From: Treponemataceae bacterium
GTDB lineage: Bacteria > Spirochaetota > Spirochaetia > Treponematales > Rectinemataceae
Reading direction: 5' to 3'
DNA: 64,000 nt
NCBI GenBank assembly: GCA_963667725.2
Contig: CAXXHO010000003.1
Location: forward strand, 128,001-192,000
Within the stretch, counting starts at the first letter, position 1, and each line of letters starts with the position of its first letter. The notes beneath the pieces were generated by a model, which saw only the letters and a list, made by a program, of their open reading frames with translations, made no database searches and was not told the DNA's origin. This document shows, one piece after another, positions 1 to 64,000 of the stretch. The translations under genes and the position numbers were made by a program.

Positions 1-1793
1 ACCTGCTTGGCGTAGCGCTCGAGGTAGATGGTGCAGCGCGATTCGGCCTCCTCTTTCGAGAGGATGCCGAGCCTAGACAGCATCGCCACGTTGGAGTCCT
101 CCATGAACTCGGGGATGGCTTCGACGGCCGACCTGAAGAGAGGCAGCTTGCGCAGCGCCGCTTCCTTGATCCACTCGGGCGAATAGCCGTTCCCGTTGAA
201 CACGATTCTTTTGTGCGCCTTCCACGCCCCTCCGGCGACGCTCAGGGCCGCCTCTATCGGCGTCGCGCCCTTGGTTATCGCCATCTCCAGCTTTTCGGCA
301 AAGTCGGTGAGGCTTTCGGCGACCGCGGCGTTCAGCACCATCGTGGGCGTCGACGCGGACTGCGATGAAGCCACCATCCTGAACTCGAACTTGTTCCCTG
401 TGTAAGCAAAGGGGCTAGTCCTGTTCCTGTCCGAGACATCCTTCGGCAGCTTGGGCAGACTCTTGGCCCCCAGTTCCACGAGCCCGGCCGAAAAGCTTTT
501 TGCTCCCTTGCCGTTCGCGAACGAGTCGAAGAGCTCGGTCAGCGCATCGCCCAAGAAGACCGAAATTATGGAGGGGGGAGCTTCGTGACCACCCAATCTC
601 CTGTCGTTACCCGCCGTGGAAGCCGAAGCGCGGATAAGGGCGGCCCTCGTGTCCACGGCCTGAATGACCGCCATCGAAAAGAGGATAAAGCGGGCAATGG
701 CCCTGGAAGTTCCCTCTCCCTCATTGGCGAGCGACTTGGGGGGATCGAGGAGATTGATGCCGGTGTTGGTTCCCATAGACCAGTTGACATGTTTTCCGGA
801 TCCGTTGACTCCGTCGAAAGGTTTCTCATGCATGAGCGCTGCCATACCGTGACGTTCCGCGACCTTGCGGAGCGTCTCCATGACAAGCTGGTTGGCGTCG
901 GCCGCGATGTTGGCTTGCGCGAAGAGGACGGCGAGTTCGAACTGGTTGGGGGCGACCTCGTTGTGCTGTGTCTTGGCGGGAACTCCCATGGACCAAAGCA
1001 CGCTGTTCACCTCGTTCATGAAACCGGCCACTTTCTCTTCGATGGCGCCGTAGTAGTGATCCTCCATCTCCTGTCCCTTCGCCGGCATCGATCCGAACAC
1101 GGTCCTGCCCGTCAGCACGAGATCGGGACGCTTCCTGTAAAGCTCGGCGTTGACGAGGAAGTATTCCTGTTCCGGCCCGACGGTGGGCACCACTCTCTCG
1201 ACGTCGCCATCCCCGATGAGGTGGAGGACTTTGACGGCGGCTCTATTGAGCGCTTCCATGGAGCGGAGGAGAGGGACTTTCTTGTCGAGGGCGTAGCCGT
1301 TGTAGGAAACGAAGGCCGTTGGGATGCAGAGCGTCATGCCGTTGGGGTTCGTTTTCAGGAAGGCGGGACTCGTCACGTCCCAGGCCGTATAGCCGCGGGC
1401 CTCGAAGGTGGCGCGCAGGCCGCCAGAGGCAAAACTAGAGGCGTCGGGTTCACCCTTCACCAGCTCCTTTCCTGAAAACTCCATGATGATGCCGCCGTCG
1501 GCGAGCGGAGAGACGAAGGCTTCATGCTTTTCCGCGCTGAGGCCAGAGAGGGGGTGAAACCAATGCGTATAATGTGTGGCGCCGAACTCCGATGCCCATT
1601 CCTTCATAGCCGCGGCGACTACCTCGGCGACTTCGAGGGTGAGCTCCTTTTTTCCTGTCTGAACGAGCATCAGCTCGGAATAGATGGAGTGGGGGAGGCG
1701 TTCTCTCATGATACTATTGGAGAAACAGTGATTTCCGTAAAGTTCCGATAGTTTTTCGGAAGAATGCGCCTTGTCGAGGTCAGGCTTTCCCAT
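1..1793 (-). CDS. glnA: Glutamine synthetase type III (3' end runs off the window)
   Basis: Manual translation from ATG 1793 (AAGGAG RBS): MGKPDLDK...KEWASEFGATHYTHWFHPL...AEKHEAF, later GEPDASSF, PFAGVNGSGKHN and DRNRTSPFAYTGNKFEFR, which are GSIII signatures. Not in the ORF track because the stop lies outside the window. Confidence 0.95.
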   Translation of the reverse strand, partial: MGKPDLDKAHSSEKLSELYGNHCFSNSIMRERLPHSIYSELMLVQTGKKELTLEVAEVVAAAMKEWASEFGATHYTHWFHPLSGLSAEKHEAFVSPLADGGIIMEFSGKELVKGEPDASSFASGGLRATFEARGYTAWDVTSPAFLKTNPNGMTLCIPTAFVSYNGYALDKKVPLLRSMEALNRAAVKVLHLIGDGDVERVVPTVGPEQEYFLVNAELYRKRPDLVLTGRTVFGSMPAKGQEMEDHYYGAIEEKVAGFMNEVNSVLWSMGVPAKTQHNEVAPNQFELAVLFAQANIAADANQLVMETLRKVAERHGMAALMHEKPFDGVNGSGKHVNWSMGTNTGINLLDPPKSLANEGEGTSRAIARFILFSMAVIQAVDTRAALIRASASTAGNDRRLGGHEAPPSIISVFLGDALTELFDSFANGKGAKSFSAGLVELGAKSLPKLPKDVSDRNRTSPFAYTGNKFEFRMVASSQSASTPTMVLNAAVAESLTDFAEKLEMAITKGATPIEAALSVAGGAWKAHKRIVFNGNGYSPEWIKEAALRKLPLFRSAVEAIPEFMEDSNVAMLSRLGILSKEEAESRCTIYLERYAKQ

Positions 1794-1840
1794 GATTTTC
1801 TCCTTGGAGGTAAGGGGTTGCTGAATATGCCATTAATTAT

Positions 1841-1857
1841 AGCAAGTGCCGTGCCAA
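1841..1857 (-). promoter_or_regulatory. sigma54 (-24/-12) promoter of glnA
   Basis: Minus strand TTGGCACGGCACTTGCT matches YTGGCACG-N4-TTGCW exactly, about 50 nt upstream of the glnA start. Confidence 0.9.
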
Positions 1858-2001
1858 ATGTATTTTTTATTATGTGAGTTTTTGCTTTTTTTTGTATTTC
1901 CAGATCGAGCAGGGAGCTGCGCGTCGTCTCCCATCCCGCGCTCCTCGTGACGCGAGGGATTTTTTGCTAAAGTCGATTTTTTTGCTACATGTATGTAGTA
2001 A

Positions 2002-2019
2002 TGTCAGAAAAATATTACA
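2002..2019. promoter_or_regulatory. Candidate upstream activator sequence (TGT-N12-ACA)
   Basis: TGTCAGAAAAATATTACA lies about 145 bp upstream of the -24 box, with an AT-rich tract (1860-1900) in between. Confidence 0.45.
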
Positions 2020-3571
2020 ATTTTGTCCGATAGCTACGGTAGTCCAGCTTGTAATGCTGGAGGGCGAAGCGGAATCGCCTTTCGGTTATGCCGAGACGGC
2101 GCGCCGCCGAAGCCGAATTGCCTCGCTCGATCTTCAGCGCTTCCACGAGCATTTCCTTCTCCAGCCTGGCGATGGCGCCGTCGAAGGTAGATATGGGCTC
2201 GGTGCCCGTGGAGGTGGCCGACTGGAGGCTGGGCGGCAGGTTGTAGGAATGGATCACGCCGTCGGTGGAGACGATTCCCGCGCGCGAGATGCAGTTCTCC
2301 AATTCCCTGACGTTGCCGGGCCAATGATAGATCATGAGGAGGTCGAGGGCCGGGCTGGATATCCGCTTGATATGCTTGCCCGAAGCGGCGCCGAATTTCT
2401 CGGCGAAATGGTCGGCGAGGAGGAGAATGTCAGCGCCCCTTTCCCGCAGCGGAGGAAGATGAATGGGAAAAACGTTCAGGCGGAAGTAGAGATCCTGTCG
2501 GAAATTTCCCTTTTTTACTTCTTCCAGGAGGTCTCGGTGGGTGGCCGTGAGTATTCTCGCGTTGGTTTTTATGGGCTTGTTTCCGCCTACGCGCTCAAAA
2601 CTACGTTCTTGTAGGATTCTTAGCAGTTTTACCTGAACGGAGGGCGATAGATCCCCGATTTCGTCTAAAAAAAGCGTTCCGTCCCTGGCCATTTCGAAGC
2701 GGCCCTGTCTCGAGGCGATGGCGCCGGTGAAAGCGCCCTTTTCGTGACCGAAGAGCTCGCTTTCGATGATGCTTTCGGGGAGGGCCGCGCAGTTGACGGC
2801 GACAAAGGGTCCGCCTGCCTTCGCGCCGCAGTCGTGTATGGCTCTCGCCACGAGCTCCTTGCCTGTTCCGCTTTCGCCCAGGATGAGGACGGTGGCATTG
2901 GTGCCCGCCACTTGCTCTATCAGCGTGAAGACTTCCTTCATTCGGTCGGAAGTGCCGATGATACCGTGGAAGGAAACGCCCTGGACGCCTTCCGCGGGGT
3001 CTCTCATGGGTGAATTCTTCTCGGAAAGGTTCTGTTCCGCCTCTTCCCTTTGCGCGTCAAGGTTCGGCTTTTTCGCTTTCTGAAGCAGATTAGCCCTGAG
3101 CCCTAGAGCCTCTTCCACGAGGAAGCAGGTCCATTGCACGAGTTCGGCCGCCAGGGCTCTGCGCGCCGGCGGAAAATCCGCTCCAAGGAGGAGGCTTATG
3201 GCTCCCGCGATCGTTCTTTCGTTCCAGATGGGCGCTTCGACGCAAAATGTTCGTTTGTCCATATCGCAGGCGACCAGCTCTTCCTTTTCAAGCGCTTTTC
3301 CGCAGGGGAAGCTTCCCATTCTTATCAGGGAATGCGCGTAGTGATCCTGAGCCGCGGCGGGCGCCGCGGCGATAATTTCCATGCTTTCGCCGGCTTTCCC
3401 CGAAAAGCCTATGATCGCTTCGCCGGGCGCGCAGGCTTCCGCGAGTTTTTGCGCGCAGAGGGGGAGGGCTGTCGGGATCTCGCCGTGGAGGGAGAGTATT
3501 CTCTGTATGGAGAAGAGGACGGGCAGGTTTTCCGCGCTTGGCTGTTTTCTTAACGAACTTGTCGCTGCCAT
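2015..3571 (-). CDS. NifA-like sigma54-dependent enhancer-binding protein (degenerate GAF-like, AAA+, Fis-type HTH)
   Basis: GESGTGKE Walker [31 protein letters not shown] and a C-terminal HTH; no receiver domain. Start moved to ATG 3571, which follows a GGAGG RBS. Confidence 0.9.
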
Positions 3572-3756
3572 GTTTTCCTCCAACCGTAATGATCCATTTT
3601 CCGCGACCTTTGTCAATCGACGGCTCGCGCTCGAGGGAAGCATTGGTTTTCATGAGCCTCGATTCCTTCGATGGAATCTGCATAAAGATCGAAAAATATG
3701 AATATTTCATGGCATTCCCCCCTTGAAGTCATTTAAAATGCATGATAGGTTCGGTT

Positions 3757-3937
3757 TCACCGATGGAGGAGCGATTCCCATCAGTACGGCGGCTGAGGGC
3801 TTGGGTCCCTGTGATGTCGCCCGAAAGGGGAGGATCGCCGAAGGGCAACAAGAGCACCCAAAAGCTTTTGCCTTGGACGACCGGGCTAATACCCGGCGGC
3901 TGTCGCGGGAATCTAAAACCCGCGGAGAGCCAGACGT
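3757..3937 (+). ncRNA. Lysine riboswitch (L-box)
   Basis: Conserved blocks in the expected order: GGAGGAGCG, AGTA, GAAAGG, CGCCGAA, hairpin CCGGG-CTAATA-CCCGG, CTGTC, hairpin CGCGGG..CCCGCG, GGAGAGCCA. It lies directly upstream of a DAP/lysine operon. Confidence 0.88.
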
Positions 3938-4017
3938 ACGCCTTCTTCCCCTGATGCGGCATATCCGCAGCTTGTTGAAGAGCTACACATGGGCCTTTCT
4001 TCGGATTGGAGGCACAC

Positions 4018-5253
4018 ATGCGTGGCTTTCGATCCGTGGGGCGGAGCGGTATCCACAACGCCGATTTCCGTATTTCCCCACAGAGCGATGATGAATCTCG
4101 AACAGTATCTCCCACTTCCTCCGGCATCGCCACCAATAGTGACGGCGTCACGAATAGTGACGATGCTATGAGGCCCGAACCCCGGCTGAGAGTGGCTGTG
4201 CTCGGCGCCACCGGCGTGGTCGGACAGCGCTTCGTGCGCAGGCTCGTGAATCACCCCCATTTCGAACTGGTCGCCCTGGCGGCGAGCGAGCGTTCGGTGG
4301 GCAAGGCGTATAAGGACGCGTGCACCTGGCACCTCGACGGCGAGGCCTTCGCCGGCTGCGGCGACCTCATCATCCAGGCCTGCAATCCGGAATCGGTGGA
4401 CGCCGATCTCGTTTTTTCCGCCTTGGATACGGAGCCCGCGCGCGAGATAGAGCCGGCCTTCGCGGCCGCCGGCGCCTTCGTGTTTTCGAACGCCAGCGCC
4501 TTCAGAATGGAAGAGGATGTCCCCCTTTTGATTCCGGAACTCAACGCTTCCCATCTTGGAATCCTGGAACGCCAAAAGGCCAACAGAGGTTGGAAAGGCG
4601 CCATAGTCACCAACCCCAACTGCACGACGGTTGTCCTCGCGAGCGCCCTCGCTCCTCTCGACAGGGCTTTCGGCATCGAAGCCGTCATGATGACGAGCAT
4701 GCAGGCCATCTCAGGCGCGGGCTATCCGGGCGTGAGCGCCATGGATATTTCCGGCAACGTGATTCCCCATATCAGGAACGAAGAGCCCAAGGTCGAAGTC
4801 GAGGCGGACAAGATTCTGGGCTGGCTTCGCGGCAGTGGCCTTGAAGCCAGACAGGAAGCGGCGGCCTTCCCGGTATCCGCCACCTGCACGAGAGTTCCCG
4901 TCATAGAAGGCCATACGATAGCCGTTTCGGTCCGCCTCAAGGGGAATCCCTCGGTCGCTGAGGTGGAGAAAGCCTTCAGGGATTTCGTCCCGGAAACCGC
5001 GGGCTTGAGCTTGCACAGCGCTCCCGAGCGCTTCATAGTGGTAAGCGACAATCCCGACAGGCCTCAGCCCAAGCGGGACGTGGAGGTGGATGGCGGCATG
5101 CGCATCACGATAGGGCGGATACGATCCTGCCCCGTGCTCGGCATCAAGTTCATCGCCCTCGGTCACAACACGGAAAGGGGCGCGGCAGGCGCCTCCGTCC
5201 TGAATGCTGAACTGGCTTACGCCAAGGAGGTGCTGCAATGGGTATCACGGTGA
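4018..5253 (+). CDS. asd: Aspartate-semialdehyde dehydrogenase (archaeal/eukaryotic-type)
   Basis: VLGATGVVGQRF, NPNCTT, MQAISGAGYPGV, GHNTERGAAG. GGAGG RBS precedes ATG 4018; alternative start at 4168. Confidence 0.95.
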   Translation: MRGFRSVGRSGIHNADFRISPQSDDESRTVSPTSSGIATNSDGVTNSDDAMRPEPRLRVAVLGATGVVGQRFVRRLVNHPHFELVALAASERSVGKAYKDACTWHLDGEAFAGCGDLIIQACNPESVDADLVFSALDTEPAREIEPAFAAAGAFVFSNASAFRMEEDVPLLIPELNASHLGILERQKANRGWKGAIVTNPNCTTVVLASALAPLDRAFGIEAVMMTSMQAISGAGYPGVSAMDISGNVIPHIRNEEPKVEVEADKILGWLRGSGLEARQEAAAFPVSATCTRVPVIEGHTIAVSVRLKGNPSVAEVEKAFRDFVPETAGLSLHSAPERFIVVSDNPDRPQPKRDVEVDGGMRITIGRIRSCPVLGIKFIALGHNTERGAAGASVLNAELAYAKEVLQWVSR

Positions 5254-6671
5254 TGAAATTCGGCGGCAACGCCTTAGCCGATCCCGCCGGAATCCGCGGA
5301 ATCGCCGACCGCGTCCGGGAAGGCGTCAGGGCGCCAAAGACCGCCGCCGCTTCTTTGGATCAGAATAGCGTCCTCGTCGTGGCGTCCGCCATGGAGGGGG
5401 TGACCGATTCGCTTTTCCTCGCCGCGAGCGCCGCCAAGGATGCCGATCTTTCGGTAGCCAGACGTGTCTGCGCCACGCTGAAGAGCCGTCATCTGGAAGC
5501 GGCGCGCGAACTGAAACCCGAAGGGAGCGCGGGAGCCGAGGCCGAAATCGAATCCATCATCGTAGCACTTGATTCGCGCCTTCAGGGCGTTCGTCTCGTA
5601 GGCGAGCTCAGCGACAGGAATATGGATGAAATCGCCGCCGTGGGCGAGAGGCTCAGCAGCATACTCGTGGCGCTGGCGCTCGATGCCCCCTGCGTTGACG
5701 CGCGCACGATGCTGCGCACCGATTCCCGCTTCGGGCGCGCGAGGCCCGACGTAGCGGCCACCGCGCGTCTTGTCGCCGAACGCCTCCTCCCTCTGCTGGA
5801 ACCCGGACGCATAGCCGTGACGCAGGGCTATATCGGTTCCGACAGCCTCGGCAGCACCACTACCCTGGGGCGGGGCGGCTCCGATTATTCGGCGAGTCTC
5901 TTCGGGGCGGCTCTCAAGGCCTCGGAAATACATATCTGGACTGATTCGGAAGGCATCCTCACCGGTGATCCCGAGGTTGTGCCCCAGGCCCGCACGGTGG
6001 ACGTGCTCGGCTACGAGGAGGCTTCGGAACTGGTGGCCTTCGGCGCCAGAATCCTCCACCCGGCGACGATACGGCCGGCGCTCGAGGCGGGCATTCCCGT
6101 CACCGTACGCAGCGTGGCCAAACCCCAGGGCCTTTTCTCGACGATCAGACCTGGAACTTCCAGCGGAAAGGCTGTGGTCGCCATAGCGATGCGCCGGAAC
6201 GTGGCGGTGATCAGCGTCCGCCAGGAATTGATGATGGAGCAGGCCGGATTCCTCGCCTGCCTCTTCGCCGCCTTCGGCCGGCTCGGCGTCAGCGTCGATC
6301 TCGTTTCCACGTCCGAAATATGCGTTTCCATCTCCCTCGATATGGATGCCCCCCTCGACAAGATCTCGGCCGAACTCGCCGAACTCGGCACCGTCGATAT
6401 CATGAGGGACAGGGCGGTCATAGCCGTCGTCGGCGACATGCTCAAGGAAACGCCCGCCCTCCTGCGGAAGACCTTCGACGCCCTGGGCGACGTGGACATC
6501 GACATGCTGAGCATGGGCGCCAACGACATAAACCTCAGCCTCGTGCTCAAAGCCGAAGCGGCCGACCAAGCCCTTCGGCGCCTCCATGCCGCCTTTTTCG
6601 AGGGTTCGTCAGTCGGTGGTGCGCCGGACGACGGCGCTTCCGGCAGGAACCCGCCGAGGGAGGGATCATGA
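5238..6671 (+). CDS. lysC: Aspartate kinase
   Basis: VMKFGG, SAMEGVTD, TTLGRGGSDYSA, IWTD and two C-terminal ACT-like domains. Confidence 0.93.
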   Translation: MGITVMKFGGNALADPAGIRGIADRVREGVRAPKTAAASLDQNSVLVVASAMEGVTDSLFLAASAAKDADLSVARRVCATLKSRHLEAARELKPEGSAGAEAEIESIIVALDSRLQGVRLVGELSDRNMDEIAAVGERLSSILVALALDAPCVDARTMLRTDSRFGRARPDVAATARLVAERLLPLLEPGRIAVTQGYIGSDSLGSTTTLGRGGSDYSASLFGAALKASEIHIWTDSEGILTGDPEVVPQARTVDVLGYEEASELVAFGARILHPATIRPALEAGIPVTVRSVAKPQGLFSTIRPGTSSGKAVVAIAMRRNVAVISVRQELMMEQAGFLACLFAAFGRLGVSVDLVSTSEICVSISLDMDAPLDKISAELAELGTVDIMRDRAVIAVVGDMLKETPALLRKTFDALGDVDIDMLSMGANDINLSLVLKAEAADQALRRLHAAFFEGSSVGGAPDDGASGRNPPREGS

Positions 6672-7411
6672 GATTGGGCGTCTTCGGAAGAGGGCGGCTG
6701 GGCGGAGCCATCGCGACCGAAATAGCGCGGTACACGGCCGCTCCCGACGCTCTCGAATTGGCCTGGACCGAAGGCAGGGATATGGGGCCGAGAACTCGCG
6801 TCGAGGTGGCCGTCGACGCGAGCAACGCCGCCGCCGTGGAGGAACACCTGGAATGGGCGCTCCGGAGCGGAACCGATCTCGTCATCGCCACTACCGGCTG
6901 GAAAATTCCCGATCTGAACGAAAGAGTGGGCGGGCGCATCGGCGTTCTCGTGGCCTCCAACCTCAGCATGGGCGTCGCGCTGATGCGCCGACTCGCCCTC
7001 ATGGTCGGAGCCTACGCGGCGATGGATCAGGATTCGGACATCGGCATCATCGAGCACCATCATAAGATGAAGCAGGACGCGCCATCGGGCACTGCCCTCA
7101 ACCTGGCGCTCGCGATCCAGTCCTCCTGTCCTCGCTATACGGGATGGAACATGGGATCCAACGAAAAAGACAAGATAAACATGGCATCCCTGCGCACGGG
7201 GTACGAAATCGGGAGACACGAACTCACGCTCGACTCCGCTTTCGAGACGCTGACCATTACCCATCGCGCCAAGGACAGGCGGGTCTTCGCCTCAGGGGCG
7301 ATGCGGGGAGCCACATGGATATGGGGACGCAAGGGTGTCTTCACGATGGACGATTTCGCCTCCGAGGAATTCGGGGGAAGGAAGCCGGCGCGAAATCCGG
7401 CGGGAGCGTAA
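6668..7411 (+). CDS. dapB: 4-hydroxy-tetrahydrodipicolinate reductase
   Basis: GRGRLG, ATTG, ASNLSMGV, EHHHKMKQDAPSGTA, FASGA; ATGA overlap with the lysC stop. Confidence 0.92.
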   Translation: MRLGVFGRGRLGGAIATEIARYTAAPDALELAWTEGRDMGPRTRVEVAVDASNAAAVEEHLEWALRSGTDLVIATTGWKIPDLNERVGGRIGVLVASNLSMGVALMRRLALMVGAYAAMDQDSDIGIIEHHHKMKQDAPSGTALNLALAIQSSCPRYTGWNMGSNEKDKINMASLRTGYEIGRHELTLDSAFETLTITHRAKDRRVFASGAMRGATWIWGRKGVFTMDDFASEEFGGRKPARNPAGA

Positions 7412-7412
7412 A

Positions 7413-8444
7413 ATGATTGCGAATACTGCTTTACATGGATTGGGTGTCGCCGTGGCGACTCCTTTCGATGCCGACGGCCGCGTGGATTTCCAGGCTTTCG
7501 GCCGGCTCCTGGATTTTTTAGCCGGGACGGGAACGAACTCCGGCGCGGGAGCGGGCGCGCGGGCTGCCTCGCGGGCAAACATGTCGTCGCTTCTGAGCGC
7601 GCCCGCTAGTACCGCGGCTGAATTCCAGGCGGCGGAGTGCGGAGGCTGCGATTTCCTGGTGGTGCTGGGCTCCACGGGGGAAGCCGCGACCGTCGAAGCC
7701 GACGAGCGGCGCGACATCATACGATTCGCGGTCGAGCACGCGCACGGGCTCCCTGTCGTCATCGGGACCGGCTCCAATTCGACCGGAGCCTGCGTCCGCC
7801 TCACCGCGGAGGCCGCTTCCCTCGGGGCCGACGCCGTGCTCGTTGTCACGCCCTTCTACAACAAGCCCACTCCCGACGGTCTCGTGGCGCATTTTTCGGC
7901 CGTAGCCGAGGCGGCCGCCAAGTCCGCGGCCAACGCAGCGGGAAACGTACCCGTTGTCGTTTACAATGTCCCCGGACGCACGGGGCTCAACCTCATTCCT
8001 TCCACGCTCGCGAGACTCTGGAAAATTCCGGGCATTCTCGCGGTGAAAGAGTCCTCGGGCAATCTCGCCCAGATTGGCGAAATCGCCAGGACGCTTCCCG
8101 AGGGCAAGATTCTCCTGTCGGGCGACGACGCTCTCGCGCTGCCCGCTTTGGCCGTAGGCGCCTCCGGGCTCATAAGCGTGGCGGGCAACGTCCTTCCGCG
8201 GCGCGTCAAGGCCATGCTGGACGCGGCGATGGCCGGAAGGCGCGAGGAGTCTATCGCGATACACCAAGCCCTGCTTCCCTTCATGGACGCGCTTTTCCTC
8301 GAATCCAATCCCATCCCCCTCAAAGCAGCCCTCGCGCTCACCGGCCTCGCCGGCGAGGCACTCCGCCTGCCCCTGGCCCCCGCATCGGGCGGGACAAGAT
8401 CGGCGCTCGCCAAGGCTTTGAGCCCATTTCTGGAGGTAAAATGA
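7413..8444 (+). CDS. dapA: 4-hydroxy-tetrahydrodipicolinate synthase with an in-frame insertion of about 35 aa
   Basis: ATPF, GSTGE, TPFYNKP, YNVPGRTG, KESSG, SGDD, ESNPIPLK. Confidence 0.93.
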   Translation: MIANTALHGLGVAVATPFDADGRVDFQAFGRLLDFLAGTGTNSGAGAGARAASRANMSSLLSAPASTAAEFQAAECGGCDFLVVLGSTGEAATVEADERRDIIRFAVEHAHGLPVVIGTGSNSTGACVRLTAEAASLGADAVLVVTPFYNKPTPDGLVAHFSAVAEAAAKSAANAAGNVPVVVYNVPGRTGLNLIPSTLARLWKIPGILAVKESSGNLAQIGEIARTLPEGKILLSGDDALALPALAVGASGLISVAGNVLPRRVKAMLDAAMAGRREESIAIHQALLPFMDALFLESNPIPLKAALALTGLAGEALRLPLAPASGGTRSALAKALSPFLEVK

Positions 8445-9247
8445 TGAGCGACGGCATAGCTGCAGCCCTCGAGGCTGCCTTCCAGGAAAAAGGCTCGCTG
8501 GATTCCGGCGGCTGGGAATCCTTCCTCCAGGCCCTGGAATCGGGCGAACTGGCGGCCACCCGCCAGGATGAAAACGGCGAATGGCAGGCGGTCTCCTGGG
8601 TGAAGAAAGCCATACTTTCCGGATTCAAGGCCGGCGGACTGGCCGTCTGGGATTGGCCGGGTGGAGCTTTCGACAGGCCGGCCTTCCCTCCGCGCAGCTT
8701 CAAAGCCGAGGACGGCGTGCGGGTGGTACCCGGCGGCACCTCCTCGCGACGAGGCGCCCACATCGCTTCCGGCGTCGTCATCATGCCTCCATCCTATATC
8801 AATGTGGGCGCCTCTATCGGCTCGGGGACCATGGTGGACAGCCATGTCCTCGTGGGCTCCTGCGCCCGAGTGGGCGAACATGTCCACCTCTCCGCCGGCG
8901 TCCAGGTGGGAGGCGTGCTCGAGCCTCCCCAGGCGAGGCCCGTGGTCATCGAGGATGGAGCCTTCATTGGCGGCCTCTGCGGCATTTTCGAGGGAATCGT
9001 CATCAGGAAGAACGCCGTCCTGGCTCCCGGCACCATTCTTTCGAGGTCGACGCGGATTTTCGACATCGTCAATGGAAGGGAATGGATAGGCGAGGTGCCC
9101 GAATCGGCGGTGGTCGTGCCCGGCGCCCGTCCCGCCAGGGGCGAGTACGCCGCTTCGCAAGGGCTTTCCCTTCAGGCTCCTGTCATCGTAAAGTATCGCG
9201 ATAAAGGCACTGAAGCTTCGGTCGCTCTGGAATCCGCGCTGCGGTGA
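8441..9247 (+). CDS. dapD: Tetrahydrodipicolinate N-succinyltransferase
   Basis: WVKKAIL, RVVPGG, PSYINVGA, MVDSH..VGSCA, GGVLEP hexapeptide repeats; GGAGG RBS. Confidence 0.92.
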   Translation: MMSDGIAAALEAAFQEKGSLDSGGWESFLQALESGELAATRQDENGEWQAVSWVKKAILSGFKAGGLAVWDWPGGAFDRPAFPPRSFKAEDGVRVVPGGTSSRRGAHIASGVVIMPPSYINVGASIGSGTMVDSHVLVGSCARVGEHVHLSAGVQVGGVLEPPQARPVVIEDGAFIGGLCGIFEGIVIRKNAVLAPGTILSRSTRIFDIVNGREWIGEVPESAVVVPGARPARGEYAASQGLSLQAPVIVKYRDKGTEASVALESALR

Positions 9248-9320
9248 CACTCACCCCTGAATCCGGTTCGCGCCGAAAGCCTTCCCGGAACGGGCTTCCC
9301 TGCCTTCATGGAGAAATGCT

Positions 9321-10130
9321 GTGAAATACAAACTTGGGATCATCGGAGCCGGAAAAATCGGCGAAGCGATACTGTCAGGCACCTTCTCGAAAAAGCTTTA
9401 CGCTCCCGGCGAGGTGGTTCTGTCGGTGAGAACCGAATCGCACCGGAAGGATCTGGAAGACCGGCTTGGCGTCGCCGCCACGCTCGACAACCGCCATGTC
9501 GCCGCGAACGCCGATATCATTCTCGTCGCGGTCAAGCCCAAGGCTCTCGTCGATATACTGAATTCCATCGCCGACTGCCTTTCGCCGGGGGTTCTGATAA
9601 TCTCGACGGTGGCGGGCGTTTCCATCGACATGATCGAATCGCGCGTCCCGGCCTTTGTGGGGGTGATCAGGGCTATGCCCAACCTCGCCGTGTCGGTGGG
9701 AGAGGGCATGACGGTGATTTCCTGCGGAAAGAACGCGTCGGAGGCCCAGGTGGGGAAGGCCGAAGAACTTTTCGGATCCGTCGGAAGGGTGCAGAAACTT
9801 GAGGAACAGCATATGGACGCCGTGACGGGGCTTTCCGGTTCCGGTCCGGCCTATATCTATATCGTCATCGAATCGCTCGCGGACGGCGGCGTCAAGATGG
9901 GACTCCCCAGGGATGCGGCCATCCAGATGGCGGCGCAGACGGTGCTCGGCGCGGCCAAGACTGTCCTCGTGACCGGGGAACACCCCGCCAAGCTGAAGGA
10001 TCAGGTGACGACCCCGGCCGGCGTGACCATCGACGGCATCATGGAGCTGGAGGAGGGGGGCTTGCGGGTTACCCTCATCAAAGCCGTGGTGAAAGCGACC
10101 GAGAGGGCTCGACAGCTACTTCACAAGTAA
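9321..10130 (+). CDS. proC: Pyrroline-5-carboxylate reductase
   Basis: IIGAGKIG, AVKP, RAMPN, TGLSGSGPAY, KDQVTTPAGVTI; GTG start. Confidence 0.95.
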   Translation: MKYKLGIIGAGKIGEAILSGTFSKKLYAPGEVVLSVRTESHRKDLEDRLGVAATLDNRHVAANADIILVAVKPKALVDILNSIADCLSPGVLIISTVAGVSIDMIESRVPAFVGVIRAMPNLAVSVGEGMTVISCGKNASEAQVGKAEELFGSVGRVQKLEEQHMDAVTGLSGSGPAYIYIVIESLADGGVKMGLPRDAAIQMAAQTVLGAAKTVLVTGEHPAKLKDQVTTPAGVTIDGIMELEEGGLRVTLIKAVVKATERARQLLHK

Positions 10131-10145
10131 GGCTATATTCCTTGT

Positions 10146-11354
10146 CTATTCCCTGCTGAGGATGGAAGTCAGAAGCTGGCGGAGCTTGGCGGGGAGGGGC
10201 AGGGACTTTCCTAGCGTCTTGTTGCGCGGGGCTATTTCAGACAGAATTTTCTGCGCGAAAATCTGAGCCCGGCGCGTCAGTTCGTTGTTGGAGAGCGGGA
10301 CCGAATTCTCGAGGGCGTCCAGGATTTTCTTGCTTTTGCTCGAGGCTATGCAGGAGAAAAGCCTGTCGTGGGCGATCGGCTCCATGGCCTGTATCAGCGA
10401 GGCGGCCAGTTTCGGATTCATGGCCGAAACCACCGATTTCAGGACATGTTCATCCAGTTCGAGGATGAGATTGCTGATGTCCGACACGAGCCCTTCATCG
10501 ACATCCATCAGCCATTCTTCGGCCTCGCTTCCCATGTCGGGGTTGGGCTCGGTTCTAAATGACGTCAGCAATTCGATAAAGGCATTCTGCGCGTCGGTCA
10601 ATTCTTCCGAGGAAAATTTGCTTCTCGCGTTCCTGATATCCCAATCGATGAGGATCTGTCCGAGCGGCGTATAGGCGAGCGACTTTATGTACTCTATCGT
10701 CTGCCCGGGACAGCCGGCGAGGGTCGCCGCCATCAGCTGTGGGCCGGCAAGGCGGACGGCTTGGCTGATGGAACCCGGAGAAGTGTTCTTGCCCGGCACG
10801 ATATCGGGCAAGTCGCCCGGGATTATCAATTCCTCATCCTCATTCTTGTCGGAATTGAAGTTTTCGATGAGCCATTTCTCGACGAGGTCGAAAACGGAAA
10901 AGCCGAGGAAGGCAGTCATCGTGCGCATGATCACGATAGGGTGAGCGTTTTTTAGCGCCAGTTCGGTCCCCGCTATGATCATCTCCGCTTCGAAATCTTC
11001 CTGGGGCGGCGTGTTTCCGCAGAGACCAGCCGCGACGAAGGCCTGTCTGACAGAGTCGGACGGCGAAGCCGAAGCGATGAGGGAATAGGCGAATTTGTGG
11101 AGCTTTTTCTTTTCATCGTGCGAGACCGCGAGGAGCTGATCCTTTCCCGCGATCTGGAATTGGTTCATGACAAGCGTGAAGCGTTTAGCGGACTCGATGA
11201 GAGTATTTGTCCGCCGCGGACTGAGTCCGTAAACCGTCCGCCAGCTGTCCCGCGAATCGTCGGGAGTCGGTTGGCTCTCGATTTTCTCGGGCAGGGTTAT
11301 CCCTTCGCGATGATAGAACGTCTGCTGGGCTCTGCATAATGAGTTGATGATCAT
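10146..11354 (-). CDS. Protein with two FliG C-terminal-like repeats and an N-terminal helical domain
   Basis: ILELDEHVLKSVVSAMNPKLAASLIQAMEP..DRLFSC...RAQ fits the FliG_C pattern; a second, more divergent copy ends in ..EELTDAQNAFIELL. Start placed at the ATGA overlap with the upstream gene. Confidence 0.6.
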   Translation of the reverse strand: MIINSLCRAQQTFYHREGITLPEKIESQPTPDDSRDSWRTVYGLSPRRTNTLIESAKRFTLVMNQFQIAGKDQLLAVSHDEKKKLHKFAYSLIASASPSDSVRQAFVAAGLCGNTPPQEDFEAEMIIAGTELALKNAHPIVIMRTMTAFLGFSVFDLVEKWLIENFNSDKNEDEELIIPGDLPDIVPGKNTSPGSISQAVRLAGPQLMAATLAGCPGQTIEYIKSLAYTPLGQILIDWDIRNARSKFSSEELTDAQNAFIELLTSFRTEPNPDMGSEAEEWLMDVDEGLVSDISNLILELDEHVLKSVVSAMNPKLAASLIQAMEPIAHDRLFSCIASSKSKKILDALENSVPLSNNELTRRAQIFAQKILSEIAPRNKTLGKSLPLPAKLRQLLTSILSRE

Positions 11355-11812
11355 AATGCCTTGGGGTTGTTTTCGGCGTCCAGGGCCTTGAGGAGCGAGT
11401 AGGCTTTTTCGGCGCCGCAATAAGGGACCAGTTTTCTAAGGAGCAGTTCGCGGGAATCTCCGGCGGCTATCGAAAGCAGCGCTTCGACGTACATGCATTG
11501 TTTGAGAAACTCGAAACCGCTGTACGCGCTTGTCGAAAGGTAGATCGCCAGAATTCCCTCGAGGGCTTCCGTCGACAAACCTTCGGCGATGAGGCGGAAT
11601 CCATAATACAGCATAGGCGATTGATCGATTTTTGACCGATCGGGCTTCGACTGATCGGCTAAAGGCAGATCCGCCGAAGCGAGGGGCAAGATTCCCTCAT
11701 TTCTGGTCTTGTCCGAAATCGCGAGCAGTTCCTGGACAATAGCGGGGAGGGCGGCCTTCTCCTTGTCGGAACAGGCAAGTCTTTTTGTCAGTTCGGCGTT
11801 CCAAAGTATCAT
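11351..11812 (-). CDS. Soluble protein resembling the MotA cytoplasmic domain
   Basis: IVQELLAISDKTRNEGILPL...MLYYGFRLIAEGLSTEALEGIL resembles MotA L..LA..ARREGLLALE...FL..GL.LIVDG..PE.I..IL; no transmembrane helices; GGAG RBS. Confidence 0.5.
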   Translation of the reverse strand: MILWNAELTKRLACSDKEKAALPAIVQELLAISDKTRNEGILPLASADLPLADQSKPDRSKIDQSPMLYYGFRLIAEGLSTEALEGILAIYLSTSAYSGFEFLKQCMYVEALLSIAAGDSRELLLRKLVPYCGAEKAYSLLKALDAENNPKAL

Positions 11813-11878
11813 CCAAAACTCCAGGATCCCGCGATATGATCGTACTATTATGTAGCCAATATATTGGACTTGCCTATA

Positions 11879-12463
11879 CTATAAAGCTTGTTTTCCGTCC
11901 TGGCAATGCCGGAATATTTCGCCGCTGAGGGTCTCGAGCATAGGGGCGAGGGGAGCTTCCCCGATCTTAAAACGCTTTATGGAAAAAATGCCTGAGGCCG
12001 TCTTGAGCCTGTCGGCAAAGGCCTGTTCAAGACTCGGTCTGACGGTCACTAAAAGCGGATAGTCTCCGTTCCTCGCGAGCCACGAGGCGATCTCGAAAAA
12101 GCCGCCTCCCTCGTTGGCTTCCAGCGGACCCATCTCGTCCAGGATGACGGGGCCGCAGCCCTTCCGGACAGCTTCCCTGACTCTGGATTCAGCCCAGAGA
12201 AAAGCTTTCGAAGAAAAACTGAAGGGAGGATAGGGCTTGGACGCATCGGAACGGGAGGACTGCCGGACGGCGAGAGGGATTTCGTCTCCCTGGGCTAGAT
12301 CGCGCAGAAGTAGGGTCAAAGGAATTCCTTGGGGGTCTCTCAGGTTTTCTTCGACGATGGCGAAGGGGAAGGGGGATTCGGTCTTCAGCGTCTGGAAGAG
12401 AGCCTTGCAGAACGATGTTTTTCCGGCACGCATCGAACCGGTAAGGAGGATAAGCTCGCGCAT
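11879..12463 (-). CDS. P-loop NTPase (THEP1/DUF2478-like)
   Basis: LLTGSMRAGKTS Walker A, VILDEMGPLE..GGGF Walker B, LLVTVR. Confidence 0.8.
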   Translation of the reverse strand: MRELILLTGSMRAGKTSFCKALFQTLKTESPFPFAIVEENLRDPQGIPLTLLLRDLAQGDEIPLAVRQSSRSDASKPYPPFSFSSKAFLWAESRVREAVRKGCGPVILDEMGPLEANEGGGFFEIASWLARNGDYPLLVTVRPSLEQAFADRLKTASGIFSIKRFKIGEAPLAPMLETLSGEIFRHCQDGKQAL

Positions 12464-12557
12464 GAGTCATTCTCCCCTGTCCGCGAGGCCTTGTCCAGTA
12501 ATGAAGTACTGATTGCGGTAAATTCAACAATTTTCGTAAAAACGTGACCACATTCAC

Positions 12558-12587
12558 TTGACACGAACATGCGGCTCTTGTTATGTT
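12558..12587 (+). promoter_or_regulatory. sigma70-type promoter of the candidate sRNA
   Basis: TTGACA-18 nt-TATGTT, with a TG extended -10. Confidence 0.6.
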
Positions 12588-12592
12588 TCTAA

Positions 12593-12706
12593 TTGAAATA
12601 ACGGTTTGGCAACGACGGCGAAACGCTGCCAGATCATTTTTAGGACAGCCTTGCTGTCACGAGCTTCTCGGGGTCAGCCTCCTTCCCCGAGAAGCTCTTT
12701 TATTTT
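12593..12706 (+). ncRNA. Candidate small RNA or attenuator with three hairpins
   Basis: Lies between a promoter and a strong intrinsic terminator; hairpins at 12607-12631, 12644-12658 and 12661-12697. Confidence 0.5.
12661..12706 (+). terminator. Intrinsic terminator
   Basis: Perfect 13-bp stem GAGCTTCTCGGGG/CCCCGAGAAGCTC followed by TTTTATTTT. Confidence 0.85.
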
Positions 12707-12718
12707 ATACTCCCTCTC

Positions 12719-13480
12719 ATGGATATTGGAGAATTCGACGGCTGGTGCCGTTCCCTCTTGCAGATAGAAGCGCTCAAGGACATCGATGACTCGCTCAACG
12801 GAATCCAGGTGGGAAGATCCTCGGGGCAGATCCGGAAAGTGGCCTTCGCCGTCGACGCATGCGCCGAATCCATGCGCCGCGCGAAAGAGGCTGGCGCCGA
12901 TGTACTCTTCGTGCATCACGGATTGTTCTGGGGCAAACCGCTGCGGATCGAAGGCTGTCTCCTCGAGAGGATCAATCTTCTTCTCTCCTCCGACATGGCG
13001 CTCTACGCCTGCCATCTCCCCCTCGACATGCATCCCGAAGTCGGGAATAACGCCGTGCTGGCCAATCTCCTCTCCCTTCGCGACAGGAGCCCTTTCGGCG
13101 TCTACCATGGCATAGCGATCGGCGTTTCGGGAAGGCTGGAAAAGCCACTCGCCATCCAGGAGGTTCTTCCCCTCATCCTGCCCGACAGAACCGAACCCAG
13201 GGCGATCATCGCCTCGGGCAAAGAGAAAATCTCCACGGTCGCCATCGTTTCCGGCGGCGCTCCCTTCGAGGCTTTCCAAGCCTTCGGCAAGGATATCGAT
13301 CTGTATATAACGGGAGAGCCTTCTCATTCCGTCTACCACCAGATTGTCGAGAACAAGCTCAATTTCATCGCGGCCGGGCATTACGCCACGGAAGTCTGGG
13401 GCGTGAAGGCCGTGGCCGAAAGACTGGCGAGTGAAAAGAGCGTGGAAACATTATTCATAGATATCCCGACGGGGCTTTGA
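12719..13480 (+). CDS. Nif3/YbgI-like dinuclear metal-centre protein (DUF34)
   Basis: NGIQV, VHHGLFWG, HLPLDMHPEVGNN, ITGE, AGHYATE. Confidence 0.92.
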   Translation: MDIGEFDGWCRSLLQIEALKDIDDSLNGIQVGRSSGQIRKVAFAVDACAESMRRAKEAGADVLFVHHGLFWGKPLRIEGCLLERINLLLSSDMALYACHLPLDMHPEVGNNAVLANLLSLRDRSPFGVYHGIAIGVSGRLEKPLAIQEVLPLILPDRTEPRAIIASGKEKISTVAIVSGGAPFEAFQAFGKDIDLYITGEPSHSVYHQIVENKLNFIAAGHYATEVWGVKAVAERLASEKSVETLFIDIPTGL

Positions 13481-13536
13481 TCCTTGCCGGCAAAAAAAAG
13501 CGATCGGACGTCCGAACGCTCCAGGGAACATTCCAG

Positions 13537-14097
13537 ATGGAACAGAATATCATGACGAGAAACAGGAAGAAGGGACGGCTCGCTATGATGCTGATCTCAT
13601 CCGTGCCGATCGCGATCGTCCTGGTTGACCAGTTTGCCAAGGCATGGATAGAGGGAAATATCCCCACCAACACGATAGGTTTTCGCTATATGAAGGATTT
13701 CCTCTGGATCGTGCATACGCGCAACCTGGGAATTGCCTTTTCCATCGGCGACTCCGTTTCGCGACTGCTGAGAACAGCGCTCTTCATTATCCTGCCCGCC
13801 TGTTTCATGACGGGAGCAAGCGTCTATTGCTTCGTATCGAAAAAGCTTTCTCTCATTCAGCGCTACGCCATCGCCATCATCGTAGGCGGGGGCGCGGGCA
13901 ATCTCATAGACAGGATCTTCCGTCCGGAAGGCGTCGTGGATTTCATTTCCTTTTCCCTTTTTGGAATTTTCGGCCTGGACCGCTTCCCGACCTTCAATAT
14001 CGCCGACATGTCGATAACTATCGGCGCGGCGATCCTGCTGATCAGCGGATTTCTAATGGAAGAAAAAGAATTGAGTGAAAAAGGAAACGAACCATGA
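13537..14097 (+). CDS. lspA: Lipoprotein signal peptidase II
   Basis: VDQFAK, NLGIAFS, GGGAGNLIDR, VVDFI, FNIAD; exact start uncertain (13537 or 13552). Confidence 0.93.
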   Translation: MEQNIMTRNRKKGRLAMMLISSVPIAIVLVDQFAKAWIEGNIPTNTIGFRYMKDFLWIVHTRNLGIAFSIGDSVSRLLRTALFIILPACFMTGASVYCFVSKKLSLIQRYAIAIIVGGGAGNLIDRIFRPEGVVDFISFSLFGIFGLDRFPTFNIADMSITIGAAILLISGFLMEEKELSEKGNEP

Positions 14098-14369
14098 GCA
14101 AAGGCGCCAAGGCAGCGATCTTCGTGATCGTGGCATCGCTGCTGAATATCCTACTGACCGGGCTGCTGTTCGTCGCCTGCCTGGGTATCTATTCCCTTAC
14201 GCTCGGCAAGCTTCTGCCTCAGACGGCCGTGATGTGGGCCGTTGTCGCGAGCTTCGTAATCAGCATGGCCGGGACCTTCCTGATCTACAGGAAAGCCCTT
14301 GCCTTTGCCCAGAAAAAATTCAATCTCGAAGAAAAGCTGGGCTTATATCCCAAGAAACGTAATTACTGA
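14094..14369 (+). CDS. Small two-TM hypothetical membrane protein
   Basis: Two hydrophobic helices; ATGA overlap with lspA; AAGGA RBS. Confidence 0.7.
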   Translation: MSKGAKAAIFVIVASLLNILLTGLLFVACLGIYSLTLGKLLPQTAVMWAVVASFVISMAGTFLIYRKALAFAQKKFNLEEKLGLYPKKRNY

Positions 14370-14381
14370 AAGGAGCATCGC

Positions 14382-15740
14382 ATGTCAGCAGCGCGGGAAG
14401 AATTCCGGAAACTCGGCGTACATGTGCCCGAAATTTACCTCCCTTCGGAAAAGCTGGATCATCAAGCCTGGGCCGTCGTCGCCTGCGATCAGTATTCATC
14501 CGAGAGGGAATACTGGGGGAAAGTGGCCGAAACCGTCGGCGCGAAGCCTTCCACCTTGAACATGATCTTCCCGGAATGCTATCTGGAGGACAAGGACAAG
14601 AATGAGAGGATCGCCCGGATCCAGCGTTCTATGGCCGACTATATTTCCAAAGGCTATCTCGAGACGCCAGGAGAAGGTTTTATCCTCGTGGAGCGGAGGA
14701 CGCCCTATGAACAGAAGCCTAGGATCGGGCTCGTCATATCGGTGGATCTCGAGAAGTATCAATACGGCAAGGATTCCAGGAGCCTCATACGTCCCACCGA
14801 GGGCACGATCGTCGAAAGACTTCCCCCGCGCATGGCAATCAGACGCGGCGCTCCCCTGGAGCTGCCCCATATCATGATACTGATGGACGATCCGGGGCGT
14901 ACCGTTATCGAGCCACTCTACGGCAAGCGACTCTATTTCAAGAGACTCTACGATTTCGATCTCATGGCCGGCTCAGGCCATGTCCGAGGCTGGCTCGTCA
15001 AAGACCAGGGCACTATGGAAGGAATCGCCTCTGCCCTGGCGCGGCTTGCCGATCCCGAGGCTTTCAAGGATAGGCACGGCAAGGACGATGTCCTTCTTTT
15101 CGCGGTCGGCGACGGGAATCATTCCCTGGCCACCGCCAAGGCGACCTGGGAAGAGGTGAAAACCTCCTACGCCGGCAAGCCTGGGGCTGAGGAAATCCTG
15201 GCCAAGCATCCGGCGCGCTATGCCCTCGTTGAACTCCTCAATATCTATGACGAAGGTCTCCCTTTCCATCCCATCCACCGCGTCCTCTTCAACGTGGATG
15301 AAAAGGATTTCTTCTCCGTCCTCAAGGAAGCCGGCGCGAAAATTTCCACGATGCCCGGCGCGAAGGAGGCTTTCGCTGCCTGCGACGCTCCCGAACCTGA
15401 AGGCGCGCACCGTATCGCCTGGACGAACGGCCGGGCCTCGGGGCTGATCGTCTTCGACAAACCCGCCGAAAAACTCGCGGCGGGCAGCCTGCAGGCGATT
15501 CTCGACCCCTATCTCAAGACACATCCAGCGACGACGATCGACTATATTCACGGCTCGGGAAGTCTGGAAACCCTGGCTTCCAAGGCGGGCAACCTGGGTC
15601 TCTATCTGCCCCCTGTCGACAAGGCATCTTTCTTCGCCACCATAGTCCAGAACGGCGTTATGCCGCGGAAGACCTTCTCCATGGGAGAGGCGCCGGAGAA
15701 ACGCTTCTATATAGAGGCGCGGAAGATAATTATCGGGTGA
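14382..15740 (+). CDS. DUF1015 family protein
   Basis: WAVVACDQY, IRPTEGT..ERLPPR, AVGDGNHSLATAK, PIHRV, PRKTFSMG...KRFYIE. Confidence 0.85.
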   Translation: MSAAREEFRKLGVHVPEIYLPSEKLDHQAWAVVACDQYSSEREYWGKVAETVGAKPSTLNMIFPECYLEDKDKNERIARIQRSMADYISKGYLETPGEGFILVERRTPYEQKPRIGLVISVDLEKYQYGKDSRSLIRPTEGTIVERLPPRMAIRRGAPLELPHIMILMDDPGRTVIEPLYGKRLYFKRLYDFDLMAGSGHVRGWLVKDQGTMEGIASALARLADPEAFKDRHGKDDVLLFAVGDGNHSLATAKATWEEVKTSYAGKPGAEEILAKHPARYALVELLNIYDEGLPFHPIHRVLFNVDEKDFFSVLKEAGAKISTMPGAKEAFAACDAPEPEGAHRIAWTNGRASGLIVFDKPAEKLAAGSLQAILDPYLKTHPATTIDYIHGSGSLETLASKAGNLGLYLPPVDKASFFATIVQNGVMPRKTFSMGEAPEKRFYIEARKIIIG

Positions 15741-15842
15741 ACTTGACAGGCAGGGCCATCATGCTACTATAAAAAAGTATCGGATTTTATGCCCGACGCC
15801 CTCGATCGGGCTTTCTTGTAAGATCAGCTTTAGGAGGATTCC

Positions 15843-16715
15843 ATGGTTATTCTGTTGGCCGACGCCTTTGCCGCCGACCTTCCCAAGCGGCTATCGGCTT
15901 TCGGTGAAGTCGTCAGCGATATGAAACGTCTCGCCGATGCGGAGATCGTCATCGTCCGCTCCAAGACCAAGGTGGACAAGACGATGATCGACGCTGCCCC
16001 GAAGCTGAAATTCATCATCAGGGGCGGCGTGGGCGTCGACACCATCGATGTGGATTACGCCAAGGCCAAGGGAATTCTCGTGGATAACACTCCCGAGGCT
16101 TCCAGCCTGGCGGTGGCCGAACTCACCTTTGCCCTCATGCTCGCCCTGCCCAACCATCTGGTGAAAGCCGACGTTTCCATGAAGGAAGGCAAGTGGCTCA
16201 AGAAGGAACTGGAACGAACGGAACTCGGCGGAAAAACCCTGGGCCTCGTGGGCATCGGCCGCATCGCGAGGGAAGTGGCTTCCCGGGCTAAGGCCTTCGG
16301 TATGAAGGTCGTCGCCTTCGACAAGTACGTCGCCGTTTCCGACGCCGCCGAGATGATGAGTCTGGACGAAGTATTCGCGAAAGCGGACTATATCAGCCTT
16401 CACACCCCCCTCACCGACGAAACGCGCGGCATGATCAACGCCGCCAGCATCGCGAAGATGAAGGACGGAGTCCGCCTCGTCAACACCTGCCGCGGCCAGG
16501 TCATCGTGGAAGCCGACGTGGTCGCTGCCCTCGCGTCGGGCAAGATGGCGGGCTACGCCACCGATGTCTTCTATAAAGAACCGCCTGAAGCTTCGCCTCT
16601 GCTGACGGCGCCCAATGTCCTTCTGACCCCTCACCTGGGCGCTTCCACCGAAGAGAACCTTCTCAGGCTCGGCGACAGCATCGAAAGCCGCGTCGCGAAA
16701 TATGTTTCCAAATAA
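15843..16715 (+). CDS. serA: D-3-phosphoglycerate dehydrogenase (short form, no ACT domain)
   Basis: VRSKT, RGGVGVDTID, GIGRIA, HTPLT, NTCRG, TPHLGAST; adjacent to serC. Confidence 0.85.
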   Translation: MVILLADAFAADLPKRLSAFGEVVSDMKRLADAEIVIVRSKTKVDKTMIDAAPKLKFIIRGGVGVDTIDVDYAKAKGILVDNTPEASSLAVAELTFALMLALPNHLVKADVSMKEGKWLKKELERTELGGKTLGLVGIGRIAREVASRAKAFGMKVVAFDKYVAVSDAAEMMSLDEVFAKADYISLHTPLTDETRGMINAASIAKMKDGVRLVNTCRGQVIVEADVVAALASGKMAGYATDVFYKEPPEASPLLTAPNVLLTPHLGASTEENLLRLGDSIESRVAKYVSK

Positions 16716-16729
16716 ACGGGAGTAAAACC

Positions 16730-17824
16730 ATGAAAAGAGTGATAAATTTCAATGCAGGCCCCGCCGCTATCCCCCTCGACGTGCTGAAACAGGCCCAGGA
16801 AGAAATGCTGGACTGGAACGGCACCGGCATGTCGGTGATGGAAGTCTCGCACCGCTCGAAAGAGTACGAGGCCATGCACAACGAGGCGAAGGACCTTTTC
16901 AGGAAACTGGCCGGGATGGGCCCTGAGTGGAAGATCCTCTTCCTCACCGGCGGCGCCTCCAGCCAATTCTTCCAGGTCCCCATGAATTTCCTTTTCGACG
17001 GCAGGAAGGCTTCCTACCTCGTCACCGGCACCTGGGGCAAGAAAGCCCTCAAGGAAGCCAAACGCTTCGGTCCCTGCGACGCCATGAGCACCGAGAACGC
17101 CGACGGCACCTTCACGAGGGTTCTCACGCCGGCCGAAATCAAGATCGATCCGGCTTCGACCTATGTCCACATGACCAGCAACAACACGCTCTTCGGATCC
17201 CAGTGGCATGATTGGCCCGAAACGGGCAAGGTTCCCCTCGTCTGCGACATGTCGAGCGACATCTTCTCCCGCCCCTTCCCGGCCGACAAGTTCGCGCTGA
17301 TCTACGCGGGCGCGCAGAAGAACCTCGGCCCCTCCGGCCTCACCATCGTGGCCGTCAAGGACAGCTTCTTCCAGCTTTGCCAGGAACAGGCCAAGCTGCC
17401 GACCATGCTTTCCTACAGGACCCATGAGGAAGAGAATTCTCTCTACAACACGCCGCCCTGTTTCTCCATCTACATGCTCAGCCTTACGCTCAAATGGCTG
17501 GACAGTCATGGCGGTCTGGACGCCATGGCGAAAGTCAACGAAGAGAAGGGCAGGATCATCTACGGGGCGATCGACGCCTCGAACGGCTACTATCGCGGTC
17601 CGGTCCAGAAGGATTCCCGCTCCCTCATGAACGTGGTCTTCAGACTCAAGGACGAGGCCTCCGAGGAGCTTTTCGTGAAGGAAGCGAAGGCGGCGGGCAT
17701 CGTGGGCGTAAAAGGCCACCGCTCGACGGGCGGAATCCGTTTCTCGATGTACAACGCCAACCTCGTGGACAACGTCAAGGTCGCGGCCGCCTTCATGGAA
17801 GATTTCAGGAAGAGGCACGGCTGA
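16730..17824 (+). CDS. serC: Phosphoserine aminotransferase
   Basis: NFNAGPA, SVMEVSHRS, CDMSSD, YAGAQKNLGPSG, YNTPP, KGHRSTGGIR. Confidence 0.96.
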   Translation: MKRVINFNAGPAAIPLDVLKQAQEEMLDWNGTGMSVMEVSHRSKEYEAMHNEAKDLFRKLAGMGPEWKILFLTGGASSQFFQVPMNFLFDGRKASYLVTGTWGKKALKEAKRFGPCDAMSTENADGTFTRVLTPAEIKIDPASTYVHMTSNNTLFGSQWHDWPETGKVPLVCDMSSDIFSRPFPADKFALIYAGAQKNLGPSGLTIVAVKDSFFQLCQEQAKLPTMLSYRTHEEENSLYNTPPCFSIYMLSLTLKWLDSHGGLDAMAKVNEEKGRIIYGAIDASNGYYRGPVQKDSRSLMNVVFRLKDEASEELFVKEAKAAGIVGVKGHRSTGGIRFSMYNANLVDNVKVAAAFMEDFRKRHG

Positions 17825-17857
17825 AACATTGTTTCAACATAGCTTCAACATTGTTTC
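17825..17857. repeat. Three 11-bp tandem repeats overlapping the palindrome TGAAACA-T-TGTTTCA
   Basis: AACATTGTTTC AACATAGCTTC AACATTGTTTC. Confidence 0.8.
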
Positions 17858-17891
17858 GGCGCGGCCGAAGCAGTGTCTGCGGAATGGAACG

Positions 17892-17923
17892 AAAAAGCCC
17901 GGGCGAATAGCCCGGGCTTTTTT
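17892..17923. terminator. Bidirectional intrinsic terminator
   Basis: AAAAAGCCCGGGC-GAATA-GCCCGGGCTTTTTT between convergent genes. Confidence 0.9.
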
Positions 17924-17977
17924 ATGCCGATAGTCGCGCCATCCAGATCATGGGAAATCCTGCGGCGCGGCGCTAGG

Positions 17978-19084
17978 TCAGAAAGGAAGGTCGATCTTCA
18001 GGTTGCAGCGTTCTTTCACGGCCTTGAAAGAGGCCTTGAGCGAAGCGTTGAAGGGAACTCCCTTGTCCTTGCGGAAAAGGGAAATCTCATATTCCTTTTC
18101 GCCCGGCGTCCAGATGCGCGTGGCGCCCGGAGCCTTCTTGGAGGCGCGAATCTGGCGGCAGATTTCTCCCACCTGATGCTTGAAGGCATCGAGATCGCAG
18201 AAGGCGTCGATCCTGATAGCGAGGAAGGAGTGGCCAAGTTCGATGGAAGAGGGCTTGCCGTCTTTTCCCACGCCCGTCAGCGCCTTCAGGAAATTCGCTT
18301 GCGAGAGGGCGGAAGACAGGAGCTCGACGACCATGGAGTTGCCGTAACCCTTGTAACCGCCCAGGTCTTCCCCAAGCCCGCCCACTGGCGTGAGGGCTGC
18401 CTTGTCCTTCGTGAGATCGATCAGGACCTGGTGAGTGTCGTGCCTGTAATGGCCGTCCTCGCCGATGACCCAGCCGTCGGGAAGGTCCTTGCCGATGCGG
18501 TCGTAGAGTTCGATCTTGCCTCGCTGGGTTACGGAGGTGGCATAGTCGGGCATGAAGGGGAAAGGTTCGTCCGAGGGCATGCCCCAGGTCATGGGGTTCG
18601 TGCCGATCATGGGCTCGACGCCCCAGGTCGGCGCTATGGAGGGCCTGGCCGATGTCGTGGTCATGCCGATCATGCCTTTCTGGACGGCCATGTTGGGATA
18701 ATAGAAAGCGGCGCCGTAGTGCGTGGAATTGCGGACGACGGTCATTCCGAGGCCGTTCTTCTCGGCCTTCTCAATGGCCATTTCCATGGCGCGCTTGGCG
18801 ATGTAATGCCCCATGCCATTGTGTCCATCGATGACCGCGGTGGTCGGTGTCTCCCTGACTACTTCGAAATTGGTCTTGGGAAGCTGCGTGCCGGCCCAGA
18901 TCCTGTCCAGATATATCGGTTTGAAACGTCCAACGCCATGCGAATCGACGCCGCGCTTATCGGCGGCCACGAGAACGTTGGCGCAGACCGTCGCTTCCTC
19001 GGGGGGAACGCCGACTGCCTCGAAACCGGCTCGCATGAACGCTTCGACTTCGTCGAATTTCCACCAGGTGATGCTCTCATCCAT
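17978..19084 (-). CDS. Ldh_2 family (malate/L-lactate/sulfolactate-type) dehydrogenase
   Basis: ADKRGVDSHG, DGHNGMG, RNSTHYGAA, GTNP, DYATS, GYKGYG, PGEKE. Confidence 0.9.
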   Translation of the reverse strand: MDESITWWKFDEVEAFMRAGFEAVGVPPEEATVCANVLVAADKRGVDSHGVGRFKPIYLDRIWAGTQLPKTNFEVVRETPTTAVIDGHNGMGHYIAKRAMEMAIEKAEKNGLGMTVVRNSTHYGAAFYYPNMAVQKGMIGMTTTSARPSIAPTWGVEPMIGTNPMTWGMPSDEPFPFMPDYATSVTQRGKIELYDRIGKDLPDGWVIGEDGHYRHDTHQVLIDLTKDKAALTPVGGLGEDLGGYKGYGNSMVVELLSSALSQANFLKALTGVGKDGKPSSIELGHSFLAIRIDAFCDLDAFKHQVGEICRQIRASKKAPGATRIWTPGEKEYEISLFRKDKGVPFNASLKASFKAVKERCNLKIDLPF

Positions 19085-19247
19085 ATAATACTCCTTAGGT
19101 TGCAGGGCGTCCTAATCCATGAACGTCCCGTATGGGAAACATGCAGAGGTAGTATAGACCTTTTTTGCACCATGGCAAAGGGGAAATATGGAAGAGTTCT
19201 GCGGGGCGGCGATAGGCAGCCCCGCATGATCGACCGGTGAAAGAGCT

Positions 19248-19607
19248 CTAGAGGGCCACGCCCAGGACATCCTTGATGGCAGTCTGGAAAGTGCCTTTGG
19301 GCAGGGCGCCGGCGGCCATCTGGGGAGGAGCGCCCACGGGGATGAAGAGGATGGAGGGTATGCTCTGGATTCCGAAAGCCGCGGAGATTTCGGGTTCGGC
19401 GTCGGTATTGACCTTATAGATTTTCAGCTTGCCTTCGTATTCCTTGGAGAGGGACTCCATGATGGGGGCGACCATCTTGCACGGACCGCACCAGTCGGCA
19501 TAGAAGTCGATGATGGCGGGGCTTTCACCCTTGTAGTCCCATTCTTTTTTCGTTTCGAAATCGAATATTTTTTCTATGAAGCTGTCCTTGGTCAACTGTT
19601 CTGTCAT
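19248..19607 (-). CDS. trxA: Thioredoxin
   Basis: DFYADWCGPCK, SIP. Confidence 0.95.
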   Translation of the reverse strand: MTEQLTKDSFIEKIFDFETKKEWDYKGESPAIIDFYADWCGPCKMVAPIMESLSKEYEGKLKIYKVNTDAEPEISAAFGIQSIPSILFIPVGAPPQMAAGALPKGTFQTAIKDVLGVAL

Positions 19608-19758
19608 TGAAATCTCCTTATATTAGAAAATACTAATATAACAATGTTTTGACAAGGGGGAAGCCCGCAGCCCTTGCCTTCCGGATAAAATTTCTCAGCC
19701 ATAGTCCGGAAAGTAAAGTATAATGTTTCCTAGGAATTCGTCGAGAGAGGAGTTTTCA

Positions 19759-21762
19759 ATGGACTGTAAGGACTCGATCAAGATAAGCCTGGATATGGAT
19801 GAGCTGCCGCCGGCTCCGGTTTTCGAGAAAGGTATCAGGCGCGCTCCCCGAAGGGAAACCAACCTGAGTCCAGCCCAGAAAAAGCTTGCGCTGCGCAACG
19901 CGCTCCGCTACATCCCTCCACGATGGCATGAAACGCTGGCTCCCGAATTCCTGGCCGAACTCAAGGAACAGGGCAGAATTTACGGGTATCGCTTCAGGCC
20001 GGCTGGGCCCCTGCGCGGGCTGCCTATCGAAGAATATCCAGGCCGCTGCGTCGAGGGGAAGGCTTTCCGGGTGATGATAGACAATAACCTCGACTTCAAT
20101 GTGGCCCTGTACCCCTATGAGCTCGTCACCTATGGCGAAACCGGCCAAGTCTGCCAAAACTGGATGCAATACAGGCTCATCTGTAAATATCTGGAAATTC
20201 TGGACGAGAACGGAACCCTCGTCCTCGAGTCTGGCCATCCCTTGGGCATTTTTGCCAGCCACCCCATGGCGCCGCGCGTCATCATCACGAACGGTCTCAT
20301 GGTCGGAATGTTCGACAATCAGAAAGATTTCAACCTGGCGGCGGCCCTGGGCGTCGCGAACTACGGGCAGATGACAGCCGGCGGATGGATGTATATCGGA
20401 CCCCAGGGCATCGTGCATGGCACTTTCAACACTTTGATGAACGCTGGCCGCCTCAAGCTCGGGATTCCCCACGGCAAGGACCTGGCGGGGAAGCTCTTCG
20501 TATCCTCGGGCCTGGGCGGCATGTCGGGCGCCCAGGGCAAGGCCGCCGTGATAGCGGGCGCCGCTTCCATCATCGCGGAAGTGGACATGTCTCGGGTGGA
20601 AACGAGATATTCCCAGGGCTGGGTTTCCTGCGTCACGGATTCGATGGAAGAGGCCTTCGGGCTGGCTAGGGTGGCCATGACGGAAAAACGCCCCATAGCC
20701 GTCGCCTATCACGGCAATGTCGTCGACCTCCTTGAGTTCGCGGCGGAAAAGAAGATTCATATCGACCTTCTCTCCGACCAGACCAGCTGCCACGTGCCCT
20801 ATGACGGCGGCTATTGTCCCGTGGGCATAAGCTTCGCCGAAAGGACCCGCCTCCTGACGGAGGACAGGGCGGCCTTCAGGATTCTCGTGAACGCCTCCCT
20901 CAAACGCCACTTCGAAGTCATCAAGCGGCTCGTCGCCTCGGGCACCTACTTCTTCGACTACGGGAACGCCTTCCTGAAATCCGTGTTCGACGCGGGTATA
21001 GGCGAGATCTCGAAAAACGGCCTGGACGAGAAGGACGGCTTCATTTTTCCGAGCTATGTCGAGGATATTCTCGGTCCCGAACTTTTCGACTACGGCTACG
21101 GACCCTTCAGGTGGGTCTGCCTTTCCGGCAAACCCGAAGACCTGCGCAGGACCGACAAGGCCGCCATGGACTGCATCGACCCGGACAGACGCAGCCAGGA
21201 CATGGACAATTGGCTCTGGATCAGGGATGCCGAGAAAAATGCGCTCGTGGTGGGAACGCAAGCCCGCATCCTCTACCAGGACGCCCTCGGCAGGATGAAG
21301 ATCGCGCTGAGATTCAACGAACTGGTCAGAAAGGGCGAAATCGGACCCGTCATGCTGGGCAGGGATCACCACGATACGGGCGGCACCGACAGCCCGTTCC
21401 GGGAAACGAGCAATATCAAGGATGGCTCGAACATGATGGCCGATATGGCGACGCAGTGTTTCGCCGGAAACGCGGCGCGCGGCATGAGCCTCGTGGCGCT
21501 GCACAACGGCGGCGGCGTGGGCGTCGGCAAGGCCATAAACGGAGGCTTCGGCCTCGTCCTGGACGGCTCGGAACGCGTCGACGCCGTCATAAGGATGGCC
21601 ATGCCCTGGGATGTCATGGGCGGCGTCGCGCGCCGCGCGTGGGCATGCAATCCGCACGCGCTGGAAGTCTGCGCCGAATACAACAGCGAGCACGCGGATC
21701 TGGGCATCATAACGCTTCCCTACGAAGTGGATCCTTCAATCCTGGAAAAGGCCCTGCGTTGA
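19759..21762 (+). CDS. hutU: Urocanate hydratase (long form)
   Basis: GQMTAGGWMYIGPQGIVHGT, GLGGMSGAQ, SDQTSCH, GRDHHD, SPFRET, HNGGGVG; GAGGAG RBS before 19759. Confidence 0.95.
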   Translation: MDCKDSIKISLDMDELPPAPVFEKGIRRAPRRETNLSPAQKKLALRNALRYIPPRWHETLAPEFLAELKEQGRIYGYRFRPAGPLRGLPIEEYPGRCVEGKAFRVMIDNNLDFNVALYPYELVTYGETGQVCQNWMQYRLICKYLEILDENGTLVLESGHPLGIFASHPMAPRVIITNGLMVGMFDNQKDFNLAAALGVANYGQMTAGGWMYIGPQGIVHGTFNTLMNAGRLKLGIPHGKDLAGKLFVSSGLGGMSGAQGKAAVIAGAASIIAEVDMSRVETRYSQGWVSCVTDSMEEAFGLARVAMTEKRPIAVAYHGNVVDLLEFAAEKKIHIDLLSDQTSCHVPYDGGYCPVGISFAERTRLLTEDRAAFRILVNASLKRHFEVIKRLVASGTYFFDYGNAFLKSVFDAGIGEISKNGLDEKDGFIFPSYVEDILGPELFDYGYGPFRWVCLSGKPEDLRRTDKAAMDCIDPDRRSQDMDNWLWIRDAEKNALVVGTQARILYQDALGRMKIALRFNELVRKGEIGPVMLGRDHHDTGGTDSPFRETSNIKDGSNMMADMATQCFAGNAARGMSLVALHNGGGVGVGKAINGGFGLVLDGSERVDAVIRMAMPWDVMGGVARRAWACNPHALEVCAEYNSEHADLGIITLPYEVDPSILEKALR

Positions 21763-21798
21763 GCGCAAAGCCCCGCGCTCGGCGCAAAGCCCCGCGCT
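21763..21798 (+). repeat. Two 17-bp direct repeats
   Basis: GCGCAAAGCCCCGCGCT at 21763 and 21782. Confidence 0.85.
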
Positions 21799-21848
21799 GA
21801 ACGCGTCGGGCGGGGTGGGGCGCTAACGCCCCCCCGCGGCCGGTCGCG

Positions 21849-24107
21849 CTAGAGCCCCGCGGCCAGCCGCGCCAGGTCGCGTCTCAAGGCCTCGACTTCC
21901 TCCCTTGTCTTTTTCACGAAGGAGTTCTCCGTCGGGCGTCCCAGAACGGCCGTCATCTCCGCCTCCGACCGGTAGGTAGCTTTCCTGAAAGGATTGCTCC
22001 AATCTTTTGCCCTGGAATCGAAAACCCCCTCGGCCACGGATGCCGAGAGCGCATCCAAGTCCTTGAAGGCAGCCAGAAGCCCTTCCAATGAAGGACCTGT
22101 TCCGACCTCGCCCTCTTTCTCCCGTGAAGCCTGGGGGTAGAGGTTTCCTAGCAGCGACCAGGCATAGCGCAGCTTGTCTCTGGGGTAGATTTCCGACAAT
22201 GTCTGATATTCGGCATGGAATTCGCGCCAGGTGGGGTATTCCCCCGCGCCTGCCTTCGCGAGAATTTTTTCGAGGCGAAGCTTGGATGCCAGGAGTCCGC
22301 CCAAGTTTTCCCATTCGACGCCAACCCGACAGTTTTCGTCAGGCTTGAGCGCTATTTCGACGTCGTTCCAGCTTGAGGTCTGGGGATTTTCCGTCATGAA
22401 ATGGACAATTTCCCGTCCCGCGAACCAGAGGAGCATCTCCCTGTACGCATGCCAGGCCTGCGCCGGTTTCCTTATGATGCATTCCCTCGCCGAATGCTCG
22501 ACACGATCCGCCACGACATCGAAGGGAAGCGCTCCATCGCTTTCGCTCAGGATCGCCCGCCCGAGCTTTCTCGGCGATTCCGGCGAGGCGGTTTCCGGAT
22601 CGTCTTTGCGGTACTTGACGAAAGCCCTGCCCGTCATCTCTTCGAGAAGGGCGATGGCCGACAGGATTTCCTCGGCCGTATCCGGAGCGAAGGGCGAATA
22701 TTCCAGGCGAAGACGCTTGTCGCTCCTGGCGTCGCGCGAGTGGAATTTCCCCTCGTTGCGCATCAGCGCATACTTGTTGCTGATCCACCAGAAAGCGGGC
22801 AGGAGAACGAGGCGGTCTCGCTTGTAGTCGTTGTCGACGAGGCAGAAGGGAAAGGGAATGTCGAGCTCGAAACGATAGTCGCCCTTGGCCAGGAGACAAA
22901 ACGACGCGAATCGCGACGAGTGTTTCACCGAGGTGCATAGCCCCGGCCAGAAACCGCGTCCCGCCTCGATCTCCCCGTCCGGAGCCCTGGAGTTGTGGTT
23001 GGAACCTATCGTGGCTCCCGCCGCCATGTTGGATTGGCCCTTGACGAGACTGGCGATGAGGAAGCTCGTGTTGTGATGCTGTTCGTGGGCCGGAAAAATG
23101 AGATTATTGAGGATTTCGCAGCAGGAAACGGTGGAATTTTCGCCCAGGACAGAATGGATGAGCCTCGCCCCATATTTCAGCGATGACGCGTCGCAGAGCA
23201 CGAAACGCACGGCCTTGCAGCCGTAGAAAACCTTGCAGCCGTAGCCGATGATGCCGTTGACGAGTTCCACGCCTTCGCCTATCTGCGTTCTCGCGTCTTC
23301 CTTCGACTTGATGGTCAGGTTCTTGAGCTTGTTGGCGCCCTTGACGTACGCGCTTTCCCCTATCGCCACGTCCTTGATCACGCCGTTCGATTTCAGCACC
23401 GAACAATTCCCGATGGTGCCATAACGCCCTCTGCGGGCATCGAACATGACATCGGTCATCCTTCCGAATTCCTTCATGAGCTCGCCCCGGTCGCGATTAC
23501 GGGCCCAGAGGTAGGCATCGGCGCACGTCATGTCGACGAAGGGGTACACCCATCGCCCGCCGCCCTCGTTCATGACATCGATCGTGATGCGGACTTCCTC
23601 GCCTTCGCCTTCCACCACATTGCCGTTGCCGAATTTCGAATGATTCGATACGTGGACCTCGGCGTTGTCGATCAGGATGCAGTTGTCCCCGATGATATAA
23701 TGAGCGATATAGGCGCAATTGCTTATCACGCAGTTATTTCCTATATCGCAGGCGATTATCTGGGAATTGGAGATTCCGGCGAAGAGATGAAGATCGTGAT
23801 GTTCCAGGGTGATTTCCTCGAGACAGCCTATTCTCACCAGGCCCGCGAACGAGGTGTTATAGATAAGCTCGGGAGTGAAGGGATCGGCGACGAAGATCTG
23901 CGACCAATCGCTGCAGGTATTGTTCTGCCTGATAAGCGTCTCGAGTTCGAAAGGCTTCAGCTTCCTGTAATCGGCGGGGTTCTTGCCGGCCGCGAGGAAC
24001 TGCTCGTTCCTTATCCTGTATTCGTCTTCCTCGGGGCCGAGATATTGAGCCGGGATGAAACCCGTACCGACATTGAGGTCAAAGCTGACTTTGATATCGT
24101 TATTCAT
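21849..24107 (-). CDS. DUF4954 family protein (beta-helix-like region)
   Basis: KGANKLKNLTI, IGEGVELVNG, HEQHHNTSFL, GSNHNSR.PDGEI.AGRGFWPGL; start refined to 24107. Confidence 0.75.
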   Translation of the reverse strand: MNNDIKVSFDLNVGTGFIPAQYLGPEEDEYRIRNEQFLAAGKNPADYRKLKPFELETLIRQNNTCSDWSQIFVADPFTPELIYNTSFAGLVRIGCLEEITLEHHDLHLFAGISNSQIIACDIGNNCVISNCAYIAHYIIGDNCILIDNAEVHVSNHSKFGNGNVVEGEGEEVRITIDVMNEGGGRWVYPFVDMTCADAYLWARNRDRGELMKEFGRMTDVMFDARRGRYGTIGNCSVLKSNGVIKDVAIGESAYVKGANKLKNLTIKSKEDARTQIGEGVELVNGIIGYGCKVFYGCKAVRFVLCDASSLKYGARLIHSVLGENSTVSCCEILNNLIFPAHEQHHNTSFLIASLVKGQSNMAAGATIGSNHNSRAPDGEIEAGRGFWPGLCTSVKHSSRFASFCLLAKGDYRFELDIPFPFCLVDNDYKRDRLVLLPAFWWISNKYALMRNEGKFHSRDARSDKRLRLEYSPFAPDTAEEILSAIALLEEMTGRAFVKYRKDDPETASPESPRKLGRAILSESDGALPFDVVADRVEHSARECIIRKPAQAWHAYREMLLWFAGREIVHFMTENPQTSSWNDVEIALKPDENCRVGVEWENLGGLLASKLRLEKILAKAGAGEYPTWREFHAEYQTLSEIYPRDKLRYAWSLLGNLYPQASREKEGEVGTGPSLEGLLAAFKDLDALSASVAEGVFDSRAKDWSNPFRKATYRSEAEMTAVLGRPTENSFVKKTREEVEALRRDLARLAAGL

Positions 24108-24261
24108 GGAAAAAATTATCAGGCATTTTCCGGAAGCGCGCAAGGCTCGATGCGGGGAGACTGCGCGATACTCCTATGCTTAGGGTCGACATTTTTCTCG
24201 TAAAGAAAAGACGGTTTTTAACCCCTTGACCAAAAGGGGCGCTTTTCGACATCGTACAGCT

Positions 24262-24846
24262 ATGGATCATGCTGAAACTTCAATGTTGGATACCTATCTC
24301 ACGGATTCTGAGAAAAGGACACTGGAGTTGTTTCATGCCCTCGTCACCGAAAAGAGCTCTATGCGTGAATCCTATGCGATCCGGCTGGCTGACGTCCTCG
24401 GCAATCCCGGGGAATTCTCCTTCTATATCCACTGTACGGAAGACCAGCAGCTGATTCGGACCTTCCACCTCCTCCGTGTTTTCCGCGAAAACGTGGAACT
24501 CCTCGTCCACAAGACTTGGGTCAACGAAGCCGACGAAAAACCCAAGCAGATTCTCTTTGAAGATCTCAAGGTCTTTATAGAGGACTACAGGACGGAGAGA
24601 ATGGGGTCGGCCTTCAGACGGTTCGTGAGCATCGCCCGCGCCATTCCTTCCCTGCTCTTCGGATCTGCGGGAAGAGCTCCCGATTTCCTCGAATACGCGT
24701 TCCGCATAGATCCCAAGTTCGGCCTTTTCTTCTGGTATGTCGGCGAGCTGGAAAAACAGATGCGCTCCAATGTTGAAATCGTCGATAAGGACGATCTCTA
24801 CAGGATCGAGACGCTCCTGGGCGCTTACATCCTTTCCTGTTTCTGA
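24262..24846 (+). CDS. Hypothetical protein
   Basis: Clean ORF of about 195 aa filling the gap; motif FLEYAFRIDPKFGLFFWY; no function recognised. Confidence 0.7.
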   Translation: MDHAETSMLDTYLTDSEKRTLELFHALVTEKSSMRESYAIRLADVLGNPGEFSFYIHCTEDQQLIRTFHLLRVFRENVELLVHKTWVNEADEKPKQILFEDLKVFIEDYRTERMGSAFRRFVSIARAIPSLLFGSAGRAPDFLEYAFRIDPKFGLFFWYVGELEKQMRSNVEIVDKDDLYRIETLLGAYILSCF

Positions 24847-25006
24847 GTCTCCTGCCGCCGTCCTTCTTCATCGCGCGATGGAGATGATTGCCTCCCCCCA
24901 TTCGCTGTCTCCCCGCATTAATTGATTTTAACGTTATTCGCTTGACATAATGTCCGGCCGGTGGCGTAAATGATGTCTGCATAGAGTAACGATCTTCGGG
25001 GATTCC

Positions 25007-26140
25007 ATGAAAAAACGCGATTTTTATAAAAAGACCTTGAACGCATTCCTTTTACTGGCGCTACTATTTTTATTGCCCGCGAAACTTTGCGCGCAGTTGA
25101 GGCTGTTCGGCGGAGGACTGGCCTTCAACCTCATCGACGCCGATTCGCTCTATCCCGAGTATCTCGCCGATCCCTACGCCCTCACGTCAGGCTTCAAGTA
25201 TTTCCAGGTAACCGATTACTCCGGCGTTCCCCAAACCATCCTCGCTTCCAACGGAACCGAATATGTGGAGATCCCCTTCGCTCACTACAGCGAGAGTGAA
25301 TTCTCGAGCCGCAACAGCTTCTACCAGATTAAGGGCTTCATCAATCTCAGCTTCGCGAGACTGGAGCTCTGGGACTTTCTCAAGGCGGAAGTGACGACGA
25401 ACGGCGGGATCAACACCGTCTTCCAGGCTTTCGGCGGAACGGACACACTCGGGTTCGACGGAATATGGCGGCTCGCCGGAACCCTGCGCCTCTTCGACGC
25501 GATTTCGCTCCGCTACGGCTGGCACCATTTCTCCGGCCATTGGGGGGACGAGACGATCGCTGACCTGCCCCAGCCAGGAGACGCCGATTACATTCCCTAT
25601 ACGCATTTGGAAGAATATACGCGAGCCAGCTCCCACGTATTCGGGGTGTCGGCCAACCCCGAGCCCTGGGCGCGTCTCTACTTCGAGGCCGAACTGCCGA
25701 TGCTCGAATCCTGGATTCGCCCGGGCATCCATATTCCCGCCGGATTCCTCTCACCGACCGGTGACGACCTGGCCTATCACATCCTCAATCAGGAAGGGCT
25801 TGTCGAGGAAGTGGGAAGTCTGCCCGCTTCATACAAGGCATGGAGGCTGCAGGCGGGAGCGGAACTGCGATGTCTTCTTGGCGATTGGGGCTCGCTTTTC
25901 CTCGCCGGCGATTTCCAGCTCCACCAGGATGGCCAGACCCTTCACCAGGTCGGAGGCTATGACCCCGAAAATCCCTGGGAATTCGAATATACCGTCGGGG
26001 GAGGGCTGGAGTATGAAAAAGGCTTCATGGGCCGGAAAATCCGGGTGGAAGCCTTTTATCATGCGGGGCGTTTTCCCCTCACCAACTATTTCTTCCTGAG
26101 GAGCGACTATATCTCGGTAGGTCTGGCGATCAACAACTGA
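25007..26140 (+). CDS. Exported probable outer-membrane beta-barrel (DUF1207-like)
   Basis: Signal peptide, YPEYLADP, HHFSGHWGDE (compare DUF1207 H.SSHLGDE) and amphipathic beta-strands. Confidence 0.6.
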   Translation: MKKRDFYKKTLNAFLLLALLFLLPAKLCAQLRLFGGGLAFNLIDADSLYPEYLADPYALTSGFKYFQVTDYSGVPQTILASNGTEYVEIPFAHYSESEFSSRNSFYQIKGFINLSFARLELWDFLKAEVTTNGGINTVFQAFGGTDTLGFDGIWRLAGTLRLFDAISLRYGWHHFSGHWGDETIADLPQPGDADYIPYTHLEEYTRASSHVFGVSANPEPWARLYFEAELPMLESWIRPGIHIPAGFLSPTGDDLAYHILNQEGLVEEVGSLPASYKAWRLQAGAELRCLLGDWGSLFLAGDFQLHQDGQTLHQVGGYDPENPWEFEYTVGGGLEYEKGFMGRKIRVEAFYHAGRFPLTNYFFLRSDYISVGLAINN

Positions 26141-26159
26141 TTTTTGCGGCGCCTGGCGA

Positions 26160-28187
26160 TTACCTGTTGGACTTAGGCTGGAAGTGGCTGAATTCCATCG
26201 AGAAGGAAGCCCTGCCCTGACTCACCGAACGCAGGGAAGTCGTGAAGCCGAACATGGTGGAGAGCGGGGCTTCCACATGCACGACTTCTATCAGCGCCTT
26301 CGAATCCGAACCGTGGATCAGGCCGCCTCGCTGGGATACGAGGCTCATCACCTCTCCCACGAAATCCTTCGGCGTGGAAATATCCACTTTCATGATGGGC
26401 TCGAGGAGGACGGGGCTCGCGGTACGGCATGCCGAATCGTAGGCCATGTTGGCGCAGGCCTCGAAAGCGAACACGCTGGACGTGAGTTCGTCGTAGTGGA
26501 TGTCCACGAGGTTTATGCCGATGTCGACGGCCGGGTAACCGAACTGGATGCCCGAAGCGAAGGCCGACGTGATGCCGCGTTCGATAGCGTCGAATATTTC
26601 CTCGGGCACCTGCGGCGCGCGTACTGCTTTTTTGTAGACATTGCCGGTGCCGCGGGGGAGGGGAATCGCCTCGATCGTGAGCTTGGCGGTATTTTCCTTC
26701 CCGGCGAGAACTCGGTTGAATTCCTCGGTATGCCGCACTTCCTTCGTGATGGATTCGCGGTAGGTCACCTGTGGATTTCCCACCCGCGCCTGAACCTTGA
26801 AATCGCGAAGCATGCGCGTCACGAGAACATCGATGTGAAGTTCGCCCATGCCCGAGATGACGAGCTGCCCTGTCTCTTCGTTGTCCCTCGTGGTAAAGGT
26901 GGGGTCTTCGCGCGACAGGATGTCGAGGGTTTCCTTCAGTTTCTCCCTGTCCGAGAGGGTCTTGGGCTCGATGGACACCGATATGACCGGTTCGGGGAAA
27001 TGCATGCGCTCCAGCAGCACAGGCCAGCCCTCGGTGCCTATCGTATCCCCGGTCTGGGCCGTCTTGAGCCCCACGATGACCGCGATGTCGCCCGCGCCGG
27101 CTGTCTCCAAAGGTTCGCTCTTGTTGGCGTGCATCCTGAGGAGGCGGGTGATGCGTTCCCGCTTTTTCTTTGAGACATTGTAGACGACGCTGGCGTTATG
27201 GATGCTTCCGGAATACATGCGCACATAGCAGAGCGGGCCCGCTTCCCTGTCCCATTGCACCTTGAACACGAGGCCGAGGGGATAGCCCGACAGCTTGCAG
27301 GGCACCTCTATCTCTTCTTCTTTCTTCACGTGGATGGCCTTGACGGGCTCCACTTCATCGGGCGCGGGAAGAAAATCGACAACGGCGTCGAGAAGAGGCT
27401 GTACGCCGATATCCCGCCGCGAAGCTCCGCAGAGCACGGGCACGAGGATTCTGGCGATGCATGCCTTTCGCAATTCGGACCTTATGAGTTCGGCGGGGAT
27501 GTCCTCGCCGTTGAGGTACAGTTCGGTGATCGCGTCGGAATGCGAGGAGAGAGCGTCGAGGAGAGCGTCCCTGCGCGCCAAGGCGTCGGCCTTCCTTCCG
27601 TCGGCGATTGGGGTCGCCGTCATTTCGTTGCCGTCGCCGCTCCAGCGGATTTCCCGCATGGCGATGAGGTCGATGACGCCTTCGAAACTGCCCGAAGCGC
27701 CGATAGGGACGTTGACGGCGACGGGCGAGGCGCCTAGCTTCGCTTTCATATCCGCGACGACGGCGTCGAAGTCGGCGCCGAGTCTGTCCATTTTGTTGAC
27801 GTAGGCGATGCGGGGGACTTTATACTTGTCGGCTTGATGCCATACGGTTTCAGACTGGGGTTCGACGCCGCCTACCGCGCAGAAGACAGCCACTGCTCCG
27901 TCCAGCACGCGGAGTGAGCGTTCCACTTCGGCCGTGAAATCCACGTGTCCCGGCGTATCGATGATATTGATCTGATGCTCCCGCCAGAAGGTGGTCGTGG
28001 CGGCGCTCTGTATCGTTATGCCGCGTTCCTGTTCCTGATCCATCCAGTCCATCGTGGCTTCGCCGTCGTCCACCTCGCCAATCTTATAGGTCTTTCCTGA
28101 ATAGTAGAGTATGCGTTCCGTCGTCGTGGTTTTGCCGGCATCAATATGAGCCATGATCCCTATATTTCGTATTGTTCGAAGTTCCAT
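26160..28187 (-). CDS. fusA: Elongation factor G paralogue (EF-G2 type)
   Basis: [47 protein letters not shown]; outside the str operon; domain IV loops diverged. Confidence 0.92.
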
Positions 28188-28338
28188 CGAATGCTCCGAG
28201 GCGCAGGATAGTATCAAATGACAATATATACAAAAACGGCAACGGTTTTCAACCCGAGAAGGGGGCTGGCGCGCTATGCAGCTGATATATTCCGCAGCCA
28301 TCTTGAAATAGAAGGTCTTTACATCCTATAACATTATT

Positions 28339-30420
28339 GTGAAAAGAGTAGAATTACTTGCGCCAGCCGGTTCGCCGGAAGCGCTTAATGCGGCCCTCGG
28401 CGAGGGCGCGGACGCGGTGTACCTTGGCCTTCGCTCATTCAATGCCAGAATGCGCTCGGCAAACTTCGCCTTCAATCAGTTCGAGGCGAGCGTGCAGACC
28501 ATCCATGAGCATGGCAAAAAGGTATATGTAACAGTCAATACGGTCTTCGAGGAGAGGGAAACTGACCGAGTGTATCAGTTGCTTCAATTCCTCAACAGAC
28601 TCAAACCCGACGGCATAATCGTCCAGGACCTGGGCGTGCTCAAGATGGCGAGGGACAACTTCCCTTCGCTGGACCTCCATGCCTCCACGCAGATGAACGT
28701 GGCCTCCTCGCGCGGCTGTCACTTCCTCTCGCGTCAGGGCTTCAAGCGCGCTGTCCTCGCCAGGGAACTCACGCTCGAGGAAATCCGGACGGTCAGGCAG
28801 AGCACCCCTCTCGAGCTGGAAGTCTTCGTGCATGGCGCGCTCTGCGTTTCGGCGTCGGGCGTCTGCCTCTTTTCATCCTATCTGGGGGGGAAGAGCGCCA
28901 ACAGGGGGGCCTGCACCCAGGCCTGCAGGCGGCTCTACGAGTCCGAGACGAAGAAAGCCTTTTTCTTCTCGCCCGACGATCTTCAGCTCATTGATTATGT
29001 GCCTGACCTGATCGACATGGGCATAGACTCCTTCAAGATCGAAGGCAGGATGAAATCCGCCGAATATGTCGGCACCGTAGTCGCGGCCTACCGACACCTC
29101 ATCGACAACTGCCAGACCGATCGCGAAAGGGCCCTCGCCAAGGCCAAAGCCATGCTTCAGGCTGATTTCGCGCGCAGGAAGACTACGTTCTTCGTCGGCA
29201 GCGACAATCCCGACTTCATCCATCCCGACCAGGCCGGCGGAACCGGCATCCATCTCGGCAAGGTAAAGGACATAAGGGCTGTCGACGAGGAACATTGGGC
29301 TGTGATGAGCAGCTTCGACGGGCTCGCTGAAGGCGACTCCGTCCGAATCCACCGAGCCGACGATTCTGGCAGGATCACGGCCAAAATCAGGGGCGTGAGG
29401 AGCCAGGTAAACGGCATGCTTCTCAAGATCGACGGCGATTGGCGCCAGAATGACGATATCTACCTCATTCAGACCGCTTCGATGGCCAGAAGGTACAAGA
29501 ACGTCCTGCCCCATAGCCTGGACCGATACAGAGCCTTCCCCTCGAGGGATGAGGCTCCCCGGCCTCAGTTCGCCATGCCTCCGAAGAAAGACGCTTCCTC
29601 GCTTCCTGCCGGATATTACGCGCTGGTGGGCAAGGTAGCCGACCTGCACGCTGTGCTGGCCGCCGCGCCGCAGAAGGCCATGATCGTCTTCGACAAACTC
29701 AACGCCGAATCAATGCGCAAGAACGAATCCACCATTCCCTACAAGAGGGACAGGCTGGTCCTCTGGCTCGACCCTTATTACCCCGAGAGCGATGTGGCCT
29801 GGCTGGAGCCAGAACTCGACTATTGGATTTCCAAGGGCGTTCGCTATATCGTGGCCAATAACCTCGGCCACTTGGGCTATCTCCGCGGGAAAGACCTGGA
29901 TGTCATCGCTGGACCCTGGCTCTATGCCTTCAATCTTTGGGCAGCGGGATTCCTCTTCGACCAGGGCGTCCGCTACCTGATTCCGCCGATGGAAATCTCC
30001 AAACAGAATTTCATGCGAATCGCCGAGAGCATTCCGCCTTCGGCGATGATGCCCATCACCTTCTCCTATCCTCAGCTTTTCAGGATTAGAGGGGATCTCA
30101 GCGTGAAATACGACTCTTCCCACTTCATCGACAGGGACGGCGCTTCATATACGATGAACGGCCGCAGGGATTACACGGTCGTAGTGCCTGACAGGCCCTT
30201 CTCCATCATCGACAGGACAGCCTTCCTCCGAAAAGAGCATATCGACAAATTCATTCTCGATCTTTCGAACGCGAATCCCGCGCGCGGCATGTTCAGGGAT
30301 ATCGCGAAGGCAGCCGCCGAGGGCAAAGTTCTTCCCGACGCATCCCGCTTTAACTGGAAGGATGGGTTCTACAACGAGGATGAGACGCCGCAAGGCAAAT
30401 CGCCGCAGGAGAAAGCCTGA
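28339..30420 (+). CDS. U32 family protein (RlhA-like RNA hydroxylase / collagenase-like)
   Basis: ELLAPAG, GADAVYLG, HASTQ, EVFVHGALC..SG.C, NRGACTQACR, KIEGRMK. Confidence 0.88.
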   Translation: MKRVELLAPAGSPEALNAALGEGADAVYLGLRSFNARMRSANFAFNQFEASVQTIHEHGKKVYVTVNTVFEERETDRVYQLLQFLNRLKPDGIIVQDLGVLKMARDNFPSLDLHASTQMNVASSRGCHFLSRQGFKRAVLARELTLEEIRTVRQSTPLELEVFVHGALCVSASGVCLFSSYLGGKSANRGACTQACRRLYESETKKAFFFSPDDLQLIDYVPDLIDMGIDSFKIEGRMKSAEYVGTVVAAYRHLIDNCQTDRERALAKAKAMLQADFARRKTTFFVGSDNPDFIHPDQAGGTGIHLGKVKDIRAVDEEHWAVMSSFDGLAEGDSVRIHRADDSGRITAKIRGVRSQVNGMLLKIDGDWRQNDDIYLIQTASMARRYKNVLPHSLDRYRAFPSRDEAPRPQFAMPPKKDASSLPAGYYALVGKVADLHAVLAAAPQKAMIVFDKLNAESMRKNESTIPYKRDRLVLWLDPYYPESDVAWLEPELDYWISKGVRYIVANNLGHLGYLRGKDLDVIAGPWLYAFNLWAAGFLFDQGVRYLIPPMEISKQNFMRIAESIPPSAMMPITFSYPQLFRIRGDLSVKYDSSHFIDRDGASYTMNGRRDYTVVVPDRPFSIIDRTAFLRKEHIDKFILDLSNANPARGMFRDIAKAAAEGKVLPDASRFNWKDGFYNEDETPQGKSPQEKA

Positions 30421-30446
30421 TCGAGAATATCGGCATAAATTTCCGC

Positions 30447-30507
30447 TTGACGCCGATGCTACAGCGCTATATTCTTACTCAAATAATGAAACGCTGTTTT
30501 ATTATTT
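30447..30507 (+). promoter_or_regulatory. sigma70 promoter plus palindromic IclR/KdgR-like operator
   Basis: TTGACG-17-TATTCT followed by the inverted repeat AAATAATGAAAC-GCT-GTTTTATTATTT at the predicted start site. Confidence 0.75.
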
Positions 30508-30536
30508 GGTTTTGACTGAAAGGACGTACAAAGACC

Positions 30537-31337
30537 ATGAGTGAATCGGCTGGTAAAGCGCTGGACATTCTCTTCTACCTTGCCAAGGTCGGCGGGGAAG
30601 TGAGTCTCGCACGCATGTCGAAGGAAACGGGGATGAACAAGGCCACGGCCCTGCGCTACCTCTCCGTCCTGGAATCTCGCGGCGTCGTTGAAAGACGGCC
30701 TGGCGGCTGGTCGCTCGGTCTATCTCTCTTTGAATTAGGCAGCAAGGTTCCCGTAAGGGCTCTCGTCGTTGAAAAAGTCCGTCCCATCATCGAACGCCTG
30801 GCCAGGGAATCGGGCGAATCGGTCAATCTCGCCTGCCTTGCAGGCGACAGCGCCATCTATCTGGACAGAGCGGAAGCGAATCGCAGCCTCCGCATGCGTT
30901 CGGCTCCCGGGGATAGGCTGCCGCTCTATTGTACCGGCGTGGGCAAGGCGATATTGTCCCAGCTTTCCGAGGATCGTATCCGCGCCCTGCTGGGATCCAT
31001 GCCGCTTCCCAAGATCAACGATACGACCCTCACCGAACCCGAGGACGTAATACGGGAAGCGCAGAGAGCCCATGAGCAAGGCTATGGCGTGGACCGAGAG
31101 GAATATGAGATCGGACTTACCTGCTACGCGATGCCCCTTCGCCTGCCCGGCTCGGATTTCGCCGGAGCAGTAAGCATTTCCGGCCCATCGGCCCGCATGA
31201 GAAGCCCCGAATCCAGGGAGCACTTCCTGGAGCTGCTGAAAGCCGCGACCCAGGAAGCGCTTCAGGCGATAAGCCCCTACAATCTTGTTCAGAATACGAC
31301 AACCCTTGTGGAATCCTCCACCTCTTCGGCTTCCTGA
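30537..31337 (+). CDS. IclR family transcriptional regulator
   Basis: N-terminal HTH (KALDIL..GMNKATALRYL), PLYCTGVGKA, GYGVDREEY, AVSISGP. Confidence 0.93.
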   Translation: MSESAGKALDILFYLAKVGGEVSLARMSKETGMNKATALRYLSVLESRGVVERRPGGWSLGLSLFELGSKVPVRALVVEKVRPIIERLARESGESVNLACLAGDSAIYLDRAEANRSLRMRSAPGDRLPLYCTGVGKAILSQLSEDRIRALLGSMPLPKINDTTLTEPEDVIREAQRAHEQGYGVDREEYEIGLTCYAMPLRLPGSDFAGAVSISGPSARMRSPESREHFLELLKAATQEALQAISPYNLVQNTTTLVESSTSSAS

Positions 31338-31705
31338 GCCTGGGGAGGCATTGGCCCATCGTTTTTGTTCTCCGGCTTTATGGTTTTGAACTCCACGTGC
31401 TCGGCGACGATTTTGACCTTCGCCCGCTGTTTTCCCTCGGGATCCACCCAGCGATCCTGCTTCAGCCTGCCCACTACCCGCACGCCCCTGCCTTTCTTCA
31501 GATTCTGGGCGCAAGCCGTGCCGAGGCGGGACCAGGCTTCGATGTCGAAGTACGACACTTCCTTTTCGAATCCCTCCTCGCCGTTTTTATAGAAGCGATT
31601 GGTGGCGAGCGTGAAATCGCAGACCTGGCTGCCTGAAGGAAGCGTTTTCGTGTTCGGATCCTTGACGAGATTGCCTTCAACCAAAATGCTATTGAGTGAA
31701 TTCAT
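31289..31705 (-). CDS. ssb: Single-stranded DNA-binding protein
   Basis: LNSILVEGNLVKDP, EAWSRL, KKGRGVRVVGRLKQDRW; AAGGAGG RBS. Confidence 0.92.
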   Translation of the reverse strand: MNSLNSILVEGNLVKDPNTKTLPSGSQVCDFTLATNRFYKNGEEGFEKEVSYFDIEAWSRLGTACAQNLKKGRGVRVVGRLKQDRWVDPEGKQRAKVKIVAEHVEFKTIKPENKNDGPMPPQAQEAEEVEDSTRVVVF

Positions 31706-31848
31706 GAACCCTCCTTATTATCCTTGGAGCAAGACCGCACCGCGGCTGCGGTTGAACCCCCTTGCATAAATGAGACGTCCAAGGCCGCCGTTTTCGATTC
31801 AAGAATTCGAGTATTTGCAGTAATTCCCAATTCTGCTATAGTCAGGCA

Positions 31849-33246
31849 ATGACAGACTATTCCGGATATCTTTCACCCTTTTCCTGGCGCTACGGGACGG
31901 CCGAAATGCGTCGCCTCTGGAGCGAAGTGCACAAACGCGAACTCTGGCGCGGCATTTGGGTAAGCCTCGCGAAGGTGGAATCGGACTACGGGCTGACGAC
32001 AGCCGAGCAAGTGGCCGAACTGAAGACCCACGCGCGCGATATCGATATCGCGCGTTCCCTCGCGATAGAGGCTGAAATACGGCACGACCTCATGGCCGAA
32101 ATCAAAGCCTTCGCCGAACAATGCCCCAAAGCCGGCGGAGTCATCCATCTCGGGGCGACGTCGATGGATATCGAGGATAACGCGGATGCCCTGCGCATAC
32201 GCGAATCCCTTGTCCTCGTGCGCGCCAGGCTGGCCGAGCTTCTGTCGATAATGGCCGACACGATAAAGCGACACGCCAGATTGCCTGTCATGGCTTTTAC
32301 GCATCTCCAGCCGGCCGAGCCGACGACCTTCGGCTATCGCTGCGCCGTCTGGGCTCAGGACCTGCTCAGCGCCTATACCGACCTCACTGACCTTCAGGCT
32401 TCCATCAGAGGCAAAGGCTTCAAGGGCGCCGTGGGCACTTCGGCTTCGTATGGCGAACTTGTGGGCAAGAAAAACCTCCCCGCCTTCGAAGCTTCGCTCG
32501 AGAAAGAGCTGGGCATAGCTTTCTACCCAGTGACGACCCAGACATGCAGCAGGCTCCAGGAATACAAGACGCTCTCCGTGCTCGCTGAGCTGGGAGCCGC
32601 CCTCCACAAGATGGCCTTCGACCTCAGGGTTCTGCAGTCTCCCCCCATCGGTGAAGTGTCCGAGCCTTTCGCTAAAAGCCAGGTGGGCTCGTCGGCCATG
32701 CCCTTCAAGCGCAATCCCATCGATGCCGAAAAGATCGATTCCCTGTCGAGGCTTCTCTCCAGCTACCCCCAGGTAGCCTGGAGCAACGCTTCCCTTTCCC
32801 TGCTCGAAAGGACCTTGGACGATTCCGCGAACAGGCGGACGATCCTTCCCGAAGCCTTCCTCGTCAGCGACGAACTGCTGAAGACGGCCAAGAAGATCAT
32901 GGGCGGCTTCGTGCTCGACGGTGGCGCGATTCGGCGAACCTACGAACGCTACGCTCCCTTTGCCTGCACCGAACGGGTGCTCATGGCGATGGCGAAAACA
33001 GGGGCAGACCGACAGGAGACGCATGAGCGGCTGCGCCGCCACGCCCTCGCCGCGTGGGCCGAAATCAAGGAAGGGAAAGAAAATACCTTGACGGCGGCGA
33101 TTTCCGCCGATGAATTTTTTAAGAGCCAGCTGAACGAAGAAGAGCTTTCCTCACTGATGAATATAGATGAATATCTCGGCGATTCGATGGAAAGAGCCGA
33201 AAAATTCGCCGACACGATCAAAGAGAAGATAGCGGTACTTGACTAA
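31849..33246 (+). CDS. purB: Adenylosuccinate lyase
   Basis: RHDLMA, IHLGATS, FTHLQPAEPTT, GSSAMPFKRNP, ERTLDDSA. Confidence 0.95.
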   Translation: MTDYSGYLSPFSWRYGTAEMRRLWSEVHKRELWRGIWVSLAKVESDYGLTTAEQVAELKTHARDIDIARSLAIEAEIRHDLMAEIKAFAEQCPKAGGVIHLGATSMDIEDNADALRIRESLVLVRARLAELLSIMADTIKRHARLPVMAFTHLQPAEPTTFGYRCAVWAQDLLSAYTDLTDLQASIRGKGFKGAVGTSASYGELVGKKNLPAFEASLEKELGIAFYPVTTQTCSRLQEYKTLSVLAELGAALHKMAFDLRVLQSPPIGEVSEPFAKSQVGSSAMPFKRNPIDAEKIDSLSRLLSSYPQVAWSNASLSLLERTLDDSANRRTILPEAFLVSDELLKTAKKIMGGFVLDGGAIRRTYERYAPFACTERVLMAMAKTGADRQETHERLRRHALAAWAEIKEGKENTLTAAISADEFFKSQLNEEELSSLMNIDEYLGDSMERAEKFADTIKEKIAVLD

Positions 33247-33273
33247 ATTTTACCCCCGATGGTATCAATTTCT

Positions 33274-36200
33274 ATGGGTAATCAATTTCCAGTTTATCGC
33301 TTTACGATACGAGAATTGCATCCGGGGGCTCGATCCTCGGCTGTGATAGTGCGCGGTGCGCAACGGTTGGGCCTACAAAAGGTCAGCGCCGTACTGCGCT
33401 CGGAAATTTACTTTGTGCGCGGGAAAATAGCGCCCGAGGAGCTCGATCTCCTCGGGCGTTTTCTTTTTTCAGACCCCGTCACCCAGGAATTCCATGTGGA
33501 AACCTGCCCGGTTTCCGCAGGCGACGCAAAAAACGCGATCGAGGTCGCCTACCATCCAGGCGTGACCGATCCCGTAGCCGACGAGATCCTGCGCTCGGCG
33601 CGCGAATTGGGCGTTTCGGGCATCGATGCCGCTTCCACGGGGCAGCGTTTCGAGATCGCCTGTACCGACAGCGGCGCGCTGAATGAGGCGGAGCTGGGGC
33701 TTCTGGCATCGAAGCTCCTCGCCAATCCCGTGGTGCAGCGCTACGCCATAGGCTTTGTGGAACCATCCTTCCCCGGTTTGGACGAAACGAGAATCGCCGT
33801 CGAAAAGATCCCCGTGCATATGCTTGACGACGATGGGCTCGCGGTCCTCAATGAGGAACGTCGGGCCGCTCTCGATTTCGGGGAACTCGCGGCCATCCGC
33901 GATTACTTCGCCGCCGAGGGAAGAGCCTGTACCGATGTCGAATTCGAGATGCTCGCCCAGACCTGGAGCGAACACTGCTTCCATAAAACCTTCAAGGCTA
34001 TCATCGACATCAAGAACGGCGAAAAAGCCGGCCTTCCCGAACGGGTGGACAATATACTTCGTTCCTATATAAAGGCCGCCACCGATGAGATCGCCGCTCC
34101 CTGGATCGTTTCCGCGTTCAAGGACAACGCTGGCATCATGGAATTCGACGACGAGCACGATATCTCCTTCAAGGTCGAAACTCATAACCACCCCTCAGCC
34201 ATAGAACCCTTCGGCGGCGCGAACACGGGAGTCGGCGGCGTCATCCGTGACGTCGTGGCCGTGTCGGCCAGGCCCATCGCGGTCACCGACGTGCTCTGTT
34301 TCGGAATGCCCGACCTGGGCAAGGGGAAGGGCAGGGGCGAACCTGTCGCCTGCGGCCCGGCCGCGGGCGGCCTTTCGGTCGACCATATCCGGACCGGGGT
34401 CGTGGCCGGCGTCCAGGACTACGGCAATAAAATGGGCATTCCGACGGTGAACGGCGGAATCCATTATCACGCGAAATACGCCGCCAATCCCCTCGTCTAC
34501 TGTGGCTGCGCCGGCATAGCGCCCAAAGGCGCCTTCTTCTCCAAACCCCGCGTGGGCGACAGGATAGTATCACTCGGCGGCAGGACGGGACGCGACGGCA
34601 TCCGCGGCGCCACCTTCTCATCGATGACGATGGACGGCGCTACGCTCGACACGGCGGGATCCTCGGTACAAATAGGCGCGCCGATCGTCGAGAAGAAAGT
34701 CACCGAAATCATACTGGCCGCGCGCGACGCCGGACTCTATACGGGCATCACCGATTGCGGCGCGGGCGGTCTCTCCTCGGCCGTCGGCGAGATGGCTTCG
34801 GAACTGGGCGGCGACATAGAACTTTCGGAAGTCCGGCTCAAGTATTCCGGTCTCGCTCCCTGGGAAATCTGGCTCTCCGAAGCGCAGGAGAGGATGGTGA
34901 TCGCCGTTCCTCCGGAAAACATGAAGGCGCTCGCCGCCCTATGCGACAACAACGATGTGGAATACTGCGACCTGGGACATTTTACCGGCGACGGGCGGCT
35001 TGTCGTGCATTACCGAGGCGAGCCGATCCTCGACCTGGACTGCGAATTTCTGCACGGCGGCATGCCGCGAAGGCATCTGATCACGTCGGCGCCAAAAGTA
35101 CCAGCGTCAAAAGCGCCCGCGTTAAAAGTACCGGCGCCAACGGGAATTTCCTCCTCCAGTCATCCGCTCGAAACGCTTTACGCGGAAGTGATGTCCCACC
35201 ATGCCATAGCCTCCAAGGAATGGGCGATCAGGCGGTACGACCATGAGGTGCAGGGCGGGACGAAGATCGGTCCCTTCGCTGGAGCGACGCAATCGGGCCC
35301 CGCCGACGCCGCCGTCATTAAGCCCCTTGAGACGAAAGGAAGAAAAGGCATCGCTATTTCCAACGGCTTCAATCCGCGCTACGGGGAAGCTGATTCGTAT
35401 AACGCGGCCGCGTCCGCCATCGACGAGGCGGTGAGAAACGCCGTGGCGTCGGGCGCCGATCCCGACAGGATCGCCATCGTGGATAATTTCTGCTGGGGCG
35501 ATCCGCTGAAGCCGGAGAACGTCTGGACCCTCCTTCGAGCCGCCAAGGCCTGCCGCGATGTCTCGGTCGCTCACAGGGCGCCCTTCTTCTGCGGCAAGGA
35601 TTCCTTCAACAATGAATTCGAAGGACCCGATGGATCGCGCATCGCCATCCCTCCCTCCCTCCTCATTTCCGCGATGGGAATCGTGCCGGATATCGCGCGC
35701 TCGCCCACCACGGACCTGAAATCCGAATCCGGAATTCTCTACCTGGTCGGCGAATTTTCGCCTGTATTCCCTGCCTCCGTGCTCCAGGACATCCTGTCCG
35801 GGCAGGAAGGGCAAGACGAGGCCCTATCGGGCGAGATGAACTACGGCGGCCCAGGCCCCGCTTTTTCCGGCATATCACCCAACGTTTACAGGAAACTTCA
35901 TTCGGCGATCCTGAAATCCCAGGTGCTTTCCTGCCACGATCTCTCCGAAGGCGGATTGGGCGCGGCGCTCGCCGAAATGTGCATAGGCGGCGAACTGGGT
36001 GCCGATATCGACCTTAAGGCCGCGGAGAAAGCGGCCTTCGCCCTGGCGGCAAGCGGCGAACCGAGGAACTGGCCGCATCCCGCCACGGGAAAGGACGAGC
36101 TCCTTCTCTTCGGGGAAACGAACGGCTGCTTCCTCGCGGAAATAGCGCCGGAGAATACGACGGATTTCGAGGCGTCGATGGCCGGTCTGCCCTGCCGTCC

Positions 36201-36369
36201 AATCGGCCGCGTTTCCCGCGAATCCCGGATCTCGATAGCCCTCCTCGGCGGGAACGCGCTATCGGTGGGAATCTCCCGGCTCGAAAAAGCCTTCGCGAGC
36301 GAGACATCGGCCGCTCTGGGAGATCAGCGGTGCGACGATGCCGAAACCGAAATCGGAGGCGGAAAATGA
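33274..36369 (+). CDS. purL: FGAM synthetase PurL with fused N-terminal PurS-like domains
   Basis: PGVTDP, AQTWSEHC.HK, KVETHNHPSAIEPFGGA, DCGAGG, SEAQERM, YDHEVQG, HDLSEGG; start 33274 or 33259. Confidence 0.94.
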   Translation: MGNQFPVYRFTIRELHPGARSSAVIVRGAQRLGLQKVSAVLRSEIYFVRGKIAPEELDLLGRFLFSDPVTQEFHVETCPVSAGDAKNAIEVAYHPGVTDPVADEILRSARELGVSGIDAASTGQRFEIACTDSGALNEAELGLLASKLLANPVVQRYAIGFVEPSFPGLDETRIAVEKIPVHMLDDDGLAVLNEERRAALDFGELAAIRDYFAAEGRACTDVEFEMLAQTWSEHCFHKTFKAIIDIKNGEKAGLPERVDNILRSYIKAATDEIAAPWIVSAFKDNAGIMEFDDEHDISFKVETHNHPSAIEPFGGANTGVGGVIRDVVAVSARPIAVTDVLCFGMPDLGKGKGRGEPVACGPAAGGLSVDHIRTGVVAGVQDYGNKMGIPTVNGGIHYHAKYAANPLVYCGCAGIAPKGAFFSKPRVGDRIVSLGGRTGRDGIRGATFSSMTMDGATLDTAGSSVQIGAPIVEKKVTEIILAARDAGLYTGITDCGAGGLSSAVGEMASELGGDIELSEVRLKYSGLAPWEIWLSEAQERMVIAVPPENMKALAALCDNNDVEYCDLGHFTGDGRLVVHYRGEPILDLDCEFLHGGMPRRHLITSAPKVPASKAPALKVPAPTGISSSSHPLETLYAEVMSHHAIASKEWAIRRYDHEVQGGTKIGPFAGATQSGPADAAVIKPLETKGRKGIAISNGFNPRYGEADSYNAAASAIDEAVRNAVASGADPDRIAIVDNFCWGDPLKPENVWTLLRAAKACRDVSVAHRAPFFCGKDSFNNEFEGPDGSRIAIPPSLLISAMGIVPDIARSPTTDLKSESGILYLVGEFSPVFPASVLQDILSGQEGQDEALSGEMNYGGPGPAFSGISPNVYRKLHSAILKSQVLSCHDLSEGGLGAALAEMCIGGELGADIDLKAAEKAAFALAASGEPRNWPHPATGKDELLLFGETNGCFLAEIAPENTTDFEASMAGLPCRPIGRVSRESRISIALLGGNALSVGISRLEKAFASETSAALGDQRCDDAETEIGGGK

Positions 36370-37157
36370 AACCCAAGGCAATAGTCCTACATGCCGCCGG
36401 GATCAACAGGGATACGGACGCGGCCTACGCGCTGGAGATGGCCGGCGCCGAAGTCAGGATCGTCCATGTCAACGAACTCAAGGCCGACAGAAGCATTCTC
36501 TCCGAAAGCCGGATTCTCGTGATCCCGGGCGGATTTTCCTATGCCGACGCTCTCGGCGCGGGCCGGCTCTTCGCCTTGGACATAGCCTCCTTTTTCAGGG
36601 ACGAAGTGAGCGAATTCGTCGGAAAAGGCAAAGCGGTGATAGGCATCTGCAACGGCTTCCAGACCCTCGTCAAGGCCGGAATACTGCCTGGCTTGGAAGT
36701 TATTCCTTCGGACAGGGAAGAGCGTTATGCGACGCTGACCGACAACCTCAATCGCCGCTTTGAATGCAGATGGGTTACGATGAAAGCCGAGGAGAGCCCC
36801 TGCATCTGGACCAAGGGTCTGACGGCGCCGGTCGTATGTCCCATCGCCCACGGAGAGGGAAGGTTCCTCGTGAAAGACGAGGTTCATCTCGAGGCTCTGC
36901 TGGCGAAAAAACTCGTCGCGTTCTCTTACGCGCTCCCGGACGGCTCGCCCGCCGCCGGCAGATACCCGGACAACCCCAACGACTCCGTGGCCGACATCGC
37001 CGGCATCTGCAATCCCGAAGGAAACGTCCTGGGTCTCATGCCGCACCCCGAGGACAATATTTTTTCCGGTCCCGGTGCAAGGGCTTACCGCGGAGGAAAG
37101 GCCGGCGGCGGCCTCGATCTCTTTATCAATGGCGTGCGTTATGCGAAACAGTTATGA
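36366..37157 (+). CDS. purQ: FGAM synthetase glutaminase subunit
   Basis: PGGFSYAD, GICNGFQ, AHGEG, LMPHPE. Confidence 0.95.
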   Translation: MKPKAIVLHAAGINRDTDAAYALEMAGAEVRIVHVNELKADRSILSESRILVIPGGFSYADALGAGRLFALDIASFFRDEVSEFVGKGKAVIGICNGFQTLVKAGILPGLEVIPSDREERYATLTDNLNRRFECRWVTMKAEESPCIWTKGLTAPVVCPIAHGEGRFLVKDEVHLEALLAKKLVAFSYALPDGSPAAGRYPDNPNDSVADIAGICNPEGNVLGLMPHPEDNIFSGPGARAYRGGKAGGGLDLFINGVRYAKQL

Positions 37158-37167
37158 GGAGCGATAT

Positions 37168-38142
37168 ATGATGGAACGCGACAGAATCCAGGCTATGCTC
37201 CCCAAGGCTTTCATGGGCCTGGGCGAAGGAAAGAGAGAGAAACATTCGGGAAAAGTGAGGGACTGGTACGCGCTGGACGATTCCAGCCGCCTCATGGTGA
37301 CGACGGACAGGCTTTCGGCCTTCGACAGGATCGTCGCGGCCGTGCCCTGGAAGGGCCAGGTCCTCAACGAGCTTTCGGCCTGGTGGAACGAGAAGACGGC
37401 AGATATAGCGCCTAACCACCTTCTCGCCGTTCCCGATCCCAACGTTTCCATAGTCCGCGAAGCTTCCCCTCTCTCGGTCGAAGTGATCGTGCGCGGCTAT
37501 ATAACCGGCGTCACCTCCACGGCCCTCTGGCGCCGCTATTCCGAGGGCGAGAGGAATATCTACGGATACGGTTTTCCCGAAGGCCTGCGAAAGAACCAGC
37601 GTCTCCCTTCGCCGATAATTACGCCCACGACAAAAGCTGAGGCGGGGCAGCACGATGAGCGACTTACCATCAAAGAAGTGGTTGAAAAAGGCTTCGTCAA
37701 AGCTAAAACCTGGGATCGCGTAATGGATATCGCCCTCGCTCTCTTCGCCAGGGGAACGGAGGTCGCCGAAAAAGCGGGGCTCATCCTCGTCGACACGAAA
37801 TACGAATTCGGTCTCGACGCCGACGGGAAAGTGATGCTCATCGATGAAATCCATACGCCTGACTCCTCACGTTATTGGCGCCTCGGCAGTTACGCGGCGC
37901 GTTTGGCCGAAGGCCGCGAGCCTGAAATTTTCGACAAGGAATTCGTGCGTATGCACTACGCGGAAACTGGGTATAGGGGCGACGGGAAAATTCCCAACCT
38001 GCCCGACGGCGTATGGGCCGACACCGGCATTCTGTACCAGACGGCCTACGAACTCCTTACCGGCCGGAGCTTCGCCCCCGGCTCGTATCCCGTGGAACCC
38101 AGGCTTCTGGCGAATCTCGAAAAAGCGGGGATAACTCTATGA
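37168..38142 (+). CDS. purC: SAICAR synthetase (ADE1-like long type)
   Basis: GKVRDWY, TDRLSAFD, KGQVLN, DTKYEFG, DEIHTPDSSRYW. Confidence 0.95.
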   Translation: MMERDRIQAMLPKAFMGLGEGKREKHSGKVRDWYALDDSSRLMVTTDRLSAFDRIVAAVPWKGQVLNELSAWWNEKTADIAPNHLLAVPDPNVSIVREASPLSVEVIVRGYITGVTSTALWRRYSEGERNIYGYGFPEGLRKNQRLPSPIITPTTKAEAGQHDERLTIKEVVEKGFVKAKTWDRVMDIALALFARGTEVAEKAGLILVDTKYEFGLDADGKVMLIDEIHTPDSSRYWRLGSYAARLAEGREPEIFDKEFVRMHYAETGYRGDGKIPNLPDGVWADTGILYQTAYELLTGRSFAPGSYPVEPRLLANLEKAGITL

Positions 38143-38648
38143 AGAAAAATCTCGCCGTCATCCTGATGGGCGCCATGTCCGACTACGGCCATGCGGAGCG
38201 CATAATAGAATGGCTGGATTATTTCGGCATCGAGCACGTGACGAGAATAGCCTCGGCCCACAAGACGCCCGAAAAATTATTGAATATTCTCGAGGCGCAG
38301 GAAAAGAAGGGCGACAATGTCGCCTATATCACGATCGCCGGATTGTCCAACGCGCTTTCGGGGATGGTCGATTTCGCGACCGCGTTTCCCGTAATAGCCT
38401 GTCCTCCTCCCTGCGACGCGTTCGGCGGAGCCGACGTTTTCTCTTCCCTGCGCATGCCTCCCGGCGTCGCGGCGGCCACGGTTCTGGAACCGCGCAACGC
38501 GGCATTTTTCGTGGCTAAGCTTTTCGCCGCCGATGATGATGCAATAAAGGCCAAGATATACGCGTATCATACCGAACAGCGCGAAAAGATCGATAGCGAC
38601 GAACTCTCCTTGAGCGAAGATTCGGAAAGGAAGGACGCGGCACGATGA
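38139..38648 (+). CDS. purE: AIR carboxylase (class II PurE)
   Basis: ILMGAMSD, SAHKTP, AGLSNALSG (lacks the class I AAHLPG His), PVIACPP, SSLRMP. Confidence 0.92.
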   Translation: MKKNLAVILMGAMSDYGHAERIIEWLDYFGIEHVTRIASAHKTPEKLLNILEAQEKKGDNVAYITIAGLSNALSGMVDFATAFPVIACPPPCDAFGGADVFSSLRMPPGVAAATVLEPRNAAFFVAKLFAADDDAIKAKIYAYHTEQREKIDSDELSLSEDSERKDAAR

Positions 38649-40072
38649 TTGAAGAAAACTGGCTGTCTGAAGACGATCCGCATGAAGAATGCGGCGTCAT
38701 GGCCATTTACGCGCCGGGAAAGGACGCGTCAAGGCTCGCCTATTACGGGCTTTTCGCGCTTCAGCACAGAGGCCAGGAATCGGCCGGCATCGCCGCCTTC
38801 GACGGGAATGTAATCAACTCGAAGAAGAATCTGGGCTTGGTTTCCCAGGTGTTTTCCGAAGCCGACATCGAAAGCCTCGCGGGCAGCCTGGCCATCGGCC
38901 ATAACCGCTATTCGACGACGGGTTCCTCGAATGTGCGCAACGCGCAGCCCTTCATCATAGATTCCCGCCACGGACCCATAGCTCTCGCGCACAACGGCAA
39001 TATCGTCAACGCTGGCGAGATCCGCAAAAGGCTCCTGAACAAGGGCATCGGACTCACCTCGGCGAGCGACACCGAATTGATGATCATGGATCTCGCGGGA
39101 TCGGACAAGAAAGACTGGGTTTCGCGCATTCATTCCACCATGGCTTCCTGGGTGGGCGCTTTCTCATTCGTGGCCCTGACGCCGGACGGCGTTTTCGCCG
39201 CGAGAGATCCCTGGGGCTTAAGGCCGCTCGCCTATGGATTCACCGCGGAGAAAGCCTTCGTCGTCGCGTCCGAAACCTGCGCTCTCTCGACGCTGGGCTG
39301 CCATGAAATCCACGAAATAGAAGCTGGTCAGATCGTTTCGTGCAACGCGGCCGGAGCGGTAAAAATTTCGGACGCTCCGAAGAAGACGAAAAAGAAACGT
39401 CAGGCCTCCTGCGTCTTCGAATTCATCTATTTTTCCCGGCCGGACAGCGTATGGAACGGCCTTTCCGTCCATGAAGTGCGCAGGCGCTTCGGGGAGGAAC
39501 TGGCCAGAACTTCGCCCGTCGAAGCCGATCTCGTCATTCCCGTGCCTGATTCTTCCATTTCAGCGGCGATAGGCTATTCGGGAGCTTCCGGCATCCCCTA
39601 CGGCGAGGCCTTCGTAAAGAACCGTTATATAGGAAGGACTTTCATCGAACCCACAACCTTCCTTCGCAAGCGGGGCGTCTCCCTTAAGTTCAACGTTCTT
39701 CACGATTCCGTGAAAGGTAAAAGGATCATCGTCATAGACGATTCCATAGTGAGAGGCAACACGATACGACCTCTCGTCGCCCTCCTGAAAAATGCCGGGG
39801 CGAAGGAAGTCCATGTGCGGGTCGCGAGTCCCCCGGTGAAATATTCTTGCATGATGGGCGTCGACATGGGCCAGCGCCGCGAGCTGATCGCGAATATTCT
39901 CCCCATCGCCGAAATGGCCAAGTGGAGCGGCGCCGATTCGCTCTCCTACCTCTCGCTCGAATCGGTGGGCAAGGCCATCGGCGACATCGAGGACTATTGC
40001 ACCGCATGTTTTTCCGGGATCTATCCCTTCGACGTGGGGATCTCCGAATCCAAAGAAAGGTTCGAATTCTAA
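38645..40072 (+). CDS. purF: Amidophosphoribosyltransferase (propeptide, Fe-S type)
   Basis: EE/CG, LQHRGQE, GHNRYSTTG, DDSIVRGNT, CTACF. Confidence 0.96.
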   Translation: MIEENWLSEDDPHEECGVMAIYAPGKDASRLAYYGLFALQHRGQESAGIAAFDGNVINSKKNLGLVSQVFSEADIESLAGSLAIGHNRYSTTGSSNVRNAQPFIIDSRHGPIALAHNGNIVNAGEIRKRLLNKGIGLTSASDTELMIMDLAGSDKKDWVSRIHSTMASWVGAFSFVALTPDGVFAARDPWGLRPLAYGFTAEKAFVVASETCALSTLGCHEIHEIEAGQIVSCNAAGAVKISDAPKKTKKKRQASCVFEFIYFSRPDSVWNGLSVHEVRRRFGEELARTSPVEADLVIPVPDSSISAAIGYSGASGIPYGEAFVKNRYIGRTFIEPTTFLRKRGVSLKFNVLHDSVKGKRIIVIDDSIVRGNTIRPLVALLKNAGAKEVHVRVASPPVKYSCMMGVDMGQRRELIANILPIAEMAKWSGADSLSYLSLESVGKAIGDIEDYCTACFSGIYPFDVGISESKERFEF

Positions 40073-40091
40073 TGCCAGGAGTGAAGACCGC

Positions 40092-42461
40092 ATGAAAGTA
40101 CTTCTTGTCGGATCAGGCGCCAGGGAACATGCCCTCGCGTGGAAAATGAGCGCTTCGCCGCTCCTCGACGCCTTGTACTTCGCGCCGGGCAACGCGGGAA
40201 CCGCATTGTACGGCGCGAATGTGGATATCGGTCAGGGCGATGTGGATCGGCTTGCCGAATTCGCCGCGGCCAACGCCATCGATCTCGTCGTGATCGGCCC
40301 CGAACTGCCTCTCTCCCTCGGACTGGCGGATAAGCTCCAGTCGGCATCGGCTGGCGGGCCGCCTCTCTGTTTCGGTCCTTCATCGGCGGCGGCCAAGATA
40401 GAATCCTCGAAATCATTCTCCAAGGAATTCATGCGGAAATACGGCATTCCTACAGCCGATTTCAGGACGTTTTCCTCTTATGATGAAGCGCTCAACTTCG
40501 TTCGCGACGCGCCTTGGCCTTTCGTCATAAAGGCCTCGGGTCTCGCTTCCGGAAAGGGCGTTTTCCTTCCCGCGTCGCTGAAGGAAGCCGAAGAAGTCCT
40601 GGCCATGGTCATGAAGGAAAAGAAGTTGGGCGATGCCGGCGCCGAGGTCGTCATCGAAGAACGTCTGTCGGGCGAGGAAATCTCCATACTCGGATTCTGC
40701 GACGGTTCCAGCGTCAGCGTCATGCCGCCCGCGCAGGATCACAAAAGACTCCTGGAAAGCGATGCCGGACCGAATACGGGAGGCATGGGCGCGATCGCTT
40801 CGGCAAAAGCGGTTCCTTTCGGCCGTGCCCGCGACTTTGCCGACCTGTTTCTGAAACCCGCCTGTAAAGGCCTGGCCGCCGAGGGAAGTCCCTTCGTGGG
40901 CGTTTTATACGCGGGGATCATTCTCACCGAGGATGGACCCAAGGTTCTCGAATACAATTGCCGCTTCGGCGACCCTGAAACGGAAGCGATACTCCCTCTG
41001 CTCGAATCGGATATCGTCGAAATTTTCGACGCATGCGCCAGGGGCCGCCTTGGCGATATGAAGATCGATTGGGCGGACAAGGCCGCGGCCTGCGTCATCA
41101 TCGCTTCCGATAGTTATGCGACCGATGTCCACGACGACAGCCAGCGGGAAGTGAAGGATTTCGGCGGCAGTCCCAATTCCGTTCTCTTCCACGCGGCGAC
41201 CCATCGTATAGGCGACGGAAGGGTGATGGCCGCCGGCGGAAGACTTCTCTGCGCCTCGGCCTGGGCGGATTCGGTGGATGAAGCGCTCGAGGAAGCCTAT
41301 GCCAGAGTAGCGCGCGTCGAGGTCCCGTTTTCGCGGTACAGAAAAGATATCGGCCGGGGCAAAACCTTCCTGATGCTCAACGAGCTCGGCGGATCGGCCG
41401 CGACTTTCGCGTCGGCCGCGTCATACGCGTCGGCCGGCGTCGATATCGACGCCGGGGACAGAGCCGTCGAGCTCATGAGCGCCGCCGTAAAATCCACCTA
41501 CGGGCCGGAAGTGCTCGCGGGCATCGGTTCCTTCGGCGGCATGTACGACGCGTCCGCCCTCAAGACGATGGACGATCCCGTGCTTGTCTCCTCCACCGAC
41601 GGCGTCGGCACGAAGGTGAAGCTGGCTGCCTTCAGGAAAAGCTATGAAAGCATAGGCCAGGATATAGTCAATCACTGCATCGACGACATTCTGGTGCAGG
41701 GGGCGAGGCCACTGTTTTTCCTGGACTACATCGCCACCTCGAAGCTCGATCCCTCGATGATCGCCGAAGCCGTCGGCGGGATGGCCAAGGCTTGCAGGGA
41801 ATCGGGCTGTGCCCTCATCGGCGGCGAGACCGCCGAGATGCCCGGCGTCTATATGCCGAATGAATTCGACGTAGCCGGCGCCATCATCGGACTCGCCGAA
41901 AAAAAACGGATGCTCCCGCTCAAGACGATGCGCGCCGGGGATCTTCTCCTCGGCTTTCCCTCGAGCGGACCGCATACGAACGGCTTTTCCCTGGTGAGGA
42001 AGATTTTTTCCGAAAAAGAATTCGGCGGCTACGCCGAAATCCTGGGTCGGCCTCTGTCGGAAGCTCTTCTCGCGCCGCATCGCTCCTACCTGCCTGTCCT
42101 CTGGCCCGTTCTTGAAAAGGGGCCGGGGCTCATCAAGGCGCTTGCCCATATCACCGGCGCCGGATTCGAAGGCAACGTGCCCCGAATACTGCCGCCTGAT
42201 CTCGATGCCCATATAAGGATGGATTCCTGGCCCATGCCCCCGCTGTTCCGCCTGATCATGGGAAAGGGCGGTATCGACGAGCTGGAAATGTACAGAGTAT
42301 TCAATATGGGCATCGGGATGGTGGCCGTCGCGGCCCCGGCCGACGTGGATGCCATCGCCCGCCTCTCGGGCAATCCTTTCTTCGTCATCGGCGAACTGAA
42401 GCCTGGCTCCGGATTGGCGGTCATGGAAAAATGCGCCGATAAAGCGCGGGGCCGAGCGTGA
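40092..42461 (+). CDS. purD: Fused GAR synthetase / AIR synthetase (PurD-PurM)
   Basis: N-terminal GSGAREHAL, QDHKR, GPNTGGMG, EYNCRFGDPE; C-terminal YASAGVDI, TDGVGTK, GGETAEMPG, HTNGFS, FNMGIGM. Confidence 0.95.
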   Translation: MKVLLVGSGAREHALAWKMSASPLLDALYFAPGNAGTALYGANVDIGQGDVDRLAEFAAANAIDLVVIGPELPLSLGLADKLQSASAGGPPLCFGPSSAAAKIESSKSFSKEFMRKYGIPTADFRTFSSYDEALNFVRDAPWPFVIKASGLASGKGVFLPASLKEAEEVLAMVMKEKKLGDAGAEVVIEERLSGEEISILGFCDGSSVSVMPPAQDHKRLLESDAGPNTGGMGAIASAKAVPFGRARDFADLFLKPACKGLAAEGSPFVGVLYAGIILTEDGPKVLEYNCRFGDPETEAILPLLESDIVEIFDACARGRLGDMKIDWADKAAACVIIASDSYATDVHDDSQREVKDFGGSPNSVLFHAATHRIGDGRVMAAGGRLLCASAWADSVDEALEEAYARVARVEVPFSRYRKDIGRGKTFLMLNELGGSAATFASAASYASAGVDIDAGDRAVELMSAAVKSTYGPEVLAGIGSFGGMYDASALKTMDDPVLVSSTDGVGTKVKLAAFRKSYESIGQDIVNHCIDDILVQGARPLFFLDYIATSKLDPSMIAEAVGGMAKACRESGCALIGGETAEMPGVYMPNEFDVAGAIIGLAEKKRMLPLKTMRAGDLLLGFPSSGPHTNGFSLVRKIFSEKEFGGYAEILGRPLSEALLAPHRSYLPVLWPVLEKGPGLIKALAHITGAGFEGNVPRILPPDLDAHIRMDSWPMPPLFRLIMGKGGIDELEMYRVFNMGIGMVAVAAPADVDAIARLSGNPFFVIGELKPGSGLAVMEKCADKARGRA

Positions 42462-43114
42462 GCCAGCCGCGCGAAACGCGCTTCGTCGTGATGGTGTCGG
42501 GCAACGGCTCCAATCTGCAAGCGTTGATCGACGTCATCGAAAAAGGCGAACTGAAGGCCTCCATCGTCCTCGTGGTCTCCTCGGATCCAGAAGCCTACGC
42601 GCTGCGGCGCGCGGAAAGGGCCGGAATCCCGTCCATCGTCCTGCAGTACAGGCGCGATCCGAAGCTCGAGAAAGAAGCCTCGCGCAGGGCTTATGACAGA
42701 ATGCTCGCCGAGACTATCACGCCATATAAGGCCGACTACATATTTCTCCTCGGGTGGATGCGCATCCTGAGCGCCGAATTCACGACGAAATTTCCCGGCG
42801 GAATCGTCAACCTGCATCCGGCGCTTCCGGGCATGTTTCCCGGAACCCACGCCATCGAAAGAGCCTGGGACGCCTGCGCCAGGGGAGAAATCATTGAGTC
42901 GGGCGTCATGACCCATTTCGTCCCGGACGAATGCGTCGATGCCGGTCCCGTGATCGCTTTCGAGCGTGTAGCGATGGACAGGACTGAGACCCTCGACGTC
43001 TTCGAGAAAAGGATGCACGATACTGAACATCTTCTTGTCCCGCGAACGGCCGGGATACTCGGCTCGATTTCTTCCGGACAGAGAAAGGAGACTGAAGAAT
43101 GCCCCAGGCAATAA
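42458..43114 (+). CDS. purN: GAR transformylase
   Basis: SGNGSNLQA, GWMRILS, NLHPALP, VDAGP; GTGA overlap with the purDM stop. Confidence 0.94.
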   Translation: MSQPRETRFVVMVSGNGSNLQALIDVIEKGELKASIVLVVSSDPEAYALRRAERAGIPSIVLQYRRDPKLEKEASRRAYDRMLAETITPYKADYIFLLGWMRILSAEFTTKFPGGIVNLHPALPGMFPGTHAIERAWDACARGEIIESGVMTHFVPDECVDAGPVIAFERVAMDRTETLDVFEKRMHDTEHLLVPRTAGILGSISSGQRKETEECPRQ

Positions 43115-44640
43115 TTTCCGTTTATGACAAGACCGGCCTCGTCGAATTCGCCGGGAAGCTGTCGAAGTTGGGTTGGTCCATTCTCGCTTCCGGAGGCACG
43201 GCCAAGGCCTTGCGTGACGCAAGAATCGCCGTTGAGGAAATCGCCGACTACACCGCCGCGCCCGAGATTCTGGGCGGCAGGGTAAAAACCCTCCATCCCG
43301 CCGTGCATGGCGGCATTCTCGCGCGCGCCGCGGGCAAGGACCTCGATGAAATCCGGGAGCTGGGATACAAGGCCGTCGACCTCGTCGTCGTGAATCTTTA
43401 CCCCTTCGAAAAGACGGTGGCCGATCCAGCCTGCGGCCGCTCCGACGCCATCGAGCAGATCGATATCGGAGGCGTGGCGCTGATCAGGGCGGGCGCGAAA
43501 AATCACGAGCGTGTAACCGTCCTCTGCGATATCGCCGACTATGAACCCGTGCTGAGCGAGCTCGAAACCGCCGGTTCCGTTTCGGAAGCAACCAGGAGAA
43601 GCCTCGCCGCCAAAGCCTTCGCGAAGACGGCTGCGTACGATGCGGCCATAGCGGCCTGGCTCGCGGACCAGGCGAAATCGGCCGGCTCGAATGCGGCGGC
43701 ACCGTTTTTTACGCTCAGCGGCTGGAAAGCCCAGGATCTCCGTTACGGGGAAAATCCCCACCAGAGCGCCGAACTCTATGCCTTCGAGAAAGGGAAGGGT
43801 CCGCTCGGCGGCTGTATCCTCCAGGGCAAGGAATTGTCCTACAACAATATCCTGGACCTGGACGCGGCATGGCATGCCGTTGGCCGATTCCGGAACCCGG
43901 CCGTCGTCGTGGTGAAGCATCTCTCCCCCTGCGGCATAGCGGAAGCGGAAAGCGCGGACGCGGCCTGTCTCCACGAAGTCCTGGAGCGGGCCATCGCCAG
44001 CGATCCCACATCAGCCTACGGCGGAGTAATAGCGGTCAACGCTGTTTTCACGGCTGACTGCGTCAGAAGCCTCGGCAAGCTTTTCGCCGAGTGCATCGCC
44101 GCCCCGGGATTCGACGACGAGGCCCTGGAGCTTCTCGCCAAGAAGAAAAACCTCAGGCTCGTCATCCCGGGAAAAGGAATCCAGAGCGTGGAGATAAGGA
44201 CGGTGCTTGGCGGATTTCTACGCCAGGATATCGACGCGGGCGATCCCGAGGAGACAGAATGGAAAACCGTTTCCAGGCGCGCTCCGACTGAAACGGAGTT
44301 GCGCGATCTCCGCTTCGCGTGGAAGGCCTGCATGTCCGTAAAATCCAACGCCATCGTGTTCGCCAAGGGCTGCGCGACGGTGGGTATAGGCGGCGGCCAG
44401 CCCAACAGGGTGGATTCGGTGCGCATCGCCGCCCAGAGGGCGGGCGCGAAGGCCGCGGGTTCGGTGCTTGCTTCCGACGCGTTTTTCCCGTTTCCGGATT
44501 CCATCGAGGAAGCCGCGAGGGCCGGCATTACGGCCGTCGCCCATCCCGGCGGTTCCATCAGGGACGCCGAATCCATAGATGCGGCGGACAGAGCGGGCAT
44601 CGCGATGGTGCTCGTCGGCGTCCGCCATTTTAGACATTAA
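43099..44640 (+). CDS. purH: AICAR transformylase / IMP cyclohydrolase
   Basis: SVYDKTG, GRVKTLHP, IDIGG, RYGENPHQ, SNAI, ASDAFFPF, RHFRH. Confidence 0.96.
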   Translation: MPQAIISVYDKTGLVEFAGKLSKLGWSILASGGTAKALRDARIAVEEIADYTAAPEILGGRVKTLHPAVHGGILARAAGKDLDEIRELGYKAVDLVVVNLYPFEKTVADPACGRSDAIEQIDIGGVALIRAGAKNHERVTVLCDIADYEPVLSELETAGSVSEATRRSLAAKAFAKTAAYDAAIAAWLADQAKSAGSNAAAPFFTLSGWKAQDLRYGENPHQSAELYAFEKGKGPLGGCILQGKELSYNNILDLDAAWHAVGRFRNPAVVVVKHLSPCGIAEAESADAACLHEVLERAIASDPTSAYGGVIAVNAVFTADCVRSLGKLFAECIAAPGFDDEALELLAKKKNLRLVIPGKGIQSVEIRTVLGGFLRQDIDAGDPEETEWKTVSRRAPTETELRDLRFAWKACMSVKSNAIVFAKGCATVGIGGGQPNRVDSVRIAAQRAGAKAAGSVLASDAFFPFPDSIEEAARAGITAVAHPGGSIRDAESIDAADRAGIAMVLVGVRHFRH

Positions 44641-44707
44641 TACAGAGACGCTTGTATCGTCGCGACAAGCGACATTACAGGCAATGTTACGAGCGGAGGA
44701 TAAACAG

Positions 44708-46189
44708 ATGAACGAAGAGATTTTCAAATCCAGCACGGCCCTGACTTTTGACGATGTGCTCATCGTGCCGGCATACAGCGAGATTCTGCCGGCCTATATC
44801 GACACGAAAGTGCGCATAGCGCGCGACCTCACCCTCAACATACCGCTTCTCTCGGCGGCGATGGATACGGTCACAGAGTCCGCTCTCGCGATCGCCCTGG
44901 CCAGGATGGGCGGAATGGGCGTCATCCACAGAAACATGTCTCCCGAGCAGCAGGCCGGAGAAGTGGACAAGGTTAAGCGATCCGAATCGGGCATGATTCT
45001 GGATCCCGTATGCCTTGAAAAGGAAGCTTCCCTCTCCGAAGCCCGCGAACTCATGCAGAAATTCCGGATCTCGGGCATCCCCATCACGAGCGGACCCGAG
45101 AAAAAACTCGTGGGAATACTCACCAACAGGGATATCCGCTTCTGCGCCGCGGAGGATTACGACAAGCCCGTGAGCAGCTTCATGACGAGCGAGCGGCTGA
45201 TCACCGCCAGGGTGGGCACGACGCTCGAGCAAGCCAGGAACATACTCCAGGAACACCGCATAGAAAAGCTGCCCCTGACCGACGAAAAAGGCAGGCTCAA
45301 GGGCCTCATCACGGTGAAGGACATAGCCAAAAAGGCCGACTACCCCAATGCCGCCCTCGATTCCTCCGGCCGCCTTCGCGTGGCGGCGGCTGTGGGCGTG
45401 GGCGCCGACCTGGAGCGGCGTGTCGATCTTCTCGTGTCCAAGAAGGTCGATGCCCTCATCATCGATACGGCCCATGGCCATTCCAAAGGAGTCATCGAGG
45501 CCATAAAGAGAATCAGGGCGCTCGCGCCCGAGCTACCCGTCATCGCGGGCAACGTGGTGACGGCCGAAGGCGTGGAGGCCCTGGCCAAGGCGGGCGCTGA
45601 CGCCGTGAAAATCGGCGTGGGCGCGGGCTCCATCTGCACCACCCGCATCATCTCCGGGGCGGGCATGCCCCAGCTCTCCGCCATCTACCACTGCGCCAAG
45701 GCCGCCGAAGGGTTCGGCATTCCCGTGATCGCCGACGGCGGCATCAAGTTTTCCGGCGACATGGTCAAATCGATAGCGGCGGGAGCCCATGCCATCATGC
45801 TCGGCAACCTTCTCGCCGGCCTCGAGGAGTCGCCCGGCGAACTCGTCCTCTACAACGGCAGACAGTACAAGACCTACCGCGGCATGGGCTCGCTCGCCGC
45901 CCTCCAGGGTTACGGCAAGGACCGCTACGCGACCGGCATCGGCGCCTCGGACAAGCTCGTTCCCGAGGGCGTGGAGGGCATGATTCCCTACAAAGGCAAG
46001 CTTGCGGACTTCGTCTATCAGCTGATAGGAGGCCTGAGATCGGGCTGCGGTTACGCCGGCGCCGGCTGTCTCGAAGACCTGCGCACCAAGACTCGCCTCA
46101 CCAGAATCACGAACGCGGGGCTAATCGAAAGCCACGCGCACAACATAACCATCACGAGGGAAGCCCCCAACTACCAGCGCGGCGAGTGA
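44708..46189 (+). CDS. guaB: IMP dehydrogenase
   Basis: [19 protein letters not shown] pair, GSICTTR, ADGG, YRGMGS; GGAGG RBS. Confidence 0.96.
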
Positions 46190-46298
46190 CCGCGGGCTTC
46201 CTCCGCCGTTTAATTTTGTTCGAGAATGGATAATCGTTGATTGCGGCGATATACTTCCGATAAAGAATATAGGGATTCTTCCGTATCAAGGAGTTGTC

Positions 46299-46940
46299 AT
46301 GATCGATTTTATAGTAATGGGCGGAGTGGTGTTATGGGTCATCATGGCTCTTTCCGTCGTTGCCTGCGTCATCATCATCGAAAGATTGATATACCTTCGC
46401 CGCATTTCCGGCGATGAAAACAAGCTCTTTATCAGAATCAAAGCCAGCCTCCTTGAGGGACATTACAACGAGGCTCTGTCCATCTGCGACCAGAATCTTT
46501 CGCCCTTTTCTTCCTTACTCAAGACGGGGATCGAGAATCGCCACCAGCCCGAACAGGTTCAGCGCGACATTCTGAAGGACGCGGCGGCCCTTGAAGCGCC
46601 GACCCTCGAAAAGGGTCTTTCCGCTCTCGGCACCATCGGCACGATATCCCCGCTCCTCGGCCTCCTCGGCACCGTGACGGGCACGATGAAAGCCTTCGGC
46701 GTGCTCGGCAAATTCGGCGCCGTCAGCGATCCTTCGGCGCTGGCCTCCGGAGTCTCCGAAGCCCTCATCACCACGGTCGGCGGCATTGTCGTCGCCGTGC
46801 CGGTAATCATTTTCTTCAATTATTTCGTCAACCGCGTGAATCTGATCCTCACCATGCTGGAAAACAGAGTCAACACTCTCGTGATGCTGATCAACGCGGG
46901 CAACGGCCTCTCTAAAAAGAGCGATTCGGAGGAAGAATGA
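46299..46940 (+). CDS. exbB: MotA/TolQ/ExbB proton-channel protein
   Basis: SPLLGLLGTVTG, GVSEALITT; three TM helices. Confidence 0.88.
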   Translation: MIDFIVMGGVVLWVIMALSVVACVIIIERLIYLRRISGDENKLFIRIKASLLEGHYNEALSICDQNLSPFSSLLKTGIENRHQPEQVQRDILKDAAALEAPTLEKGLSALGTIGTISPLLGLLGTVTGTMKAFGVLGKFGAVSDPSALASGVSEALITTVGGIVVAVPVIIFFNYFVNRVNLILTMLENRVNTLVMLINAGNGLSKKSDSEEE

Positions 46941-47350
46941 GCACACGACGTCTGTCGCCGAAAATCGGCGTCGATATGACGCCGCTCATCGATGTAATCC
47001 TGCAACTCATCATATTTTTCATGATCACCACCACGTTCAGGGCGGCCCCCGGCATTTCCCTGGACCTGCCCGGTTCCAGGACGGCCCAGTCCGTTTCTTC
47101 GTCGGCCCTCCATGTCGTGGTGATGACGGAAAACGAAATTTACGTCGAGAAGACGAGAACCAACCTCGAAGGCCTTCCCGCCGTCCTTAAGCAGCGGGTG
47201 TCCGGCTCCGATTCCAGCAGCGTCAGGGCCGTGCTCGAGGGCAGATCGAGCGCGTCGTATCAGCTCATCATCTCCGTCCTGGACGCGTTCAGGATGAACG
47301 GCATCGAAAATGTCGGCCTCATCACAAGGAAGGAGAAGACGGTTCGATGA
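46937..47350 (+). CDS. exbD: ExbD/TolR protein
   Basis: DMTPLIDVILQLIIFFM. Confidence 0.9.
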   Translation: MSTRRLSPKIGVDMTPLIDVILQLIIFFMITTTFRAAPGISLDLPGSRTAQSVSSSALHVVVMTENEIYVEKTRTNLEGLPAVLKQRVSGSDSSSVRAVLEGRSSASYQLIISVLDAFRMNGIENVGLITRKEKTVR

Positions 47351-48492
47351 AGTCCCCATTGAGCTATGCCGAACAGCAGGAGAAGAAACGCAAAGCGCTC
47401 TCGGTCGGCATAACCTTCGGGCTCTATGGCCTGACCCTGGCCGTGGGCATCGTTTTGAGCATTCTCAATCCTCAGGAGCAGAATTTCTCCAATACCACGG
47501 TCGTCATAAATCTGGACGGTCCCGTCATGAACCAGATCGGGCTTGGCTCGACGAACCCTTCCGAGAAGGGCGAGGAAGCGACGGTAGCCGAACCTACGGT
47601 GCCCGTGAAGACTCCTGAGGTTAAGAAAACCGTTGACGAACCCAAGGCGATGATTCCCGAACAGGCGGCCGTGAAACCCCTGGCCAAACCGGCCCCGACC
47701 CCGACGCCCCCTAAAGCGGCGGCCAAAGTCGAGACGGCTTCGGCGGTCCCGGCACCGGAACAGCCCAAGGTCGCCGAGACGCCTGGCGCATCCTCGGAGC
47801 CGCTTCCCGAAGTTACGCCGCCCGGATTGGTCGCCTCGGCGCCCGAAGAAACGCCTGTCACTCCCTGGGTTCCAGGCCAGCGCGATCCCGGTTCCCATAT
47901 AAGTTCGACCAATTCCATGCTCTTCGTGCCGGGAAAAGGCGAAGTCCCCTGGACGGGGAGCCAGATGACCATACGCAAATCGGAAAAGGGCAGCGCTTCG
48001 GAAACGACCCTTGGAGGGGCCCAGGGAACGGTAGGCCAGAACCTTTACGTCCCTATCTATTACAGCTTCCCCTTGCCAAAAACGGTGCCGGCCTCGATCT
48101 ATAACGCCATTCCCAACCTCACGCAATCGCCCAACGTCATCATCTATTCAGCTCAGGCTAGAAAGAAAGCTTTCACCTCGTATTATGAATTCGACGGCTC
48201 CGCCTATCGGCTCAAGACGGACGTTCCTCTCGACCAGCGCGAACCGCTATGGCAGATACTTGAAGATGCCGGTTATAACGTGGCCGACGCCGATTTTAAA
48301 AAGGGCAGGAACCTGTCGCCCGTGGTCATCGTGTTCACCGTCACGAACAACAATCAGATAAAAGGCGCCGAGATTTATCAGTCCACCGGTGATCCCGAAA
48401 TGGATAGAGCCGCGCTGAACGGATTCAAGAGAGGAATGTACTGGAACAAGACGGGCGAGACGGTGCCCGGCCGCTTTACGTATCGATTCTAG
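47347..48492 (+). CDS. TonB-like energy transducer
   Basis: N-terminal TM helix, Pro/Ala-rich linker, C-terminal VVIVFTV..QSTGDPEMDRAAL TonB_C-like motif; follows exbBD. Confidence 0.7.
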   Translation: MKSPLSYAEQQEKKRKALSVGITFGLYGLTLAVGIVLSILNPQEQNFSNTTVVINLDGPVMNQIGLGSTNPSEKGEEATVAEPTVPVKTPEVKKTVDEPKAMIPEQAAVKPLAKPAPTPTPPKAAAKVETASAVPAPEQPKVAETPGASSEPLPEVTPPGLVASAPEETPVTPWVPGQRDPGSHISSTNSMLFVPGKGEVPWTGSQMTIRKSEKGSASETTLGGAQGTVGQNLYVPIYYSFPLPKTVPASIYNAIPNLTQSPNVIIYSAQARKKAFTSYYEFDGSAYRLKTDVPLDQREPLWQILEDAGYNVADADFKKGRNLSPVVIVFTVTNNNQIKGAEIYQSTGDPEMDRAALNGFKRGMYWNKTGETVPGRFTYRF

Positions 48493-49561
48493 AAAGGTTG
48501 AAATAGTCTTCGTAGAGTTTCGCGTTGAAAAATGCCGCCACCACGTCCGGCGCGAACTGCTTCCCGCTTTCCGCCTTGATTTCTTCAAGCACCGCCTCCA
48601 GGGGCAGCGCTTTTCTATAGGGGCGGGATTGAGCCATCGCGTCGAAAGTGTCGGCTAAGGTTATTATGCGGGCCAGAGGGTCTATATCTTCTCCGGCGAC
48701 CCCGTCCGGATAGCCTTTGCCGTCCCAGCGTTCGTGATGGTGCCTGACGCCATTGATGGCGGGAGCGAAAAACTCGACGATCGAAAGGATCTGGGCGCCG
48801 ATGAGCGGATGCATCTTTATGACTTCGATCTCTTCGGGATCGAGCGAGCCCACTTTATTGAGAATCCGTTCCGGAATGCCTATCTTGCCGATGTCGTGGA
48901 GCAGCGCGGCGAACTCCAGGGGTTCTATCTGGTCTTCGGGCAGCTTGAGTTCCCTGGCGAGCCTCACGGCCAGGCTTCGCACCCTTTCGCAGTGCCCCTG
49001 GGTGTACTGGTCCTTCGCCTCGATGGTTTCGGCCAGAGCCTGGACCGTCTGCATGTTGGCCTGTCTCAGTCTACCGTATGTTTCGTTGAGCTCCATCGTC
49101 TTGGACTGCATGGTGCGTTCAAGCGTGAGCCTGTATTCCTCGTTTTTTTTGTCCTGCTCGAATTTTTCCCTCATGATATCCCGGTAGCGGACAGCCTTGG
49201 CTATGACTTCGGCGATATGCTCCAGCCTGCTCGGTTTTACGAGATAGTCGAAGGCCCCATTGCGCATGGCTTCCAGACCTGTGGAGAGGTCGCTGTAGGC
49301 GGTGAGCATGATGACGGGGGTAAAGGGCTTGACTTCCCTGATCCTAGGCAAGGCTTCCTTGCCCGAGAGAATTGGCATTCGTATGTCGAGAAGAATGCAG
49401 TCAGGATCGAGGTTGCCCGAGGTGAGCATGTCCAGGCCTTCCTGACCGTTCGTCGCCATGCTTACCGCGTATTCCATCCTCTCCAGACCGCGGGACAGGA
49501 CCTTGCGGATGGAGGGATCGTCATCGATTACTAGTATTGTCCGTTGCGTTGCTGCACTCAT
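48476..49561 (-). CDS. Response regulator with HD-GYP phosphodiesterase domain (RpfG-like)
   Basis: Receiver motifs VIDDD, LLDIRMP, MLTA, YLVKP; HD-GYP motifs KDQYT.GH, LHDIGK, HHERWDGKGYP; alternative start 49594. Confidence 0.93.
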   Translation of the reverse strand: MSAATQRTILVIDDDPSIRKVLSRGLERMEYAVSMATNGQEGLDMLTSGNLDPDCILLDIRMPILSGKEALPRIREVKPFTPVIMLTAYSDLSTGLEAMRNGAFDYLVKPSRLEHIAEVIAKAVRYRDIMREKFEQDKKNEEYRLTLERTMQSKTMELNETYGRLRQANMQTVQALAETIEAKDQYTQGHCERVRSLAVRLARELKLPEDQIEPLEFAALLHDIGKIGIPERILNKVGSLDPEEIEVIKMHPLIGAQILSIVEFFAPAINGVRHHHERWDGKGYPDGVAGEDIDPLARIITLADTFDAMAQSRPYRKALPLEAVLEEIKAESGKQFAPDVVAAFFNAKLYEDYFNLSRIDT

Positions 49562-49619
49562 GTAGACCTTTCCGTCAAAGCGATGAGAACCCATCGGTCC
49601 TCTTTCGGTTTCCGCGGAA

Positions 49620-50150
49620 TCATCCCTTTTTCATTCCAGGGAACAGGAATGGGACACTTTTCTTATATTCGTCGTATCCATGGAAAACCTTGGGAAAAGT
49701 GTAGCGATCTTGTATGAATATTAAAAGCAGATCGAGGCCAATCATGAGGGGAATCGTAAAGAAATTTTCGCTGAAACCCCGCAGGCCGCCGAGGGAGAGG
49801 GCCAGGAGGCAGAACCACCAGAATCCAGGATGCCTGCATAGAGCGTAGGAGCCGCCGCTGTATGGTTCGCCGGGCTTGATTTTTCCCTTTCTTCCGGCCA
49901 GCGCCAGCTCGAAAAAGACGGACCAGAGAAGGAGGGCGAAGGACAGGAGGGCCGTCAGGATGAGCAGCGGCGAAAAAAGCGTTCCGGACGGATTCGCTCC
50001 CCGACGGGCGGCGAGCAATCCAAGCGCCGCCCCGACCGTCAGATAGCCGACCGCCTGAAGGAGCGGAACGCCTTTTTTGCCTTTTGCCCAGAGAAAATCA
50101 GCCGCTATGAGCAGTAAAAATCCTAATACCGTAAGCGAATCCTGTACCAT
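49620..50150 (-). CDS. ICMT/PEMT-family integral-membrane methyltransferase
   Basis: Several TM helices, GGSYALCRHPG, C-terminal GYDEYKKSVPFLFP; start 50150 or 50162. Confidence 0.75.
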   Translation of the reverse strand: MVQDSLTVLGFLLLIAADFLWAKGKKGVPLLQAVGYLTVGAALGLLAARRGANPSGTLFSPLLILTALLSFALLLWSVFFELALAGRKGKIKPGEPYSGGSYALCRHPGFWWFCLLALSLGGLRGFSENFFTIPLMIGLDLLLIFIQDRYTFPKVFHGYDEYKKSVPFLFPGMKKG

Positions 50151-50217
50151 TGTGAAATGCATTATGCTATAGTATCCTCTGCTTTGCCAGATAAAAGTTT
50201 ATTTTAGAGGTTTCGGC

Positions 50218-53200
50218 ATGATTTTGGACGCATCGTCGCTCATTCCGGCATTGTCCTTCATTATTTATATCATCTTCATCGTATTCGGCATTTACAGCCG
50301 GAAAGAGAAAGTCGACACCTCATTCCTGCTCTATATGTTCTTCATGGCGCTGTGGAGCTTTGGCTCTTTCATGATGCACGCCAATACGGGGCTTTTTTCT
50401 CCCCTGACCTGGAACAAGGTCATGCTGCTGGGGCTTTTCGGCGGACCTATCGCGTTCCTTCAGACCATGATATATCTATCCGGTACCGACAAAAAACGCT
50501 ATCAGATATTTCTTTATATTGGCTATATCATATTCTTTTTCCTGATCTATCTCAATCTTTCAGGCAAGGTAGTGACGGCGGCGGGCTTCGATGAGAGCGG
50601 CTTCTATTATGTCCTTGGCAACGGTTCCATCCTGGCGTATTCGCTCTCCTACTTTTTCCTGGGCCTGTCAATTCTTCTTCTATTACGCCAGCTCAAGGCC
50701 AGCGACAACAAGTTCAAGAAGAAGACGCTTAGGCTTCTCATCATTGGCGTTGGCATTATCGTAGTCGGCGTCGCGGCGAATCTGTACAAGCCTATCGGAA
50801 AGTATCCCATCGACCTCCTCGCCACGACGATCAACGCCGCGATCATCTTCTTCGCGGTTTATAAATACCGTCTCATTCACTACTCCTCGGCGGTGCTCAA
50901 CATCCTCCTCACTTTCTTCGTGTCCATACTGACGAGCGCCCTTTTTCTCTTTTTCTTCGTGCCGGTTTTTCATATCAACAACGCGATTCCCTTTCCCCGG
51001 GTCCTCCTCCTGGCACTTATCCTGGGGTTCATCACCTCGATAATCCTCTCGCCGCTCCGGACGACAACCCTCTCCTTTCTCGAGAGGCTCTATGGCGGCA
51101 AGACCTTCACCTACTATCAGAGCCTGAGGGTGTTCTCGGCCAGCCTTACCTCCATCGTGGATCTCGAAACCCTGGGCAACCTCACCATGGAGAAAATCAC
51201 CTCCACCTTCGGCCTCGGATGGGCCCTGATGCTGGTCAACGATTTCAACGACAGGAATTTCAAGCTCAACGTGGCCAAGCAGCTGCCGTTCGATGGGCGT
51301 ATCATCGAAGGGCAGGATCAGTCGATAAGCCTGAAGCGCGGAAGCGAGTTCGTCAGGGTATTCGCGGTTCATCAGGGCAGCGAAAAGAGCGAAATGCAGT
51401 ACCTCTACGTGCCGCAGACCATGATAGACATCACCCTCGAGAAGGGCGAGATTTCCGAAACCCTGAAGGCCAGCCTTATCCTCCCCCTCAAGTTCAAGGA
51501 ACGCCTGAACGGTTTCGTCATACTCGGACCTCAGCTCGACAGGGACTATTACAACCAGTTCGATCTGGAGATGCTCCAGCTACTGAGCGTCCAGTGCTCG
51601 GTGGCCCTGGAAAACGCCATCACCTTCGAGCGGCTGAAGCAGCAGCAGAAAAGGCTACAGAACATCAACAACCAGCTGGAAATCAGCCGTAACAAACTCG
51701 AAGCCTTCTTCGACGGCATCACGACGCCGATCACCATTCAGGACATCAACTACAATATCATCGAAGTGAATTACGCCGCGCGCCGCTATTTTGAGAAGTC
51801 CACCGAGGAACTGATCGGGAACAAGTGCTACAAGATGTTTTTCAACAGGGACAGACCCTGCCTCGAGTGTCTGGCCCAGGACTGCCTCCATACGCGCCTG
51901 CCCTTCAACGCGGAGCGGCAGGACGTGAAGGGACTGCTTACCTTCTCGCTCAACTTCTATCCCATTCCCGTCCCCAAGACGGCCACGCCCATTTTCCTGG
52001 AGTTCTTCCAGGACATCACCAAGCAGAAGACCCTGCAGGATGAACTTATCCAGTCGGAAAAGTTAGCCGGCATAGGTACCCTGGTGTCGGGCATCGCGCA
52101 CGAGATAAACAATCCCCTCGGCGCCATCCTGGGCACGGCAGACCTGATGCTCCCCGAGACCGCCGAGGGAAGCAGGCTGCAGGAATATACGCAGGATATC
52201 GCCCGTTATGCCCAGAACGCCGCGGAAGTCATTCAGGACCTTATGGTCTATTCGCGGAAGACGAAGAGCCAGCCCGATATGGTCAATATCGTCACTATTC
52301 TCGAAAACTCCCTCAAGCTCGCCATGCGCGGTATGGATTTCGGCTCGATCACGGTGAAGAAAAACTATAATCAGACGAACGAGGTTCAGGCCAACGCGAC
52401 CGAACTGCAGCAGGTCTTCCTCAACCTCATCGTCAACGCCGTACAGGCCATGAACTCGGACGGAACGCTGACCCTGGCCGCGAAACAGGAAGATGCCGAT
52501 GTCATCGTGACCATCAAGGATACGGGCATCGGTATCAAGAAACAGAATCTCGACAAGGTCTTCAATCCCTTCTTCACGACTAAAGATCCCGGAGCCGGCA
52601 CAGGGCTGGGACTGAGCATCGCGCATCACATCGTATCGAAACTGGGGGGTAGGATCATCATCGACTCTGAAGAAAAGCAAGGTACGACCTTCCAGATAGT
52701 CCTCCCGGCGGCTAACATGGAGCGCAACAAGATCCGTTTCGTCCACGCGAAGGATACGCGCCAGCTCGAGGACAGTTTCTACCTGCAGCGCAAGGTCCTC
52801 GTGGGCGAAAAGGGCTATCTGGAGGAGACCATCCACCGGAGCGAGGACGAGAGCGCCTTCCACCTGCTGGCGTATAAGGGAATGCAGCCTGTCGGCACGA
52901 CAACGCTTCACTTGAGCGAAGTCGAGGGCGAAATCCCCATACAGAGCAATTACGATCTTTCGGAATACATGGACGGCACTCCCTACGCGGAAATAGACCG
53001 ACTGGCTATCATCAGGGAAGAGCGCGGCTCGATCGTGCCTTTCAGCCTCATGGTCCTCTCCTATCTCTACATCAGAGGCAAGGGCGTGGATAAGATGTTC
53101 CTTGATGTTTTCAGCGACGAGACAAAGCTCATCCGGATGTACGAAAAGCTGGGCTTCAGGGTGATCGGAACCTACAACAAGCCGCTCGCGTGCACGGTGA

Positions 53201-53412
53201 TGATGCTGAACCACGAATCGAACTACATCGACACCGTTTCGAAGATGGAGCATTTCGTCCAGAGCTTCTTCTCCCGCCTCATACCCAAGCTGGAGTTCGA
53301 CGGCGAGGACAAGGAATATCTCTACAAGACCATAAACGAGATAAACAAGAAAACCGAAAGGATAGGCGAGGGTTTCGCGCAGGACCAGAAAGAAAACGAC
53401 GCCGAAGCATAG
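50218..53412 (+). CDS. Sensor histidine kinase: multi-TM N-terminus, GAF, Cys-rich PAS, HisKA, HATPase and a C-terminal FeeM/LuxI-like GNAT acyltransferase domain
   Basis: [52 protein letters not shown]; then [33 protein letters not shown]. Confidence 0.88.
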
Positions 53413-53430
53413 CTGAAGCGCCGCCGAAGT

Positions 53431-54504
53431 TTAATAGAATATTGTGCGCTGCGTCTTGGCGGATGAGTAGATTCCTTCGATGATCTTCACCGCTTCCATG
53501 CCATCCTCCCCGGTGACCTTGGGTCTTGTGCCGGCGGCCGCCGCCTGGGCGAAATCGTCGATCTGAAGCGAGAAAAAATACCAGGTCGGCTCGATTTTCG
53601 AAAAGAATTCCCCATCTTCGCGTTTCCAGACATCAATCATCTTTTCCTGGCCGGGAATGGTCCAGATGTCGTTGTAGGGCGGCTCGAGGATGCCGCTCAT
53701 CCCCGCGATGAACATGGCGCCGCCGTCGGTCTGAACGCCCGCCGAGGCGCCCGAGCTTCCATGGACGCATACCTTGGCGAAAATGCCTGGCTTCTGGGAA
53801 TTGGAGACAAAGATGGAGCCGAGGCCGCCGTTCTTGAAGTGGACGGTCGCGACGGCGCTGTCGTCGACTTCGATGTAGGAATGGTTGGCGTTGATCCAGC
53901 TTCCGGATACGCCCGAGACCGAGCCCATGTACCAGGAGAGGAGATCGAACTGGTGGGGAGCCTGGTTGACGATGACGCCGCCGCCCTCGTGTTCCCAGGT
54001 GCCGCGCCAGGGGTCTGAGTTGTAGTAGGCTTCGTCGCGCCAGCCCAGGATGGTGACCTGGCCGAGGAGGGGGGAGCCGAGGAGGCCTTCGTCGATGGCG
54101 CGCCTGATGCGCAGGGTGGAGGGGTACCAGCGGCGCTGGCAGATGACGCCGAGATTGCGATGGGCGGCGAGGGCGGCGGCGTTCATGGCGTCGCAGTCGG
54201 CGACATGGAGGGCCATAGGCTTCTCGACGAGGGTGTGGAGCCCGGCGCCCAGGCATTCTATGGCGCAGGCGGCATGGAGAGGGTGAGGGGTGGTGACGAT
54301 GACGGCCTGGACGCCGTCGCGGTCGGCCATCTCGGCGGCCGAAGAGCGCGCCTCGATGCCCCAGCTCTTCGCGAAGGCCCGGGCTTTAGCCGCGTCGCGT
54401 CCGCAGACCGAGACGAGGGTGGCGTTTTCGCTCGCGGCGATGGCTTTCGCGTGGAGCTGGGCTACTTTGCCGTATCCGTAGAGGCCGAATTTTATCTTGC
54501 CCAT
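53431..54504 (-). CDS. Gfo/Idh/MocA family oxidoreductase
   Basis: GYGKVA, TTPHPLH, VEKPMA, GGGVIVNQAPH. Confidence 0.9.
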   Translation of the reverse strand: MGKIKFGLYGYGKVAQLHAKAIAASENATLVSVCGRDAAKARAFAKSWGIEARSSAAEMADRDGVQAVIVTTPHPLHAACAIECLGAGLHTLVEKPMALHVADCDAMNAAALAAHRNLGVICQRRWYPSTLRIRRAIDEGLLGSPLLGQVTILGWRDEAYYNSDPWRGTWEHEGGGVIVNQAPHQFDLLSWYMGSVSGVSGSWINANHSYIEVDDSAVATVHFKNGGLGSIFVSNSQKPGIFAKVCVHGSSGASAGVQTDGGAMFIAGMSGILEPPYNDIWTIPGQEKMIDVWKREDGEFFSKIEPTWYFFSLQIDDFAQAAAAGTRPKVTGEDGMEAVKIIEGIYSSAKTQRTIFY

Positions 54505-54552
54505 GCCTTGTTTCCTCCTGGATTCAATGGGGTCATCGATGAGGCCGCCGGC

Positions 54553-54617
54553 ACTGGTGCTCCGGCGCCGCTAAGGGGGGGCTCCGGAGCCGCGGGGGGA
54601 TGCCCCGGCGCCGGAGC
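54553..54617. repeat. GC-rich intergenic inverted repeat (REP-like)
   Basis: Arms GCTCCGGCGCCG and CGGCGCCGGAGC flank the internal palindrome GGCTCCGGAGCC. Confidence 0.55.
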
Positions 54618-54619
54618 CT

Positions 54620-55654
54620 TCAGGGCTCGAGCACGACTTTGAGCAGGCCTTTTTCGCGGGCGTGAAGCCTGGCGAACCAGGAGGCTCCCTCGGAGAGCGG
54701 GGCGATCGCGCTTATTATAGACTTCGCGTCGATCTTGCCGCGCGCGAGGAGGTCGAGCACGAGGGGGTATTCACCCGCCATGGCGCAGGAACCATAGAGG
54801 GTGAGCTGCCGCGTGACTATGGCCTGGAGCGGCATTTCCACGCTGGGGCTCACGTTGCCGATGAGGGTGACGGAGCCGCCCTTGCGCAGGGCGCCGATCG
54901 CGGTAGCGATCGGCGCCGAAGCGCCCACTGCCTCGAAGGCGCGGTCGAAGCCGCGGCCGCCCGAGAGTTCGAGGATGGCCGCCTTGGTCGCGGGGGAGGC
55001 GGGGTCGAGGGCGGCCGACGCGCCTGCCGCGAGGGCGGCTGCCCTCCGTTCGGGGTCGGTTTCCAGCGCGAGGATCATGCCGGCTGAATGAGCCCTCAGT
55101 ATTTGGATGAGAAGCAGCCCTATAAGCCCGGCGCCCACCACGACGAGAGAGTCGCCCATCTTTATGGGGGTGATGGCAGCCGCGTGCGCCGCCACCGCCG
55201 CCGGTTCAGCGATCGAGGCGGCCGCGAAATCCAGGGCTTCGGGCATCTTGTAGAGAATCCTCTTGGGAAGGACGATATATTCGGCGAAGGTGCCATCCCG
55301 TCGGTAATCGCCGCAGGAGACGCCGAGCACCTTCCTGTTGTCGCAGAGGTTCACCTCGCCGCGCTTGCAGTAGAAGCACTCGCCGCAATATTCGGTGGAA
55401 TCGAAGGTGACGCGGTCTCCTACCCTGAAATCCCTGACGCCGGCGCCCGCTTCCACGATTTCTCCCGAGGCTTCATGTCCCATCACGATGGGAGGAATGC
55501 GTCTTCCCGTCGAGCCGTCCATGCCGTGGACATCGGACCCGCAGATAGCGGACGCCCGCACCCTGACGAGCACGTCGTTTTCATCCCGGAGCTTGGGGTC
55601 AGGATAATCGCGGAAAGAAAACTTCATGTACTCTTCGAGAACGAGCGCTTTCAC
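54620..55654 (-). CDS. Zn-dependent sugar-alcohol/sugar-acid dehydrogenase (MDR family)
   Basis: ICGSDVH, MGHE, CGECFYC...C, GAGLIG. Confidence 0.88.
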   Translation of the reverse strand: MKALVLEEYMKFSFRDYPDPKLRDENDVLVRVRASAICGSDVHGMDGSTGRRIPPIVMGHEASGEIVEAGAGVRDFRVGDRVTFDSTEYCGECFYCKRGEVNLCDNRKVLGVSCGDYRRDGTFAEYIVLPKRILYKMPEALDFAAASIAEPAAVAAHAAAITPIKMGDSLVVVGAGLIGLLLIQILRAHSAGMILALETDPERRAAALAAGASAALDPASPATKAAILELSGGRGFDRAFEAVGASAPIATAIGALRKGGSVTLIGNVSPSVEMPLQAIVTRQLTLYGSCAMAGEYPLVLDLLARGKIDAKSIISAIAPLSEGASWFARLHAREKGLLKVVLEP

Positions 55655-56736
55655 CGCTGAATCCTCGCCGAGCCGCCCTTCGCGAAAGAAACGACCTGAT
55701 CGAGGGTAGCCATGGTCGTATCGCCGGGGAAGGTCGTGAGGAGTGCGCCGTGAGCCCAGCCAAGGGCGAGCGCTTCCTGCGGATCCTTGCCTTCGAGCAG
55801 ACCGTAGATGAGGCCGGCCGCGAAACCGTCGCCGCCGCCGACGCGGTCGTACACGTCGAGTTCGGCGGTCGGGGCGGCGTAGCGCTCGCCCTCCAGCCAG
55901 AGAACGGCGCTCCAGAGATGGCGGTTGGTGGACTTGACGTCGCGAAGAGTCGTGGCCACCGCCTTCACGTTCGGCCAGCGCGCCGTGACCTCCTCGATCG
56001 TCCTGTAGAAAGCCTCGGGATCGAGCTTCGAGGCCTTATGGATGTCGGGTCCCTTCAGGCCCAAGCCCATCTGGAGATCTTCCTCGTTGCCGACGAGCAC
56101 GTCTACCTGTTCGGCGATGCGGCCGAGAATCTCGGGAGCCGAGGCGGAAGAGCCGTTGGCCGCCCAGAGCTTGGCCCTGTAATTGAGGTCGAAGGAGACG
56201 ATGGCGCCCGCTTTTCTGGCGGCCTTCATCGCCTCGATGACGAGTTCGGGCGTCGTCGCAGAGAGGGCGGAGAAGATGCCGCCCGAATGGAACCAGCGTA
56301 AGCCCTTGGAGAAAATGGCGTCCCAGTCGAAATCGCCCGGCTTGAGAAGGGCCGCCGCCTCGTTCGCCCTGTTATAGAAGACGACGGGAGCACGCACGCC
56401 CTGTCCCCTATCGGACCAGACCTGGGCCATGTTCGGGCCGCGCACGCCATCGTGCCTGAAGCGTTTGTAGATGCCCTGGACGTTCATCTTGCGGGCTTCG
56501 CTCTCGATCTTGGCGCCGATCGGGTAATCCACCATGGCGCTCGCGATGGCCGTGTTCTGGCCGAAGCAGCGGGCGAGGTTGGCCGCGACATTGAACTCGC
56601 CGCCCGACACGTGAATTTGGTAGGTATCGGCGAAGCCGAAGGGAACGATGCCCGGATCGAGCCTCGTGACGAGGGCGCCCAGGGCGAGGAAATCGAGTGA
56701 ATCCGCCTTCTTCGGCGGAATTTTCATGGCTGACAT
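55651..56736 (-). CDS. PfkB family sugar kinase (KdgK-like)
   Basis: GGEFNVA, SFDLNYRAKLW, GNEED, DRVGGGDGFAAG; GGAGG RBS. Confidence 0.88.
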   Translation of the reverse strand: MSAMKIPPKKADSLDFLALGALVTRLDPGIVPFGFADTYQIHVSGGEFNVAANLARCFGQNTAIASAMVDYPIGAKIESEARKMNVQGIYKRFRHDGVRGPNMAQVWSDRGQGVRAPVVFYNRANEAAALLKPGDFDWDAIFSKGLRWFHSGGIFSALSATTPELVIEAMKAARKAGAIVSFDLNYRAKLWAANGSSASAPEILGRIAEQVDVLVGNEEDLQMGLGLKGPDIHKASKLDPEAFYRTIEEVTARWPNVKAVATTLRDVKSTNRHLWSAVLWLEGERYAAPTAELDVYDRVGGGDGFAAGLIYGLLEGKDPQEALALGWAHGALLTTFPGDTTMATLDQVVSFAKGGSARIQR

Positions 56737-56749
56737 TCTATGTACCTCC

Positions 56750-58201
56750 TCAAGCTGTATAAGTGGATGCCGCGGTCGAACCGCCGTGCCCGGTCCAGTT
56801 CGTATGGAAGAATTTGCCGCGCGGCTGGTCGATTCTTTCGTAGGTGTGGGCGCCGAAATAGTCCCTCTGGGCCTGCAGCAGATTGGCGGGGAGGGTTTCG
56901 GTCCTGAGGCCGTCATAATATGAAAGAGCCGTGTAGAGCGCCGGAGCGGGGATTCCCGACATCGCGCATTCCGCGACGACCCTGCGCCAGCTGTCCTGGC
57001 TGGCCGCGAGTTTCGCGGCGAAGAAGGGGGCGATGATGAGGTTCGCCAGTTTTCCGTCCGCGTCGAAGGCTTCCTTGATCTTGCCGAGGAAAATCGAGCG
57101 GATGATGCATCCGCCTCTCCACATGAGGGCGATGGAACCGAAGTCGAGGGTCCAGCCGTATTCCTTGGCCGCTTCCTTCATGAGAAGGAAACCCTGGGCA
57201 TAGGAAACGACCTTCGCGGCATAGAGCGCCGCGCCCAGATCGGCGAGGAAAGCTTCCCTGTCGCCCTTGAATGACTTGATCGCCGGTCCTTTCAGTATCC
57301 TGGACGCCGCCACGCGGTCGTCTTTCGCCGCCGAGAGACAGCGGGCGAATACGGATTCGCCGATGAGCGTAAGCGGGATGCCGAAATCCAGCGCCGCGAT
57401 CCCTGCCCATTTTCCCGTGCCCTTCTGGCCCGCGGTGTCGAGAATCTTGCGTACGAGAGGCTCTCCATCCTCGTCCTTGAACTTCAGGATATCCCTGGTT
57501 ATCTCCACGAGATAGGAGTCGAGGTCTCCCTTGTTCCATTTCGCGAAAACCGCGCTCATCTCGTCTTCCTGCATGCCGAGCTTGTCGCGCATGATCTGGT
57601 AAACCTCGCAGATGAGCTGCATGTCGCCGTACTCTATGCCATTGTGGACCATCTTCACGAAATGGCCTGCTCCGTCGGAACCCACCCAGTCGCAGCAGGG
57701 GCTTCCGTCCTCGACCTTGGCGGCGATAGCCTGAAAAATTGGCTTTACGAAGGGCCAGGCCGCGGCCGATCCTCCCGGCATCAGGGAAGGCCCGAGGAGA
57801 GCGCCTTCCTCGCCGCCGGAAACGCCGGTGCCGATATAGAGGAGGCCCTTTGCCTCCACTTCCCTGCAGCGCCGCATGGTGTCCTGATAATTCGAGTTGC
57901 CGCCGTCGATGATGATGTCGCCCTTGTCGAGATGAGGCAGAAGCTGGGCGATCGTGTCATCCACGGCCTTGCCCGCCTTGACCATCATCATGACCTTGCG
58001 GGGCGAGCTGAGCATTCCCGCGAGCTCGGCCGGCGAATGAGCGCCCTGGATTTTTTTGCCCGCGCCCCTGCCCGCGATAAAATCGTCGACCTTGCTCGTC
58101 GTCCGATTGTAGACCGCCACGGAAAAACCCTTGCTTTCCATGTTGAGCACGAGGTTTTCCCCCATCACCGCGAGTCCTATAAGACCAATGTCAGATTTCA
58201 T
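56750..58201 (-). CDS. gnd: 6-phosphogluconate dehydrogenase, decarboxylating
   Basis: IGLAVMGENL, GVSGGEEGA, KMVHNGIEYGDMQ, QKGTG, QRDYFGAH. Confidence 0.96.
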   Translation of the reverse strand: MKSDIGLIGLAVMGENLVLNMESKGFSVAVYNRTTSKVDDFIAGRGAGKKIQGAHSPAELAGMLSSPRKVMMMVKAGKAVDDTIAQLLPHLDKGDIIIDGGNSNYQDTMRRCREVEAKGLLYIGTGVSGGEEGALLGPSLMPGGSAAAWPFVKPIFQAIAAKVEDGSPCCDWVGSDGAGHFVKMVHNGIEYGDMQLICEVYQIMRDKLGMQEDEMSAVFAKWNKGDLDSYLVEITRDILKFKDEDGEPLVRKILDTAGQKGTGKWAGIAALDFGIPLTLIGESVFARCLSAAKDDRVAASRILKGPAIKSFKGDREAFLADLGAALYAAKVVSYAQGFLLMKEAAKEYGWTLDFGSIALMWRGGCIIRSIFLGKIKEAFDADGKLANLIIAPFFAAKLAASQDSWRRVVAECAMSGIPAPALYTALSYYDGLRTETLPANLLQAQRDYFGAHTYERIDQPRGKFFHTNWTGHGGSTAASTYTA

Positions 58202-58221
58202 AGTTCCTCCATCATATTCCA

Positions 58222-59064
58222 CTATATTCTTCTGCCGGCTATCGCCGAACGCATCTTCTCCACGTTTTTAAGGCCCTTTTCCTTGAGAAACTCCATCGCT
58301 TCTATGTAGAGCGAATCTATGATGGCCAGCTGGGCTATCCTGGCAGAGAAGGCCTCCGAAATGACTTTGGCGCCAGGCGCGGCCGAGAGCAGCACGAAAT
58401 CGGCGTTTCTGGCCAAAGGCGAGAGGTGATAGGTCGTAATGGCAGCTACCTTGCATCCCGTTTTTTTCAGCACGTCCACGATGGCGAGGGTGTCCTTGTT
58501 GGCGCCGGTGTTGGAGATGACGAGTGCGATGTCCCCGCTCCCGGCCTGAGAGGCCACCATGAGCTGGAGATGGAAATCCTCGGCCGTCTGGCAGCGAATG
58601 CCGGATCGTATGAATTTATGGAAGGCATCCTTGGCGACGACGCCCGAGCCTCCGAGCCCGAAGACAAAAAATGCCGGAGCTTCGCAGGCTAGCCGGGCAA
58701 TTTCCCGGATCCGCTCCCTGTCCAGCAGCTTTTCCGTCATGTCCAGGGCGCTTCTGGCCGCGCCGAAGGCCACGACGACGGGGTCTTCGGAATCCGTAAC
58801 GGCGGTTTCGTAGTAGCGGGATTCGGGCGCGAGGGTTTCCGTGGCGAGGGCGATCCTGAACTGCTGGTAGCTTTCGTACCCGAGTTTTTTGACGAAGCGG
58901 AGCAGGGTGGAGACCGATACGCCTATATTCGACGCCAGCTCATCGATGCTTGGGTGAACGGCCTCGGCGGGCCGGGAAAGAATGTAGTTCGCGACGGTGC
59001 CTTCCTTTCCGCTCAAGCCGTCTTTCAGCGAATGTATGAGATAAATGCAGCTTGGCTCAGCCAT
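58222..59064 (-). CDS. RpiR/MurR family regulator (HTH plus SIS)
   Basis: SIDELA..VSVSTLLRFVKKLGY, FGLGGSG, ISNTG, SARIAQL. Confidence 0.92.
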   Translation of the reverse strand: MAEPSCIYLIHSLKDGLSGKEGTVANYILSRPAEAVHPSIDELASNIGVSVSTLLRFVKKLGYESYQQFRIALATETLAPESRYYETAVTDSEDPVVVAFGAARSALDMTEKLLDRERIREIARLACEAPAFFVFGLGGSGVVAKDAFHKFIRSGIRCQTAEDFHLQLMVASQAGSGDIALVISNTGANKDTLAIVDVLKKTGCKVAAITTYHLSPLARNADFVLLSAAPGAKVISEAFSARIAQLAIIDSLYIEAMEFLKEKGLKNVEKMRSAIAGRRI

Positions 59065-59120
59065 TTCGCCACTCCATGATCTTGTTGTACCATCGACCTT
59101 CTTTTGTGTAAAGTATATCG

Positions 59121-59195
59121 TGAAAAAAATATTCTTTCAAAAGAAAATAATTTTCATACTGGAAACTTGACGGCAAAGGGAAAGGATAGGATACT
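59121..59195. promoter_or_regulatory. Candidate RpiR operators and sigma70 promoter of the ABC operon
   Basis: Inverted repeats TGAAA-N9-TTTCA (59121-59139) and GAAAAT-A-ATTTTC (59143-59155), then TTGACG-17-GATACT. Confidence 0.55.
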
Positions 59196-59235
59196 ACAAA
59201 ATAGCTTTACCGTACTTTATCTGAAGGAGGCCTTC

Positions 59236-60486
59236 ATGAAAGTCAAGTTTATCGCGCTTGCGCTGATGCTCGCCGTCGTATTGGGAGCTGGCGCCCAAGC
59301 CAAGGAAATCCGCGTCCTGCTCGCCAACCATCCCTACGGCGACCTGCTGAAAGCGGCTATCCCCGAATACGAAAAGGCGACCGGCATCAAAGTGAATGTC
59401 GAGAGCCTGCAGGAGAGCCAGCTGACGACGAAGCTGACCACCGAGTTCGCCACCAATTCTTCCTCGGCCGATGTCTTTATGACTCGTCCCCTGCAGGAAG
59501 GGAAGATGTTCTACAAGAACGGCTGGTACGAGCCTCTCACCACCTACGATTTCGCCGACTATCCCAACAGCGCGATGGGAGTGGCCAGGTTCGGCAATAA
59601 GCCCTACCTCGTTCCCCTCGTCACCGAATGGCAGGTTCTCTACTACAGAAAAGACCTCTTCAAGAAAGCAGGCCTTTCCGTTCCCAAGACCTTTGTTGAA
59701 CTCGAAGCCGCGGCCAAGGCGCTTCATTCCTCCGATGTGGCGGGATTCGCCTCCCGCGGCAAGGGCGCGGCGGCCGTAACCCAGCTCTCCAGCTATATTT
59801 ACAGCTATGGCGGAGCCTATCTCAACAAGGGCGTGGCCGTGTTTGATTCCCCCGAAGCGCTTGAGGCCATCAGATTCTACGGCAAGATGCTGGCTCTCTA
59901 TGGTCCGAAGGGCGTCACGTCGATGTCCTGGGAGAATATCATGCCTCTCGTCCAGGCCGGCAAGGTCGCGATGTGGACGGACGCTTCGGTCTTCTACGGC
60001 CAGATCGTCGATCCCGCGAAGAGCCAGGTGACAGCGGCCGATGTGGGCATCGCCAATCTGCCCGCCGGTCCCAAGGCCGGCAATCCCTTCTTCGTTGTCT
60101 CGTGGGGAATGGCCGTCGCCCGCCAGTCTAAGAACAAGGCAGCCGCGATGGACTTCATCAAGTGGGCGACCAGCGCCGATCTCGCCAAGAAGGCCCTCAT
60201 CGCCAGCATTCCGATGTCGCGCAACTCGGCCTGGGCAGATCCCGAAGCCCGCGCCAAGGCTAATCCCGAGCTTGTCGCTTCTCAGGCCTATGCGGCCAAG
60301 AACGGCAATCCCTTCGATCGCCCCTACATGAGCGCCGTCGGCAACGCCCGCGATCTCATCGGCGAAGTGATCATCGAATCCATCAACACGGCAGGCGCTT
60401 CCCAGTCTCTCGCCGCTCTGGCGAAGGCAAAAGTGAAGGCTGTCAACGAACTTCTCGAGGACACCGGGGAATACGGCGTCTACTGA
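59236..60486 (+). CDS. Sugar ABC transporter substrate-binding protein
   Basis: Signal peptide, YEKATGIKV, LYYRKDLF, GKVAM; AAGGAGG RBS. Confidence 0.9.
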   Translation: MKVKFIALALMLAVVLGAGAQAKEIRVLLANHPYGDLLKAAIPEYEKATGIKVNVESLQESQLTTKLTTEFATNSSSADVFMTRPLQEGKMFYKNGWYEPLTTYDFADYPNSAMGVARFGNKPYLVPLVTEWQVLYYRKDLFKKAGLSVPKTFVELEAAAKALHSSDVAGFASRGKGAAAVTQLSSYIYSYGGAYLNKGVAVFDSPEALEAIRFYGKMLALYGPKGVTSMSWENIMPLVQAGKVAMWTDASVFYGQIVDPAKSQVTAADVGIANLPAGPKAGNPFFVVSWGMAVARQSKNKAAAMDFIKWATSADLAKKALIASIPMSRNSAWADPEARAKANPELVASQAYAAKNGNPFDRPYMSAVGNARDLIGEVIIESINTAGASQSLAALAKAKVKAVNELLEDTGEYGVY

Positions 60487-60505
60487 TCCAAATTTCTGAA
60501 CAGCT

Positions 60506-60561
60506 GAGGCGGGCTGGGGAAATCCGGCTCGCTTTTGCCTGTCTCGCAGGCTTCCGCCTGC
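60506..60561 (+). other. Stem-loops after the binding-protein gene (mRNA stabiliser or partial terminator)
   Basis: GAGGCGGGCTGG/CCGGCTCGCTTT and GCAGGC/GCCTGC. Confidence 0.5.
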
Positions 60562-60607
60562 CCGCCCGCTTTTTCTGCTATTCACGTTTTGCCTGCCGGA
60601 GGATGCC

Positions 60608-61486
60608 ATGACAAAAAGCGGTTTCGTCGAAAGGAATCTAAAAATACTATTTCCCCTGCCCGCGGTAACCTTCGTCGTGGTCATGATGCTCTTCCCCGTG
60701 GTCTATACCCTCTTCCTGAGCTTCACCAACTGGAACCTCACTTCCGGAATGCCGCTCAAGTTCGTCTGGCTGAAATCCTACGCGAGGGTTCTGACAGAAC
60801 CGCGGTTCCTCAGCGCCTTGGGAAGAACTTTTTCCTTCACGCTGCTCGCCGTGGCTGTCGAAATCCTGCTTGGCCTCGCGCTCGCGCTTCTGCTCAACAG
60901 GGAATTCAAGGGAAAATCGGCCATGAAGCTGATCCTCCTTCTCCCCCTCGTGGCGACGCCGGTGGCAATAGGCATCGTATGGAATCTTTTTTTCGATCCC
61001 ACCATCGGGTTCATGAATTATATGCTCACCATCCTGGGGCTGCCTACCTCCGAGTGGGTTTCCAATACTGAAACGGTCATACCATCGCTCGCGCTGGTGG
61101 ATATCTGGCAATGGACGCCCATGATCACGCTTATCGTCCTCGCGGGGCTCGCCGGCCTTTCCCAGGAGCCTTACGAATCGGCCCGCGTCGACGGCGCCAA
61201 CGCTTACCAAACCTTCACCCAGATTACCCTGCCGATGATAGCGCCAACCCTTCTCACCGCCATGATCCTGCGCTCCATCGACGCCCTTAAAACCTTCGAC
61301 ATCATCTACGCGATGACGGGAGGAGGTCCGGGCTATGCCTCGGAAACTCTCAACGTCATGGCCTTCAAATACAGTTTTGAGTATTTCCGCATGGGACAGT
61401 CTTCGGTCATACTCATTTTCCTCTTCCTGCTGGTGCTCCTTCTCAGCATGGCGATCATGCGGCTGCGCAAGCGCTTCGAGCTTTAG
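60608..61486 (+). CDS. Sugar ABC transporter permease
   Basis: YESARVDGA EAA loop, TGGGPG. Confidence 0.92.
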   Translation: MTKSGFVERNLKILFPLPAVTFVVVMMLFPVVYTLFLSFTNWNLTSGMPLKFVWLKSYARVLTEPRFLSALGRTFSFTLLAVAVEILLGLALALLLNREFKGKSAMKLILLLPLVATPVAIGIVWNLFFDPTIGFMNYMLTILGLPTSEWVSNTETVIPSLALVDIWQWTPMITLIVLAGLAGLSQEPYESARVDGANAYQTFTQITLPMIAPTLLTAMILRSIDALKTFDIIYAMTGGGPGYASETLNVMAFKYSFEYFRMGQSSVILIFLFLLVLLLSMAIMRLRKRFEL

Positions 61487-61495
61487 GAGGCACCC

Positions 61496-62311
61496 ATGCG
61501 AGTATCATTCACGCGGCGATTCCTTTTCGCCCTCGTTTTGGCCGGCGTCGCCATTCCCGTCCTTTTTCCCTTCGTCTGGATGTTGGCTTCATCGTTCAAG
61601 ACCCAGGTCGACATTATCGCATGGCCGCCGAAATTCATCTTCACGCCCATCGTCGGCAATTATGTGAAGGTTTTTACCGAGCAGAATTTTCTGCAGTATT
61701 TCATCAATTCGTCGATTGTCGGCGTCGTCGCCGTGGGCTTGTCGGTGGCCCTGGGTCTGCCGGCCGCCTATTCGATCGCTCGATTCCAGCAAAAGAGACT
61801 CTCCGTCTTCATCCTGGTGGCCAAGCTCATGCCGGGAATTTCCTTTTTAATGCCCTGGTATATCATCTTCTCGCGCCTTCATCTGATGGACAGCTACATA
61901 GCCCTCATTCTCTCGCATATGCTGATCGCCCTGCCCATCGTGGTGTGGATCATGTCGAGCTATTTCGAGACAATTCCCATAGAGATGGAAGAATCGGCGA
62001 TGGTCGACGGCGCCACAAGGCAGAGGGCTTTCTGGTCGATAATCCTGCCCGTTTCGGGGCCGGGCATCGTCACCTCGATCACGCTTTCCTTCATCTTTTC
62101 CTGGAACAATTTCATGTTCTCCCAGGTCCTGAGCATGGAGAGAACGAAAACGCTTCCGATCGCTGTGTACAACTTCGTTTCCTATGCCGAGGTGGATTGG
62201 GGAGCGGTCATGGCCGCAGCCGTGGCCATCATGACGCCGGCGATTATCCTCACGATGATTTTCCAGAAATACGTCGTGAAGGGGCTTACGATGGGAGCGG
62301 TTAAAGGCTGA
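61496..62311 (+). CDS. Sugar ABC transporter permease
   Basis: MEESAMVDGA, FSWNNF, GLTMGAVKG. Confidence 0.92.
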   Translation: MRVSFTRRFLFALVLAGVAIPVLFPFVWMLASSFKTQVDIIAWPPKFIFTPIVGNYVKVFTEQNFLQYFINSSIVGVVAVGLSVALGLPAAYSIARFQQKRLSVFILVAKLMPGISFLMPWYIIFSRLHLMDSYIALILSHMLIALPIVVWIMSSYFETIPIEMEESAMVDGATRQRAFWSIILPVSGPGIVTSITLSFIFSWNNFMFSQVLSMERTKTLPIAVYNFVSYAEVDWGAVMAAAVAIMTPAIILTMIFQKYVVKGLTMGAVKG

Positions 62312-62358
62312 CGAGACCCTGATGGACAGATCGCAAGAGCGGGACTATTCTATCCGTT

Positions 62359-63492
62359 ATGCATCCTGAAGATTTGGCCGAAGGCATCAAGGCGATCGTA
62401 AGCCATTCGCCGGCTTTTCCCGAAAGCAGACTCATCGTCGACATAATAGCCAACCCGAAGGCGGGGGGCTTCAAGCGGCGCCGATTCGCCGCCCGTCGAA
62501 AGAATGAACTCCAGCAGGTTGTAGCCTTGGCCTCGGCGTTGCCTCGGCGCGAAAAAGAGGTGCAGGTGCGGCTTCATCTCACCGAACGCTGCGGACACGC
62601 TTCGGCCATCGCGCAGCGCGTCATAGAGCGCACGAGCGCCAATGGCCAGGATTCCCTTCAAATAATCATGACGGCAGGCGGCGACGGCACGAGCCTCGAG
62701 ACGGCAGAGCGTCTGCTTCATCTTCCCGAAGAAAAGAAAGACCAGTTTGCCCTGCTTCGGCTTCCCATGGGAACAGGCAATGACGGCTCGGAAGGCCGCG
62801 ATCTCGTGGTCGCGCTCGGCCGTTTCCTCGGCCCCTTAAGGCTTGAGCGGAGAGCGGCGGTCCAGGTGCGCCCCGCCGAGGAAGGCGGCAAATCACCCCT
62901 TTGGGCTTTCAATATCGCGAGCGTCGGTCTTGATGCCTATGTATCCGACAAGACGAACAAGCTGAAATCGGTTTTCCCTGGCGATTCGTATAAATTTTGG
63001 GTAAATATCGCGACCATGCTCTATGACAGGGCTTATAAGGTAGTTCCCATGGGGCTGAAGGTCTGGTCAGGAGGGAAACAGCCTTTTCATGTTTCGCAGA
63101 AGGAAAGGCTTTTCGTGGCCATGGGCGCTTCCGGCCATCGCCAGTACGGTTCCAACAAGCGCATTTTACCTGGTCCGGAGAATGTCGTCAGCTGTTCCCA
63201 GACAACGTTGCTGCGCAAGCTTTTGGTGAAGGGTTCGATCGAGAAGGGAAAACACGAAGCCGTTCGCGAGATCGAACATTTTTCTGCCACGAGCATCGAG
63301 ATTGAAAACGGCGAAAGGATTCCGCTGCAGTACGACGGCGAGGCAGAAGTGCTTGCCGGCTGCGATTTTCCTCTTGCCATGGAGTGCATTCCCAATCTCT
63401 ACAACGTGATCGTTCCCATCGATGAAAAGAAGACCGGCAAGCGTCAGCCCAAGCCAGCGCCCCGGTCTTCCGGCGACAATCAGAACCGATAG
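62359..63492 (+). CDS. Diacylglycerol/lipid kinase family protein
   Basis: NPKAGG, AGGDGT, LPMGTGND, QYDGE. Confidence 0.85.
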   Translation: MHPEDLAEGIKAIVSHSPAFPESRLIVDIIANPKAGGFKRRRFAARRKNELQQVVALASALPRREKEVQVRLHLTERCGHASAIAQRVIERTSANGQDSLQIIMTAGGDGTSLETAERLLHLPEEKKDQFALLRLPMGTGNDGSEGRDLVVALGRFLGPLRLERRAAVQVRPAEEGGKSPLWAFNIASVGLDAYVSDKTNKLKSVFPGDSYKFWVNIATMLYDRAYKVVPMGLKVWSGGKQPFHVSQKERLFVAMGASGHRQYGSNKRILPGPENVVSCSQTTLLRKLLVKGSIEKGKHEAVREIEHFSATSIEIENGERIPLQYDGEAEVLAGCDFPLAMECIPNLYNVIVPIDEKKTGKRQPKPAPRSSGDNQNR

Positions 63493-64000
63493 GTCGAGGA
63501 AAGGCTTACGTAACTCCTGTCGTGGAACTGGCCGAGGTCGCCCGCCGCGTCTCCGCCGAAGTAGCGCCCTCTCAGGGCGACCTCGGCGTCCCCGAACACG
63601 ACCACGATGCCCGGCTCGACCATATAGTCCGCCTGCTCCAATCCCAGCATCCCGAGAAGCTCCAGCTTCACCCGCTCCTGCGCGAAACTCCGCGAGAGCA
63701 GGGCGGCGATCCGCGTCGTCGTGATGTCGCTTCCATACTCCACATCGAGCGGGCTCGCGATCTTGTCGTGGAATAGCCTCACTTTCCCCGTGGCCTGCAG
63801 GTTGAGGTTGACGCCCGCGAAAAGGTCCCTGTCGAAGCCCGCCGCCCAGACGATGGCGGGGTTGTAGACGAGGGGGTCGTCGCCCGACCTGTCCTCGGTC
63901 AGGTTGGCGCCCGCCTCCAGGCGCAGGTTGAAGCCGGCTAGAACGGTCGCCATGTCAACGCCCAGCTGGTGGTAACGGTTCCAGGAGACGGGTATCTTGC
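63480..64000 (-). CDS. Probable outer-membrane beta-barrel protein (5' end outside the window)
   Basis: Alternating amphipathic strands, LGQF.D motif and C-terminal YRF; reading frame stays open to the window edge. Confidence 0.6.
   Translation of the reverse strand, partial: KIPVSWNRYHQLGVDMATVLAGFNLRLEAGANLTEDRSGDDPLVYNPAIVWAAGFDRDLFAGVNLNLQATGKVRLFHDKIASPLDVEYGSDITTTRIAALLSRSFAQERVKLELLGMLGLEQADYMVEPGIVVVFGDAEVALRGRYFGGDAAGDLGQFHDRSYVSLSSTYRF

Follow-up and report, generated by a model that had tools for sequence, protein, structure and literature searches.

The window, a 64,000-nucleotide stretch of a Treponemataceae genome (GCA_963667725.2, contig CAXXHO010000003.1, positions 128,001 to 192,000), carries a large sensor kinase gene and, divergent from it, a pair of genes for a membrane protein and a response regulator. 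The open reading frames and their arrangement are as the earlier note gave them, and comprise the following features:

48476..49594, minus strand: REC-HD-GYP response regulator, 372-aa ORF, predicted c-di-GMP phosphodiesterase
49620..50162, minus strand: ICMT/PEMT-fold membrane protein, predicted SAM methyltransferase, 180-aa ORF
50151..50217, no strand: divergent intergenic region of 67 bp (relatives aligned)
50218..53412, plus strand: 1064-aa sensor histidine kinase with a fused FeeM-like acyltransferase (ORF list, Pfam)
50257..50877, plus strand: HisKA_7TM membrane sensor domain, aa 14-220 (Pfam, tree)
51160..51612, plus strand: GAF domain, aa about 315-465 (weak Pfam matches, below cut-off)
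51694..52029, plus strand: PAS domain, aa about 493-604 (Pfam, alignment)
52078..52713, plus strand: kinase core, HisKA and HATPase with N, G1, F and G2 boxes (Pfam, alignment)
52099-52101, plus strand: phospho-His628 (HisKA)
52717..53268, plus strand: FeeM-like GNAT acyltransferase domain, aa 834-1017 (Pfam, fold, motifs)
52990-52992, plus strand: invariant Glu925 (alignment of homologues)

The gap between the kinase and methyltransferase genes measures 55 bp to the first ATG of the latter and 67 bp to its second Met at 50150; relatives align at this Met, probably the conserved start. When relatives are compared, a TATAAT-like box recurs in this intergenic region approximately 10-17 nt from the methyltransferase start, and a promoter region common to both genes is inferred. 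An RNA look-up returned scattered contigs, which are unable to show expression.

Based on Pfam, the 1064-aa protein has the domain order HisKA_7TM–GAF–PAS–HisKA–HATPase–FeeM-like GNAT, with HisKA at aa 621-681 and HATPase at aa 727-832. The GAF matches are weak in this kinase and clear in the sensors of the GH3 cassettes described below. Three PAS cysteines (C537, C548 and C551) are invariant in 120/120 homologues and possibly provide a metal or redox input. The catalytic boxes H, N, G1, F and G2 are intact, as had been read from the sequence, and H628, N740, D768, the F box and G794-G798 are each at least 90% conserved in the 120 homologues. Neither a receiver nor an HPt domain was matched by Pfam in the protein; a GNAT-fold domain indeed stands behind the HATPase in the place of a receiver. 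The PEP-CTERM kinase PrsK (TIGR02916), considered as a relative of the N-terminal half, gave no match, and the protein is accordingly not classed with the PEP-CTERM kinases. A complex prediction for the 7TM region with the methyltransferase (score 0.00) carries no weight in what follows.

The C-terminal domain matches the Pfam family FeeM (PF21926) at aa 866-985 with 35-38 bits against a cut-off of 27, and all 68 members of the GNAT-domain family match it at E<=0.01. The closest solved fold by VIA is FeeM (rank 1, Z 17.2, rmsd 3.0, 173 residues aligned), followed by YjcF (Z 15.9, 137 aligned), with the LuxI-type RpaI and LasI at Z 15.2 and 15.1. The lowest E-values among solved relatives, both in the sequence search and in Foldseek, belong to the acetyltransferases SACOL1063 and YjcF, so that the comparison proposed earlier comes out for FeeM by fold but for generic ElaA/YjcF-type enzymes by E-value; the Foldseek TM-scores over the query run opposite to the E-value ranking (0.60-0.61 for FeeM and BjaI versus 0.53-0.55). 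An insert of roughly 25 aa after strand 3, apparent from split HMM matches, is common to the GNAT domain and FeeM and absent in SACOL1063 and YjcF. The domain further shares with FeeM and with N-acyl amino acid synthases (NAS) of type I the GY, GT...LP and Glu motifs and a non-canonical P-loop (R-G-S-I-V-P); the CoA P-loop Q/R-x-x-G-x-G/A was found in none of the 68 GNAT domains, a loss that is typical of carrier-protein GNATs (PMC11685415). Glu925, kept in 120/120 homologues, aligns with the proposed catalytic Glu (Glu95) of FeeM in a two-step alignment through P0174 rather than a direct superposition, in which AEIDRLA falls on LAEVVQFA and IPIQSNY on LPMDSIY of FeeM. The Glu corresponding to it is an essential residue of Nas354 (PMC4897644).

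The resemblance to FeeM that the earlier note had suggested thus held in profile, fold and motifs, while that to LuxI is limited to the fold: the domain shows GY, EETIxRxED and GTxx versus the LuxI-type GW, E-x-D-x-F-D and G-x-x-R (as in RpaI), and no autoinducer-synthase Pfam family appeared among the matches of the 68 members. The motifs that it quoted are present, YEKLGF among them, which is the generic GNAT motif B (YxKLGF). A link to exosort_acyl was dropped, as only 4/68 members match, and weakly. Conservation of the GNAT domain is, in the alignments, on par with that of the kinase core, the positions conserved to at least 90% being 60/165 in the GNAT domain, 41/80 in HisKA and 44/114 in HATPase. 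The tail is predicted to be an enzyme of the fatty-acyl-amide-synthase type. It differs from FeeM itself (17-19% identity) by a conserved C-terminal helical extension and by being attached to a membrane kinase, where it follows the HATPase; signalling-domain fusion and a c-di-GMP link are already known for Nas354.

The membrane protein alone has no relevant Pfam match, and over its family ICMT is matched by 18/40 members and PEMT by 9/40. The family displays the motif GxYxxxRHPG...[EQ]D...FP..F..Y..Y, and the predicted model fits the ICMT/sterol-reductase fold, with the NADPH sterol reductase 4QUV on top (Z 12.2) and ICMT at Z 9.0 and 8.8. The acidic [EQ]D pair makes a reductase reading less likely, as do the class I methyltransferases that can replace the gene. 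Fold, GxYxxxRHP and the C-terminal acidic and Tyr motifs are shared with ICMT/PEMT (PF04140, PF04191; PDB 4A2N, 5VG9), but the family has RHPG versus RHPxY, and the position of Ma-ICMT R163, which we take to bind the carboxylate, aligns to L147. It is Leu in 53/56 GNAT-type and Tyr or Leu in 46/47 GH3-type methyltransferases, and most generic ICMT/PEMT controls have an Arg nearby. The ICMT-like assignment made earlier is therefore sound for fold and motifs, and carboxyl methylation of the ICMT type is doubtful because the Arg is lacking. In a tree, the methyltransferases of both cassette types group together, apart from 11 generic ICMT/PEMT proteins (support 97).

The response regulator consists of REC and HD_5 domains (Pfam) and has the features of RpfG: the phospho-acceptor Asp/Thr/Lys set and the HD, HHE, GYP and RxY motifs. 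Over 60 sequences, conservation reaches at least 90% at its D70, T98, K120, H233-D234, H286-H287-E288 and GYP at 294-296. It is predicted to be a c-di-GMP phosphodiesterase with D70 as phospho-acceptor, though its substrate may be another cyclic dinucleotide.

The kinase-GNAT fusion is present in all 120 homologues listed. When the query was limited to the sensor half (aa 1-605), 116 of the 120 matches listed carried PF21926; the other four comprise one protein with the domain complete, two that break off inside it or at its start, and one that breaks off before it. Kinase, ICMT-fold gene and REC–HD-GYP gene occur together in 55/64 evaluable spirochaete loci, related to each other so that these counts are not independent, and the triad, whose joint conservation had been anticipated, is kept down to 39% kinase identity while the flanks vary. 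Neither the fusion nor the triad is thus a matter of chance. The methyltransferase gene is absent from 8/64 loci and the regulator from 4/64, yet the GNAT domain retains nearly all its invariant residues there, which indicates that the parts are separable. Relocation of the methyltransferase gene was considered and set aside: a family member occurs elsewhere in 4/5 genomes of such loci, but it looks GH3-type. The ExbB/ExbD/TonB-like genes and the downstream oxidoreductase are not counted as parts of the unit, being found only in closer loci and absent from L056-L102 save for one distant weak match.

In a sister cassette, a GH3 amide synthetase replaces the GNAT domain, while methyltransferase and 7TM sensor belong to the subfamilies seen in the window's unit. 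The cassette is found, in the order methyltransferase-GH3-7TM sensor, in 5/61 related genomes, and among 80 GH3 loci from metagenomes, 32 of which form one 90% cluster, the sensor lies downstream in 65/67 and the methyltransferase upstream in 65/77, with HD-GYP fused to the sensor in 46/55. The GH3 enzymes have N, M and C domains (PF03321/PF23571/PF23572), are homologous to JAR1 (E 1e-4), GH3.5 and GH3.15, and carry the nucleotide-binding motifs TSGRSGEYDxK, YxxTE and GxxxRxxxGD, motif I being divergent (motifs after PMC12493201). The sensors of both types share a clade that excludes 40 other HisKA_7TM domains (SH-aLRT 99). Where the ICMT-fold gene is missing, a class I SAM methyltransferase occupies its slot in 4/5 loci scanned. 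Both enzyme slots are thus taken by unrelated folds with matching predicted chemistry, and the GH3 cassette suggests, as separate evidence, that amide formation and methylation are coupled to a 7TM sensor and HD-GYP. Atlas searches returned only HisKA_7TM and GNAT/FeeM clusters.

In Xanthomonas, the signal synthase RpfF is a separate protein of crotonase fold, RpfC, a hybrid kinase, contains REC and HPt, and the system is not known to include a methyltransferase. The unit of the window resembles RpfF/RpfC/RpfG in its logic of signal synthase, membrane kinase and REC-HD-GYP output; the Rpf-like circuit proposed earlier agrees to this extent and departs from Rpf in its parts, with a GNAT-fold synthase and a kinase without a receiver or HPt match. 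In the PhcB/PhcS/PhcR system of Ralstonia, the soluble class I enzyme PhcB makes a fatty-acid methyl ester and the kinase senses a methylated lipid. There too, the methyltransferase gene adjoins the kinase gene, but an amide synthase, a HisKA_7TM sensor and an HD-GYP regulator are not known from that system. The nearest precedent is FilI of Methanosaeta harundinacea (FilI-FilR1/FilR2), a polypeptide reported to be signal synthase and sensor kinase in one, for which the excerpted text of PMC3991700 lists CHASE4, HAMP, PAS, GAF, HisKA and HATPase and no separate GNAT/FeeM domain, gives a transcription regulator and a lone REC as outputs, names neither a methyltransferase nor HD-GYP, and reports no clear effect of the product on autophosphorylation. 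In Singulisphaera acidiphila (OlsH-OlsG-OlsI), an amide-forming enzyme and a methyltransferase likewise share one gene unit: the bacterial GH3 OlsH, whose gene adjoins that of an N-methyltransferase, makes N-acyl-ornithine (PMC12493201), its activity having been seen in extracts only, and GH3 and OlsB-type enzymes were shown capable of the same N-acylation (PMC12493201, PMC12971839). That unit differs in having an O-acyltransferase and a bulk membrane lipid as product, and the main text of the paper does not mention a kinase. The unit of the window falls outside the Rpf, LuxI and ICMT families.

We put about equal weight for and against the reading in which this conserved unit would make a methylated acyl-amide, sense it, and have c-di-GMP as output, with sensing likely through the kinase's own membrane domain and predicted c-di-GMP breakdown as the likely outcome. 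The GNAT tail would move an acyl chain, probably from acyl-ACP, onto an amine, with Glu925 as base; the membrane methyltransferase would then methylate the product with SAM, an amine being likelier than a carboxylate by comparison with OlsG. The product might accumulate in the membrane or the medium and bind the 7TM domain, from which GAF and the Cys-bearing PAS would relay to His628, perhaps with redox or metal input, and phosphate would pass to Asp70 of the regulator, setting the HD-GYP activity. Fusion of synthase and sensor would fix the ratio of both and may allow feedback.

Amino-lipid synthesis and the inactivation of a signal are also compatible with these genes. For the former, a methylated lyso-amino-lipid of the OlsB/OlsH plus OlsG type would stay in the cell's own membrane, and the 7TM domain would gauge acyl-chain or SAM supply or the membrane state, with no cell-to-cell role. 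This is consistent with OlsH (GH3) and OlsB sharing one N-acylation step whose product OlsG N-methylates (PMC12493201, PMC12971839), with a methyltransferase that is integral to the membrane and lacks the ICMT Arg, and with the tethering of the synthase to the membrane by the kinase. We consider it fairly unlikely, given that the three-gene unit has no O-acyltransferase (OlsA/OlsI type), that the OlsB-type family PF13444 is matched by only 1/68 members, and that a bulk-lipid enzyme fused 1:1 to a sensor kinase would presumably be low-copy.

Inactivation, in which the 7TM domain would sense an acid or amine from outside while the acyltransferase (or GH3) and methyltransferase conjugate, methylate and inactivate it, appears distinctly unlikely. 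Plant GH3 enzymes and methyltransferases inactivate auxin by conjugation and methylation, the GH3 partners are homologues of JAR1, GH3.5 and GH3.15, amine inactivation is common among GNATs, and the gene logic is identical to that of the make-and-sense reading. Long acyl-ACP donors, as in biosynthesis, are however suggested by the FeeM-type insert together with the invariant Glu and the missing CoA loop, and inactivating enzymes would usually be induced downstream of a sensor, not fused to it. There is a slim chance, finally, that the tail, as a domain of the ElaA/YjcF type, acetylates proteins or senses acyl-CoA without catalysis, tuning the kinase or acetylating the regulator with no small-molecule signal involved. 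The E-value ranking of SACOL1063 and YjcF is in keeping with this, as are the RimI-type models, which match 62/68 members weakly and far below cut-off, and the persistence of the GNAT domain where the methyltransferase was lost; but in that type a CoA pyrophosphate loop is present and strand 4 follows strand 3 without an insert, and the GNAT domain lacks the loop in 68/68 members, carries the insert, and is placed by its TM-scores with FeeM and BjaI. Nor would such a tail account for the sister cassette with GH3 or for the linkage of the methyltransferase.

With somewhat less assurance than for the circuit itself, we propose that it belongs to an undescribed, widespread make-and-sense family, in which a dedicated HisKA_7TM receptor clade would detect a self-made methylated acyl-amide produced by interchangeable enzymes (a FeeM-type GNAT or a plant-hormone-type GH3; an ICMT-fold or class I methyltransferase), and of which a one-polypeptide spirochaete branch would control c-di-GMP. 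In our literature search, neither a ligand for any HisKA_7TM sensor nor a paper on a kinase-GNAT/methyltransferase/HD-GYP cassette was found. A recognisable synthase domain on a sensor kinase is an unusual architecture, and the cassette suggests a ligand class for these orphan sensors while carrying enzymes predicted to make such a ligand; if true, it would represent new quorum-sensing chemistry and a parallel to the GH3-plus-methyltransferase logic of plant hormones. Contigs with the sister cassette bear the labels human gut, sediment and activated sludge, and a single family of signals may therefore extend over many communities. Native hosts are available among related spirochaetes in culture (Rectinema, Sphaerochaeta and Pleomorphochaeta).

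Two further propositions on the exchange of GNAT and GH3 were set aside. The direction of the swap is not given by the sensor and methyltransferase trees, which disagree without strong support. Strict mutual exclusion (22 versus 5 with no overlap in 61 genomes) involves too few cases for significance, and genome G064 has both enzymes; its GH3 is in two pieces.

Three neighbouring open reading frames, whose positions in our ORF calls agree with those claimed in the earlier note, constitute a real and conserved cassette, which is apparently undescribed:

50218-53412 (+), sensor histidine kinase of 1064 aa, comprising from N to C terminus HisKA_7TM (14-220), more hydrophobic segments, GAF (weak), PAS, HisKA, HATPase and FeeM (PF21926)
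49620-50162 (-), predicted ICMT-fold membrane methyltransferase of 180 aa
48476-49594 (-), REC-HD-GYP response regulator

In a Pfam scan of the kinase, the PF21926 match exceeds the family cut-off and lies after the HATPase domain and no receiver domain was found, which upholds the earlier reading of a GNAT-fold domain in place of a receiver. This C-terminal tail is present as a single copy in the genome. A search with the tail matched 158 proteins of 585-1862 aa; among the 120 of these listed, all 120 combine FeeM with HATPase, and all organism-named proteins belong to the Spirochaetota. The reverse search with kinase residues 1-605 gave 153 matches, with PF21926 in 116 of the 120 listed; the other four comprise a protein with a full tail domain (P0303), one whose sequence breaks inside it (P0311), one that ends at its first residues (P0308) and one with a break in HATPase (P0309), and no clean unfused kinase was found among the matches listed (8000 candidates scored). 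Conservation in the tail matches that in the kinase core, and the fusion is real and old. The PAS motif K-C-Y-x9-P-C-x2-C-x4-C/S-L-H (window 51826-51891, kinase aa 537-558) contains three cysteines that are invariant in 120/120 kinase homologues; these could form a metal, Fe-S or redox site and may add a second input to the kinase. At one locus, L031:1-9293, from a record labelled as another phylum, the kinase match begins only at aa 601 and the upstream sequence is unrelated; this locus appears rearranged, by rearrangement or misassembly.

The tail was assigned by weighing FeeM against generic acetyltransferases. FeeM is the best VIA match of its structure model (pLDDT 87; Z 17.2, rmsd 3.0, 173 residues), with YjcF at Z 15.9 over 137 residues, but SACOL1063 and YjcF head the matches by E-value, in both Foldseek and HMMER. 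FeeM was not recovered at E 0.01 with a 68-member tail profile but appeared at rank 13 (E 2e-5) with a wider one. Three features decide for a FeeM-like domain rather than the SACOL1063/YjcF side: the insert xPIxxxFxL, which aligns with FeeM LPMDSIY and is absent from SACOL1063 and YjcF; the invariant E925, which aligns via the bridge protein P0174 with the Glu of FeeM LAEV, equivalent to Glu103, reported as essential in Nas354 (PMC4897644); and the CoA P-loop, kept in 0/68 tail domains and described as altered in the carrier-protein GNATs FeeM and SbzI (PMC11685415). The likeness to LuxI also proposed for the tail does not extend to motifs: those of LuxI are missing. The fold scores of RpaI (Z 15.2) and LasI (Z 15.1) lie below that of FeeM. 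More distant relatives are stand-alone or fused to REC (P0135) or PilZ (P0147), and the sub-family has therefore been repeatedly wired into signalling.

The 180-aa protein by itself has no relevant Pfam match; among 40 members of its family, 18 match ICMT and 9 match PEMT. Its structure model (pLDDT 94) matches sterol reductase (Z 12.2), ICMT (9.0) and Ma-ICMT (8.8), values that are modest for a helical protein, and Foldseek gave no match below E 0.001; a motif alignment is concordant with the modest fold match to ICMT, and E85 is kept in 55/56 sequences. The ICMT-likeness noted earlier stands for family, fold and motifs, but not at the position of Ma-ICMT Arg163, which binds the carboxylate and is Leu here; the methyl acceptor is therefore probably not a carboxylate of the ICMT type and may be an amine. 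The regulator consists of REC and HD_5 with every expected residue conserved across 60 sequences, as befits the HD-GYP response regulator first proposed. In many loci a -10-like box lies ~10-17 nt from the methyltransferase start (window 50151-50217 and homologues), which may reflect two divergent promoters that overlap or a transcript without a leader.

Linkage was counted in the best 80 of 134 relatives' loci in species genomes, leaving out 14 (contig ends; L031) and two that end after the methyltransferase. All three genes occur in the same divergent order at 55/64 evaluable loci while the flanking genes vary, so that the co-occurrence which the earlier note had wished to see checked is found across genomes; five loci have kinase and regulator only, one kinase and methyltransferase only, and three the kinase alone. 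L078, where a match was present though missed by the coordinate filter, was counted as positive, and L054, L057, L072 and L081 were judged evaluable by eye. The closest loci, labelled Treponemataceae and Rectinemataceae, have kinases 98% and 94% identical, so that the window very probably stems from this group.

The fused kinase is present in 22/61 related genomes, and the methyltransferase profile (E<=1e-24) finds a match in 26/61; these comprise five genomes that lack the fused kinase and 21 of the 22 that have it, the two genes being unlinked in G019. All five fusion-free genomes encode in a row the methyltransferase, a 535-aa homologue of GH3 acyl acid-amido synthetases and a 7TM-GAF sensor. 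A metagenome scan with the GH3 gene confirmed 158 relatives, of which 80 loci were kept (43 clusters at 90% identity, one containing 32 of the loci). The sensor lies downstream of GH3 in 65/67 evaluable loci (35/35 clusters) and the methyltransferase upstream in 65/77, with L114, L115 and L188 added to a script count of 62/75. The sensor carries a fused HD-GYP domain in 46/55 loci (19/27 clusters), other outputs being GGDEF or kinase domains. Twelve GH3 loci have no ICMT-fold gene; the upstream gene, scanned in five, encodes a class I SAM methyltransferase in four and a ThiF-family protein in one (L127:910-1761).

HisKA_7TM is common (52/61 genomes; five matches in the genome of the window), and the specificity of the sensor relation was therefore tested against 40 other HisKA_7TM regions, chosen by hand across the range of scores among the 150 listed. 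These controls score <=24.6 bits on the fused-kinase profile versus 37-116 for the GH3-cassette sensors, which were pre-filtered at 30 bits, a step that removed two full-length sensors scoring 24 and 27. A quick ML tree groups 21 GNAT-type with 26 GH3-type sensors in a single clade versus the controls (SH-aLRT 99), and a second tree does so for the methyltransferases (37 + 22 + one unlinked copy) versus 11 generic ones (SH-aLRT 97); both sets were redundancy-thinned, support is SH-aLRT without bootstrap, and neither tree gives the direction of the swap.

The anatomy of the cassette is firm; what it does we infer from its folds and motifs and from the gene swaps. A single receptor clade is accompanied by two enzyme slots, each occupied by unrelated folds for which one chemistry is predicted: amide formation in one slot and methylation in the other. 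For ornithine lipids it is shown that GH3 and OlsB-type enzymes can carry out one and the same N-acylation, with an N-methyltransferase alongside (PMC12493201, PMC12971839, PMC7828035). On the simplest reading, the receptor would detect what the cassette enzymes make; this product might act between cells or within the membrane, or might be an inactivated outside compound. FilI provides a precedent for synthase and kinase in one chain, but the available part of its description (PMC3991700) gives it no separate synthase domain, unlike the kinase with its tail, and its product no evident effect on kinase activity. As far as the available texts go, PMC7293339 reports NAS genes with a methyltransferase but mentions no kinase, and PMC5847659 gives HisKA_7TM solely as a sensor domain. 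No description of the cassette was found in the literature searched, main texts with scarce coverage of subscription journals. The Rpf-like circuit of the earlier note stands as a manner of working but not as membership, since the cassette would work like Rpf or Phc but belongs to neither.

Single loci show further variants. Some genomes in which no methyltransferase gene lies beside the fused kinase have unlinked methyltransferase genes of GH3-type appearance (L108:7796-8377, L241:4460-5005, L242:3399-3935, L243:4512-5045 and L244:4617-5153), which may be relics or trans partners. An Acetyltransf_3 GNAT gene (L103:4692-5240) is divergent from the methyltransferase of one GH3 cassette; another (L128:554-7238) has both ICMT-fold and class I methyltransferases, then receiver genes; and a genome with a GNAT-fused kinase also has a GH3 gene in two pieces (G064:C45:10976-12585).

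In the window, genes that we take from sequence likeness to be ExbB/ExbD/TonB-like (46299-48492) converge on the regulator, overlap its end by 17 bp, and are linked to it in closer loci only. Read by eye, purine genes lie a few kb from the cassette at 40092-46189 (a 789-aa PurD-PurM fusion, PurN, PurH, IMP dehydrogenase), and a sugar-acid catabolism cluster lies at 53431-60486 (oxidoreductase, Zn dehydrogenase, sugar kinase, 6-phosphogluconate dehydrogenase, RpiR, ABC binding protein).
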